64,000 nt of DNA, from assembly GCA_965644295.1 (NCBI GenBank), contig CBFFRP010000365.1:1-64000 (forward strand), in the 5' to 3' direction. The notes beneath the pieces were generated by a model. The model made no database searches, was not told where the DNA came from, and saw nothing but the letters and a program-made list of their open reading frames with translations. Position numbers and translations under genes: made by a program. The stretch's first letter is position 1. Each line of letters begins with the position of its first letter. This DNA comes from Paraphysomonas bandaiensis (Eukaryota > Protista > Chrysophyceae). This document shows, in pieces, positions 1 to 64,000 of the stretch.

Positions 1-2642
1 ACACCCTTACGTTCTACAACTCTTGTTGTCTTATACAGAAGTCCGTCCTCATCATCAATATGATACGTTCCTTCTAAGCTGACATAGTCGGATGCAAGCT
101 TGGGTCTAGCGGCCTCCCGCACTCGAAGAGCATCAATCTCTGCGAAATACTTCTCTGATCGTGATGGCGTTGACTCATCAGTCAATATATGGACTGTAGT
201 CACCACCTTGTTTGATTCAGGAAGATATACATGGTATCCTACCTTCTCATCAGAGTAACCCATTAAATATCCAACTAGAGCCTTATCCTCCCAATCCTTT
301 CGTCGATCCGCCTTCGGTGAAAGAACATAAGTTCGACACCCCCATACCCTAAGATATCTCAAATTTGGAGGCTCACCCGTTAGAAACTCTATAGGAGACA
401 TATACCCTTTATCTGTTTTCGTTGGCAATCGAATCAAAATATATCTGGCTGCCATGTATGCATCCAGCCAAAATTGCGGTGGCAGTCCAGATTGGATTAG
501 CATTGCAAGAGTCATCTCTCCAGCAGTTCTGAACTTCCTCTCCTCTATGGCATTCATTTATGGAGAGTCTGTTGAGCTCCACGTATGTTGATAGCACTCC
601 TGTGTCCTAAGATACTGACGCAGCTCTTCACTGATTAACTCTCTTGCACCATCTGCATGATAGTGCTCCATCTTGAGCTTGTACCTTCTAACATCTCCTC
701 TAAATAGCTCTTTGAAGACTTCTAAGATCGCTTCCCCAGTTCTGTGGACTAAACCCGTCGCCCAGAACATTTTGCTGGCATGATGCGTTATCTTTAACAC
801 ATACCTCTCACCTCCTCTAGCAGGACAATTTAAGTACACTGCGATATCTGCTGAAAAATTCGGTCTAACGGAATTCTCGTCCTTCGTTCGGAAGCTGACT
901 CGGGTTATCTTAGACCTGGCACACACATCACACAAACACTGATTTTTGTGTACCTTGGCTGTGAGGTGTTTTCGTTTCAACCCTGTACCCATGATGAGCA
1001 TCCTCTTATGTGCCTCCACTAAAGCATGTTTGTTGAAGTGACCCGCTCTCCGATGCAGCAACTCCAGCTCGTCCTCACCAGTCCTATCGCTAAGATTTAC
1101 TTCACAATTACTCGGTGTAGACACATCTGGAAGCTCCAACAGCTGCTGAGTTGGAACTGCTGTCATGCCATTCTTCATGGGTCCCTCCAGTACTAGCTCA
1201 CCAGTATTACAATCATATATTTGGATGCCATACCAAACCGTGAATCTATATCCCATTTCGTTCAGCTTACGTCCGGAGCACAGGCATCGATTGATCTGAT
1301 CTGAAATTTCAATGTCTCTCCATGCTCCACGGGAACCCACACTTGTGATATGAATCTCTGATCCCTTCTTAGAGCCGTTTATCACCTTTGATGTATTCAT
1401 ATGAGTGTCAAGCATGGTCACATCATTCATCAAGAACATTGATGATGAACAGCAGGTGTCAATATATGTATAATGCATGTCATCATTTACACTACATATA
1501 TTCGTTTCATGTATATTGCATGACAATTTCATAACATCCTCGATCATATTAGCTTCATCTTCATCAGAGAAATCTGCTGGTTCTCCACGCCGTATATTCT
1601 CTACTGTCAGCAACCGTTTGTCCGGCTTCCTACCATGATTCTTCCCTTTCTCTCCTCTTCTAGAATGCTTTTTCTTCGTCGTTGGACAATCAGCAGCAAG
1701 ATGTTCCAGAGACTTGCAATTTCTGCATCCCGTGTACTCCGCACTTCCAGGACGCTGCCCTGATATCTCTCCATCCTTCTTCCTCTGCTTCCTCCTGCAC
1801 TGTTCAGTTGAATGGCTATGAGGAATTCCTTCTTTCCTGCAATATCTACAGTTGCCCTTCTTACGCTTATCCCGTTCCGTTCGAGACCGTTTGCTCTTTT
1901 CAATGAAATTCAGCTCCTCCACCTTCTTGCGTTTCCGCTCTAACGCAATCCTTCCAGGAATGGTATCATCATACCGTTCTATCTTCCTTGATAATGTTGC
2001 ATAATCAACATCATCAGGCATCAAATACAAAGCAACATTCAGAGGAGCATATTCTTCATTCAACAGACCTTCTCGTAACCGTGTTATTTTTGAGAGCTCC
2101 GATATGTCCTGCTGCTGCTCCTGTAGCTCTTTCAGCAGTATTTCAAACCGTATTATATAGTCCTTCGCAGTCTCCTCCGGACGCATACGGAAAGATCCAT
2201 ACTGAGTCAACAGCTCACTGATCTTGTTTTGCTTCCCTCCAGCAAAGCACTTCTTCAACTCATCAATCATAATATGCGCCTTAAACCTGTTGCTTCCACT
2301 TCCATCAGCCTTGAACCCTTTATGTAGAAGATGGAATTTCTGAAGCGCCTTCGAAGATGATTGCACTGCCTCTCTGCAGTACGAATACGCTATGGCATTC
2401 GCCTTCCAGTACTTCTTCACAGCCTGTCTGTAAGACTTCTCCTCCATTAACGTGAGTGGCTGTTCCCCGAAGTCGCTCTCCTTCGGTGGTGGCTCCACAG
2501 CTACTTCACTTTGCTCTTTCCTCATGAGGAACGTTTCGAAGTCTTCAATCCATTGTTCAACATTGCTCTCATTAAACTGTGGCACTACTCCTCTATCCTC
2601 CTTCTCTCCTCCTCGCTCGCTACCATGTTGAGAAACGCTCAT
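1..2642 (-). mobile_element. Ty1/copia LTR retrotransposon gag-pol (gag, protease, integrase); runs off the left edge; one in-frame TAA at 558-560
   Basis: The 694-aa ORF has a CCHC knuckle (CRNCKSLEHLAADC), a protease-like YIDTCCS, a GAG-pre-integrase LHRRAGH..CDVC and an integrase HADGAREL. Manual translation past the stop continues in frame: MNAIEERKFRT..SGLPPQFW..LRVWGCRTYV..VGYLMGYS, a copia integrase C-terminus. Confidence 0.93.
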
Positions 2643-2689
2643 TTTACACTAGATCACAGAGAGAATTTGTCGTAAGACTAGATAGATTT

Positions 2690-2919
2690 ATTAATATCGT
2701 TTACACGAAGTTGTGATAACCAACACTAACTCATTATAATCCCTGCATAATATCCTACATATGCGAACCTCTCGTTACTGAACATATCTTGAACGATCAA
2801 ACTATTTCAGTTTCTCAATATCATCACAGCATTTGTACATCACTATATTTCACTGTATTCTCGTACATTGTCTTGAAGTGACATACTGAATATACTAGAA
2901 TAAGATCCATATTCTAATA
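2690..2919 (-). repeat. Putative 5' LTR/leader of the copia element
   Basis: AT-rich segment upstream of gag that ends exactly where homology to the tandem-array unit begins (2920). The inner boundary is uncertain and the partner LTR lies outside the window. Confidence 0.5.
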
Positions 2920-3829
2920 GCCTCCTCTTCCTTCTTCATTATTCTCCGTTCTTCTGCACTAATAAGAGCTCTCTTTCGCTCATTGGTGTCATTTCCGTGT
3001 TCATATGGGTGGAGTAAGCGAATGAAACAAGCGTGTTCGTCGTGTTCGTCCTCTCTCTTCTGGCAGCTATTCGCTAGATTGCCGGGCTGCGTATCAATTG
3101 ATTTGTTATAATTGCAATTATTACTTGCTGTCTCAATTCAATTAATTGGTACGCAGCCTTGCTAGATTGTGAACTGTGAACACACAACTTCCAGTTATCA
3201 GTTAGGATCAGATGACTCCCCTCAACAAAGTCGGACTCGCACCTTTTCATGGTGTTCTGGGGGATAAGTACCGGAGATATTTCTCTGGGAAACTAAAGTA
3301 ATCATAGCCAAAAGCCAAACGCTTGTGTGGTACAAGGGACAATAAGTAGTGTCACTTGGTGTAGACATCTTTGGGTCTTGACGAATAAACGGGTATCCGG
3401 GAATGGGTGCACATCAAGGGCATCCGGGGTATTGGGCTGCCCACTAAAGTCAAGCATCCCAGGTATGTGCTCCCTACTGAAGTCAAGCATCCGGGCTGCT
3501 CATCTTAAGGACTCAAAAGCCCTGAATTTAGCAGATATCAGATATGTCTGCGTTTTCTTGAAGTGATAGAGTGAAAGTGGTTGCACCTTGGTGCTTGCTG
3601 ACGCACAAGCAGCTTTCGTAGCGCTAAATAATAGGATATCAGAGTTAAGCACTAGTTAGTTAAACTATAATGCTACATTAGTTATGACTCTTACACTACA
3701 TGTAGTAATGCTAGTAATCAGATATTCACTACTCAGATGACTTTATTGTTTCTCCTCAGCACCTCTTTCTATGCACTTCGAAAGTAGTTATACTAATCTA
3801 ATGTGCAACAACTAATAAATCTGATGCCC

Positions 3830-4230
3830 TTGTATACTGTACCTCTGACATCTGTGATTTTTGCGGGTTGCCATATTGGGACGTTCTCCGTATCGAAATA
3901 TGAGTCCAATGCGTATGCTATGCCTGGTATCGTGTTCATTGATAGGTACAACATGGGCGCCTATCCGGCTAGGATAGAAATAATTCTCGATGTAGGTTCG
4001 CTCCACTGAGTGAATTCCTTGTTGATATCGTAGTCTCTCTGCAGTGTCGGGTGGTAGTGGAGTATTCCTGGTCTTGTCGTAGGGACCAACAACTCTTTCA
4101 AATTGTTTGATCCACATATATGGTCAGGTAAGCTCTCGTTGTGGTAACTCTGACATTCAGAGAGAGTGCCTGCAGAGTCATGTTGAACTACTCTACTCAC
4201 ATGTTTGTTTCGATGTCTTTGAGATGTTGC
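3830..4230 (-). pseudogene. Degenerate copia reverse-transcriptase fragment (present in every array unit)
   Basis: Frameshifted translation NTPLPP..YPSRIGA/MLYLSMNTIPGIAYA/IGLIFRYGERP matches the copia RT C-terminal motif Y.s.iG.LlYL...TRPDIAYAV..LSR. Confidence 0.7.
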
Positions 4231-4414
4231 TCGTCGACAGGCACTGATGATGTCCAGTGCAGTGCAGTGCAGTGCAGTGCAGTACTTGGATCGTCTGCAA
4301 TATATATAAGGAAAACTGAGAATTTTATGACACGAAAACCCCAGTTTTTTCATTTTATTTCCCTTTCCAGACACCATATTCAAATATGGCAACATATCTA
4401 GAAGTTCTTATCTC

Positions 4415-4560
4415 AAGCATCGGCAGTCAGTATTTCACTTTTCGGATATATATTGAAGCAAAATTCCTCCATAATACTGCAATACAACTACAGCTGGAAT
4501 ACACATAATTGTTGTCTCAATATTCGAGGCATCTTTCAACAAAAATATACGAAGGATGCA
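4415..4560 (+). mobile_element. Diverged copy of a ~150-bp MITE family (also in array units 2-4, and at 48553-48704 and 51825-51975)
   Basis: Aligns with the 48.6-kb and 51.9-kb copies over CAACTAC.GCTGGAATACA.ATAATTGTTGTCTCAATATT.GAGGCATCTT..AACAAAAATATAC.AAGGATGC. Confidence 0.7.
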
Positions 4561-4651
4561 CCTCAGAGTCGCACAGCTCGGCCTGGTATGCATCTCACAA
4601 TCTCATTCTCGAGACTTGTCGTGACAATATCATAACAAGACATAGCTGCGA

Positions 4652-6304
4652 ATGGACCCTCCTGAAAATGAGTTGGATATTGTCAAAAGGAAGATTGCTG
4701 CTATAGAAGTGAAGCTTGCTGATACAGAAGTGAAGCTTGCCAGAGCAGAAGCAGAAAGAGACAGAAAGCTTATCGAGGTGTATGCGAAACAAGCTATGGT
4801 GTATGAGAATCGTCTTGCGGGACTGCAGGAGAAAGAGAACCGACTCTCTCAAGCAGCAGGTGAGCTCATTGATTCCAATTCATGTGTCACCATTTAACAT
4901 CTTCTGTTTTCCTCAAAAATATTTACGGCCGTAGGAAACTCCCCATCTACTATTGATATTCTTTTGAGCAAACTGGAGACAATGTCAATCGGGATGGTCG
5001 AGGTTGTCAGCAAAGTGGAGACAATGTCAACCAGGACGGTCAGCAAAATGGAGACAATGTCAACCGGGATGGTCGAGGTTGTCAGCAAAGTGGAGACAAT
5101 GTCAACCGGGATGGCCAGCAAAATGGAGACAATGTCAACCGGGATGGCCAGCAAAATGGAGACAATGTCAACCGGGATGGCCAGCAAAATGGAGACAATG
5201 TCAACCGGGATGGCCAGCAAAATGGAGACAATGTCAACCGGGATTGAGGCTTTGCTTAAATATAACGAGGATAAGGAATCTGTCTCTGGTAGTGAGTTGA
5301 AGTTTTGTCATTACACTAGTTTTGGCTTTGGCGAATTGACACCCCGAATTGTCAAATGTGCCTTTGACTATGCTGCCACCAGACAAGAGTTTTCACAAAT
5401 TAAGACATGTGTTACGCAGTATACTCAAACAATAAGAAGTTTATATTGTGCCAAGAAAACAGAAGAGGTTGATTTTGTGCAGCCCTTGTCCCGTAATTTG
5501 TTGAAAGAGCTGGCGCAAGCAGTTGACATGGGAGGCAATGCAGAGGTGCAGTACAAAAATCACAGCCATGCTGTTAAATATGACAGCAAAGAATATCACA
5601 TTCGTGGTGAAATGGACGCTGGATTATTTTTGAAAGACACAACTTTCTGTCTGTGCCCGTGGGAAGACAAGAATATGAGTAACGAATGCTCTTGGAAATA
5701 CGTGACACAATGTGCTGCTGAGATGGCGGGCAAATTAGAGCACTTAAAATCTGGATATGATTTTATCCCAAAACGATATTGTGGTATTCTAACCAATGGG
5801 AGATGGTGGGTGATAGTTTTCAGACACATCAACAGCGAAGGACGAAGGTTGTGGCTGCACACAACTCCAATTCAAGCCATTGATATCGCCGGGAATATTA
5901 TACCTCGAGGTGTTTATCAAGTAATAATCTTTCTGTTTCATGCAATGATGATTTCCAAGGAGGTGATGAAGGCGCTGATCGTCAAGACGAGCAATATTTT
6001 TGATGTAGAAAAATCTGGTCGCCATATCGACAAGTATAGCCCGCATGAAGACGCATCGAGTGATGATGACGATGTGAAGACACACTCGAGTGAAGGTGGG
6101 AACATCGCTCGGCACAATGAGAGGGGTCGACATGGTGAAAATGGGGGGAAGCAGAGTGGTGGGCACCAGCATGCTGGACAAAGGTATGCATTGCAGGATA
6201 TTGGCAACATATGTAGTCCTTTGACTGTAAGCAACATCGCTGCCCACCAGAAATTAGTGCCAAAAAAGAATGTATTTACTGAAATTGGTCTGCGTGAATA
6301 TTGA
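4652..6304 (+). CDS. Coiled-coil + hendecad repeat + PD-(D/E)xK REase-fold protein (Crinkler-like effector), copy 1, ~525 aa; intron 4860-4934
   Basis: A GT..AG intron joins ORF 4652 in frame to ORF 4964. Contains SKMETMSTGMA repeats and the motifs GEMD..WEDK..QCAAEM..GILTNGRWW, typical of HsdR-N-like/CR-REase nucleases. Confidence 0.8.
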
Positions 6305-8405
6305 TGGGATATCTAGATGTAATCTAACAGTTTATGTATCTCTTGCTTCTCATTAGATTATGAGGGAATGTCAGAATGTCATATATTTATATTTAGTAAT
6401 ATATAGAATGTTTTCCAACAGAAAAACGCTGGACAAAGTAAAACTCTTACTTTAAAAGAATTAAGATCCTTGGCCAATACAGTAGCCGTAGCTACATCTG
6501 GATCTAAAATAGTTATAGCTACAAGGATTCTCAACGCATAATATGCTGTATTAGTTATAGTGGGGAAAACACAATTCATTTATGCTTTCTACCAATATGA
6601 ATACGTAGTCCATTTTCTTTCCTTGCGACAAAATCACACATTGGGCAGATGACATTACCCGCACATATATTAAACTTGGCCTCCTCTTCCTTCTTCATTA
6701 TTCTCCGTTCTTCTGCACTAATAAGAGCTCTCTTTCGCTCATTGGTGTCATTTCCGTGTTCATATGGGTGGAGTAAGCGAATGAAACAAGCGTGTTCGTC
6801 GTGTTCGTCCTCTCTCTTCTGGCAGCTATTCGCTAGATTGCCGGGCTGCGTATCAATTGATTTGTTATAATTGCAATTATTACTTGCTGTCTCAATTCAA
6901 TTAATTGGTACGCAGCCTTGCTAGATTGTGAACTGTGAACACACAACTTCCAGTTATCAGTTAGGATCAGATGACTTCCCTCAACAAAGTCGGACTCGCA
7001 CCTTTTCATGGTGTTCTGGGGGATAAGTACCGGAGATATTTCTCTGGGAAACTAAAGTAATCATAGCCAAAAGCCAAACGCTTGTGTGGTACAAGGGACA
7101 ATAAGTAGTGTCACTTGGTGTAGACATCTTTGGGCCTTGACGAATAAACGGGTATCCGGGAATGGGTGCACATCAAGGGCATCCGGGGTATTGGGCTGCC
7201 CACTAAAGTCAAGCATCCCAGGTATGTGCTCCCTACTGAAGTCAAGCATCCGGGCTGCTCATCTTAAGGACTCAAAAGCCCTGAATTTAGCAGATATCAG
7301 ATATGTCTGCGTTTTCTTGAAGTGATAGAGTGAAAGTGGTTGCACCTTGGTGCTTGCTGACGCACAAGCAGCTTTCGTAGCGCTAAATAATAGGATATCA
7401 GAGTTAAGCACTAGTTAGTTAAACTATAATGCTACATTAGTTATGACTCTTACACTACATGTAGTAATGCTAGTAATCAGATATTCACTACTCAGATGAC
7501 TTTATTGTTTCTCCTCAGCACCTCTTTCTATGCACTTCGAAAGTAGTTATACTAATCTAATGTGCAACAACTAATAAATCTAATGCCCTTGTATACTGTA
7601 CCTCTGACATCTGTGATTTTTGCGGGTTGCCATATTGGGACGTTCTCCGTATCGAAATATGAGTCCAATGCGTATGCTATGCCTGGTATCGTGTTCATTG
7701 ATAGGTACAACATGGGCGCCTATCCGGCTAGGATAGAAATAATTCTCGATGTAGGTTCGCTCCACTGAGTGAATTCCTTGTTGATATCGTAGTCTCTCTG
7801 CAGTGTCGGGTGGTAGTGGAGTATTCCTGGTCTTGTCGTAGGGACCAACAACTCTTTCAAATTGTTTGATCCACATATATGGTCAGGTAAGCTCTCGTTG
7901 TGGTAACTCTGACATTCAGAGAGAGTGCCTGCAGAGTCATGTTGAACTACTCTACTCACATGTTTGTTTCGATGTCTTTGAGATGTTGCTCGTCGACAGG
8001 CACTGATGATGTCCAGTGCAGTGCAGTGCAGTGCAGTACTTGGATCGTCTGCAATATATATAAGGAAAACTGAGAATTTTATGACACGAAAACCCCAGTT
8101 TTTTCATTTTATTTCCCTTTCCAGACACCATATTCAAATATGGCAACATATCTAGAAGTTCTTATCTCAAGCATCGGCAGTCAGTATTTCACTTTTCGGA
8201 TATATATTGAAGCAAAATTCCTCCATAATACTGCAATACAACTACAGCTGGAATACACATAATTGTTGTCTCAATATTCGAGGCATCTTTCAACAAAAAT
8301 ATACGAAGGATGCACCTCAGAGTCGCACAGCTCGGCCTGGTATGCATCTCACAATCTCATTCTCGAGACTTGTCGTGACAATATCATAACAAGACATAGC
8401 TGCGA

Positions 8406-9983
8406 ATGGACCCTCCTGAAAATGAGTTGGATATTGTCAAAAGGAAGATTGCTGCTATAGAAGTGAAGCTTGCTGATACAGAAGTGAAGCTTGCCAGAGC
8501 AGAAGCAGAAAGAGACAGAAAGCTTATCGAGGTGTATGCGAAACAAGCTATGGTGTATGAGAATCGTCTTGCGGGACTGCAGGAGAAAGAGAACCGACTC
8601 TCTCAAGCAGCAGGTGAGCTCATTGATTCCAATTCATGTGTCACCATTTAACATCTTCTGTTTTCCTCAAAAATATTTACGGCCGTAGGAAACTCCCCAT
8701 CTACTATTGATATTCTTTTGAGCAAACTGGAGACAATGTCAATCGGGATGGTCGAGGTTGTCAGCAAAGTGGAGACAATGTCAACCAGGACGGTCAGCAA
8801 AATGGAGACAATGTCAACCGGGATGGCCAGCAAAATGGAGACAATGTCAACCGGGATGGCCAGCAAAATGGAGACAATGTCAACCGGGATGGCCAGCAAA
8901 ATGGAGACAATGTCAACCGGGATTGAGGCTTTGCTTAAATATAACGAGGATAAGGAATCTGTCTCTGGTAGTGAGTTGAAGTTTTGTCATTACACTAGTT
9001 TTGGCTTTGGCGAATTGACACCCCGAATTGTCAAATGTGCCTTTGACTATGCTGCCACCAGACAAGAGTTTTCACAAATTAAGACATGTGTTACGCAGTA
9101 TACTCAAACAATAAGAAGTTTATATTGTGCCAAGAAAACAGAAGAGGTTGATTTTGTGCAGCCCTTGTCCCGTAATTTGTTGAAAGAGCTGGCGCAAGCA
9201 GTTGACATGGGAGGCAATGCAGAGGTGCAGTACAAAAATCACAGCCATGCTGTTAAATATGACAGCAAAGAATATCACATTCGTGGTGAAATGGACGCTG
9301 GATTATTTTTGAAAGACACAACTTTCTGTCTGTGCCCGTGGGAAGACAAGAATATGAGTAACGAATGCTCTTGGAAATACGTGACACAATGTGCTGCTGA
9401 GATGGCGGGCAAATTAGAGCACTTAAAATCTGGATATGATTTTATCCCAAAACGATATTGTGGTATTCTAACCAATGGGAGATGGTGGGTGATAGTTTTC
9501 AGACACATCAACAGCGAAGGACGAAGGTTGTGGCTGCACACAACTCCAATTCAAGCCATTGATATCGCCGGGAATATTATACCTCGAGGTGTTTATCAAG
9601 TAATAATCTTTCTGTTTCATGCAATGATGATTTCCAAGGAGGTGATGAAGGCGCTGATCGTCAAGACGAGCAATATTTTTGATGTAGAAAAATCTGGTCG
9701 CCATATCGACAAGTATAGCCCGCATGAAGACGCATCGAGTGATGATGACGATGTGAAGACACACTCGAGTGAAGGTGGGAACATCGCTCGGCACAATGAG
9801 AGGGGTCGACATGGTGAAAATGGGGGGAAGCAGAGTGGTGGGCACCAGCATGCTGGACAAAGGTATGCATTGCAGGATATTGGCAACATATGTAGTCCTT
9901 TGACTGTAAGCAACATCGCTGCCCACCAGAAATTAGTGCCAAAAAAGAATGTATTTACTGAAATTGGTCTGCGTGAATATTGA
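8406..9983 (+). CDS. REase-fold effector-like protein, copy 2 (~500 aa); intron 8614-8688
   Basis: Identical to copy 1 except for 25 fewer repeat residues. Confidence 0.8.
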
Positions 9984-12079
9984 TGGGATATCTAGATGTA
10001 ATCTAACAGTTTATGTATCTCTTGCTTCTCATTAGATTATGAGGGAATGTCAGAATGTCATATATTTATATTTAGTAATATATAGAATGTTTTCCAACAG
10101 AAAAACGCTGGACAAAGTAAAACTCTTACTTTAAAAGAATTAAGATCCTTGGCCAATACAGTAGCCGTAGCTACATCTGGATCTAAAATAGTTATAGCTA
10201 CAAGGATTCTCAACGCATAATATGCTGTATTAGTTATAGTGGGGAAAACACAATTCATTTATGCTTTCTACCAATATGAATACGTAGTCCATTTTCTTTC
10301 CTTGCGACAAAATCACACATTGGGCAGATGACATTACCCGCACATATATTAAACTTGGCCTCCTCTTCCTTCTTCATTATTCTCCGTTCTTCTGCACTAA
10401 TAAGAGCTCTCTTTCGCTCATTGGTGTCATTTCCGTGTTCATATGGGTGGAGTAAGCGAATGAAACAAGCGTGTTCGTCGTGTTCGTCCTCTCTCTTCTG
10501 GCAGCTATTCGCTAGATTGCCGGGCTGCGTATCAATTGATTTGTTATAATTGCAATTATTACTTGCTGTCTCAATTCAATTAATTGGTACGCAGCCTTGC
10601 TAGATTGTGAACTGTGAACACACAACTTCCAGTTATCAGTTAGGATCAGATGACTTCCCTCAACAAAGTCGGACTCGCACCTTTTCATGGTGTTCTGGGG
10701 GATAAGTACCGGAGATATTTCTCTGGGAAACTAAAGTAATCATAGCCAAAAGCCAAACGCTTGTGTGGTACAAGGGACAATAAGTAGTGTCACTTGGTGT
10801 AGACATCTTTGGGCCTTGACGAATAAACGGGTATCCGGGAATGGGTGCACATCAAGGGCATCCGGGGTATTGGGCTGCCCACTAAAGTCAAGCATCCCAG
10901 GTATGTGCTCCCTACTGAAGTCAAGCATCCGGGCTGCTCATCTTAAGGACTCAAAAGCCCTGAATTTAGCAGATATCAGATATGTCTGCGTTTTCTTGAA
11001 GTGATAGAGTGAAAGTGGTTGCACCTTGGTGCTTGCTGACGCACAAGCAGCTTTCGTAGCGCTAAATAATAGGATATCAGAGTTAAGCACTAGTTAGTTA
11101 AACTATAATGCTACATTAGTTATGACTCTTACACTACATGTAGTAATGCTAGTAATCAGATATTCACTACTCAGATGACTTTATTGTTTCTCCTCAGCAC
11201 CTCTTTCTATGCACTTCGAAAGTAGTTATACTAATCTAATGTGCAACAACTAATAAATCTAATGCCCTTGTATACTGTACCTCTGACATCTGTGATTTTT
11301 GCGGGTTGCCATATTGGGACGTTCTCCGTATCGAAATATGAGTCCAATGCGTATGCTATGCCTGGTATCGTGTTCATTGATAGGTACAACATGGGCGCCT
11401 ATCCGGCTAGGATAGAAATAATTCTCGATGTAGGTTCGCTCCACTGAGTGAATTCCTTGTTGATATCGTAGTCTCTCTGCAGTGTCGGGTGGTAGTGGAG
11501 TATTCCTGGTCTTGTCGTAGGGACCAACAACTCTTTCAAATTGTTTGATCCACATATATGGTCAGGTAAGCTCTCGTTGTGGTAACTCTGACATTCAGAG
11601 AGAGTGCCTGCAGAGTCATGTTGAACTACTCTACTCACATGTTTGTTTCGATGTCTTTGAGATGTTGCTCGTCGACAGGCACTGATGATGTCCAGTGCAG
11701 TGCAGTGCAGTACTTGGATCGTCTGCAATATATATAAGGAAAACTGAGAATTTTATGACACGAAAACCCCAGTTTTTTCATTTTATTTCCCTTTCCAGAC
11801 ACCATATTCAAATATGGCAACATATCTAGAAGTTCTTATCTCAAGCATCGGCAGTCAGTATTTCACTTTTCGGATATATATTGAAGCAAAATTCCTCCAT
11901 AATACTGCAATACAACTACAGCTGGAATACACATAATTGTTGTCTCAATATTCGAGGCATCTTTCAACAAAAATATACGAAGGATGCACCTCAGAGTCGC
12001 ACAGCTCGGCCTGGTATGCATCTCACAATCTCATTCTCGAGACTTGTCGTGACAATATCATAACAAGACATAGCTGCGA

Positions 12080-13624
12080 ATGGACCCTCCTGAAAATGAG
12101 TTGGATATTGTCAAAAGGAAGATTGCTGCTATAGAAGTGAAGCTTGCTGATACAGAAGTGAAGCTTGCCAGAGCAGAAGCAGAAAGAGACAGAAAGCTTA
12201 TCGAGGTGTATGCGAAACAAGCTATGGTGTATGAGAATCGTCTTGCGGGACTGCAGGAGAAAGAGAACCGACTCTCTCAAGCAGCAGGTGAGCTCATTGA
12301 TTCCAATTCATGTGTCACCATTTAACATCTTCTGTTTTCCTCAAAAATATTTACGGCCGTAGGAAACTCCCCATCTACTATTGATATTCTTTTGAGCAAA
12401 CTGGAGACAATGTCAATCGGGATGGTCGAGGTTGTCAGCAAAGTGGAGACAATGTCAACCAGGACGGTCAGCAAAATGGAGACAATGTCAACCGGGATGG
12501 CCAGCAAAATGGAGACAATGTCAACCGGGATGGCCAGCAAAATGGAGACAATGTCAACCGGGATTGAGGCTTTGCTTAAATATAACGAGGATAAGGAATC
12601 TGTCTCTGGTAGTGAGTTGAAGTTTTGTCATTACACTAGTTTTGGCTTTGGCGAATTGACACCCCGAATTGTCAAATGTGCCTTTGACTATGCTGCCACC
12701 AGACAAGAGTTTTCACAAATTAAGACATGTGTTACGCAGTATACTCAAACAATAAGAAGTTTATATTGTGCCAAGAAAACAGAAGAGGTTGATTTTGTGC
12801 AGCCCTTGTCCCGTAATTTGTTGAAAGAGCTGGCGCAAGCAGTTGACATGGGAGGCAATGCAGAGGTGCAGTACAAAAATCACAGCCATGCTGTTAAATA
12901 TGACAGCAAAGAATATCACATTCGTGGTGAAATGGACGCTGGATTATTTTTGAAAGACACAACTTTCTGTCTGTGCCCGTGGGAAGACAAGAATATGAGT
13001 AACGAATGCTCTTGGAAATACGTGACACAATGTGCTGCTGAGATGGCGGGCAAATTAGAGCACTTAAAATCTGGATATGATTTTATCCCAAAACGATATT
13101 GTGGTATTCTAACCAATGGGAGATGGTGGGTGATAGTTTTCAGACACATCAACAGCGAAGGACGAAGGTTGTGGCTGCACACAACTCCAATTCAAGCCAT
13201 TGATATCGCCGGGAATATTATACCTCGAGGTGTTTATCAAGTAATAATCTTTCTGTTTCATGCAATGATGATTTCCAAGGAGGTGATGAAGGCGCTGATC
13301 GTCAAGACGAGCAATATTTTTGATGTAGAAAAATCTGGTCGCCATATCGACAAGTATAGCCCGCATGAAGACGCATCGAGTGATGATGACGATGTGAAGA
13401 CACACTCGAGTGAAGGTGGGAACATCGCTCGGCACAATGAGAGGGGTCGACATGGTGAAAATGGGGGGAAGCAGAGTGGTGGGCACCAGCATGCTGGACA
13501 AAGGTATGCATTGCAGGATATTGGCAACATATGTAGTCCTTTGACTGTAAGCAACATCGCTGCCCACCAGAAATTAGTGCCAAAAAAGAATGTATTTACT
13601 GAAATTGGTCTGCGTGAATATTGA
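12080..13624 (+). CDS. REase-fold effector-like protein, copy 3 (~489 aa); intron 12288-12362
   Basis: Identical to copy 2 minus one 11-aa repeat. Confidence 0.8.
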
Positions 13625-15719
13625 TGGGATATCTAGATGTAATCTAACAGTTTATGTATCTCTTGCTTCTCATTAGATTATGAGGGAATGTCAGAATGTC
13701 ATATATTTATATTTAGTAATATATAGAATGTTTTCCAACAGAAAAACGCTGGACAAAGTAAAACTCTTACTTTAAAAGAATTAAGATCCTTGGCCAATAC
13801 AGTAGCCGTAGCTACATCTGGATCTAAAATAGTTATAGCTACAAGGATTCTCAACGCATAATATGCTGTATTAGTTATAGTGGGGAAAACACAATTCATT
13901 TATGCTTTCTACCAATATGAATACGTAGTCCATTTTCTTTCCTTGCGACAAAATCACACATTGGGCAGATGACATTACCCGCACATATATTAAACTTGGC
14001 CTCCTCTTCCTTCTTCATTATTCTCCGTTCTTCTGCACTAATAAGAGCTCTCTTTCGCTCATTGGTGTCATTTCCGTGTTCATATGGGTGGAGTAAGCGA
14101 ATGAAACAAGCGTGTTCGTCGTGTTCGTCCTCTCTCTTCTGGCAGCTATTCGCTAGATTGCCGGGCTGCGTATCAATTGATTTGTTATAATTGCAATTAT
14201 TACTTGCTGTCTCAATTCAATTAATTGGTACGCAGCCTTGCTAGATTGTGAACTGTGAACACACAACTTCCAGTTATCAGTTAGGATCAGATGACTTCCC
14301 TCAACAAAGTCGGACTCGCACCTTTTCATGGTGTTCTGGGGGATAAGTACCGGAGATATTTCTCTGGGAAACTAAAGTAATCATAGCCAAAAGCCAAACG
14401 CTTGTGTGGTACAAGGGACAATAAGTAGTGTCACTTGGTGTAGACATCTTTGGGCCTTGACGAATAAACGGGTATCCGGGAATGGGTGCACATCAAGGGC
14501 ATCCGGGGTATTGGGCTGCCCACTAAAGTCAAGCATCCCAGGTATGTGCTCCCTACTGAAGTCAAGCATCCGGGCTGCTCATCTTAAGGACTCAAAAGCC
14601 CTGAATTTAGCAGATATCAGATATGTCTGCGTTTTCTTGAAGTGATAGAGTGAAAGTGGTTGCACCTTGGTGCTTGCTGACGCACAAGCAGCTTTCGTAG
14701 CGCTAAATAATAGGATATCAGAGTTAAGCACTAGTTAGTTAAACTATAATGCTACATTAGTTATGACTCTTACACTACATGTAGTAATGCTAGTAATCAG
14801 ATATTCACTACTCAGATGACTTTATTGTTTCTCCTCAGCACCTCTTTCTATGCACTTCGAAAGTAGTTATACTAATCTAATGTGCAACAACTAATAAATC
14901 TAATGCCCTTGTATACTGTACCTCTGACATCTGTGATTTTTGCGGGTTGCCATATTGGGACGTTCTCCGTATCGAAATATGAGTCCAATGCGTATGCTAT
15001 GCCTGGTATCGTGTTCATTGATAGGTACAACATGGGCGCCTATCCGGCTAGGATAGAAATAATTCTCGATGTAGGTTCGCTCCACTGAGTGAATTCCTTG
15101 TTGATATCGTAGTCTCTCTGCAGTGTCGGGTGGTAGTGGAGTATTCCTGGTCTTGTCGTAGGGACCAACAACTCTTTCAAATTGTTTGATCCACATATAT
15201 GGTCAGGTAAGCTCTCGTTGTGGTAACTCTGACATTCAGAGAGAGTGCCTGCAGAGTCATGTTGAACTACTCTACTCACATGTTTGTTTCGATGTCTTTG
15301 AGATGTTGCTCGTTGACAGGCACTGATGATGTCCAGTGCAGTGCAGTGCAGTACTTGGATCGCCTGCAATATATATAAGGAAAACTGAGAATTTTATGAC
15401 ACGAAAACCCCAGTTTTTTAGTATATTTCCCTTTCCAGACACCATATTCAAATATGGCAACATATCTAGAAGTTCTTATCTCAAGCATCGGCAGTCAGTA
15501 TTTCACTTTTCGGATATATATTGAAGCAAAATTCCTCTATAATACTGCAGTACAACTACAGCTGGAATACACATAATTGTTGTCTCAATATTCGAGGCAT
15601 CTTTCAACAAAAATATACGAAGGATGCACCTCAGAGTCGCACAGCTCGGCCTGGTATGCATGTCACAATCTCATTCTCGAGACTTGTCGTGACAATATCA
15701 TAACAAGACATAGCTGCGA

Positions 15720-17297
15720 ATGGACCCTCCTGAAAATGAGTTGGATATTGTCAAAAGGAAGATTGCTGCTATAGAAGTGAAGCTTGCTGATACAGAAGTG
15801 AAGCTTGCCAGAGCAGAAGCAGAAAGAGACAGAAAGCTTATCGAGGTGTATGCGAAACAAGCTATGGTGTATGAGAATCGTCTTGCGGGACTGCAGGAGA
15901 AAGAGAACCGACTCTCTCAAGCAGCAGGTGAGCTCATTGATTCCAATTCATGTGTCACCATTTAACATCTTCTGTTTTCCTCAAAAATATTTACGGCCGT
16001 AGGAAACTCCCCATCTACTATTGATATTCTTTTGAGCAAACTGGAGACAATGTCAATCGGGATGGTCGAGGTTGTCAGCAAAGTGGAGACAATGTCAACC
16101 AGGACGGTCAGCAAAATGGAGACAATGTCAACCGGGATGGCCAGCAAAATGGAGACAATGTCAACCGGGATGGCCAGCAAAATGGAGACAATGTCAACCG
16201 GGATGGCCAGCAAAATGGAGACAATGTCAACCGGGATTGAGGCTTTGCTTAAATATAACGAGGATAAGGAATCTGTCTCTGGTAGTGAGTTGAAGTTTTG
16301 TCATTACACTAGTTTTGGCTTTGGCGAATTGACACCCCGAATTGTCAAATGTGCCTTTGACTATGCTGCCACCAGACAAGAGTTTTCACAAATTAAGACA
16401 TGTGTTACGCAGTATACTCAAACAATAAGAAGTTTATATTGTGCCAAGAAAACAGAAGAGGTTGATTTTGTGCAGCCCTTGTCCCGTAATTTGTTGAAAG
16501 AGCTGGCGCAAGCAGTTGACATGGGAGGCAATGCAGAGGTGCAGTACAAAAATCACAGCCTTGCTGTTAAATATGACAGCAAAGAATATCACATTCATGG
16601 TGAAATGGACGCTGGATTATTTTTGAAAGACACAACTTTCTGTCTGTGCCCGTGGGAAGACAAGGATATGAGTAACGAATGGTCTTGGAAATACGTGACA
16701 CAATGTGCTGCTGAGATGGCGGGCAAATTAGAGCACTTACAATTTGGATATGATTTTATCCCAAAACGATATTGTGGTATTCTAACCAATGGGAGATGGT
16801 GGGTGATAGTTTTCAGACACATCAACAGCGAAAGACGAAGGTTGTGGCTGCACACAACTCCAATTCAAGCCATTGATATCGCCGGGAATATTATACCTCG
16901 AGGTGTTTATCAAGTAGTAATTCTTCTGTTTCATGCAATGATGATTTCCAAGGAGGTGATGAAGGCGCTGATCGTCAAGACGAGCAATATTTTTGATGTA
17001 GAAAAATCTGGTCGCCATATCGTCAAGTATAGCCCGCATGAAGACGCATCGAGTGATGATGACGATGTGAAGACACACTCGAGTGAAGGTGGGAACATCG
17101 CTCGGCACAATGAGAGGGGTCAACATGGTGAAAATGGGGGGAAGCAGAGTGGTGGGCACCAGCATGCTGGACAAAGGTATGCATTGCAGGATATTGGCAA
17201 CATATGTAGTCCTTTGACTGTAAGCAACATCGCTGCCCACCAGAAATTAGTGCCAAAAAAGAATGTATTTACTGAAATTGGTCAGCGTGACTATTGA
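15720..17297 (+). CDS. REase-fold effector-like protein, copy 4 (~500 aa, diverged nuclease domain); intron 15928-16002
   Basis: Same structure, with ~13 amino-acid substitutions in the C-terminal half. Confidence 0.8.
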
Positions 17298-17382
17298 TGG
17301 GATATCTAGATGTAATCTAACAGTTTATGTATCTCTTGCTTCTCATTAGATTATGAGGGAATGTCAGAATGTCATATATTTA

Positions 17383-18838
17383 GGAAGACAAGGATATGAG
17401 TAACGAATGGTCTTGGAAATACGTGACACAATGTGCTGCTGAGATGGCGGGCAAATTAGAGCACTTACAATTTGGATATGATTTTATCCCAAAACGATAT
17501 TGTGGTATTCTAACCAATGGGAGATGGTGGGTGATAGTTTTCAGACACATCAACAGCGAAAGACGAAGGTTGTGGCTGCACACAACTCCAATTCAAGCCA
17601 TTGATATCGCCGGGAATATTATACCTCGAGGTGTTTATCAAGTAGTAATTCTTCTGTTTCATGCAATGATGATTTCCAAGGAGGTGATGAAGGCGCTGAT
17701 CGTCAAGACGAGCAATATTTTTGATGTAGAAAAATCTGGTCGCCATATCGACAAGTATAGCCCGCATGAAGACGCATCGAGTGATGATGACGATGTGAAG
17801 ACACACTCGAGTGAAGGTGGGAACATCGCTCGGCACAATGAGAGGGGTCAACATGGTGAAAATGGGGGGAAGCAGAGTGGTGGGCACCAGCATGCTGGAC
17901 AAAGGTATGCATTGCAGGATATTGGCAACATATGTAGTCCTTTGACTGTAAGCAACATCGCTGCCCACCAGAAATTAGTGCCAAAAAAGAATGTATTTAC
18001 TGAAATTGGTCAGCGTGACTATTGATGGGATATCTAGATGTAATCTAACAGTTTATGTATCTCTTGCTTCTCATTAGATTATGAGGGAATGTCAGAATGT
18101 CATATATTTAGGAAGACAAGGATATGAGTAACGAATGGTCTTGGAAATACGTGACACAATGTGCTGCTGAGATGGCGGGCAAATTAGAGCACTTACAATT
18201 TGGATATGATTTTATCCCAAAACGATATTGTGGTATTCTAACCAATGGGAGATGGTGGGTGATAGTTTTCAGACACATCAACAGCGAAAGACGAAGGTTG
18301 TGGCTGCACACAACTCCAATTCAAGCCATTGATATCGCCGGGAATATTATACCTCGAGGTGTTTATCAAGTAGTAATTCTTCTGTTTCATGCAATGATGA
18401 TTTCCAAGGAGGTGATGAAGGCGCTGATCGTCAAGACGAGCAATATTTTTGATGTAGAAAAATCTGGTCGCCATATCGACAAGTATAGCCCGCATGAAGA
18501 CGCATCGAGTGATGATGACGATGTGAAGACACACTCGAGTGAAGGTGGGAACATCGCTCGGCACAATGAGACGGGTCAACATGGTGAAAATGGGGGGAAG
18601 CAGAGTGGTGGGCACCAGCATGCTGGACAAAGGTATGCATTGCAGGATATTGGCAACATATGTAGTCCTTTGACTGTAAGCAACATCGCTGCCCACCAGA
18701 AATTAGTGCCAAAAAAGAATGTATTTACTGAAATTGGTCAGCGTGACTATTGATGGGATATCTAGATGTAATCTAACAGTTTATGTATCTCTTGCTTCTC
18801 ATTAGATTATGAGGGAATGTCAGAATGTCATATATTTA
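17383..18838 (+). pseudogene. Two 728-bp tandem duplications of the 3' half of copy 4 (ORFs 17396-18025 and 18124-18753)
   Basis: Sequence 16655-17382 is repeated at 17383 and 18111. The copies lack the N-terminus and the first catalytic Asp. Confidence 0.85.
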
Positions 18839-18929
18839 TATATAGTAATATATAAAATGTTTTCCAGCAGAAAAAAGCTGGACAAAGTAAAACTCTTACT
18901 TTAAAAGAATTAAGATCCTTGGCCAATAC

Positions 18930-19247
18930 AGCTACATCTGGATCTAAAAAAGTTATAGCCACAAGGATTCTCAAGTTGAGAGGTCGCCTGGGTCCCAAAT
19001 CACAAGGGGGGTTAACCAGATGACAAAAAGAACTTCTAAATAATACAATAAGCATTTAACTCAAGTAAAAATGATTACACAACAAGCCGTAGCTACATCT
19101 GGATCTAAAAAAGTTATAGCCACAAGGATTCTCAAGTTGAGAGGTCGCCTGGGTCCCAAATCACAAGGGGGGTTAACCAGATGACAAAAAGAACTTCTAA
19201 ATAATACAATAAGCATTTAACTCAAGTAAAAATGATTACACAACAAG
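18930..19247. repeat. Two-copy direct repeat, period ~161 bp
   Basis: AGCTACATCTGGATC...GATTACACAACAAG occurs twice. Confidence 0.9.
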
Positions 19248-19819
19248 TGGTGTATTAACGGTAGTATTTAGTTCAACAGCAATCATGCATTATTTGAGTG
19301 ACCAACAGCATTTAAGTGGCCTACATGAGCCTAAAGGGTATACCGGCTTAGTTCTAACAAAAAATTCACAGGAAAGTTACTCTCCCAATTTCGGGTTCGT
19401 TGAATGCCAAGTTATGACACAATTGGATGATTTACTAAGTTAACTGGACGTTTATTCACTCATTAAACAAGTTAAGAATAGGGAAGATTATAATAAATAT
19501 AATAAACAATAAACAATATATCACGGTATCTCTACTACCACTCATTTCTAGTACGATCTTATATCGTCACTATCTTCTTGTATGGTCAATATATATTCAG
19601 TTCTCATTACTTCTCATAATACAGTTAACCACTACTGTATTCTCCAGTAACCGTCATAATTCCAATATCTTAGAATTACACCTTTTAATTGCTTAAACAG
19701 CAAAACTCAACATTAAAGATTAAGAAATGGTTTTAAAATATTACATATTATAATATGCGCCATTATTTCATTATAAACAATGATAACACAGGGGGGTCAT
19801 TCAAATGGCTTGATGACAT

Positions 19820-20540
19820 ACACATGCATGCGTATGCTGCAAATTAACGACAAATCTTGAGCATATATAAATTTCACCTAATCTCATAGTTCATTACAGT
19901 ACCATCTAGTTCTCATTATTGCTAGCGCTTGTAACAGAAGAGCAATAACTGTACATACAATGAATAAACTGATTATTACCCAACAGCCCAATAGTACCCC
20001 AGCTACACACTCTACTACTCTCGTACCACTACTTATTACCTGATACTAGCCGTGGGTGTCTGTACCTGAAAGCCATTTCTGATGCATTTCTCTTTTTCCC
20101 ACGACTGAGAGCATTGCGCAGTAAGTCGAGCTTCTCCACTACCTCACCTGCATGGTCTTCTTTTTCCATTTCAAACACGGTTTCATACTGTAAATCAGCA
20201 CATAAAGCAACGACGTACTTGGACTGAACTTTCACTGCGCATTTCAAATGCTTTACTCCCCTCCAATACTAATAGGCATAGCGCTTGCGTCAACTTCAAT
20301 AACCTCGAGACACACAGCACAAATTGGTGTACTTCCATCCACACTCTCCGCATTTCTACAGGTCATGGGAACCCACTTGTCACGCTCATTGTGTCGAGTA
20401 ATTAAATTACCCTACAAAAAGCTTATTTTAGCTACATATGTTCATAATGAGGAATAAACCTTTACAATAGCTCTCCCGCATAGACTGTTAGTATTGAAGC
20501 TTGCTATACGAACTCACAGTTAATAATAGCACAATTCACA
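19820..20540 (-). repeat. Dispersed repeat encoding a decayed Zn-finger-like C-terminus; inverted homolog at ~40745-41420
   Basis: Its reverse complement aligns to 40745-41420. Translation reads PICAVCLEVIE..HLKCAVKV..LRNALSRGKKR. Confidence 0.7.
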
Positions 20541-20873
20541 CTTAGTTAGTAATTTGGAATTCCAATAAGCAATTTGAGAGAGCGAATACACTGTGAATTG
20601 TGCTATTATTAACTGTGAGTTCGTATAGCAAGCTTCAATACTAACAGTCTATGCGGGAGAGCTATTGTAAAGGTTTATTCCTCATTATGTATATATGTAG
20701 CTAAAATAAGCTTTTTGTAGGGTAATTTAATTACTCGACACAATGAGCGTGACAAGTGGGTTCCCATGACCTGTAGAAATGCGGAGAGTGTAGATGGAAA
20801 TACACCAATTTGTGCTGTGTGTCTCGAGGTTATTGAAGATGACGCAAGCACTATGCGTGTTAGTATTGGAGGG
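20259..20873. repeat. ~280-bp inverted repeat with a ~51-bp spacer
   Basis: 20259-20540 is nearly the exact reverse complement of 20592-20873. The mirror ORFs 20248+ and 20675- share the same peptide. Confidence 0.92.
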
Positions 20874-22179
20874 AAACGTGGAGTAAAGTATGTGAACACT
20901 TAGTAACACACTTACTTAGTAACATAGTAGCATGACACTATCTATGCTTGTATTACTCATTTCAGTACCTGTTGTTATAATATACAGTCATATCATACAG
21001 TCATTTCTTTTGTACAGCTTGGCATTATACATTATACAGTATAATATTATATTACACATCGTTCAGATATGTATATCATTACACAATATAGTACATCTTT
21101 ACTACTTCACTTCAAACGAATTAAAGATATAATGCAACAGTAGTCTACACACAAGAAGGAACAGGGGCAACCGGGCGCTTGGCGCTTGTGCCGCTTAGGC
21201 ATCCCACTTGCACCGGAAAGTATAAATATCATTGCATCTACAACAACATAATAAACCATCAGCGTCTCATATCACGTACAATCAAATCATATACCATCAC
21301 ACAACATAGTACATCCGTACATCGGTCATAGTGTATGCCATCCAGCCCATATCATATCATCATAATGTACAGCATTTTTTTTTCACCTGTACCACTGGTC
21401 ACCTGTCTGCATATCTGACACTTTAAATAAGATGATGGAAACATGCAATTACCTGGCATTCAAACATTCATTCATGTGTGTTTAATGCATAATATGGCTG
21501 CCCGTCATATATATCGCTCCAGTGTATGGCATTCCTATATTTTAGGCACAACTAGCCTATCATACGAAAATTAAAACAAGCAATTGGATGAATCCAGACA
21601 ATGTGAGACGCAACAGTAATATATAATAATAATCCACCATATTGTGCATTGTGCATCACCTTGTATATCAATAGTATAAATCTTTATTATATACAATCAT
21701 GTATTTCATTGTAGCTGTGTTTACATAGTACTGTTTGAGTATTACAGTTAAAGTTCACAGATTCAAGGTTCACTTATTACTTTCCACCATTCAAGAATTG
21801 TCGACTTCTGAAACTAGACACATGAAAACAGCTTGCAGGAATATCGTAGAGCTTCAAGATATATGCCGACAATGCATTCCAAGTCAAATATTGTTATTAA
21901 TTACTACTTGTTGCATCTTTTTCCATTCATTAACTTCAGCCCACACACCCAAGTGCGACTCTCTCATATAAGTTGCTATTCTACTAGTACCCTTCTCAAC
22001 AAGTAGGATCTCGCATTCCTGAAAACAATACAGGAACACGTACAAAATCTTGTGTACCCAGCGCAATAACGTTCCGTAACATATCGGTACCATTCGAGAA
22101 AGCGAAAGTAAACCAACTCTATTTACCAATGTCATGAAACCGCAGAAATTTAGGTAACACAAGTCGAAAGTGGCAGAGT

Positions 22180-24795
22180 CTACCACAGAGAGTCCCTCTC
22201 AACATGAACCAGTGATGTTGATGCCAACGGCCCTGAAGAACTCGAGTAACCCTTCGCCAGCTGAATACCGTCACCATTCTCTTCGTCTTCATCATCAGCG
22301 TAGAGAGAGGCTGGTTCAGATGTGGGGTGAGACACTGCAGCAGTCGTAGCGCCTGCATCGAAGTGTAAAATTTCATGCTTCGTGACAAATTACATTTATA
22401 GTGTACATGTCGAGAAGATAACTTAGAAACTATACAACGACAGAACAGCTTACCTTCTTCATTATGAGACACAGGGATATGTTCGTGGCTGTGGAGCGAG
22501 TTGCCCAAATGCTCAGAACCTAAGCACATCATTTACTTAATAGCCTAATCGAATTATTGTATTGCTTTATACAACAGATTGAAACAACACATGCAGATGT
22601 ATCACACTTTGAAACAACTACCTCCAGTGGAAGAAAGGTCCATCTCATGCCTTCTGTTGGCATCATATCCCTTGATGACCCAAGGGTAAATCCACTTCTC
22701 TTCCCACAGAAGGAATTTATAGGGCTTAGCTTGTTTCTTGAGCTGCATAAATACAAGTGTTGGCGTCAGCAGTACATATCAGTAAAAGAGTAGACGATAA
22801 TACCTTCTCAACATAGGGTCCAGGATCAACACCTCTGGGAATACCAAGCAACTCAAGCATTTTGATAGTAAACCCACCTAAAGCTGTATTATACACGGCA
22901 TTGATGACTAAATATCATTACCCTTCACAAATATGGTAATTAGGGCTACAACCATGGTGGTGCACACAATAACATCTCTGTTGTCTTTTTCATCAGGGAA
23001 AATATTCGCGCAAGCGTAAGCAACAGCTCCTCTGAGACCAGAGAAAAATACCATATGCATGGTATTCTTAGGAATGAGATTGGGGCGGCGGTTCTTTTGG
23101 CGAGCACGTCTCTCCCTGTAGTTATTGACCTACATATAACTTTAGACACAGAACAACCAGTACGCTGACATATACTATGCATCACATAGAGAACTGAATT
23201 GCGTCATACTGCACACTCTACACAGCATACGGTACCATGGTTAATAAGGGATAGACATGCGTAGCCCTAGAAACAACAATCAGTAAGAGAGTCCACAGAA
23301 TGAAACTGCCGTGGTAGAAAGAAGCGTTGCTCTACGGAGAAACAATTAGATCTCAAATATTATTGAAAAATGTTAACATAATCAGGTGGAATTCCGCAAA
23401 GTACAAGAATTGTACCTTAGCGAACACAGCAACCCCCATATACAGAAAGACAGAAGTTTCGGACATGTAGGCCATAATTTCAAAGACAAATGCTGCCGCT
23501 CTCTTTGCCTGGAAAGTATATTATGTAAGTGACAAAAGGATATGGTGCGATGAGAGGGCTGCCAACAAATCACCTGAGGGGGCATATTATTGCTGCTGTA
23601 TCTTCTTGCAGTGATAGCAGTGAATAGAATTGTTACTATTCCACTCAATTGCAGCGTTTCTGACATATAAAAGTGAAAAAACATATTACACGTTGAGACT
23701 AAACGCTGTCAAGCTGTGATACAAGTGTATAATATATTACAGAACATATTGTAAAGCGTGTATATGGCAGGGTACCTGCTAAGAAGAAAGGAATATATAC
23801 CATTCCCACAAACACGCTGACCAGAACAATCCTATGGTGGCTCATATCAACTTTCTTGAATATCCATGCAGAGAACAGTCCGAGAACATATCCAATAATT
23901 AGTGATGCAACAAAACTGATCACGAAATCAACAAAAGCGATAAGTCCCTCCTCAATACCAATTGGAATGCCCACAAATTTTCCGGTAGTGCGGAACAATG
24001 TGATAGCGACAGCATCGTTCATCACCTACACAATAGATTTTTAATACTCTATTATACGCGATCAAGTAGAATAACATCTTTGCAACATGTTGGGTTTGCA
24101 ACACAATAAAAATTCAACAAACAATATGAAATAAATCTATAGCATCTACGTACCGATTCCCCGAAAACCAGGTAGAACAAGGTGGGATCTACTCTGAGCT
24201 CAGTAAACACCGCTAGTGTGCTGACTGGGTCAGTTGCAGATATCAATGATCCAAAGCAGATTCCCTCAATCAGAGAGATCGGATAAGAAACTCCGGATTG
24301 ACCAAAAATGTACAAGAAGATTCCCACAACAAGGGCAGAATAAGCTGTACCAATGAATGCCAGAGATATGATACCACCCAAATTGGCAAAAAACAAACGA
24401 CGTTTGAGCATATATCCCGCATTAAAAATAATTGGAGGAAGAAAAGCAATGAAGAATACAGTTGCATTGAATCCCAATACACTAACACCTTTATCTTCTT
24501 GTGTATCAGCACCAGATGCACGAATAATTCCACCAATAAACATGCCGAGAAGTACGGTCGCACCGGATTCAGGAAGAAATGTTAATTTCCATATTTTTCC
24601 GACATAAAATTGAAGTAAAAGTGTAGAAACCAAAAGGACTAGAAAAACTAATAAGTATTCTGCCACAACAACTTCTTCTTCACGTGTATTAGCATGTTTT
24701 TCCCATCCAAATAAGTCTCCTTCCTCTTCCTCCTCTAATCGTCTGTTATTATATATGAATGGATACAAATGTTTGACCATATCAAATGACATCAT
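22180..24795 (-). CDS. Na+/H+ exchanger (CPA1 family, NHE8/NHX-like), ~10 exons
   Basis: Motifs FFIAFLPPIIFNAGY, ISATDPVSTLAVF, VFGES|VMNDAVAI, LSGIVTILF and FSGLRGAVAYA are joined by GT-AG introns (e.g. 24026-24153). Stop follows ..ERDSLW. Confidence 0.93.
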
Positions 24796-25032
24796 ATTTA
24801 ATATATAATCAAAGCAATTTAAAGCTTTGATTAATGAGAAAAATCAATAGAATGCAATGATTTGAGATGCACTTAATATGACTGTATATAACAACTGAAA
24901 ATAAATTAGAAGAGAGTGTTATTGCCACACATACAACAAAAATCATATGCCACATATGCTAGATGAGGACGTACCACGGAAATAAGATATACAACGAATT
25001 ATTGGACATATTTTTGTGTGGAATGCATGGTG

Positions 25033-25560
25033 TATGTATGTATGTATGTATGTATGTATGTATGTATGTATGTATGTATGTATGTATGTATGTATGTATG
25101 TATGTATGTATGTATGTATGTATGTATGTATGTATGTATGTATGTATGTATGTATGTATGTATGTATGTATGTATGTATGTATGTATGTATGTATGTATG
25201 TATGTATGTATGTATGTATGTATGTATGTATGTATGTATGTATGTATGTATGTAGGTATGTATGTATGTAGGTATGTATGTATGTATGTATGTATGTATG
25301 TATGTATGTATGTATGTATGTATGTATGTATGTATGTATGTATGTATGTATGTATGTATGTATGTATGTAGGTATGTATGTATGTATGTATGTATGTATG
25401 TATGTATGTATGTATGTATGTATGTATGTATGTATGTATGTATGTATGTATGTATGTATGTATGTATGTATGTATGTATGTATGTATGTATGTATGTATG
25501 TATGTATGTATGTATGTATGTATGTATGTATGCATGTATGTATGTACGTATGTATGTAGG
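25033..25560. repeat. (TATG)n/(CATA)n microsatellite
   Basis: Direct tetranucleotide run. Confidence 0.99.
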
Positions 25561-26299
25561 TAGGTACTTATAGATGTATTTGCACAAGTACAGAAATGCA
25601 TCTAGAAACAAAAAAGTTCTATATGAGCGAGTAGAGTATTTCGTCCCATAATGTGGATATCAGGACATAGCTACAGCAGTGCTGAATAGGAAGCTATGGG
25701 ACATCTATTTGAAAGTGTCTCTACAAAATAGAATCTCTGAGACACCTAAACAGTTCAAAGCACCCGACTGCCCTTGTTACAGATATACTATACGTACCCT
25801 CTCCTGTAGCTGTCTATGGATATTTCAATGGGACCGGTGCAGAATATGATACATTTTGGTTTTTTTGACGTCTCATTGCTGAATGTGATACTTTTTTGGG
25901 GGGGTTTCATGGCTCGGTTCCAAGAATTACAGATTTGGATGCCAATATCCAGGATTTTGAAAATCAATTTAGAAAGTGGGGCTTTTTCGTGTATCAAGTG
26001 TATGAAAAGCCCTGAATGATGGCAGGCTGGCTGTTGGAAGATATCAGTGCAACACTATGAATATAGTCACATATACAAACTGCACAGATATGATTCATGC
26101 TTACTTTCATGTATCTGGGAAGATACTACTCTGCAGTCTGTAGATCCAGTGGATAGATTCTCACAGTTACAGACTGTGGTGTTCTATATCTAGCTATCTC
26201 TATACCGGACACTGATGCACACGCACATATCTCTATCAAGGATATCATCGTGCCTCTTAACCTCAACTACATCTCCTTATAGTTTCTATGCAATGCTGA

Positions 26300-27502
26300 T
26301 GCATATGGCATTAAGTATGCTCCAGCTTCATCTCGACTATGCATGCAATAGCTGCAATAGACCATACATGACTATCATCGTTAAGGGATGGGAAGGTGAA
26401 CAGTGAACATGGTCTTGGTCTTGCTAGTATCTGCATAATCGTTGTGCAAATGATCACGATTGGGGCACTAGAGGTGGCTCTCCCAGTATCTGCGTGCAGT
26501 GTTATGAACAGTAGTGAGCTTATACGAGAGCCACACTGTTGGAATGGGAAACAACTAACGATTATGTCGTCCATATAGAACGAAACCAACGCTATGGTCA
26601 ACGACCGCACCCTGATGACTGCAGTTACGCTTACGAATCGGTTGTTCAGTTATATATTTGCACTGGATTTCCCCTAAAACCGTTCTACTAACCTATAATT
26701 CCTTCTAGGATCAACGTGCTGGACCACATCCTCCTCCCAGATGTATTAATTAACAATCTCCAGTGATTGAGCCACAGGTTGGACTGCCTCAAAAACTGAA
26801 CTTGTACAAGTCTCCTTCCTCTCTAGTCACTTTTCGGGATCTTCCTTGTATTTTTTCCGAGCAGCTGTAAGTGGGTTATCGGTAGCTTTCACTAGTCGTT
26901 CCTCAAGTCCTAAATAGTTCCGATTCCTCCGCATGAACCACACCTTGAGTTTCTTTATCCAGATGATCACCCCAAATTAATCGAACTTTAGAACCTTAAC
27001 TACTGTATATATTGAATGTCTGATTATTTAGCAATAGGCGTTGAAAGCCTGCACCAATTAGTGGCTAGAAGAATGCTAGTCATACTAGTTAGACTACTAC
27101 CCGTAACTAATCAATACAAACTCTTTTATCCTACTATTTAACGCTACAGAAGCTGCTTGTGCGTCGCCGCAAGCACCAAGGTGCAACCACTTCCGTTCTT
27201 AGTGTGTGTTATGAGGCTCGCCATGATCGTGTGTCCTGGGACTCACCGGCGCGTGTGATCTGGAGGTCTCCTCTTGGGATGAGACTCCACTCGCTATATG
27301 ATAGATAGCCTTATGTACCTCACGGGGACTGACTTATTAGCCTTATGGCAGTTAGGGGAAACAGTAATATGCCCTTCTGAGATTGGCGATCTGGTGGCCT
27401 TCCTTTAGGCATTGTTCCAAGTGGCTCGGAGGTATGTGGATGAAGGTGTTGCAAAAGGTTATGGCCTACTGTGAAGAAGCGTCGAAATCGGTATTTCGAC
27501 AT
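26300..27502 (-). pseudogene. Decayed copia gag, interrupted just after its start codon by the element at 27010-27491
   Basis: Translation VKVLKFD*FGVIIWIKKLKVWFMRRN..KKYKED..VFEAVQ aligns with the gag N-terminus at 2642 (VVPQFNESNVEQWIEDFETFLMRK..KSYRQ..CREAVQ). Multiple stops. Confidence 0.65.
27010..27491 (-). mobile_element. 5'-truncated copy of the element at ~34360-35965
   Basis: Near-identical reverse complement of 35482-35965. Confidence 0.85.
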
Positions 27503-28227
27503 TAGAATGGTTTAACTGTTTAACTTAACTAACTGAACAGAACATACACTTACTAATTACTAATCAATTATTAAAATAATAATCAATATCTCTTACCACA
27601 AATTTATATGGTCACTACTACACTATACACTACTACCAACCAATAATTCCAGATCATAGACAGTCACGATATGCAGTCAATATGTACTTCAGTTTCTCTA
27701 AAATAGTTCATAGTATGAACTGCCGAGAACTGGGCACCCATTAATGGTTACCAGGCCCTGCTCGTATAATTAGTTCAAGATATTTTGTCAACTACTGTTA
27801 ATAAATGAAATACCTTAGAACGCAGCTTCTAATTGCATACAAACAAGTAAAAAAACTCGACTCTTACAATCGAAACCATGCCATGGTCGACTTCACATTG
27901 TTAATGAAGTACAAACAAGCAAAAATCAACATAATTGAATAAAAAATCATGATAATTTTTAGCAATATTACAACTAGTTAAAAACAGGAATACAATTGCA
28001 TGGTTATAATTTGTGAATCATATGTACATAAACTATCTTGCTGTTATCAAATCACTATTCCGGATATTGACGTTCCACGACGAGACCTTAATGAATACAC
28101 ATATTCATACCTACTCGCCATCAACTATTCGATTCAAATAAGAATTTCAGAGAACTTCAATACAGCACTAACACACGAGTTGCTGGTCGTCACTGGCAAC
28201 TAAGAAGTACTTCTGCAAAATACTATG

Positions 28228-31200
28228 CTAAATATCGTCATACATCCTTGACCTCCCACCCATTAAGTGTCGTTGTCGAGCTACACCAAGTGGTGGCCTT
28301 CCAGACATACTCCCCAAACTACTTGTATATATTTCTTCCGTTTGCCCTTCCAACGATGCAGTTGCATCTATTTGTTGTGGTATATTTTTGGATAGCAATA
28401 GCTTCTTGAATTGTACCATGGCCTGCTTCTGAACCTTTGCGTCGCGGAATGAAGCTCCCAAAGAGTAAAGCTGTCTTGCCACTGCCACTCGTGTCAGAAA
28501 CCTGAAATATGCCAACAGTCCCTTCCACAAGGACTTGGAGTAATAGTGCTGTGATGTCATGGTAGCCAAGAACCAAGCTCGCATGCAAAAATATAGTAAT
28601 GACTCGCTCCGTCTAGATTGTACTTGAAGTGACAGCTCGTGCAAGCGACTTGATTCTTCAACCTTCCTGTCTTGAGATGTAGATGCAGACAACGAACGCG
28701 TGCCATTTATCGAACTTCCACGTCGCTGTCTCATTCCAACCAGATCAGACGTCTTGCTGATAGTATTTCTAAGAATGGATTGACGACGCATTTCCAACCG
28801 CTTTCGTTTGGCCTGCTGCTTCCGAGCATTCCCCTGTAGGGTATCAAATACCTTTCGGCACCGTGCCATAACCCAGTGCTCGTCACCATACGATATACTA
28901 TCGGCCTGTCCAAATGCAATATTTATATGCTTCATCCATGATGTCCACAAACGTCTCTTTACCACCAGCGAAACTTCGGCATCAAAATTCGAATTGAGGT
29001 TCCGATCGCGGCGAGAGCGACTACTAGTTTCATAACTATGAGATGCTCCATCTTCACTTGATTGGTCTTGACCCCTTTTTCTGCGACGCCTAACAGTAAC
29101 GCACATATACCACGCCACAAGTCCCCACCTAGCAAGCCACATGTTGTGATATGTATCTGCACTTTGCTGAATTCGCAATGACTGATTCAGATTACTGTGC
29201 CTTTCAGTCCACCGGGATAAAGCATGCTTCAGATGCAGCATATTCATAACCGGATCTGAGTCCGCAATAGTGATAGATGATACACTAGTAGACAGAGAGT
29301 TCTGACGCTTCCTCAGTGTCTGAGACCCGTTAGATTGTTTGATTGCTTCTATTTTGCTTGTCGAAAACACACCCAAAGGACGATGATGTGATGCACCGTG
29401 ACTATTCTCCGCCACACCACTGCTCCCCGTTGAGCTCGATGAACACCCCTGTGCTGGAACAATAGGAAATAGCGTACTCATAGTAGAAGAGGATGGCACT
29501 TTAATGTGCTTATTGGACCTGAACCTAGAATTCACAGGGTATTTTGTCGACGAACTAGTCGTGGATGGTACATGGGAAGATGCAAGTGGCTCAGTAGGTG
29601 ACACTGACAGTCCAGTAGACCGACTAAATCTACTTGATATGCCAGTGTGTAGCCCAGCTCTAGCGCGTCGGATTCTTCGATGTTTTAAAAGGCGCTTCAA
29701 ATTACCCAATGCTTTTGCTAGAGATGTGTACATATGTCTTTGGGTTGCCATCATGTATGCATGTCTCATTACTCTATGGGAAATACAGTTTTGGGACCAT
29801 TCCCGTAAACATCTAGACGTAGCCACACAGCGGACATGCTGCACTGCTCTCCACATATCATCGTAGAGCACACACTGCCGACTGAAGTGGCACCTCCACT
29901 GGTATAGATACACATGCATACTGTAGTGTATACGGAAATTATCTGCAGCATTAAAAGACAGCGTCATATCTCGAGACCTTGATTTCAACATCGAGTCTTT
30001 TGATCCACCATGCGCAACTCTCGTTTCCACCTCTTGCTTACCCCACCTGCGTGTTTGTTTGCGAGTTCCATTCGTATCTCGGTGCAATAGCGACAATAGT
30101 ACCAACCAACCCCTACGCAAGGTCCTGTTGAGATAATGCTGGTCAGCTCTACGGCAAATCTGCCGAAGCCAACTCAATGATCCTGATCGCCGACCCACAC
30201 GAGCAAATAAGTCACATAACCGGTATCTCATATAAAACACATACGCCATTGAATGCTGATGATGTAGCCATTCCCTTAGGGTTCGCTGATGGTAAACCTG
30301 GTGCTTCAGCCATACCAACCCAGACAATGACGTTACCCAGTCAAAATACTGACATGCTGTTTGATTGCCTAGTGATTGCTGTACTTGCCATTTCAATTTG
30401 GAGAACACATAGGGCGCTCTGGTCTTCATGTAGTGATCAGCGGCCATTAGTTTACAAGTGGAGAACATTGCACATCGCTTGTACCACTTACAGAAGAATC
30501 TAGAGAGCATGCCTATTTCATGTCTCTCATCTAAATCATAATTAGAGAGGTGGTTGTACGGTTCGGTAGGTTTGACTTTGTAGGAAATAAGAGGCACTAC
30601 TGCTGGAGGTGGGGGAGGGGGCTCATCATCAAAGCTCTGGGTATGATATGCTTGTTCATGAGGATGTTTGCTCTGACTGGGCAGTATATTTCCATGGTTA
30701 ACTAATAAGCTCATGTGTGGACCGGTGCCTCTCGAGTACATGGACACCATCCTCATATGACTGCTTGTAGTACTCTCGCTTGCGTCGTCCATGTTAGTGT
30801 GAGATGAAGTCTGAGATAAGGTGATATCACCGCTGTCAATTGTCATATCGTCAGTGTGATGGTTGTGCCACAATAACGACAGAGGACGATCCCTACTCCC
30901 CCCTGACAATCTGCGCCTTCTCGGAATACCTTTCGTGTTGGACGCTTGAGTGCTGTGAGTTACCATTGCAACACTTTCAGAGCACAGGGAGGACACATCA
31001 GACTGATTATCCATATCACGAGACAAGTGCTTGCTATGGTGTTCATCAGCAACCCACTGACGAGTTGGAGAAGTTATAGTAAAGTTTCTCTTCGATCTTG
31101 TACGACTCGATACAAAGCAATAGACCTGAAGCTTAGTGAAACTTGCCTTAAGAAGATGAAAGCGATACATAGAGCGTGCAAGCCATAAGTTCTTCCAGTA

Positions 31201-31581
31201 TTTAAACATACGATTGCGTGGCAGATACATCACATGTAACATTGCATCTTTAGATGATAATCTTGAGTCGATTATAAGGCATTGTCCTTTACTTCTCTTA
31301 AGTAACTCTACACGACGTCTTATAGTCGATAAAGTCGATGTACTGTCATCATCTTCATGTTGAAGATCAACTGTGACACTCTCTGTTTCACCATCTGTCT
31401 TATCTACCCTCTCTTGAGGGTTAAGATGAGTTGTAGAGGGTATAGAATTGATTGGAACACATGTAACGCCACGGAGTAAATCATCTCGTGATTGAATGGG
31501 TTTTTGACCCTTTGATTTCATTCGTTTTAATGTAGATTGATGTGGATCATATGGGGGTTTTCTAGGAGGACCAAATTTCAT
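28228..31581 (-). CDS. Sfi1-repeat (centrin-binding-like) protein, 1117 aa, intronless
   Basis: Long ORF with repeated A-x-x-H/F-x7-8-L/F-x2-W units (ADTYHNMWLARWGLVAW, ADNFRIHYSMHVYLYQW, ADQHYLNRTLRRGW) and Ser-rich linkers. Confidence 0.65.
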   Translation of the reverse strand: MKFGPPRKPPYDPHQSTLKRMKSKGQKPIQSRDDLLRGVTCVPINSIPSTTHLNPQERVDKTDGETESVTVDLQHEDDDSTSTLSTIRRRVELLKRSKGQCLIIDSRLSSKDAMLHVMYLPRNRMFKYWKNLWLARSMYRFHLLKASFTKLQVYCFVSSRTRSKRNFTITSPTRQWVADEHHSKHLSRDMDNQSDVSSLCSESVAMVTHSTQASNTKGIPRRRRLSGGSRDRPLSLLWHNHHTDDMTIDSGDITLSQTSSHTNMDDASESTTSSHMRMVSMYSRGTGPHMSLLVNHGNILPSQSKHPHEQAYHTQSFDDEPPPPPPAVVPLISYKVKPTEPYNHLSNYDLDERHEIGMLSRFFCKWYKRCAMFSTCKLMAADHYMKTRAPYVFSKLKWQVQQSLGNQTACQYFDWVTSLSGLVWLKHQVYHQRTLREWLHHQHSMAYVFYMRYRLCDLFARVGRRSGSLSWLRQICRRADQHYLNRTLRRGWLVLLSLLHRDTNGTRKQTRRWGKQEVETRVAHGGSKDSMLKSRSRDMTLSFNAADNFRIHYSMHVYLYQWRCHFSRQCVLYDDMWRAVQHVRCVATSRCLREWSQNCISHRVMRHAYMMATQRHMYTSLAKALGNLKRLLKHRRIRRARAGLHTGISSRFSRSTGLSVSPTEPLASSHVPSTTSSSTKYPVNSRFRSNKHIKVPSSSTMSTLFPIVPAQGCSSSSTGSSGVAENSHGASHHRPLGVFSTSKIEAIKQSNGSQTLRKRQNSLSTSVSSITIADSDPVMNMLHLKHALSRWTERHSNLNQSLRIQQSADTYHNMWLARWGLVAWYMCVTVRRRRKRGQDQSSEDGASHSYETSSRSRRDRNLNSNFDAEVSLVVKRRLWTSWMKHINIAFGQADSISYGDEHWVMARCRKVFDTLQGNARKQQAKRKRLEMRRQSILRNTISKTSDLVGMRQRRGSSINGTRSLSASTSQDRKVEESSRLHELSLQVQSRRSESLLYFCMRAWFLATMTSQHYYSKSLWKGLLAYFRFLTRVAVARQLYSLGASFRDAKVQKQAMVQFKKLLLSKNIPQQIDATASLEGQTEEIYTSSLGSMSGRPPLGVARQRHLMGGRSRMYDDI

Positions 31582-31692
31582 TTTATTTTGGTTATTTGGT
31601 TCTATGAGTCATTAGTATGGAGGGTTAAGTCTGTATGTATGTATGTATATATGCGGAGGTTAAGAGGAGTGTATATCTCTATATATGTACGT

Positions 31693-31898
31693 ATGTATGT
31701 ATGTATGTATGTATGTATGTATGTATGTATGTATGTATGTATGTATGTATGTATGTATGTATGTATGTATGTATGTATGTATGTATGTATGTATGTATGT
31801 ATGTATGTATGTATGTATGTATGTATGTATGTATGTATGTATGTATGTATGTATGTATGTATACAGATGTGTATGTATATGTATGTATGTATGTATGT
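31693..31898. repeat. (TATG)n microsatellite
   Basis: Direct run. Confidence 0.98.
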
Positions 31899-32210
31899 AC
31901 TGCTGTGTATGTGAATGTGAGTGTAGTGAGAATTATTAACGGATGTTTTTGTGGTATATTACACGGTATACACGGTATACACTGTATTCATTCTCTGTAT
32001 ACAACAGAGTGTCTATGTACGTATATTCTATATATGAGTATGTGTGCAGTGTAGCTATGTACGTATATTCTACTATATGAGTATGTATAGCATACACATG
32101 TCTATATACAACATACACACACATACATACACACTCACGTACACATACATACACATTCATTCCACTCTCTTAACACTCGCATATACAAACCCCTCACACA
32201 AACACATCTC

Positions 32211-33624
32211 ATGGAATGGAATAACAATCAAACCGGTATCCCAGTGGCTCTATTCCTGACTCCAGTGGATGAGAATCTAATCTGTGGATTATGTTTTGAT
32301 GCTATGAACAGTCCTGTACAGGTACATACACATACATACACATACATATACAGACATATACATGTATACATGCATACAGTAGATACATACACAGAGTTAC
32401 ATACAGACATACATACATAGTAGACACATGCCTACATAGGGACATACTTCTCTCATATGGACATATCGTATATGCATATACTTATAGCTATACACACATA
32501 TATCTTACATACACGTCATTAACAGACTATCACAGTGCAGTCAAGGACACTCATTCTGCAAGAATTGCATTTTATCAGCTATAAATACATCAACAGACTG
32601 TCCGATGAAGTGTGGAGCAACATTCAATCCTGATCGACTTATATTCAATAGAGTTGCAGCGGGTTGTATTGATAACTTAAACATGTGGTGTCCGAACTCA
32701 CTTAAGGATGAGTCGTCTGATTTGGATAATGAACGATGCTGTTGGTCAGGAAAAGTGAAAGACTGTGCCAATCACCTGACAGTGTGCTCTTATGCTGTTA
32801 TTTCATGCCCTCATATGCTCTGCACGGCTTCAGTGAGACGCAAATACCTCTCAGAACATCTTGCTGCGTGTTCCGAAAGACCAGTTCAGTGTCCTACATG
32901 CTCTGAGGAACTCCCCTGGCGTGCTCTCCAAGACCATCTGTGCCCAATGGATATAGTGGAGTGCCCAATGGGATGCCTCACTACTGAGGGCTCTATAACA
33001 ACTCTTCTTCGGCACCAGGTGGCAGATCATGAAACCAAGTGTGACAAGGCATTAGTGCCATGTCGGTATGCTCCCATGGGGTGTGAGGCCCGACTCCTGA
33101 GGCATGCACTGGTTGCCCATGAGGAAGACATGACAGCTCATTTCCCCCTCGCTCTAGCGTCTGTTCTTCGCCTGCAAGAAACCGTGAAAAAGCAGGATAG
33201 CATCATCACACAGCAGCAGCAGAGTATTAGTGACCTACAAGCTCAAGTAAATGGTCACTTAATCGAGTATCGCATACCTTTTCTGGACTCTCGTACTCAC
33301 TACATGTCCGACTACCATACTCTTCGTACCCATGAATGGAGAGTTGAATTAATTCCAGATGAGGAATATTATAGCATTTTGGTGGCCATAAGGCCTCCTT
33401 ATCTTTCTGCCAATGCGACTGATGTTGGTAAAATATCAGTTACACTGTTACCGGGAGACGATAGTAAACTCCCATTCAGAAACGGAATACTATGTGGATA
33501 TGCTGACAGATTGCATGGCTGGAAGTGCGAGAAATTTATTACGATTAGAGATCTTATGGCAGACTATGTGCAGCCAGATGGCTCTGTTGTTATACGTGCA
33601 AGAGTATATTATCGCGAATTATGA
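32211..33624 (+). CDS. TRAF-like E3 ligase: RING + TRAF Zn fingers + coiled coil + MATH domain; intron 32322-32535
   Basis: Spliced RING LICGLC..PVQ|CSQGHSFCKNC..CPMKC, repeated C-P-x-x-C..H..C TRAF fingers, and a MATH-like end (WRVELIP..GWKCEKFITIRDL..YVQPDGSVVIRA). Confidence 0.88.
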
Positions 33625-34363
33625 TTGTTATCATATTAGAGTGAGTAATATAGTTAGATTTGATTCTCAACTGTCGTTACTTATGTTATGATGTGTCATG
33701 TAAAATATATTAATATTGTTCGATAGTAGAATAAAGAAATAGTACAATACAATGCGCTGGTATGATATCTGTAGAATTATATGTCGTGCCATTAATTTGG
33801 CACATAAAAGTAAATATCAGAACTACTAAATACCGAATATACTTTCCCAATTATATGACTTCAGGTGAACTTGATTGTGGAAAGAGTGGAAAAGTTATCT
33901 TCAGACTAGTTTTATCCTGTGGACCATAAATTGGCAAGTTTCGTGTAGCAGAGTTTTCAAGGTTTTTGTGCTATTAACTAAATGCACACATCACAATTTT
34001 CTATCCTCACATCTTCTACCTTTCAATCAACTTTTCACTGTGCTACATTTTATAACAAACAAATTTAAATATTTAAAATTTGGGCTCAACAGAAAGCTGA
34101 TATCAGCGTCGGGAAAATATAGACATTCCACGGAATTCAACTTCAATATTCGGTTCAACAGAAGCTCACTTCTATCTTAATTATGATATTGACAGTCATA
34201 TGTACGTGATTTCAGTTTGTTACACAATTGTAGAAAAACCACAATCATGAGTTAAATCGTTAGACACTTCAAGTTATATTTCATCTTTTCTATAATTCTC
34301 TGCCCTACGATGGCAAATACAGTCCAACATAAAGTTTCACCCTATTAACCAGCTCCAAGCCCA

Positions 34364-35965
34364 ATGTCTCTATTGAGACCGTGGCTGAGTCACATCAGTG
34401 TGCCCAGGGCCTTTTACACTCCCTTACTGCTGCATTTTGTTGACCACCACGCTTCCGACAAATTACCTGTCACACCATGTTGTACACGCTCCAAGCCCCC
34501 CTGCCTGGCCTTGCAACCTTCACCCTACTCAACTACTTCAGTTAAACCACGTGCCTGCACCAATGCAGCGCTGACCGCACCTATGTGCTATCCCCTCAGC
34601 AGACAACTTCGTCTCACCCATCGCTTTCTACGGCTACAACCTCTCAGAACATGGCTCGTGCGAGCAGGCTCACGAAAACGACCCCCATGGACCCCCTATG
34701 CAATCACTGAATACTCTCGATCCCTCTCAACTGTGCAACAGGGCTGCCTTCTGCCGCCCACTCAGCCCAACCCAACATGGTTTGTCTGTGGTCCATCCAC
34801 CCAGCAGGCTACCCCCTCACCCTGTTCACCTATCACCCCCACAGCCCATCCATCTCATTGGATAGACACTGTATTCCGCATACGGTATACTCGACTACTG
34901 TACTACTGTGTCCTACAGGATGTATACCATTCCGTGTACCTGTCTACCTGTACTGTTGGACACATCACCATGTCCATGTACCTGTCTACCTGTACTGTTG
35001 GACACATCACCAGCTCTCTCTCTCTGTCCAACACACTCATAACACCACTGCAGTGTCATACACACACACAGTACACTCTACCTCCTCCTAGAAAACCCCC
35101 GGACAAACTATCGCCTCTCCCTTCGTCTCTGATACCTTGCCGTCATCTTCCTTACACACACTCTCTATGCCTCAGTCTGTACCCCCCTGCACCAACACAG
35201 ACACTGACAAGGGCAGCTGAGGACGTCCGAGTGTCTCCTCCAGACCATCATCATCATCACGATCATCTCGTGCATAGGTCTATCAGAGTACTCGACCTCA
35301 GTGACTCTTGTTCTGTTGCGCAGTCTCACTCTCCTCAATCAGATGTTGCCTCTCTTGCACCATCACACTCCCTCTCGACTCCCTGTAGCTGGACACACCG
35401 GATGACCCTCACATCCCACCCCTGTACAGCTATACACCCTCTTGCATGTGTTCTCTACCGCTGGCTAAGACAGCAAAAGAGCCGATTTCGACGCTTCTTC
35501 ACAGTAGGCCATAACCTTTTGCAAGACCTTCATCCACATACCTCCGAGCCACTTGGAACAATGCCTAAAGGAAGGCCACCAGATCGCCAATCTCAGAAGG
35601 GCATATTACTGTTTCCCCTAACTGCCATAAGGCTAATAAGACAGTCCCCGTGAGGTACATAAGGCTATCTATCATATAGCGAGTGGAGTCTCATCCCAAG
35701 AGGAGACCTCCAGATCACACGCGCCGGTGAGTCCCAGGACACACGATCATGGCGAGCCTCATAACACACACTAAGAACGGAAGTGGTTGCACCTTGGTGC
35801 TTGCGGCGACGCACAAGCAGCTTCTGTAGCGTTAAATAGTAGGATAAAAGAGTTTGTATTGATTAGTTGCGGGTAGTAGTCTAACTAGTATGACTAGCAT
35901 TCTTCTAGCCACTAATTGGTGCAGGCTTTCAACGCCTATTGCTAAATAATCAGACATTCAATATA
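34364..35965 (+). mobile_element. Putative non-autonomous retroposon-like element: low-complexity 429-aa ORF (PPRKPPD, GRPPD) plus a conserved 3' end
   Basis: Its 3' 480 bp recur at 27010-27491, and it ends in TAATCAGACATTCA(TA)n. No RT motif seen. The 5' boundary is unknown. Confidence 0.5.
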
Positions 35966-37659
35966 TATATTTCATCTTTCGTCTGCTGTAGAAGATCATA
36001 ATGTCATAATGATGTCAGTGCAAGCGATCTATCTTCATAACAACCAGGACTTCGTAACAACTTCAAGAATATTACAGGAGAGTTTAAGTGCCATATCTGA
36101 TGCTATATAGGCGGTAAAGGGCAGTGGTATTCATGGGTTCGGGTTACATTGTGCTTATGAGAGGATATCGTGTGCCTCATATCATACTCACATATCATTC
36201 AATCAGGTGCACTAGCAGAGGTTAAGCGTATTAGATATATATGTGATGATGATGTTAATTAAGGCAATAAGAAGCCTTTCGTTTGCCTGCAACTGTTCAT
36301 TTATCATCACACTTATGTACGAATTTCAACACCTCGCAGTTGCTATTTCATTAGTATCCTTCTGTGATTGGAGTGCATTTGTTGGATATATTATATATAT
36401 AAATTTGAGTTTGCGTATTGTCTCTTGTATAAATTTTAAAAATTTTGAGCGCGGGACGATATAGCCTCCTTATTGCCCGTAGTTAAATATAACTATATAT
36501 AATATTAAGCCATATTACAGTAGTGTAGCAGAATAGACAATAAAAGGGAATTTGGGGCATTAAATCATAATTCCAATTATAATTGACTCCAGCTTGCTTC
36601 AATTAGTTGTCAATCTTATACTGATATTGATAAAAAACGGCATTTTTATTGAAAAAATCCAATTTTTACTATAAAATCGAAGATTGATGAAAGACTATAG
36701 TATCACATGATAATTCACTTAAATTATTGGTAATATGAGCGATAGACTGGTACCTAAATCAATGCACGAATGTTGTTTGAAAAATAGTGATAATAACGAC
36801 GAGGTTGCAATGCTTCCAATGCACTTCAGTTTGATTGTTGATGGGTTGACGTGCACTAAAATTAAAATATTTTTGCTAGATGAGGATGATTAATGACAGT
36901 TTAGAATAACGGCGCCGTACAATGTTAGATTGATGGTAACAGGCAACGGAAGCGAACACCTTAATCAGCATACTCGTTACTGCACATGTAGTACTTGCAT
37001 GCCGCAACCAATATGGTTGAAAGGTAGTTCAGTAGAGCTAAGATTGAAATGATATGAAATATGCACAAGAGTACTACTTAAGTTTTTACTCATCAACCGT
37101 CGCCTCTGGAATGAAATGGCAGTTGAGGTAGCTATATTGACAGCTAATGTACTTTATTACTAAATAATTGCTATTAATTGCAGTTATTTGCAATAATTGA
37201 AATTGAGATAGCAAGTAATAATTGAACTACCAACTAAAGCTCTACGTGAAAGAAATAATACCTATATCTAATTTGAATTGTATACAGTAGAATATTATTA
37301 AAACCGAATATGGCGTGTACAGATTTTACTTCGACGAACGAAGAAAGTACGAATATAAAATATTATATATTACTTTAACTGCTACCTTTGACTCATTTCA
37401 TTCATGCGTTTTGAGCATTCAATCAATATTCTATCTTAACATGCTTTGCAACCCGTACAAGGACATATTCTTCCGTTATGGCAGTACATCAAGTGGTCTG
37501 CAATTCTACACACTGATGCACTTAAGCACACAGTGCAAAAACTCTGCAAGAACCACATCCATATTGCCCTTTACCAACAGTATAATCATAGTACAGACAC
37601 GCCAGTACAATACATACAACGTAATGATATCACGTTCCTTGTATACAGTCATTCATCCA

Positions 37660-37962
37660 CTACTCGTGTTCAGTAACCTCAATACGTTGTACTTTACGTA
37701 ATTCATCATTTGTTTTTAATAATTTTTGTATTCTTGAAAACTTTGATGTGTCTTGCCTGACAAGATATAAGAAACACTCCTTATCTAGTTTACCCTGTAA
37801 AGATGCCATATCTAAAGCCCGTATAACTAAACTATCGATGTATTGCTCTACTAGTGATTTCACGAGAGATACCGACTCACTATCTGGTGGCCATTCATCT
37901 CCGAAACCGAACATCATTTCCTCAATACTTGAAGTTAAGTGATTATTTGTTTCTGAAGACAT
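37660..37962 (-). CDS. TAF13: TFIID subunit 13 (histone-fold)
   Basis: IEEMMFGFGD..ESVSLVKSLVEQYI..GKLDKECFLYLVRQD..KFSRIQKLL..DELRK is the TAF13 signature. Confidence 0.9.
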   Translation of the reverse strand: MSSETNNHLTSSIEEMMFGFGDEWPPDSESVSLVKSLVEQYIDSLVIRALDMASLQGKLDKECFLYLVRQDTSKFSRIQKLLKTNDELRKVQRIEVTEHE

Positions 37963-38014
37963 TGTGCTATATGCGTGGAGATTATGGAGGAATTGAAGAC
38001 ATACAGTGATGAGC

Positions 38015-38567
38015 ATGTATGTATGTATGTATGTATGTATGTATGTATGTATGTATGTATGTATGTATGTATGTATGTATGTATGTATGTATGTATGTAT
38101 GTATGTATGTATGTATGTATGTATGTATGTATGTATGTATGTATGTATGTATGTATGTATGTATGTATGTATGTATGTATGTATGTATGTATGTATGTAT
38201 GTATGTATTTATTTATGTATGTATGTATTTATGTATGTATGTATGTATGTATGTATGTATGTATGTATGTATGTATGTATGTATGTATGTATGTATGTAT
38301 GTATGTATGTATGTTTGTATGTATGTATGTATGTATGTATGTATGTATGTATATGTGTGTATGTATGTATGTATGTATGTATGTATGTATGTATGTATGT
38401 ATGTATGTATGTATGTATGTATGTATGTATGTATGTATGTATGTATGTATGTATGTATGTATGTATGTATGTATGTATGTATGTATGTATGTATGTATGT
38501 ATGTATGTATGTATGTATGTATGTATGTATGTATGTATGTATGTATGTATGTATGTATGTATGTATG
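38015..38567. repeat. (TATG)n microsatellite
   Basis: Direct run. Confidence 0.99.
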
Positions 38568-39099
38568 TTTTTGGCTGCTTGACATGGTTTGGAGATTAAT
38601 GCTTTATTTAGTTGTAGCTGCACATATAGGGTAGGGGAAATAGCGTCACTGCAGTTCAAACCAACGCTGATGTAGATTAGACCAGAGCTAGGGTATTATC
38701 TCTAGCCCTGGACCAGTCCTCTATGTAGTGTTACACCAGCACCTCCCATTATCAATTTATCATGTTCTGTTTACTGTTCCTGCTAGTGCATGACAAATGA
38801 GAGACTGTTTAATATCACTCTGTCATTAGCAGTAAGATCATGTGTTTGCTGTTGAACATATTCTGTAGATTCCAGGAAATTTCCTTCAGGAGGACTGAGA
38901 ATTTCGTTGATGATACATCATGATTAATACACTACATTATACAATACGGAGCTATATAATAGAGTACTCTATAGGTGAGATATAAGAGCAGCATCACCAT
39001 TTTCTAAAGTCTTTAGTAGTAATCGGGTAGATGGTGTATTACTTCGAAAGTTCTTTTAGTAAAAATTTAATATGGTGGTGGTATCTGTTTATAATTAAT

Positions 39100-39486
39100 C
39101 AGCCACCAAAGCCACCACTACTTCAAAGCTAATCGCAGTTTTGACAATAGTTGTTGTTGGATTTTATGACGAGGACAGCAGTGTGTTGTTTTCAATAGGG
39201 ACAGTACGGCAGTAAAGTCCCACTAGCACAGAAGTGCTGCGGCAAGTAAAACAGTTTATTAAATAAATATCGAATCAGTATTTCTGACAGATTATTCCAA
39301 TAAGACTTCACATGTAGTGTTATAAAATGAAACGGATTGAACTTATTAAGTGATACATTGTGGTGCGTATCTATATACCTTATCTCCTATCTTACACTCC
39401 ACGTGCCGCAGTCTTATTGAGGTAGAAATTTCAACAGATTCACTGTCGCTATCTGAACCTCCTTCAAAGTTTCCTTCAAGCTCTCT
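39100..39486 (-). pseudogene. Diverged duplicate of the USB1 last exon and 3' flank
   Basis: Aligns to 60469-60872, including VECKIGDKVYRY. Confidence 0.8.
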
Positions 39487-40577
39487 ATAATGTAATCTTA
39501 ACTTGATTAATGAGTGAATACACGTCCAGTTAACTTAGTAATCATCCAATTGTGTCATATCTTGACAGCTCTTTCACACTTTCTCAGGTTTTGTTTGTAC
39601 TACATCCTAAGATATGTCTATATAGTGTTACTAAGTTGTTACTAAGTGTGAATAGAAGTAAGTGTTACTAAGTGTCGAAAGGTTATGTAAGTAAAAGTTA
39701 CGTTGTATCGAATGTTAGTTATTGGTAAAAATGAAACAAACTAAGACTAAGGAACAGATAGCAAAAAATATTACTAAATAAGTAGAAACAAACGATGCAG
39801 GAAGAAGTGTTAAGTCAGCCGACGGAAATGAATTGGTTTCAGTGAGCTGGTCATGTCTCCAGTTCGGCTGTTCGAGCTGCCACATGCTGCTGCTCGTTTA
39901 AAGTATCCATTCTCTTGCGGCGAATATTAGTAACGAATCATTTCATCCAGTGTATCTGGACAAGTAAGAGCATGCAATGTCTGATAGAAGGGATCAGGAC
40001 TGCGGTCTTCCATGATCGAACACTCTGCAGGCAAGGGAGTAAAATCTTCCTCAAGCTCCAGAGCGCAAGTAAAACTCCAGGATTGTCAGGCAAGGGAATT
40101 TTACTTGCGCTCTGGAGTATATTCTGGATACGAGTGTATGGATGGGAGTTCTATGAGCTCTACTGGGATGCCCTTCGCGCTAACGAGAACAAAAGCGTCG
40201 TTTTTCATCGTCTTGTCATGGAGCATGCCAATAAAGAAGTGTCACTCCAGGCAACACTCACTGTGAGGACACGAATCTTAGTCGTGATGATAACTCTGAC
40301 TTGATTGCAGTGAAGTTGTGATTGTGTAGTAATCGCAAATGCGGCTGACTAAAGTGTGACGTCGAACAGAACATTGAAGTATGGGCAGGCACTGGTATGT
40401 GAACAGCGTTTTGGAACTCCAAGGAGCAGATAGGGATGGTTTGAGGGAACAAGATACCATCATCCAGCTGAAATCTTGATGTCGTGCTGCAGAAACCGCA
40501 ACTTCAATTAGATAGTAGCGAATGCCACGCACTTAGATTGTGATGTCTTGGAATTCCAATAAGGCAACAATTCTGTG

Positions 40578-40739
40578 TGTGGGAATAAGTCGATCCAGCA
40601 GAATATGTCGATCCAGCAAAAAAATCCAGGCTTTTTTGATGCATGTTGTTTTTTGACGAATATATTTCAGAGAAATAACGAAAAAAGGTCGATTTTTTTG
40701 CTGGATCGACATATTCTGCTGGATCGACTTATTCCCACA
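40578..40739. mobile_element. MITE with ~49-bp perfect TIRs
   Basis: TGTGGGAATAAGTCGATCCAGCAGAATATGTCGATCCAGCAAAAAAATC and its reverse complement flank the element. It is absent from the homologous site at ~20555-20590. Confidence 0.85.
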
Positions 40740-41679
40740 GAAGGAATTTGAGAGAGCGAATACACTGTGAATCGTGCCATTATTAACTGTGAGTTCGTAT
40801 TGCAAGCTTCATCACTATGCGGGAGAGCTATTGTGAAGGTTTATGCCTCATTATCGACAAAATGAGCGTGAAAAGTGGGTTCCCGTGACCTGTAGAAAAG
40901 CGGAGAGTGTATGTCTCGAGGTTATTGAAGATGACGCAAGCAAGCAGAATGCCTATTAGTATTGGAGGGGAGAAAAGCATTTGAAATGCGCAGTGAAAGT
41001 TCAGTCCGAGTAGGTCGTTGATTCATGTGCTGATTTACAGCATGAAACCGTGTTTGAAATGGAAAAAGAAGACCATGCAGGTGAGGTAGTGGATATGCTC
41101 GACTTACTGAGCAATGCTCTCAGTCGTGGTAAATAGAGAATTGCATCAGAAATGGCTTTAAGCTCCAGAGACTCCGGGCTAGTGTCAGGTAATAAGTAGT
41201 GGTACTAGAGACTAGAGTAGTAGAGTGTGTAGCTGGAGTACTATTGGGCTGTTGAGTAATAATCAGTTCATTCATTGGGGTACAGTTATTGCTTTTCTGT
41301 TACATGCGCAAGCAATAATGAGACCTAGATGGTGTACTGTAATGTACTATAAGATTAGGTGAAATTTATATATGCTCAAGATTTGTCGTTAATTTGCAGC
41401 AAACGCATGCATGTGTATGTGAATATGAAATATATGATGTACATTGTATACTAACCATATTACATGCATGCAATATTTGCTAGTTAGAGTATGCTTCCAC
41501 AATAGTCTTGTAGGTGAATACCTACTGTTCTTACGTTCTTACACCTAGACAACCGAGACAATCTACTCGTACGAGTCATGGGAATTCGAGAAGAGAAAAA
41601 GTCAAAAATTATAAAAAAGTACCTTTTTATATTTAATTCCAACAAGCACAACCATGTTCCACTATTGATTTAATATGTG

Positions 41680-41920
41680 TACCGGCACCAAGCAAGCTCC
41701 AGCTAGATCTACACTATACTTGCATGGCCTATATGGGATTACAAGAAACCCCGCGCATGCAAGGGGAGGAGGGGGCGGTCTATACTGAGTCATGCCTGGT
41801 CATGATCTATGCGGTCAGTTACGTTGGTGCACTTGTAGACTGGTGGAAGAATCAGTGCAAAATCTCGGTGTTATAAGTGGTATACCAGCGAACTTAACTA
41901 TGGCCACGCCCTCGGAATGG
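41680..41920. repeat. Dispersed repeat with an inverted homolog at ~57478-57862
   Basis: Shared blocks CTAGATCTACACTATACTTGCAT, ATTACAAGAAACCCCGCGCAT and AATCAGTGCAAAATCTCGGTGTTATA. Confidence 0.75.
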
Positions 41921-42519
41921 GGCAAGTTGAATAATACATGCTGTATAAACAATCAGAGTGTTGTCAAACATAACATACATGCATATGTCGTCTGGTTGTG
42001 TTCATATTGCAGGTAATGCATGCATGTGAGTTGAGTGATACATCATGCTGTCTATAGCTATTAATACTCAATGAAATATAATAATATGACGATAGATTCG
42101 TGCTCAGCACCTCTGAATTAGTCTACCAGCATCATTCCTCCATCAGCATCACTGTGAGCAGACATACTCAGACAAACCATGATCACAAGGGCATCATGAT
42201 GGATGACAGCGACAGATGGTTGAAAAGATGAAGACACTCACTTGCAACTTAACGCAACACTGAACTGATGAGAGATCAAAGTGACGGTCACGAGAATGAA
42301 ATGGATGTGTGTGTGTGTGTGTTATGGGCAGATGAAAAGAAATCACCAAATGAAAAATAGTGTGTCTCTTCAAGATACGAAGTGTGTATTATGGTATCTT
42401 TTTTTGTTCTGATCGTGTGAGTGCGTTGTAGTATCGTAGAAGTGAGATGATGATGTATGTATATACCACTCTCACTTCTTTCCTACACTTCACTCCACTT
42501 CTATATACAGATATATGAG

Positions 42520-45500
42520 ATGGGTAATATTACTGAAGCTGCTTATAAGGGTGATTTCAATGGTGTGAAGAGGTGTGTTGAGAGGGGTATCAATATCAAT
42601 ACACGAGATGAATGGGTAACAGACATATACATACATACATACATACATACATACATACATACATACATACATACATACCTACATACATACATACATACAT
42701 ACATACATACATACCTACATACATACATACATGCATAGAGTGTTATGAGGCTCATATGATATTTTTGTTATTGTTTTGTTTTGTAGGATGGTTCTACAGC
42801 TCTTCACTATGCTGCCTATAATGGTCACAGAGATACAGCAGAGTATCTTATAAGAGCAGGAGCAGATATAAATATTCAAAATAATGTACGTAACCCCTCC
42901 ATACAGACATACAGAGATACAGAGATAGAGTGTGATGAAGGCTCATGTGATGTTGTTGTTTTGTTTTATAGTATGGTTTTACAGCTCTTCACTTGGCTGC
43001 CGCTTATGGTCACAGAGATATAGCTGAGTATCTTATAAGAGCAGGAGCAGAAATACATATACAAAACAAAGTACGTAACCCCTCCATACAGACATACAGA
43101 GATACAGAGATAGAGTGTGATGAGGGCTCGTATGATATTTGTGTTATTGTTTTGTTTTATAGAATGGTTGGACAGCTCTTCACTCTGCTGCCTCTGGTGG
43201 TCATAGAGATATAGCTGAGTATCTGATAAGAGCAGGAGCAGATATTAATATACAAAACAAAGTACGTAACCCCTCCATACATACAGACAGACAGACATAC
43301 AGAGATAGAGTGTTATGAGGGCTCGTATGATATTTTTGTTATTGTTATTGTTTTATAGGGTGGTTGGACAGCTCTTCACTCGGCTGCGTATAATGGTCAC
43401 AGAGATATAGCAGAGTGTCTTATAAGAGCAGGAGCAGATATAAATATACGAACCAATGTAAGTAACCCCTCCATACATACATACATACACACAGTGTTCG
43501 AGGGCTCGTATGTTATTGTTATTGTTTTATAGGGTAGTTTTACAGCTTTTCACTGGGCTGCCTATAATGGTCACAGAGATACAGCAGAGTGTCTTATAAC
43601 AGCAGGAGCAGATATAAATATACAAAACAAAGTACGTAACCCCTCCATACATACATACATACATACATACAGACAGACAGACATACAGATAGAGATAGAG
43701 TGTGATGAGGGCTCGTATGATATTTTTGTTATTGTTTTGTAGGATGGTTGGGCAGCTCTTCACTGGGCTGCCTCTAGAGGTCACAGAGATACAGCAGAGT
43801 GTCTTATAAGAGCAGGAGTAGATATAAATATACGAACCAATGTAAGTAACCCCTACATACATACATACATATATTCATACAGTGTCAATAAGGCTCATAT
43901 GATATTATTGTTATTGTTGAATAGGGTGGTTGTGCAGCTCTTCACTGTGCTGCCTCTAGAGGTCACAGAGATACAGCTGAGTATCTTATAAGAGCAGGAG
44001 CAGATATTAATATACTAGACAATGTAAGTAACCCCTCCATACATATATATATATTCATACAGTGTCAATAGGGCTCATGTAGTATTATCGTATTTGTTTC
44101 TTAGGTTGGTTCTACAGCTCTTCACTATGCTGCCAGTAAAGGTCACAGAGATACAGCTGAGTATCTTATAAGAGAAGGAGCTGATATTAATAAACGAGAC
44201 ATTGTATGTAACCCCTTTATACATATATATATACATACAGTGTAAATAGGTCTCATGTGATATTATCGTATTTGTTTTATAGGTTGGTTCTACAGCTCTT
44301 CACTATGCTGCCAGTAAAGGTCACAGAGATACAGCTGAGTATCTTATAAGAGAAGGAGCAGATATTAATAAACGAGACATTGTATGTAACCCCTCTATGC
44401 ATATATATATATATATACATGCATACATACATACAGTGTAAATAGGTCTCATGTGATATTATCGTATTTGTTTTATAGGTTGGTTCTACAGCTCTTCACT
44501 ATGCTGCCAGTAAAGGTCACAGAGGTATAGCTGAGTATCTTATAAGAGCAGGAGCAGGTATTAATATACGAGACAATGTAAGTGACCCCTGCATACGTGT
44601 ATACATACTTATATGCATACATATATATATATACGTATATAGTGTTATGAGGCTCATATATAAGTGTGCATGTACTTCACTGATTCTTTATGTATATACA
44701 TACGTACATGCATAGAGTGTTATGAGGGCTCGTATGATATTTTTGTTATTGTTTTATAGTATGGTTGGACAGCTCTTCACTATGCAGCTCGTTATTGTCA
44801 TGGAGATACAGCTGAGTGTCTTATAAGAGCAGGAGCAGATATAACTATACCAATCAATGTAATATACATATAACATATATACAGTGTTGATAGGGCTCAT
44901 ATGATATTTTTTTAATAGATTGGTTTTACAGCTCCTACTTGGCTCTCTCTAATTGTCAGAGATATATATCTGCGTATCTTTTAAGATCAGGAGCAGATGC
45001 ATATATACGAGACAATGTAAGTAACCCCTACATACATATGTGACATATCTGTATGTTGTCCTCTATACAAGGGTGAGTGTATCCTGACTACAGTGGGTAT
45101 ACGGTTGTAGGGTAGATGTTGGGTGAAGACATGTGGTGCTGTTGGGTACGAGTGGTAGATGGGTACGCATTTACATTTGCACGGGTACGAGATGTACGGG
45201 GCTTAAGTGTAGAGCCATCTTGTGCAAGATTGCTATGAGGAGTCACTCTTCTTAAGTTATGAGAGCATAGGTAGGAATAGTACTGATAATCATCTTTTGA
45301 GTAATGATCAGGGAATGACATTAAAGTATACGCGTGATGCATCTAGGCATAGTCCTCTGCTCACAAGCCCCACATCCCAGTCGTTTCACATCCATCCATC
45401 CATACATACATACATACATACATACATACATGCATAGAGTGTTATGAGGCTCATATGATATTGTTGTTATTGTTTTATAGGATGGTTTTACAGCTCTTCA

Positions 45501-45572
45501 CGTGGCTGCCTTTGAAGGTCACAGAGATACAGCTGAGTATCTTATAAGAGCAGGACAAATATTCAAAGCAAT
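42520..45572 (+). CDS. Ankyrin-repeat gene 1: N-cap exon, 11 intact 99-nt one-repeat exons and 2 frameshifted exons; 3'-truncated, possibly a pseudogene
   Basis: Exons 42520-615, 42787-885, 42972-43070, 43163-261, 43359-457, 43533-631, 43743-841, 43925-44023, 44105-203, 44283-381, 44479-577 and 44760-858 all have GT-AG boundaries in phase 0. Each repeat exon encodes [33 protein letters not shown]. Exons at ~44919-45016 and 45481-45572 are damaged. Confidence 0.88.
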
Positions 45573-46722
45573 GTAAGCAACCCCCTCCATACATACATAC
45601 ATGCATACATGCATAGAGTGTTATGAGGGCTCGTATGATATTTTTGTTATTGTAGTGTCATCAAATCCACTCACACATACACATACAAACACATATATAC
45701 AGCATACATATAGACATATATATACAGCATACATGTTAAAGTAATGGATGACTTGGATTCATATTCCAACACTCTAGATATGTACTTCAATGGTGGCTCG
45801 CAGGAAGAACCGGTGGGACCTGTCTGTTTACGTCATCAGATAGAGGGGTACGCTCCTCGATGTGCTCTTAGTGTGTTATGGATGCAGCTGCAGCATTCCT
45901 TGATGAAATTTATGATGCTAAAACTGAAGCAGCAGAAGATGGTGAATCGTGCAGTGAGTGAAATCGAACAAATGATCTTAATTTCACACAGGCGACTTGT
46001 CGTTATCAAAAACCGTAATATGAACAAGAAAGCGGACACAAAGAAGGAAGGAAGTGAGACCAACAACCATCAGAGGATTTAAGTTCTTGGATGATTATAT
46101 TATGACCTCTGAGTCTTCCTTCTCCATCGAGTACTCTGGGAGGAGCCACTGTTACGCTCGGAAGAAGTTATAAACATTACACGATAAAGAACCTAAGTTG
46201 TATTCGATGTGTTCAACACCATTCATTTACTACTATAGTGTACAAACCACACACTCTGTAATCGTATCATGTATAGTCACCAACTTCTACTTCAGTTTCA
46301 TACTACACAATATAATGTACTAATTACATGTATATATAACTTTCGATCCTTGTATCCCACATAATACTGCACTCTCAATTGCAAGTATATAGAATCTTCA
46401 GATCCCAACATCCTCCAGGACAGTGGGATCTTATTATTATTGATGGACGGCAAAACCATGGATTCATTATTCATTTGGTTAGCTATAATTTGAAAATCTA
46501 CAACAGAAAAGTCTGGAAAAGTTATTTTTTAATGTTATTTTTATTACAGTAATGATATTTTAACAACCATGCGTCGTCGTCATCGGCCCGTAGATGATGC
46601 TTGATCTGAACGCACCAGCTACAACACTTCTCAACCCATGTGTAGTCAGACTTATTCGAAATGGTTATTGCTGTGCAGAAGTGCAAATAGCAGTAGTTCT
46701 GACGCGTACACATACGACTCCG

Positions 46723-48315
46723 TTACAAGTCAGGAGGGCAATCAGGAACATCGCTTCCTGCATACTTCAACGGCGTAGGTTTTTCAGATAAATCAACACG
46801 ATCAAGCATATGATTGATATTTTCATCTGCATCCGCTATCAATCGGGCGCACACGGCAATGGCTCGATCGTCATCGCCATCAAAAGAGACAACCTTCCCG
46901 AATTTTTGGGTACTTTTTCCTTGTAAAGTCGTAGCTCCCGAAGCGGCTCGAAATACACTCGATGTCAAATTAATTTTAAAGGGACCTGAGGAATCTGGTA
47001 ATATGGGTTCTGAGTCGTGTAGTCTTCTCCCCTTACAGGTCAGCGTTTGACTTTTTACATCAACTCCACAAACGTTTTGAATTTCTGTCTTTAATTCCGA
47101 AACATTTCCTGAACATGGAACACGCAAATGCAAATCTCCCGTGCTGGTCGTGATTATGACCGCTACAGACCTATCTACAACCTCGCCGCCCCCACGGAGT
47201 CTCAATACCAAATGAAGTGTTGATTCCTTTTGGATATTATAATCATCTAATGTCAGCTCTTTGTCGAACAGTAAACGTGCGCTGGAATCAGAAAGGAAGG
47301 CATGAATGACAGGTTTTGGTGGCAGAGAAAAACTTTCTAGAGTCTTCTCGTCACCGTCACGCATAACCACCGGGGCGTAATTCGTCGTGGTATTCATTCC
47401 AGGAAATAACTGTCCATTTATTGTTAGGCAGACATCGTCCACAGAGACGCCGAACCTCTCACGCATCGATTCCTTGATCTGTTTGACAGTGATGGACGGC
47501 AACAATCTGAACTCATATCGTTCCGATGAGCAGTAATTCCCTGTAACCTCTATGGTTACATCCCACATAACAGCAGGAGTATACTTAATTTTAACGAGTC
47601 CGTTCTCTGCACGCTGACCGACAATTCCAGTGTTGGCTGGAGCCAGGGAGAGGGCACGGCGTTGATCATCTGTAAGTGCACTGGAATCTTTTCGTTCGAC
47701 GATTGCCGCTGCACTTGCTTCCACGGCTAAACGTGTACGATAAAAGGTAAATTTCTTGGCCACCTTAACAGGTCTCTCAATTACAGCAGTTTCGTTTGCA
47801 TTCAAGAGCCAAGATCCCATACGATGTCCATCAATTTCAAGCTGGGCAGCACACTGTGAATCCGAGAAAGGACTTGCTAATTTAACTTTGTAAGTGGAAC
47901 CATGAGGCAGAACATACTGTATCTGAGAGGCATCTTCAGACATTCGGATGTCAAATTCGTTTCCGATGTCATCAAGAATACTCATGTAATTAGCCAATTC
48001 GGCATCCTTGGATGAATTACCCGAGGGTGTTCCTAATAGAAAAGAGAAGTGAAGAAAAGAAGCGAAGTGATGGCCTTACCTAATGGGTACCTTCGAGAAG
48101 GTATCCTCTCGCACAGTCGTTTGCCAGCAAATATCAAACGCTGTTGATCGGGCGGACATCCTTCTTTATCCTGTACAAAATGCATTATTGATGATATATA
48201 CATATGAATAATTCTCATTTACTTGGATTTTTCGCTTCACATCAGCAACGGTATCGGTGCGTTCCACATCCAAAGTGATCGTCTTTCCCGTTAGAGTTTT
48301 CACAAATATTTGCAT
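46723..48315 (-). CDS. Multi-ubiquitin-like-domain protein (~497 aa) with a split ubiquitin; introns 48171-48222 and 48033-48079
   Basis: [21 protein letters not shown]|[17 protein letters not shown] splices in frame to ORF 47997, which contains [22 protein letters not shown] and further Ubl-like segments. Confidence 0.85.
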
Positions 48316-48552
48316 GATTTATTTGACACTTGAATAAAAGAAATAATCAGAATGTTAGTGATGTTGAATGAAATGATTGCTATGAACTCCTTCATATAGA
48401 TATGCATATACATACATATACATATGATCAGCTTGAGGAAATAAACCAAAGAAAGGAAAAAGAAGATTTTTTCAGGAATTCCAAGAATTCTTCGTATGTA
48501 TGTATCCTCAAGAGCCAAAAACTGAAAAACAACATTCTGACTAGAGAATATA

Positions 48553-48704
48553 CGTATAGGCATCCTTGGTATATTTTTGTTCAAAGATGCCTCTAATATT
48601 GAGACAACAATTATCTGTATTCCAGCCGTAGTTGTGTATCAGTAATATAGAGAATATTTGCTTCAATTTATTCCCGAAAAAATAAGATGCTGACTGTCGA
48701 TACC
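48553..48704 (-). mobile_element. ~150-bp MITE (TIR consensus CGTATAGGCA)
   Basis: Inverted homolog of 51825-51975 and 4415-4560. Confidence 0.75.
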
Positions 48705-49354
48705 ATAACAGGCAGAAACCAGCAGTACGGTATGAAGGTCAGTGTACATGCATGTACAGCTTGAGGCAAAGATACGTCCAGCTGTCTAGCTTCTGTTATG
48801 ATTATTTTGCCTGATGATGCAAATGGGTATGCTGGGGGGCTATTGTATGATGATTGATGCATGTGATTGGTACAGCTGCTGGTTAAGTACCGTACCCTTT
48901 ATATTGAGTTACATTGTCTGATGATGATGCAAATGGGTGTGCTGGGCTATTGCGTGATACTTGATGCATGTGATTGGTGTAGATTCATTTGTGTGGTAAT
49001 GATTATGACGTGCGTGATTTGGTGAACTCCAGCTATGGTTTAAATCACGTAGCCTACAGGAGCAGATTCAAGAGGACACCCGGGTGTGCAGTATAATAAT
49101 CTATTTCGACATATCCTCATGGGAAGTTCGGATTATTACCAGGCTGGCGCTACTCGTGCACCTTTAGCTCCTGGATTTTTGACAGGTGAATGATATAGTG
49201 TAAAGCTATTTGTTGTACATATCTTTGGTTTCTTTCTGCTATATGCCTTTGTATAGAGTTATCACATTCGATTACTTCATTCTAATTCTTTATTTATAAC
49301 TGAAGAAATTCGCCAGAAACCTCCGTCCCACCCCTCCACTAGTGGACCTTCGTC

Positions 49355-49700
49355 GGCAGTTCATATGACAGTTCATCGGCAGTTCAATTTACGAGCGCGC
49401 TTCATATGGCAGTTCGTATAACAGTACAAACTTTCGAAAGGTTTATATGGCAGTTTGTATGATGGCAGTTCATAGTGCATATTTTATATGTCTATTATTC
49501 TATGTTGTATGGTATTGTAAGGACCATTTAAAACATAATCCTGGCATTAGAATGCACTACAGCTTTATCATATATATCATGTTAAATTTGCATATCAATG
49601 GTTTCAAAAATATAGGTTCATATGAATGGCAGATCATATGACAGTGCTAAATTCTTAAAGTTCATATGGCTGTTTCTATGTCTATTATTCTATGTTGTTT
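49355..49700. repeat. Cluster of short GTTCATATGGCAG-like repeats (possible TE subterminal region)
   Basis: The motif recurs about 8 times, and ATGTCTATTATTCTATGTTGT occurs twice. Confidence 0.55.
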
Positions 49701-51824
49701 GAACGTATAAACTCCCAACTGTACGAGGTTCGGCCTTTCCTCATTAAGTGCTTGAACAGGATTGTTCACATGCATAATGTATAAATCACAGTTTACGTGA
49801 TGACATCGTGTTTATCACTCCACCATATAGTAGTTACTCTGTCATGCTGTAAAACTCGGAGCACTTCGACAATCAATAACTACTTCTTTCATTATCCTTC
49901 TAATTCCTGTAGCACTACCGCAACAAATATAAGAGTAAAAATAATGACTACTATAGCTCGATATACAATTCAAAAGAATTGGCTCCTAAGAAAACAGGAT
50001 ATTATATGCTTTAGTAATAACCAGCTATCGGGTTATTCTATACTATACAAGCTCTCTATTGTATATACTTAAGTTTGTACATGCTATCTGTACAACATAG
50101 GTTGAATATTATTATTATTACCATATCTCACATTAAGATATATGATATATTATGACTATGACTACTCATGCTTATCATTGATATTTATATAACCATTCAA
50201 AAGACAAAGAAAGACAGGATTATCAACATTGAGACATAATGATGAAGATAATGAGTGATAATATTTATGTATATGTTCTTATTATATATATATATTGACT
50301 TTAAGGCTGGAGAAGTTTACTGAAGAATTCCGGGTTTGATATCCACACTGATAGATGTGTATTACCAGATTATTCAGTAATACAGTTATACATTACGTAT
50401 TTCCTTCAGTGTTTATTGGGGATTGATTGTACTTGGAAGTACGTATACAAGGTTTCAACTACAATGAGAATATTGAATGTATCTTCCCTTATACAGTGAT
50501 GATATTATGATCAACTGTGTTAGACTGATGTGTTTGGTATTGAATATGAATGATGTTCATTCCATTGATCACGGAATTGTAGGTGGATGTATATTGATTA
50601 TTGATAATAAGATGCAATTTCTTCACTCTGGAAATTACTTGTAGATATTATTGTAGTTGTAGACATATTCATTGTTATTCATTTATATCGTTAGTACTAT
50701 GGATGGGGGGACCCTTGACAGTGTACGAGAGTCTGCTACTCTGGAAACAGTATGGATAACTCTTAGGGTTATGCTAGGAGGTGTAGATCCATCTATTGCC
50801 AATGCAAGTAATGAACAGATCAGGAATATAGGCATTGGTTTTGGATTGGATGATTCTGACGTAGAAATCCTAGTCTCTCATATTCGTATTTCGTATATTC
50901 TTATGCTTGAATGGATACAATTATGATGAGTATCAACTCTCTATGAATCAAGATCTACTGAATAACATAACTCTGAGGAAAATACAGTAATGCTATCGTA
51001 TCAGTTTCGGATATCATGATATCCACGGTGCGCGGTGGTAGGGGTTGATGTGTTGACCAAGTTTGGTCACAATAGACATTTAGTTTTATCAATTTGTAAT
51101 CGTATAGTCGAATAGTGTCATTAGGATTTTATATGGTACTTCTAGATACATACAGGTACATAGTATAATGTGCAGTACTATGATTGTGCGTCATTATGAT
51201 CTTATATGATATATGATACCGCGAGCTCTGCCATACACACAGATATGTATATATATTATACATGTACTACATACTATGCTGTACATTAACATTGTCATTA
51301 TTATCTCTACATCCTTATACCACTATGCTACTACCTGGATTGCAGTGTACGACACACTCTGCACGATCTACTTAGACTGACAAGTGTCTTGACACAGAGC
51401 TAAGATACTATAGTATTGTTCAGGCCTGATAAGCACAAGGTTTGGAATAGCTAGAGACACACAAAACTTTTCTGACCTTCCTTTCCCTGGGTTGGACAGA
51501 GTGACCAGTGCGTTCGACTGGAGTCGGATTGGTCTGGACATTCGGAGAGTTGTGTTCACACTGGGGTTGGTCTTACACTCAACAACACACCACTCACAGT
51601 GCCCTTCAATGATATTCTATAGCGCCTATCCAACAATATTACTCTCGCCGTGGGTAACTTGCATTCCTGGTTTGGGTTATGTAGCCTAGAGTGCATATTG
51701 TTCTCTCAGTCCTGGACAAGGGTGGGTGTGACTCCATATCTGTTTGCAACCCCAAGTCTCCAGCTATTGTGTCTTGCTCCCCATCAATATTAGCTCATTG
51801 CTCCATTAATATTAACAAGAAGAC

Positions 51825-51975
51825 CGTATAGGCAGTCAGCAACTTATATTTCGGGAATAAATAGAAGCAAATATACTCTATATTAGTGATATACAACTAC
51901 GGCTGGAATACAGATAATTGTTGTCTCAATATTAGAGGCATCTTGGAACAAAAATATACCAAGGATGCTAATACG
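51825..51975 (+). mobile_element. ~150-bp MITE (TIR CGTATAGGCA..TGCTAATACG)
   Basis: Homologous to 48553-48704. Confidence 0.75.
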
Positions 51976-52149
51976 ACTCCAATGCAATATATCTGGATGT
52001 GGGTGTGAGTCCAGTGGAATCGGGAGGTTTTTGGGTGCTCAAATTCCCGAATTTTGAATCCTTACACACCCAAAAACGACTGTGAGGTAGGTTTTTTCGG
52101 TATGAGTAGTTTTTTTCTGTGACTTTTTTTTTCGTCAATTATCCTCACA

Positions 52150-52206
52150 GTCACTTCACTTCACTTCACTTCTCTTCACTTCACTTCATTTCTCTTCACT
52201 TCACTT
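52150..52206 (+). repeat. (TCACT)n tract directly upstream of ankyrin gene 2
   Basis: Direct pentamer run. A similar pyrimidine tract and CACTTCTATATACA.ATATATGAGATG precede gene 1. Confidence 0.85.
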
Positions 52207-52225
52207 CTATATACATATATATGAG

Positions 52226-55200
52226 ATGCCTCGTATTACTGGAGCTGCTTGCACGGGTGATTTGAATGGTGTGAAGAGGTGTGTCGAGAGGGGTGATGAT
52301 ATCAATACACGAGCTAGGGTGACAACCATACATACATACATAGAGTGTTATGAAGGCTCATGTGATGTTGTTGTTATTGTTTTATAGGGTGCTTTTACAG
52401 CTCTTCATTTGGCTGTCTCTCGTGGTCACAGAGACATAGCTGAGTGTCTGATAAGAGCAGGAGCAGATATAAATATACAAGACAATGTAAGTAACCCCCA
52501 CATACATATACATACACTCGTATGATAATATTGTTATCGTCTTATAGGGAGGTTCTACAGCTCTTCACAGGGCTGCCTCTAGAGGTCAGAGAGATACAGC
52601 TGAGTGTCTTATAAGAGCAGGCGCAGATATTAGTATACAAACCAAAGTAAGTAACCCCCACATACATACAGACAGACAGACAGACAGACAGACAGAGAAA
52701 GAGTGTGATGAGGGTTCGTATGATATTTTTGTTATTGTTTTATAGAATGGTCGTACAGCTCTTCACTCGGCTGCCTCTAATGGTCACAGAGATATAGCTG
52801 AGTATCTTATAAGAGCAGGCGCAGATATTAATAATCGAACAAAAGTATGTAAATCCTCTATACATACAGTGTTATGAGGGTGCATATGATATTATTATTG
52901 TTTTATAGAAAGGTTGTACAGCTCTTCACTGTGCTGCCTCTAGAGGTCACAGAGGTATAGCTGAGTATCTTATAAGAGCAGGAGCAAATATAACTACACG
53001 AGATGTTGTAAGTAACCCCTCTACACATATATACATATATACATACATACATACATACATACATACATACATACATACATACATACATACATACATACAT
53101 ACATACATACATACATACATACATACATACATACATACATACTTACATACATACATGCATACAGTGTTATGAGGGCTCATCTGATATTATTGTTATTGTT
53201 GTATAGGATGGTTGGACAGCTCTTCACAATGCTTCCTCAAGAGGTCACAGAGATACGGCTGAGTATCTCATAAGAGCAGGAGCCGATATAACTATACAAA
53301 ACAATGTAAGTAACCCCTCGATGCACATATACATATATAGTGTTATATGGGCTCTTATGTAAATATGCATATCATATTTACTCCACTGACTCATTATGTG
53401 AAAGAAGATAAGTGTATGCGGCGATGCACTGTGTCACTTATTTTATGATGTTTATTGTTATTTTTTGCAGGATGGAAAGACTCCTGTTGATGCGGCAAAA
53501 GATGATGCGATGCGTGATATCATCAACAATGCACATGTTAGTATGCATACTGTATGTTTCATCATATTCGTAAAACCAGAGATATAACCTAATTGGAATC
53601 ATATGTGTATTGCATAGGCTGAGAGGCAGAGACAACAAGAGGAGGAAGCTGCTTCCGCCGCTGCAGAGGTATGTGTGTGATGATGATGTAGTTATATGGC
53701 GTGATATGTTTGATAGTATTGGTATGGTTGGTGTATTATATAGGTGTCGTGTTTGAATGGGTTTTAATTGAGTTTGTGTGTATTGTATAGGTTGAGACAG
53801 AGACAGAGACCGCAAGAGAAGGAAGCTTCTGCAGAGGTATGCGTGTGATGATGATGTAGTTATATGGTGTGATAAGTTTGATAGTATTGGTATGGTTGGT
53901 GTATTATATAGGTGTCGTGTTTGAATGGGTTTTAATTGAGTTTGTGTGTATTGTATAGGTTGAGAGGCAGAGACATCAATAGGAGGAAGCAGCTACCGCT
54001 TCTGCAGAGGTATGTGTGTGATGATGGTGTGGTTATATGGTGTGTTATGTTTGAGTGCCCTTGACTGTGACCATATATCTATGTGTATGTTTGGCGCAGC
54101 TGTTAAGGTGAGTAGCACCCACTTATACATGTGCTCAAGCTTCCATATGTTCCACAGAAGCCTCATTCTAAGGAGGTGTTCAAATGGCTGCGGAACATAT
54201 TTGCCGGTATGAGTTTTGCGCCGACCCCCTTTTTCTGATGTCGCTACATATATATTATGTTTGCATTCGTATATTATATGTACTATCATGGACAGCTGTA
54301 TATATATGTGATGTTATATTATGTATACAAATTAAGAAACGTATAATAACAGCTGTGATCACTTGTAGGCACACGCATTGACGTCAAGTCTGTGTTCGAC
54401 ATATTTGACACTTTGATTGCATGGCCATCATTGGGACAGTGCTACATATTTGATGGAGAATAATGGTAGCGAGCTTAAAGAGATGGGCATAACGGACTTG
54501 GCTGTCCGTGTCCGACTCATAAAGGGCTTAAAAGAGCTTTTCCCTCCCCTCTGTCTCCGCCCTCTCCGGTGTCGTCTCCTACTTCCCCTTATCTTGTGTC
54601 CTCCGGTGAAACTATTGAGAATATACAGCCATTGACTGTGACATCAGCAAAGAGAGGAGTGTATTGGGAACCTTCTGGATGGCATGTTCTCTGGTAACTT
54701 CGACCATAAAAACTTACACGCTCAATTCGAGAAACATGAAGTCATCATCAAGACCAATGGACGACAACGAGACTTGCAGCGGGAGTTAGCCGACCCTACC
54801 ATTAATATTTTTACTGCCGGGATGCTGGCGGTGGCACTGCTGAATAAAAGCAACCACGACGGCAGGATGTGCTCCCATGGCAAAGAGGAAGCCCTCTTAA
54901 CTAGAGCACTTTCATTCGATGGAGCATACGTGAGAGGTTTGCTAGCAGAGAAGATGAAAGGCATCAACAGCGGCTACACCGACATGTTATTTGCTATGTG
55001 CAGTTTCAACCTGCCGAGAGACCCACGGCTACTGAGGTGGTGGACCAGATTGCGGAGCTAGGATTCACTCGAGCCCATCGCAAAGGCCAAGAGACACTCC
55101 ATCACGTTTAAAGGGAGAATGAGTTCTTGCGACAGGAGGTGATAAAGCGACTGTCTTCCCTACATAAGCAGTGGGTGGAGTCCATTCAGTCAGTGATTGC

Positions 55201-56182
55201 GAGCAACACTCAATTTCAGCATAAAATTGAGCAATTTGAATATAAACGCTCGAGAATGCAAGCTGAGGATGCAGCTCGGGCGGAGGAGACTCAACAAAGC
55301 ATTATTCAATTGACCGATGCGATGAGAGGTATGCTGGGAAACCCGTCGTTAGCAGGTGTCGTGGATGCACTCTCTGTACAAATGGACTCTCTGCACAATA
55401 GCCTCGCACAGGTGTTGAGAGGCACTCACACCATCCCCACCCTCATGATCGTTCTTCCTCAAATCAAAGATTAATCGATGACGGGATACCTGCGCAGAGG
55501 GGCAACTCGAGTGTTCACTCAGAAATACACCCTCTTCTTCCTCTGCAGCCACACCCGCCGCATCGCCCCTTGCGGGCCAAATGAAGAAGGTGATGAGGTA
55601 TATAATACATACATGTGCATGCTTGTTGGTGCTGGTTATGTATATACATATACACGTTATTGCATACGTGTTTTACCTGCGTGGCATGTTACATATTACA
55701 CATTTATCTGAACTCTGTACTGTATAGAGGATACTTTATAAAAGTCTATCGGCAGTGGCTAATAAATGCCGGTCCTGTGCTGAAGCTCGGTCTGGTGCTC
55801 CTGAAGCTCGCCCTGTCATCAGTGGGGAACATCCCTCCACCAGGTGTGGTGGAGGCTCTGGGCACTGACCTGGCTGCCCACAAGCGCTATGTGGATAAGG
55901 CGCTCGCTCCAACACACCAAACAAAATGGAGTAGATTACGGAAGACATATTGGATAGTGTGGTGGATGCAGAGGACTCTATCGAGGTGCTGAAGCAGATC
56001 GACGCCTCCCCTGAGGGCAGCAGACTGGCGTATGAAACCATTAGGGTTGCCGGAGAAAAGTGAGGAATACCACATAGCCACGACTTGTGCTCCGCGGCAA
56101 GTGGTATGTGCAATGGCAAGTGCGGGTGGGTCCTCGACAATGACCTCGTGCAAAAGGCATATGAAGACGCCAACAGTTGTTA
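52226..56182 (+). pseudogene. Ankyrin gene 2: N-cap, 5 one-repeat exons, C-cap, repeated helical mini-exons, SAM domain and ROCO/COR-like C-terminus; disrupted downstream of the ankyrin part
   Basis: Exons 52226-318, 52388-486, 52548-646, 52746-844, 52909-53007, 53207-305, 53471-536 (DGKTPVDAA) and 53618-668. SAM-like EVFKWL..SELKEMGITDLAVRVRLIKGLKEL. C-terminus IPTLMIVLP..LFFLCSH..GYFIKV..WLINAGPVLKLGLVLLKLAL..GWVLD. Stops or frameshifts at ~53791-836, ~53980 and 55472. Confidence 0.75.
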
Positions 56183-56581
56183 AGTCGTGCGTGGTAATAC
56201 ACGTACCACCGCCGTGAAGATAATGTATGCATGTAGCTGTTATCTGTGCTCTCTCTGGTCAACGCACCAAACAAAATGGAGTAGATTACGGAAGACATAT
56301 TGGATAGTGTGGTGGATACAGAGGACTCTATCGAGGTGCTGAAGCAGATCGACGCCTCCCCTGAGGGCAGCAGACTGGCGTATGAAACCATTAGGGTTGC
56401 CGGAGAAAAGTGAGGAATACCACATAGCCACGACTTGTGGTGTGTGCAATGGCAAGTGCGGGTGGGTCTCGACAATGACCTCGTGCAGAAGGCATATGAA
56501 GACGCCAACAGTTGTTAAGTTGTGCGTGTAATACACGTACCACCGCCGTGAAGATAATGCATACATGTAGCTGTTATCTGT
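55910..56581 (+). repeat. ~350-bp tandem duplication of the 3' end of ankyrin gene 2
   Basis: 55910-56246 is repeated at ~56260-56581. Confidence 0.9.
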
Positions 56582-57210
56582 TGTGTGTGTACGGATAACG
56601 TGTGTCTTGTGTCAGTGTGTTCGATTGTCAGTGAACCTACTATTATGTGATGTGATGGGAGGGTTTGCGTCGCGCTCTGTTCCCCATCAGTGCGTCATCT
56701 ACAACACAACATATGTATATTCTGTCCAGTTTCGCCATATTTGGATATGGTGAAATAATGTGAGTAAGCAAACTAAGACAATATCAATTAGTAAAGTATA
56801 ATCAATATGTCTCATCATTCGTTGGTATTATATTAACTATTGTTCTTAATTGTATACAGTACGGAGTGAATTATGCTAGTAGAGTTATAGTAAAATTGTG
56901 ATATATTGTTGAGTTTTGCTGCTTGTGAGCAAATGCAAGCTGTAGTTAGGTATTTAAATTATAACCATTACTCAAAGTATATAGTAGTGGTAAAACGTAT
57001 TATGAGAATTAATATCATGGCGATATAGTAATGAAACTGAAATATATTGACTGTACAAGATAGTGATGATCTAAGATCGTAGTGTAGAAGAGATAAAAAG
57101 AGTTAGTGAATGATGTTAAGCTTTAACATAACTCCACAAGAGTTTCACTCTATAATCATATTATAGCATTAGTAAAAGTGAAATAAAAAGAATAAATACA
57201 CAATATCACT

Positions 57211-57368
57211 CAGGGCCTGGTAACCGTTAATGGTAATGGCATTAATGGCCATTAATGGGCCATTCATGGTAATGCAATTATAATTGCCGGGACATTTTTC
57301 ATTAATGCCATTATAATTGCCGGGAACTGGACTATAATGAATGGGCCATTAATGGTTACCAGGCCCTG
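57211..57368. mobile_element. hAT-type MITE
   Basis: TIRs CAGGGCCTGGTAACC.TTAATGG and an 8-bp TSD ATATCACT/ATATCATT. A lone TIR copy sits at ~27738-27760. Confidence 0.88.
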
Positions 57369-58222
57369 ATATCATTTATCATTATTTTTTGTTATTCACC
57401 ATATTTTTCATGTGATCTCAACTACCAATCATATTTATACGATCTTGATATATAGACGATCTTGTATGGTCTGCCTCATCCCGAGGGTGTCATGGTGGGC
57501 ATAGTGTAGGCTCGCTGGTACACCACATATAACACCGAGATTTTGCACTGATTCTACCACCCGCCTACCCATGTACCAACGTAGCTGACTGCATAGATCT
57601 TCGCTAAGATTACGCGGGATTTTTCATAACTATGCATGACTTATGTATGTAATTCGCGCAGATTCTAATAGAACCATCTGTACCTTCCCATTATTACCTA
57701 ACAAAGATTACGCAGAGCTTCTCGTAACTATGCATGACTCAGTATAGGTCTAGTGTGACATTGGCCGTCTCTCCCTCTCCTAGAATGCGCGGGGTTTCTT
57801 GTAATCTCATATGGGCTATGCAAGTATAGTGTAGATCTAGCTAGAGCTTTCTTGGTGCCGACACACGAAGCATACGCTGAGATTTTATTAACAATCTATA
57901 CGTTACTTTTAGCTCAATCAACACTAGCACTTTACTAGGGTACGCTCTCGGAATGAGGCAGGTTCGAATCCCAGCTTTCCTGCGGTCACCATCATCATTC
58001 ATCTAGGTATGGGTATGTTCCCCAAAACGTCAAAAACTACATGCTGCGCAACATTCCGAGTCCTCAGATATCTCTTACACCTTTCCTCCAACTGTCTATC
58101 CAATCAACTCCATTACCTTACCAAGACCAAATTGATATGTTTATAAAGAAGTGGGGAAAGCACGCTCTGGAAGCTAAATGAAGAGGAAGTAGCTGCTACT
58201 GTAGATAATTAAATGCCAAGAC

Positions 58223-60100
58223 CAGGGATAGGGAACAATATATTGCAATACTATTGTTAGGTAGCGTTCCATCAATAGTATTGATGGATTTTTTAAACCG
58301 GCCCTACAATACTATTGCAATATATTGCAATATATTGTACAATATATTGCAATATATTAGTATGACTAATCAGTAAGTAAACACATCCGTAGTTTTCATT
58401 TTTAGTACTTGCCATATTTTATAAGGTCTAAGGTCACTTGATAATCAAACCCACTACTCTTAACTAATTAAAAGTTTCCTCATACTCATCCTCTGAGCCA
58501 TCATCGGTGACATCATCATCACCATATTCATTCAATATTGATTGAAATATGCTTGCATCCGGCCACAACTGTCGGTTAGCTTTCAGAAACAACAGTATAT
58601 TAAGTGTAGTAGGATGCATACGTTTGCGCAACACTGATATAATCAGTTTTGCTGCGCTGAACAGGCGTTCACACGTATTGGAAGTACATACTACATGACT
58701 CGTGCACCTGTACTTAGATATTTCAACTTTTCGCTTCTTAAGTTTTTGAGCTGATTTGAACTTCCCCATTAGTAGGTCTACTTTGCGAATAAGAGGCCTA
58801 ATGCCTTCGTCAGATCTTGTCACATCTCCTTGGTTATTCCTCTTCTCTTTGCTGCCAATGAGTTCATTGACAGCGAGATTTAGTCGGTGAGATGCACATC
58901 CAACTAGGGGTACACCTAATATATATTATAACATTCGACAATTTCACACAAGTAATACGGTGTTACCAGAATCAGTAGCCAATTTTCTGTTTGTAGCACA
59001 GTTATCTCCAAGATAAAACTCAACAATGTCGCAAACATTGTCAGCGTTAACCTCAACTCCAAATTTATTGAGAACTTCTACGATAGTATCAAACCAATCC
59101 GCAGCAGTGAATCCGTAGAATTTCTCTTCATCAGGTAGATCTTCATCGAAAACAGTGTTGTCATCAATATCCTCTTGCACATTACAAGACAACAATAACA
59201 AATTCGGAGTATTGGTTCGGTCGCAAAAGGTTGCAAATATTGCACTGTAGTGGTGGGAGTCCGACGTCCAACCGTCCATGACTAGACCAAATGTTGGTGG
59301 TAATATATCTTTAATCATATCACGTAGCTTCAGTTCCAACAGTCTCATATATTTTTTCAGTGTTTTTGTAGTTATCTTACCCAAAGAAGTCTTATTTCTA
59401 GTTAATTTCTTCTCACAGAAATTTAATGGAAGATTTTCCTCGACAATCCACTCCACCCACTCATAAATTGTTTTCGCCTTGTCTGAAGGCTGCAGAACAA
59501 AAGCATCCATGGGACCATTGGTGCAGACAGCCCGTAAATACCTCTTCAATGTCTCCTCCCACACATCATGAGAGAAAGTGTGATCCTTTAGATTGTTGTA
59601 TCCATTCCGAATATTCTGTTGTCGTTTACGTCCGCAGATTTTACACTCGTGTTTGTTCGGGACACCTTCGACCGGACTCCAAAAACAGCGGTAAATGTCC
59701 CTACTCTTGTATGCACTCATCATTCAGTTGTCTCTTCTTGTCACTATAGGATATATATACTATATTAAGAGAAGTACTGTACATACATGTGGAGAGGTGT
59801 AGAGTGCTGTTTGAGCTGGCGATACATAAAAAATAGAAAATAACATCAAAAATAGGCTTTTTTTCTTATTTTCCGGATATTTGTATACAGAGGCGTATAT
59901 TTTGCACCATACAGTTGAGGATCTTCTCTTATATGACTATCATAATATTGATTGCAATATATTGCAATAGTATTGTGAGCTCTATTAACAGAAACACTAT
60001 TGATGGAATATTTGACCAGTCCACCAATCAATATATTTTACAATATATTGCAATATATTGTACAATATATTGCAATACAATATATTGTTCCCTATCCCTG
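58223..60100 (-). mobile_element. hAT DNA transposon, internally deleted (transposase pieces 59723-58968 and 58916-58464)
   Basis: TIR CAGGGATAGGGAACAATATATTG with a perfect 8-bp TSD GCCAAGAC. Encodes a BED finger (CKIC..NLKDH..H), DGWT, GDNC, CASHRLNL and a dimerisation motif SNTCERLFS. The region between CxxH and the dimerisation domain is missing. Confidence 0.95.
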
Positions 60101-60710
60101 GCCAAGACCCATCATAAATACGGCAGGATCCATCTTTATCCCGAAGGCTTCAGTAAACCATATAGAGAACTGATTCAGTGCAAATCCCCCTGCCACAACA
60201 TTCGTCTCAGAAGTCTCCTCTCCTCGTCTGCTCCTAGGTATCTAGCTATGTCCATCTTGAAGTCACATGAGGCCCTTCTCCTTCTCACCTCTTCAGCTAA
60301 CTCTCCTTTAAATACTGTTCCTCCACTTATCTCCGCTAATATTCTAATTCCTCAAAAGTACTTTTCGCAAAATATAAATGTGATGGTGATGTCTGTTTCT
60401 TTATATATTTATACTTTTAAATTTATATGCTTAAAAAATAGGTAATAAGCAGTTTTAAGATCACGTGTTCACCAAAGCTACTACCTACTTCTAAGCTAAT
60501 CGCAATTTTGACAATAGTTGTTGTTGGACTTTTATGACGACAGCAGTGTGCTGTTTTCAATGGGGACAGTACGGCAGTAAAGACCCACTAGCACAGAAGT
60601 GCTGGGGCAAGTAAAACAGTTTATTAAATAATATACACCAAATCAGTTTCTCTCACACATTATTTCAATTAGAATTCACGTGTAGTGTTTGAAAATGAAA
60701 CGGTTTGAAC

Positions 60711-61820
60711 TTAATTGATACGTAAGAATCGTTGTGATGTGTATCTATATACCTTATCTCCTATTTTACACTCCAAGTGTTGCAGTTTTATTAAGGTAGA
60801 AATTTCTCCCTCATTATCAACAGATTCACAGTCGCTGTCGGACTCTTCTTCAAAGCTTCCTTCAAGCCCTCTACCACGTACAAGCGAAAGAATATCAGTA
60901 TCTCGCTTTTGAACTGCAACAGTTGTACTATTAAGCTTGTCTTCAAAATCGATGTCATCTTGAGGAACACTATTCTCCGTAGCAGTGGAGCCAATACTAT
61001 AAATCATACGCAATATGAAAACCACATCGATATGTATTGGCGGGTTACCTTATATGGAGTACGGGATGCTACAAGATATAGAGGCCACGGGGACAGTGAA
61101 ATATAGAAAAAGTTAGTACAAGTAAGGTCCAAGCAGCACATAACAGGCGCAAAATATTCACCAAATAACCACAATTCATATCACATAAATACGTAATTGC
61201 GAATAAATGCTGGACAGACGGCAATGAGTGCATCGAATTCGTACCTCGTAATACGATGGTTGTCTAAATGATTCCAGCACTCCATCTACTGCTTTGATCA
61301 GTCCACTCAATACATGAGAAGGGTCATCGATAGGAATACAAAGAAATGTTCTTGTTCTCGTATCATTTGTAAGTATGCAGTACTCACTGAATATAAAAGT
61401 ATCGACTGATGTCCTGTCCTCACAACCATCCATTACATTAAATCAATAGATAAAGAATACAAATTATACTTCTTTGTAGCAGATATGGCCCGATGAAGTA
61501 GCTGTAAGAAGGACTCTATCTGATGATGTCTTAATACAAATGGTTTGGAAAGGGACACATGAGGGAACTTTTCCCATATTACATTCTGTTTCTTCTTTTC
61601 CTCATAATGATGAATTGAAGCATCTGTAATTTGTACTAATTTCTTTGTATATTTAACTGTATTTTATAGATAAGTATGTATGTATGTATGTATGTAGACA
61701 TAACCACGTACCGTTAAAGTATATGTGACTCGGCCAGTTGCCCTCTATATGAGGGAAGACACGTTTAAAAGCATTATCAGATACATCACTGGATTCACTA
61801 TCACGATTTCTTTTATTCAT
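60711..61820 (-). CDS. USB1: U6 snRNA 3'-5' phosphodiesterase (2H phosphoesterase), multi-exon
   Basis: RVFPHIEGNWPSHIY, HVSLSKPFVLRHHQIESF, LTNDTRTRTFL, F.QPSYYE|HPVLHIS|IG and CKIGDK: two HxS motifs in USB1/Mpn1 context. Confidence 0.9.
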
Positions 61821-61877
61821 ATTATAAAATTATTAGAGATCAACATATCTGAATATGCTAGATACATACATCTATAA

Positions 61878-64000
61878 GGCCACTAATTATGGTGAAGACA
61901 AAAGACAAAAAGACGGAAGACATTTTGTCTTCCTGGCATGAAAAGCAGGAATTATGGGAGGACAAAAGACAGAAATCCGCCAAAAGACAAAATGTCTTTC
62001 TGTCTTCGGGAGACAAAAAGACATAAATATGAGCAAATTTATGTCTTTTTGTCTTCGAAGACATAAATCAAGAGTGGAAGACATTTTTACACAATAGAGC
62101 ACTAATTAGGGCTTATATACCTCATAAACAGCACAGATCGCAATGATTTACAGTCTCAAACATTGGCAGAAGCTTGCTATTGCTTTGGCAGGCATGGAGA
62201 CCCATGGTGTCAAGACCACGACGATTGCAGAGCAACGGAACAATACCGTCCGGCGTACAGATGAGGGAGTTGCTCATAAAGACGTTGGAGCTCTCCTGGA
62301 ATCGTAAAGAAGCTGAAAGGGTGAAAAGGAGAGCTCTAGCACAAATTCGGGAGGCGAGTTATATGATAATAATGACAGCAACCCCAAGCCATTTGACCCC
62401 AATGGTAGTTATCTTGGTCCGATCGATTTTATTGTGTTCATGCAAGTAGGCCTACCAGCTGGGGAACATTATTGGGATGGTTTCAAAGTTATTGTCGGTA
62501 ATGGTCCTTCCAGTGAGAAACCCCAAGAAAAGATACCAAAAGGTTCGAAAGGAAGAAAGGAGCAGCGCAATAAGAGCTTGAAGGAGTCTGGTTATTCGGA
62601 AGGAGATTCTAATAGCATAGGAGAATATGAGGTCAGAATGACAGCCCGTCACAATCGTATGGAGGAGTTCAGATATTATTTTACTATGTTTCCGGACGAC
62701 CAAGATATGAAGGACAAATTCAAAGAGTTCATCAACTCCGATCTGGCTCCAACGCTGAAGAGAAAAGCTTCCTCTGTATTAATGGACACCACCAAAAACG
62801 CACGTAATTCTACTATGAGCACACCTAGTTCTGCCATTGACAGTACCATAACATCGAACTCAACGAGCAGCACACCTCACATGCTGCAATTTACTTGCGA
62901 CTCTCCTGAGACTTCTGTCATTGAGAACTCTGTGGACCTCTCGGATATCGTTTCCGATTGAAAGATTATCAACATGCCAATGCAATTCTAATTATAGCAT
63001 ATAATCACATGTTGGTATCAGCTATACTATAATTACTGCATAATAATATGCTATTTGCTATGTTAATTGCATGAGCTAAGTAATCAACTGTACTTATGAA
63101 ACAAATCAGTTTTTAATTATGACCATACAACAGTTTTATCACTACACATACGCATGAAATGGTTAACAAATTTATTTCTGAGGACAGTGTGCTCATTTTC
63201 AACTTCAGTACGTACAGCTTCAACTGTATCAAACAATGTACCACATCGATGTTTGGGATCTGTTAGATCTGTGTCTCTCTGTACTCTAAGCACAACTTCT
63301 TTCAACTTACCGTTATTTTCTCTGTGAACTTTAAATGCTTTATCTATGTCGCATAAATCATGAAATCCATCTGGTCCATTCCATTCCACATCCTGCTCCC
63401 ACAGCTTAAACAAGTTATCATCCCTCATGATCTCATTGTGTAGACAACAGCATGTGAAAAATACATTGTCAATTTCCTCTTTACTTTGAAGCAGAATAGG
63501 AATTTTTAGAATTCGTAAACGCCCCTTGAGTATACCGAATGTGCATTCGATGTCCTTGCGAACCGATTCTAGCCACTTTGACCAGATTCTGAGGTCATGG
63601 GCAGATGTATTTTTAACTGGACACTGCATGCACCTCCATTTATGATATCCTCCATCACAAATGAAATATAAACCTCATGATCTCCTCTTCGTTGTCGTCA
63701 TGTGTATTCTTCACTTTTACGACCTAGAATACACAGTTCAAACAACCTCAAATATTCTAAACAGGATAATACCTATCGCGTCAGTATCAGCGATGGGTTG
63801 CCCTGTTAACTTATTCTTACGAAGTGAGGAATCTTTAGCCCATAGGACTATTTCTTGAAACATTTGATACGGAACTCGAAAACGCGTTCTGAAAAGCTTG
63901 CCTGATGCAGAGTCACGTGATATATAAAACAGTACCAGAAGTCATACCTTCACGAGTTGTTGGGTCTCTTATCCTTGCATCCCTCAGCAGGAGGCCCCAT
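61878..64000. mobile_element. PIF/Harbinger transposon (decayed): accessory ORF ~62174-62961 (+) and DDE transposase 63117 to ~63900 (-)
   Basis: TAA|GGCC terminus with AAGACAAAA subterminal repeats. Transposase motifs FRTRFRVPY, ICDGGYHKW and WLESVRKDIECTFGILKGR. Convergent two-gene layout. Confidence 0.85.

Follow-up and report, generated by a model that had tools for sequence, protein, structure and literature searches.

Two ankyrin genes lie in the window, by which we mean the whole 64,000-nt stretch of DNA analysed here, and both are truncated, without working signalling tails. With a probability of roughly 60%, we take them to be truncated members of a sensor-effector family in which heritable shuffling of cassettes is coupled with selection for new binding faces, non-self proteins being the likely targets. 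The host, Paraphysomonas, is a bacteria-eating marine flagellate, a unicellular phagotroph among the stramenopiles.

Ankyrin cassettes in the window

The two genes hold 16 intact cassettes (99 nt each, AG/GT ends, phase 0, stop-free), 11 in gene 1 and 5 in gene 2 (Table 1), and each translates into exactly one ankyrin repeat (Pfam Ank PF00023, 1-33/33, 47 bits) that aligns in register to DARPins. The initial annotation had counted the same 16 exons and the residues it listed for exon positions 1, 3, 8, 11-12 and 31-33 came out the same on re-translation, but it overlooked two broken cassettes (98 and 92 nt), and both genes are incomplete. Its description of the framework as almost invariant was too strong: the framework is only mostly conserved, the mean identity between window repeats being 68-70% in amino acids and 80-84% in nucleotides, and positions 17, 20, 29, 30 and 32 vary besides the groove sites. 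Seven sites (1, 3, 8, 11, 12, 31 and 33) account for 51% of pairwise amino-acid differences, where 21% is expected, and multi-base codon differences are indeed concentrated there (310/660 vs 88/933 elsewhere). Repeat position 10 is the most variable position in this Paraphysomonas family. By our own calculation, not T-REKS, of high internal conservation (Psim no lower than 0.7, or a 100-aa stretch with 85% identity), Psim is 0.79 in gene 1 and gene 2 alike, so that both belong to this class of repeat domain, while identity over 100 aa is 87% in gene 1 and only 72% in gene 2. The intron divides the beta-hairpin, leaving positions 31-33 in one exon and 1-3 in the next.

Table 1. Features of the two ankyrin genes in the window.
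Feature	Coordinates	Strand	Remarks
5' flank common to family members with differing tails	41803..42519	+	92% identical to C138 paralogue
Gene 1 exon 1, ATG and N-capping ankyrin repeat	42520..42615	+	96 nt, GT donor
Gene 1, 11 intact 99-nt ankyrin exons	42787..44858	+	starts 42787, 42972, 43163, 43359, 43533, 43743, 43925, 44105, 44283, 44479, 44760; introns 75-182 nt
Gene 1 degenerate ankyrin exon, frameshifted, spliced in	44919..45016	+	98 nt; RNA
Gene 1 non-ankyrin exon 3' of the stop, untranslated	45111..45270	+	RNA joints
Gene 1 second degenerate ankyrin exon, spliced on to 45778	45481..45572	+	92 nt; RNA
Gene 2 exon 1, ATG and N-capping repeat	52226..52318	+	93 nt
Gene 2, 5 intact 99-nt ankyrin exons	52388..53305	+	starts 52388, 52548, 52746, 52909, 53207
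Gene 2 C-capping exon	53471..53536	+	66 nt
Gene 2, three coiled-coil linker exons	53618..54009	+	
Gene 2 disabled SAM-like / protein kinase / coiled-coil exon	54370..55592	+	vs C640
Gene 2 last exon, disabled, C-terminal domain	55729..56180	+	3 frameshifting indels

Splicing of gene 1 is visible in three RNA sets. Sets X6 and X9 contain the junction 44577>44760 and the joint 45016>45111, for which X17 has loose ends only, and X6 also contains 45270>45481. The frameshift in the 98-nt exon leads to a stop after 21 codons and a product of ~416 aa without a C-cap; the array itself finishes without one, and no tail follows. An assembly error behind this truncation was ruled out, since the 3' end recurs unchanged in independent RNA and DNA sets. 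A single long gene over both arrays was ruled out as well: an ATG and an N-cap exon start each of them, and the RNA of gene 1 finishes in local exons. Both genes sit amid copia, hAT-like and Harbinger-like elements.

In gene 2, at least 12 lesions fall in the ~1.8 kb tail and none in the 0.7 kb ankyrin part, a pattern also seen in the Podospora NWD pseudogenes, whose WD40 repeats are 'rescued' (PMC13449251). The C-capping exon has 22 matches in the genome. One 51-nt linker exon is intact, a second (46 nt) is frameshifted and a third (51 nt) has an in-frame TAG, whereas the C640 paralogue has six intact coiled-coil linker exons; relative to this intact paralogue, the kinase-bearing exon is frameshifted by 7 indels and has a deletion of 420 nt. 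The framework of gene 2 is closer to C138 (7.0/75 nt differences) than to C640 (13.6/75), yet its tail is of the C640 type. The upstream part of the C-terminal domain in the last exon is common to ANK-kinases and Roc-COR-kinases of other protists. The C640 tail as a protein search query gave one weak kinase match, no relative of the last exon was found in the ESM Atlas, and an exact look-up of a window gene returned no matching record.

The family in the genome

The cassettes belong to a genome-wide family in this chrysophyte, with matches on ~30 contigs; 212 intact exons were read in a survey that covers 16 of these contigs, some in part, with exons searched individually rather than as a joined spliced model. 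Frame and both splice sites are kept in 212/214 full-length cassettes detected. The family layout is an N-cap, a variable number of one-exon repeats, a C-cap, a coiled-coil linker and a tail, and the tail is SAM-kinase with the conserved C-terminal domain, kinase with RING-like domains, PARP, or none. The same 5' flank is found ahead of three tail types. Introns, at about 60-200 nt, are short. Many of the arrays are found on contigs that are short or rich in repeats; C260 has an intact long array of 23 exons. No Pfam match to NACHT/NB-ARC (STAND NTPase) came from the tails of C640, C138, C263, C457 and the window, and none to Roc or COR from the tails read. Membership of the ROCO family was dropped, because apart from the missing Roc/COR only the end domain is common to some Roc-COR-kinases, where it follows the kinase.

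Duplication and recombination

Cassettes of one array, each taken as an exon with its intron, share 80-94% identity, and the genomic DNA contains tandem duplications of two- and multi-exon blocks. An intra-exon recombination signal was detected in 4/6 arrays, gene 1 alone being not significant (P = 0.09). Because the breakpoints lie within exons, what is shuffled is the homologous repeat and not the exon as such. For 11/16 window exons, the closest relative belongs to a different gene. Together, block duplications, in-exon breakpoints and these cross-gene relatives indicate that unequal crossover and conversion probably diversify the arrays, both within and between genes. C639 and C526 share a 4.6 kb flank at 96% identity and differ in their first exons; they may be alleles or paralogues. 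The short-read contigs used for repeat number do not span the array. As assembled, C526 has 30 exons inverted relative to a 45-exon array, with the junction near 9750, either a true inversion or an assembly chimera; no inverted cassettes occur within the window.

Selection on the binding face

The six DARPin-randomised codons have a dN/dS of 8.8 (P = 9e-5) in the window and, in 75 exons of other, independent arrays, of 3.4 (P = 1e-7), compared with 0.6-0.8 at framework codons; in the C526 family the framework also has an omega of 2.1, and tree-based omega can be inflated by recombination. The tree-free pN/pS is 2.0-10.3 in 14/14 arrays tested, which share ancestry and hence are not independent. 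The silent rate at variable codons (0.35-0.71) is not raised over that of the framework (0.71), which argues for selection rather than hypermutation. These results support positive selection on the concave face, the groove-lining codons evolving faster than silent sites. They likewise bear out the hypervariability proposed for the binding face.

Interpretation

We propose that the family proteins are intracellular sensor-effectors, joining an ankyrin array to an interchangeable tail. Heritable unequal crossover and gene conversion would keep the scaffold uniform and reshuffle the contact residues; because the beta-hairpin is split by an intron, every rearrangement would also create a new loop, and new binding faces would be favoured by selection. 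The targets would likely be non-self proteins from ingested bacteria, parasites or viruses, and the tail would trigger defence signalling. The window copies, having lost their tails, may persist as ankyrin-only binders or as repeat donors. We infer a recognition function for these proteins.

The same mechanism and selection could instead be directed at internal partners, such as transposon or selfish-element proteins, or mating or kin-recognition partners. The identity of the partner is not given by positive selection, and the mobile elements surround the genes; however, the fungal NLR sensors with known non-self roles (PMC4986451, PMC13449251) are matched, by analogy only, in repeat behaviour and in tails of the kinase, ubiquitin-ligase-like and PARP types. 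We consider internal partners unlikely.

It is doubtful that each cell generates a library of its own, with the cassettes of a clone mixed by exon skipping, back-splicing or somatic recombination, a hypothesis put forward for the Ectocarpus ROCO genes. The cassettes are all phase 0 and interchangeable, the intron ends are conserved, C526 has its 30 inverted exons, and in both X6 and X9 the sequence joined in front of an exon-4-like piece is not the end of exon 3 but that of another exon. However, these two odd joints, based on 31 nt, are compatible with an allele or an unread paralogue, the frameshifted exon 12 of gene 1 is included rather than skipped in two RNA sets, and no in-register skip joints were seen in the RNA sets, whose short-read contigs give low power. 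The 3' exon order of gene 1 is identical in X6 and X9, which are independent samples. Most introns fold no more stably than their shuffled versions (z -2.3 to +2.0), and covariation is absent; in view of this lack of a consistent fold advantage and of covariation, the intron ends were dropped as a recombination signal or stem. Among the modes of diversification first suggested, those supported, inside genes and from gene to gene, are duplication together with recombination or conversion, and exon skipping is hypothetical; the idea of a 'library' fits the genome and the population but not the single cell. A NOD-less innate-immune repertoire whose ankyrin cassettes undergo recombination or alternative splicing inside a clone, with truncated and inverted arrays as donor reservoirs and with the binders signalling through swappable kinase, ubiquitin-ligase and PARP tails, seems improbable to us.

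Neutral tandem-repeat turnover, a minisatellite-like expansion with merely tolerant surface residues, is largely refuted: natural ankyrins mostly have variable groove positions, neither window gene is intact and short or repeat-rich contigs carry many of the arrays, but relaxed constraint predicts an omega near 1, against the measured 3-9, and nearly all full-length cassettes keep frame and splice sites. Hypermutation aimed at the variable codons, of the kind known from diversity-generating retroelements, is very improbable: multi-base codon differences are numerous, but the silent rate is not above the framework, there is no adenine bias, no template repeat was seen and a double-hit substitution model did not improve the fit.

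If selection for non-self recognition is the right reading, the family would be a third scaffold in stramenopiles for fast-diversifying repeat sensors, now in a cultured single-celled grazer and in a design without the NTPase switch that usually accompanies such sensors. The family is also a natural sample of the residues that selection puts on the ankyrin binding face. Because introns are short and cultures exist, reshuffling within a clone, a question posed for Ectocarpus in 2011, is directly testable with long reads.

Comparison with known systems

The family resembles the immune-receptor repertoires of fungi, brown algae and ciliates, its own immune role being putative. Each ingredient has precedent, and the combination of ankyrin repeats, one exon per repeat and no NOD appears undescribed; in a literature search of incomplete coverage, neither arrays of 99-nt ankyrin exons nor such a family in Paraphysomonas turned up.

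Fungal NLRs with high-internal-conservation ANK repeats, e.g. Podospora Pa_3_8560 (PMC4986451, PMC13449251), likewise have repeats that are highly identical to each other and positively selected at the inner helix and beta-hairpin, inter-gene exchange, swapped effector domains and intact repeats within pseudogenes, as well as variation in repeat number, here across arrays. In contrast, each Paraphysomonas repeat has an exon to itself and the repeats stand at the N-terminus; no NACHT/NB-ARC was seen, and the C-terminal tails are kinase, kinase-RING or PARP.

The parallel drawn by the initial annotation with Ectocarpus holds: the LRR-ROCO, LRR-kinase and NB-ARC-TPR genes of this stramenopile have exon-shuffled repeat arrays (PMC3341825, PMC11378527), with a single repeat per equal-length phase-0 exon, positive selection, intra- and intergenic cassette shuffling and non-coding, possibly inverted cassettes. 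Paraphysomonas differs in having ankyrin rather than LRR or TPR, no Roc-COR or NB-ARC, and a unicellular phagotroph host; alternative splicing is reported for the ROCO genes, whereas here, at low power, no skip was seen and a frameshifted exon is included. The 90-bp-exon LRR genes of Tetrahymena, for which an immune role is proposed (PMC6564038), share a bacterivorous protist host, long exon-per-repeat arrays and unequal-crossover expansion, and differ in their LRR scaffold, phase-2 introns and retrotransposon association.

DARPin libraries (PMC3308923) have the same layout of N-cap, repeats and C-cap, and the claimed match to randomised sites is confirmed: exon positions 33, 1, 3, 8, 11 and 12 are DARPin repeat positions 2, 3, 5, 10, 13 and 14 (PMC3308923), and exon position 31 is position 33 of an earlier design. 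As DARPins are synthetic, the match reflects ankyrin geometry and not a common mechanism. Finally, the ANK-kinase genes of other protists (Pedospumella P0131; loci L050, L054 and L055) share the order ANK, kinase, coiled coil and the same C-terminal domain. They have introns at the same phase-0 repeat boundary, but their repeats have diverged, without the homogenised long arrays of Paraphysomonas; the intron position is therefore old and the array behaviour new.

Variable Codons and the Selection Acting on Them

A scan of positions 42000-54000 together with Pfam searches recovered, in two genes, 16 intact exons that are 99 nt long, have AG/GT ends and encode one ankyrin repeat each, as the initial annotation had described. 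Variation among these exons clusters at exon positions 1, 3, 8, 11, 12 and 31-33, also as proposed: 51% of the amino-acid differences fall on seven sites, against an expectation of 21%. In the numbering of designed ankyrin binders (DARPins; exon position + 2, with the register set by alignment to DARPins), these seven sites are positions 3, 5, 10, 13, 14, 33 and 2. Positions 2, 3, 5, 10, 13 and 14 are randomised in a published library whose description notes position 10 as facing the binding surface and implies that position 33 was varied in an earlier design (PMC3308923). Site-by-site entropy in the window predicts entropy in other arrays (Spearman 0.65).

Features of the two window genes, and the three tail types found in the family
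Feature	Location	Basis
Gene 1 N-cap exon, bears ATG	42520-42615	
Gene 1 intact ankyrin exons (n = 11)	42787-44858	Exon scan and Pfam
Degenerate ankyrin cassette, 98 nt	44919-45016	
Degenerate ankyrin cassette, 92 nt	45481-45572	
Gene 2 N-cap exon, bears ATG	52226-52318	
Gene 2 intact ankyrin exons (n = 5)	52388-53305	Exon scan and Pfam
C-cap exon, gene 2 only	53471-53536	
Tail: SAM-like, kinase and conserved end domain	C640, C124, C483, window gene 2	
Tail: kinase and RING-like cysteine clusters	C138, C263, two on C618	Clusters recognised by eye; no Pfam match
Tail: PARP catalytic domain	C457, C235, C71	

Six DARPin sites were chosen before the selection tests. In a tree-free comparison, pN at these codons exceeds pS over all codons by a factor of 2.0-10.3 in 14 of 14 arrays, which share ancestry; all but one four-exon array have a framework ratio of 0.2-1.0. 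Codon models, whose tree-based omega can be inflated by recombination, give dN/dS at the DARPin sites of 8.8 in the window (P = 9×10−5) and 3.4 in 75 exons from other genes (P = 1×10−7), against 0.6-0.8 for the framework. A further caveat is the framework omega of 2.1 in the very young C526 family. Local hypermutation of the variable codons could also produce fast change; however, the silent rate within these codons (0.35 and 0.71) does not exceed that of the framework (0.71), no adenine bias was found, and a double-hit codon model fits no better. These results point to selection rather than local hypermutation.

Family Extent and Tails

A protein encoded on another contig of the assembly matches one from MMETSP1103 (taxon 36769, the chrysophyte genus Paraphysomonas) at 100% identity. 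Ankyrin exon matches occur on ~30 contigs of the assembly. The 16 contigs read hold 214 full-length cassettes, 212 of them intact (including the 16 of the window), or 150 distinct cassettes once two duplicate contigs are dropped, in arrays of 3 to at least 45 exons. Seven C-cap exon matches spaced 1.2-2.7 kb on C186 (139403-149176) probably mark short ankyrin genes clustered in tandem, and an N-cap match 29 kb from a C-cap match on C461 (8591-37946) possibly delimits an array with over 100 exons.

Downstream, the C-cap is followed by a coiled-coil linker and then by one of three tail types, although no tail was found downstream of several arrays read. The linker is likewise built of one repeat per exon, in 45-54-nt phase-0 exons (window 53618-54009; locus L046, 2766-3611), with three copies in gene 2 versus six in C640, its intact tail paralogue. 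A single type of 5' flank stands before members of all three tail types. In gene 2 the ankyrin framework is C138-like and the tail is of the C640 type, which suggests tail or array swapping. The conserved end domain also terminates Pedospumella ANK-kinases and some Roc-COR-kinases; Roc, COR, NACHT and NB-ARC have zero Pfam matches in the tails read. The 3' end of the last exon of gene 2 is tandemly duplicated at 55910-56520.

Duplication and Recombination

Identical exons recur in genomic DNA as tandem two- and multi-exon blocks (C571, C114, C260, C526 and C508), the mark of unequal crossover. Breakpoints lie inside exons in C260, C526, C263 and C138 (homoplasy test, P < 0.01; gene 1 alone, P = 0.09), so the intron position is convenient yet is not the unit of exchange. 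Among the modes of diversification initially proposed, duplication and recombination are thus supported by tandem blocks and breakpoints, and exchange by whole exons is not. Gene-specific exon clades, which had been named as evidence against such shuffling, hold for the youngest arrays only (59/59 exons in the C526 family cluster by themselves), because the nearest relative of 11 of the 16 window exons lies in another gene. Diverged ANK-kinase genes of other protists (loci L050, L054 and L055) share the phase-0 intron position, which is therefore old; the traits derived in these arrays are homogenisation and expansion.

In-register skip joints were sought in short-read contigs, which have little power, and none appeared; the sole exon whose skipping would rescue the frame of gene 1 is kept in RNA sets X6 and X9. 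Two joints in these sets, with a support of 31 nt, go back into exon 4, and exon-4-like sequence there is preceded by a different exon end than in the assembly; this is compatible with another allele, with a paralogue outside the contigs read or with back-splicing. Intron ends are conserved, and their folds are mostly no better than shuffles. On C526 (1590-22300; loci L038/L039), 30 plus-strand cassettes face a 45-exon minus-strand array. An exon is cut at the junction near 9750, and an N-cap is missing from the plus-strand block; this could be a real inversion or an assembly chimera. The arrangement is reminiscent of the LRR exons found on the reverse strand in Ectocarpus (PMC3341825).

Truncation of the Two Window Genes

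Gene 1, whose 5' flank is 92% identical to that of its close paralogue on C138, lacks a C-cap and a tail. Three sets from other samples (X6, X9 and X17) were taken as RNA because introns of the neighbouring gene are absent from their contigs. Splice joints 44577>44760, 44858>44919 and 45016>45111 are present in X6 and X9, 45270>45481 in X6, and 45016>45111 in X17 as loose ends. The 98-nt exon is spliced in, and the reading frame closes at ~416 residues. This 3' region recurs, with few substitutions, in DNA from another sample (X3), which rules out an assembly error as the source of the truncation. Other samples differ from the assembly at 43777 (G>A, a variable codon; this may be a paralogue) and at 44796 (T>G, codon 13 of exon 11, where G gives the family-typical glycine).

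The gene 2 tail bears ten frameshifting indels, a 420-nt kinase deletion, a 46-nt linker exon and one in-frame stop. At least 12 lesions in ~1.8 kb of tail compare with 0 in 0.7 kb of ankyrin sequence, where ~4.6 are expected (Poisson P ~ 0.01). Either an ankyrin-only product is under selection or conversion renews the repeats; Podospora pseudogenes with intact WD40 repeats show the same pattern (PMC13449251).

Between the two genes lies a spliced, expressed minus-strand gene (46723-48315), present in all four sets, with ubiquitin-like domains apparently split by a long insertion. A 150-bp element forms an inverted pair (48553-48703 and 51826-51975, 92% identity) and recurs upstream of the C457 and C633 ankyrin genes and in a tandem repeat at 4419-15627. 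A tandem series at 4964-18753 comprises four near-identical ORFs (410-446 aa), whose stalk is a variable 11-residue repeat, and two partial copies. The genes lie among remnants of copia-like, probable hAT-like and Harbinger-like transposons (558-2642, 40500-41423, 58944-59723 and 63117-63629); the element of 40500-41423 also flanks the C260 array.

Comparison with Known Repertoires

Our literature search found no paper on an ankyrin scaffold with one repeat per exon, no NTPase and three swappable tails in a chrysophyte. Architecture and selection lead us to infer an immune role. Fungal NLRs are already known to contain ankyrin repeats that are hypervariable, internally conserved and positively selected (PMC4986451), and exon-per-repeat shuffled sensors are known in brown algae (PMC3341825) and Tetrahymena (PMC6564038). 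The Paraphysomonas arrays resemble these repertoires in how they work at the DNA level, but the family lies outside the NLR and ROCO families.
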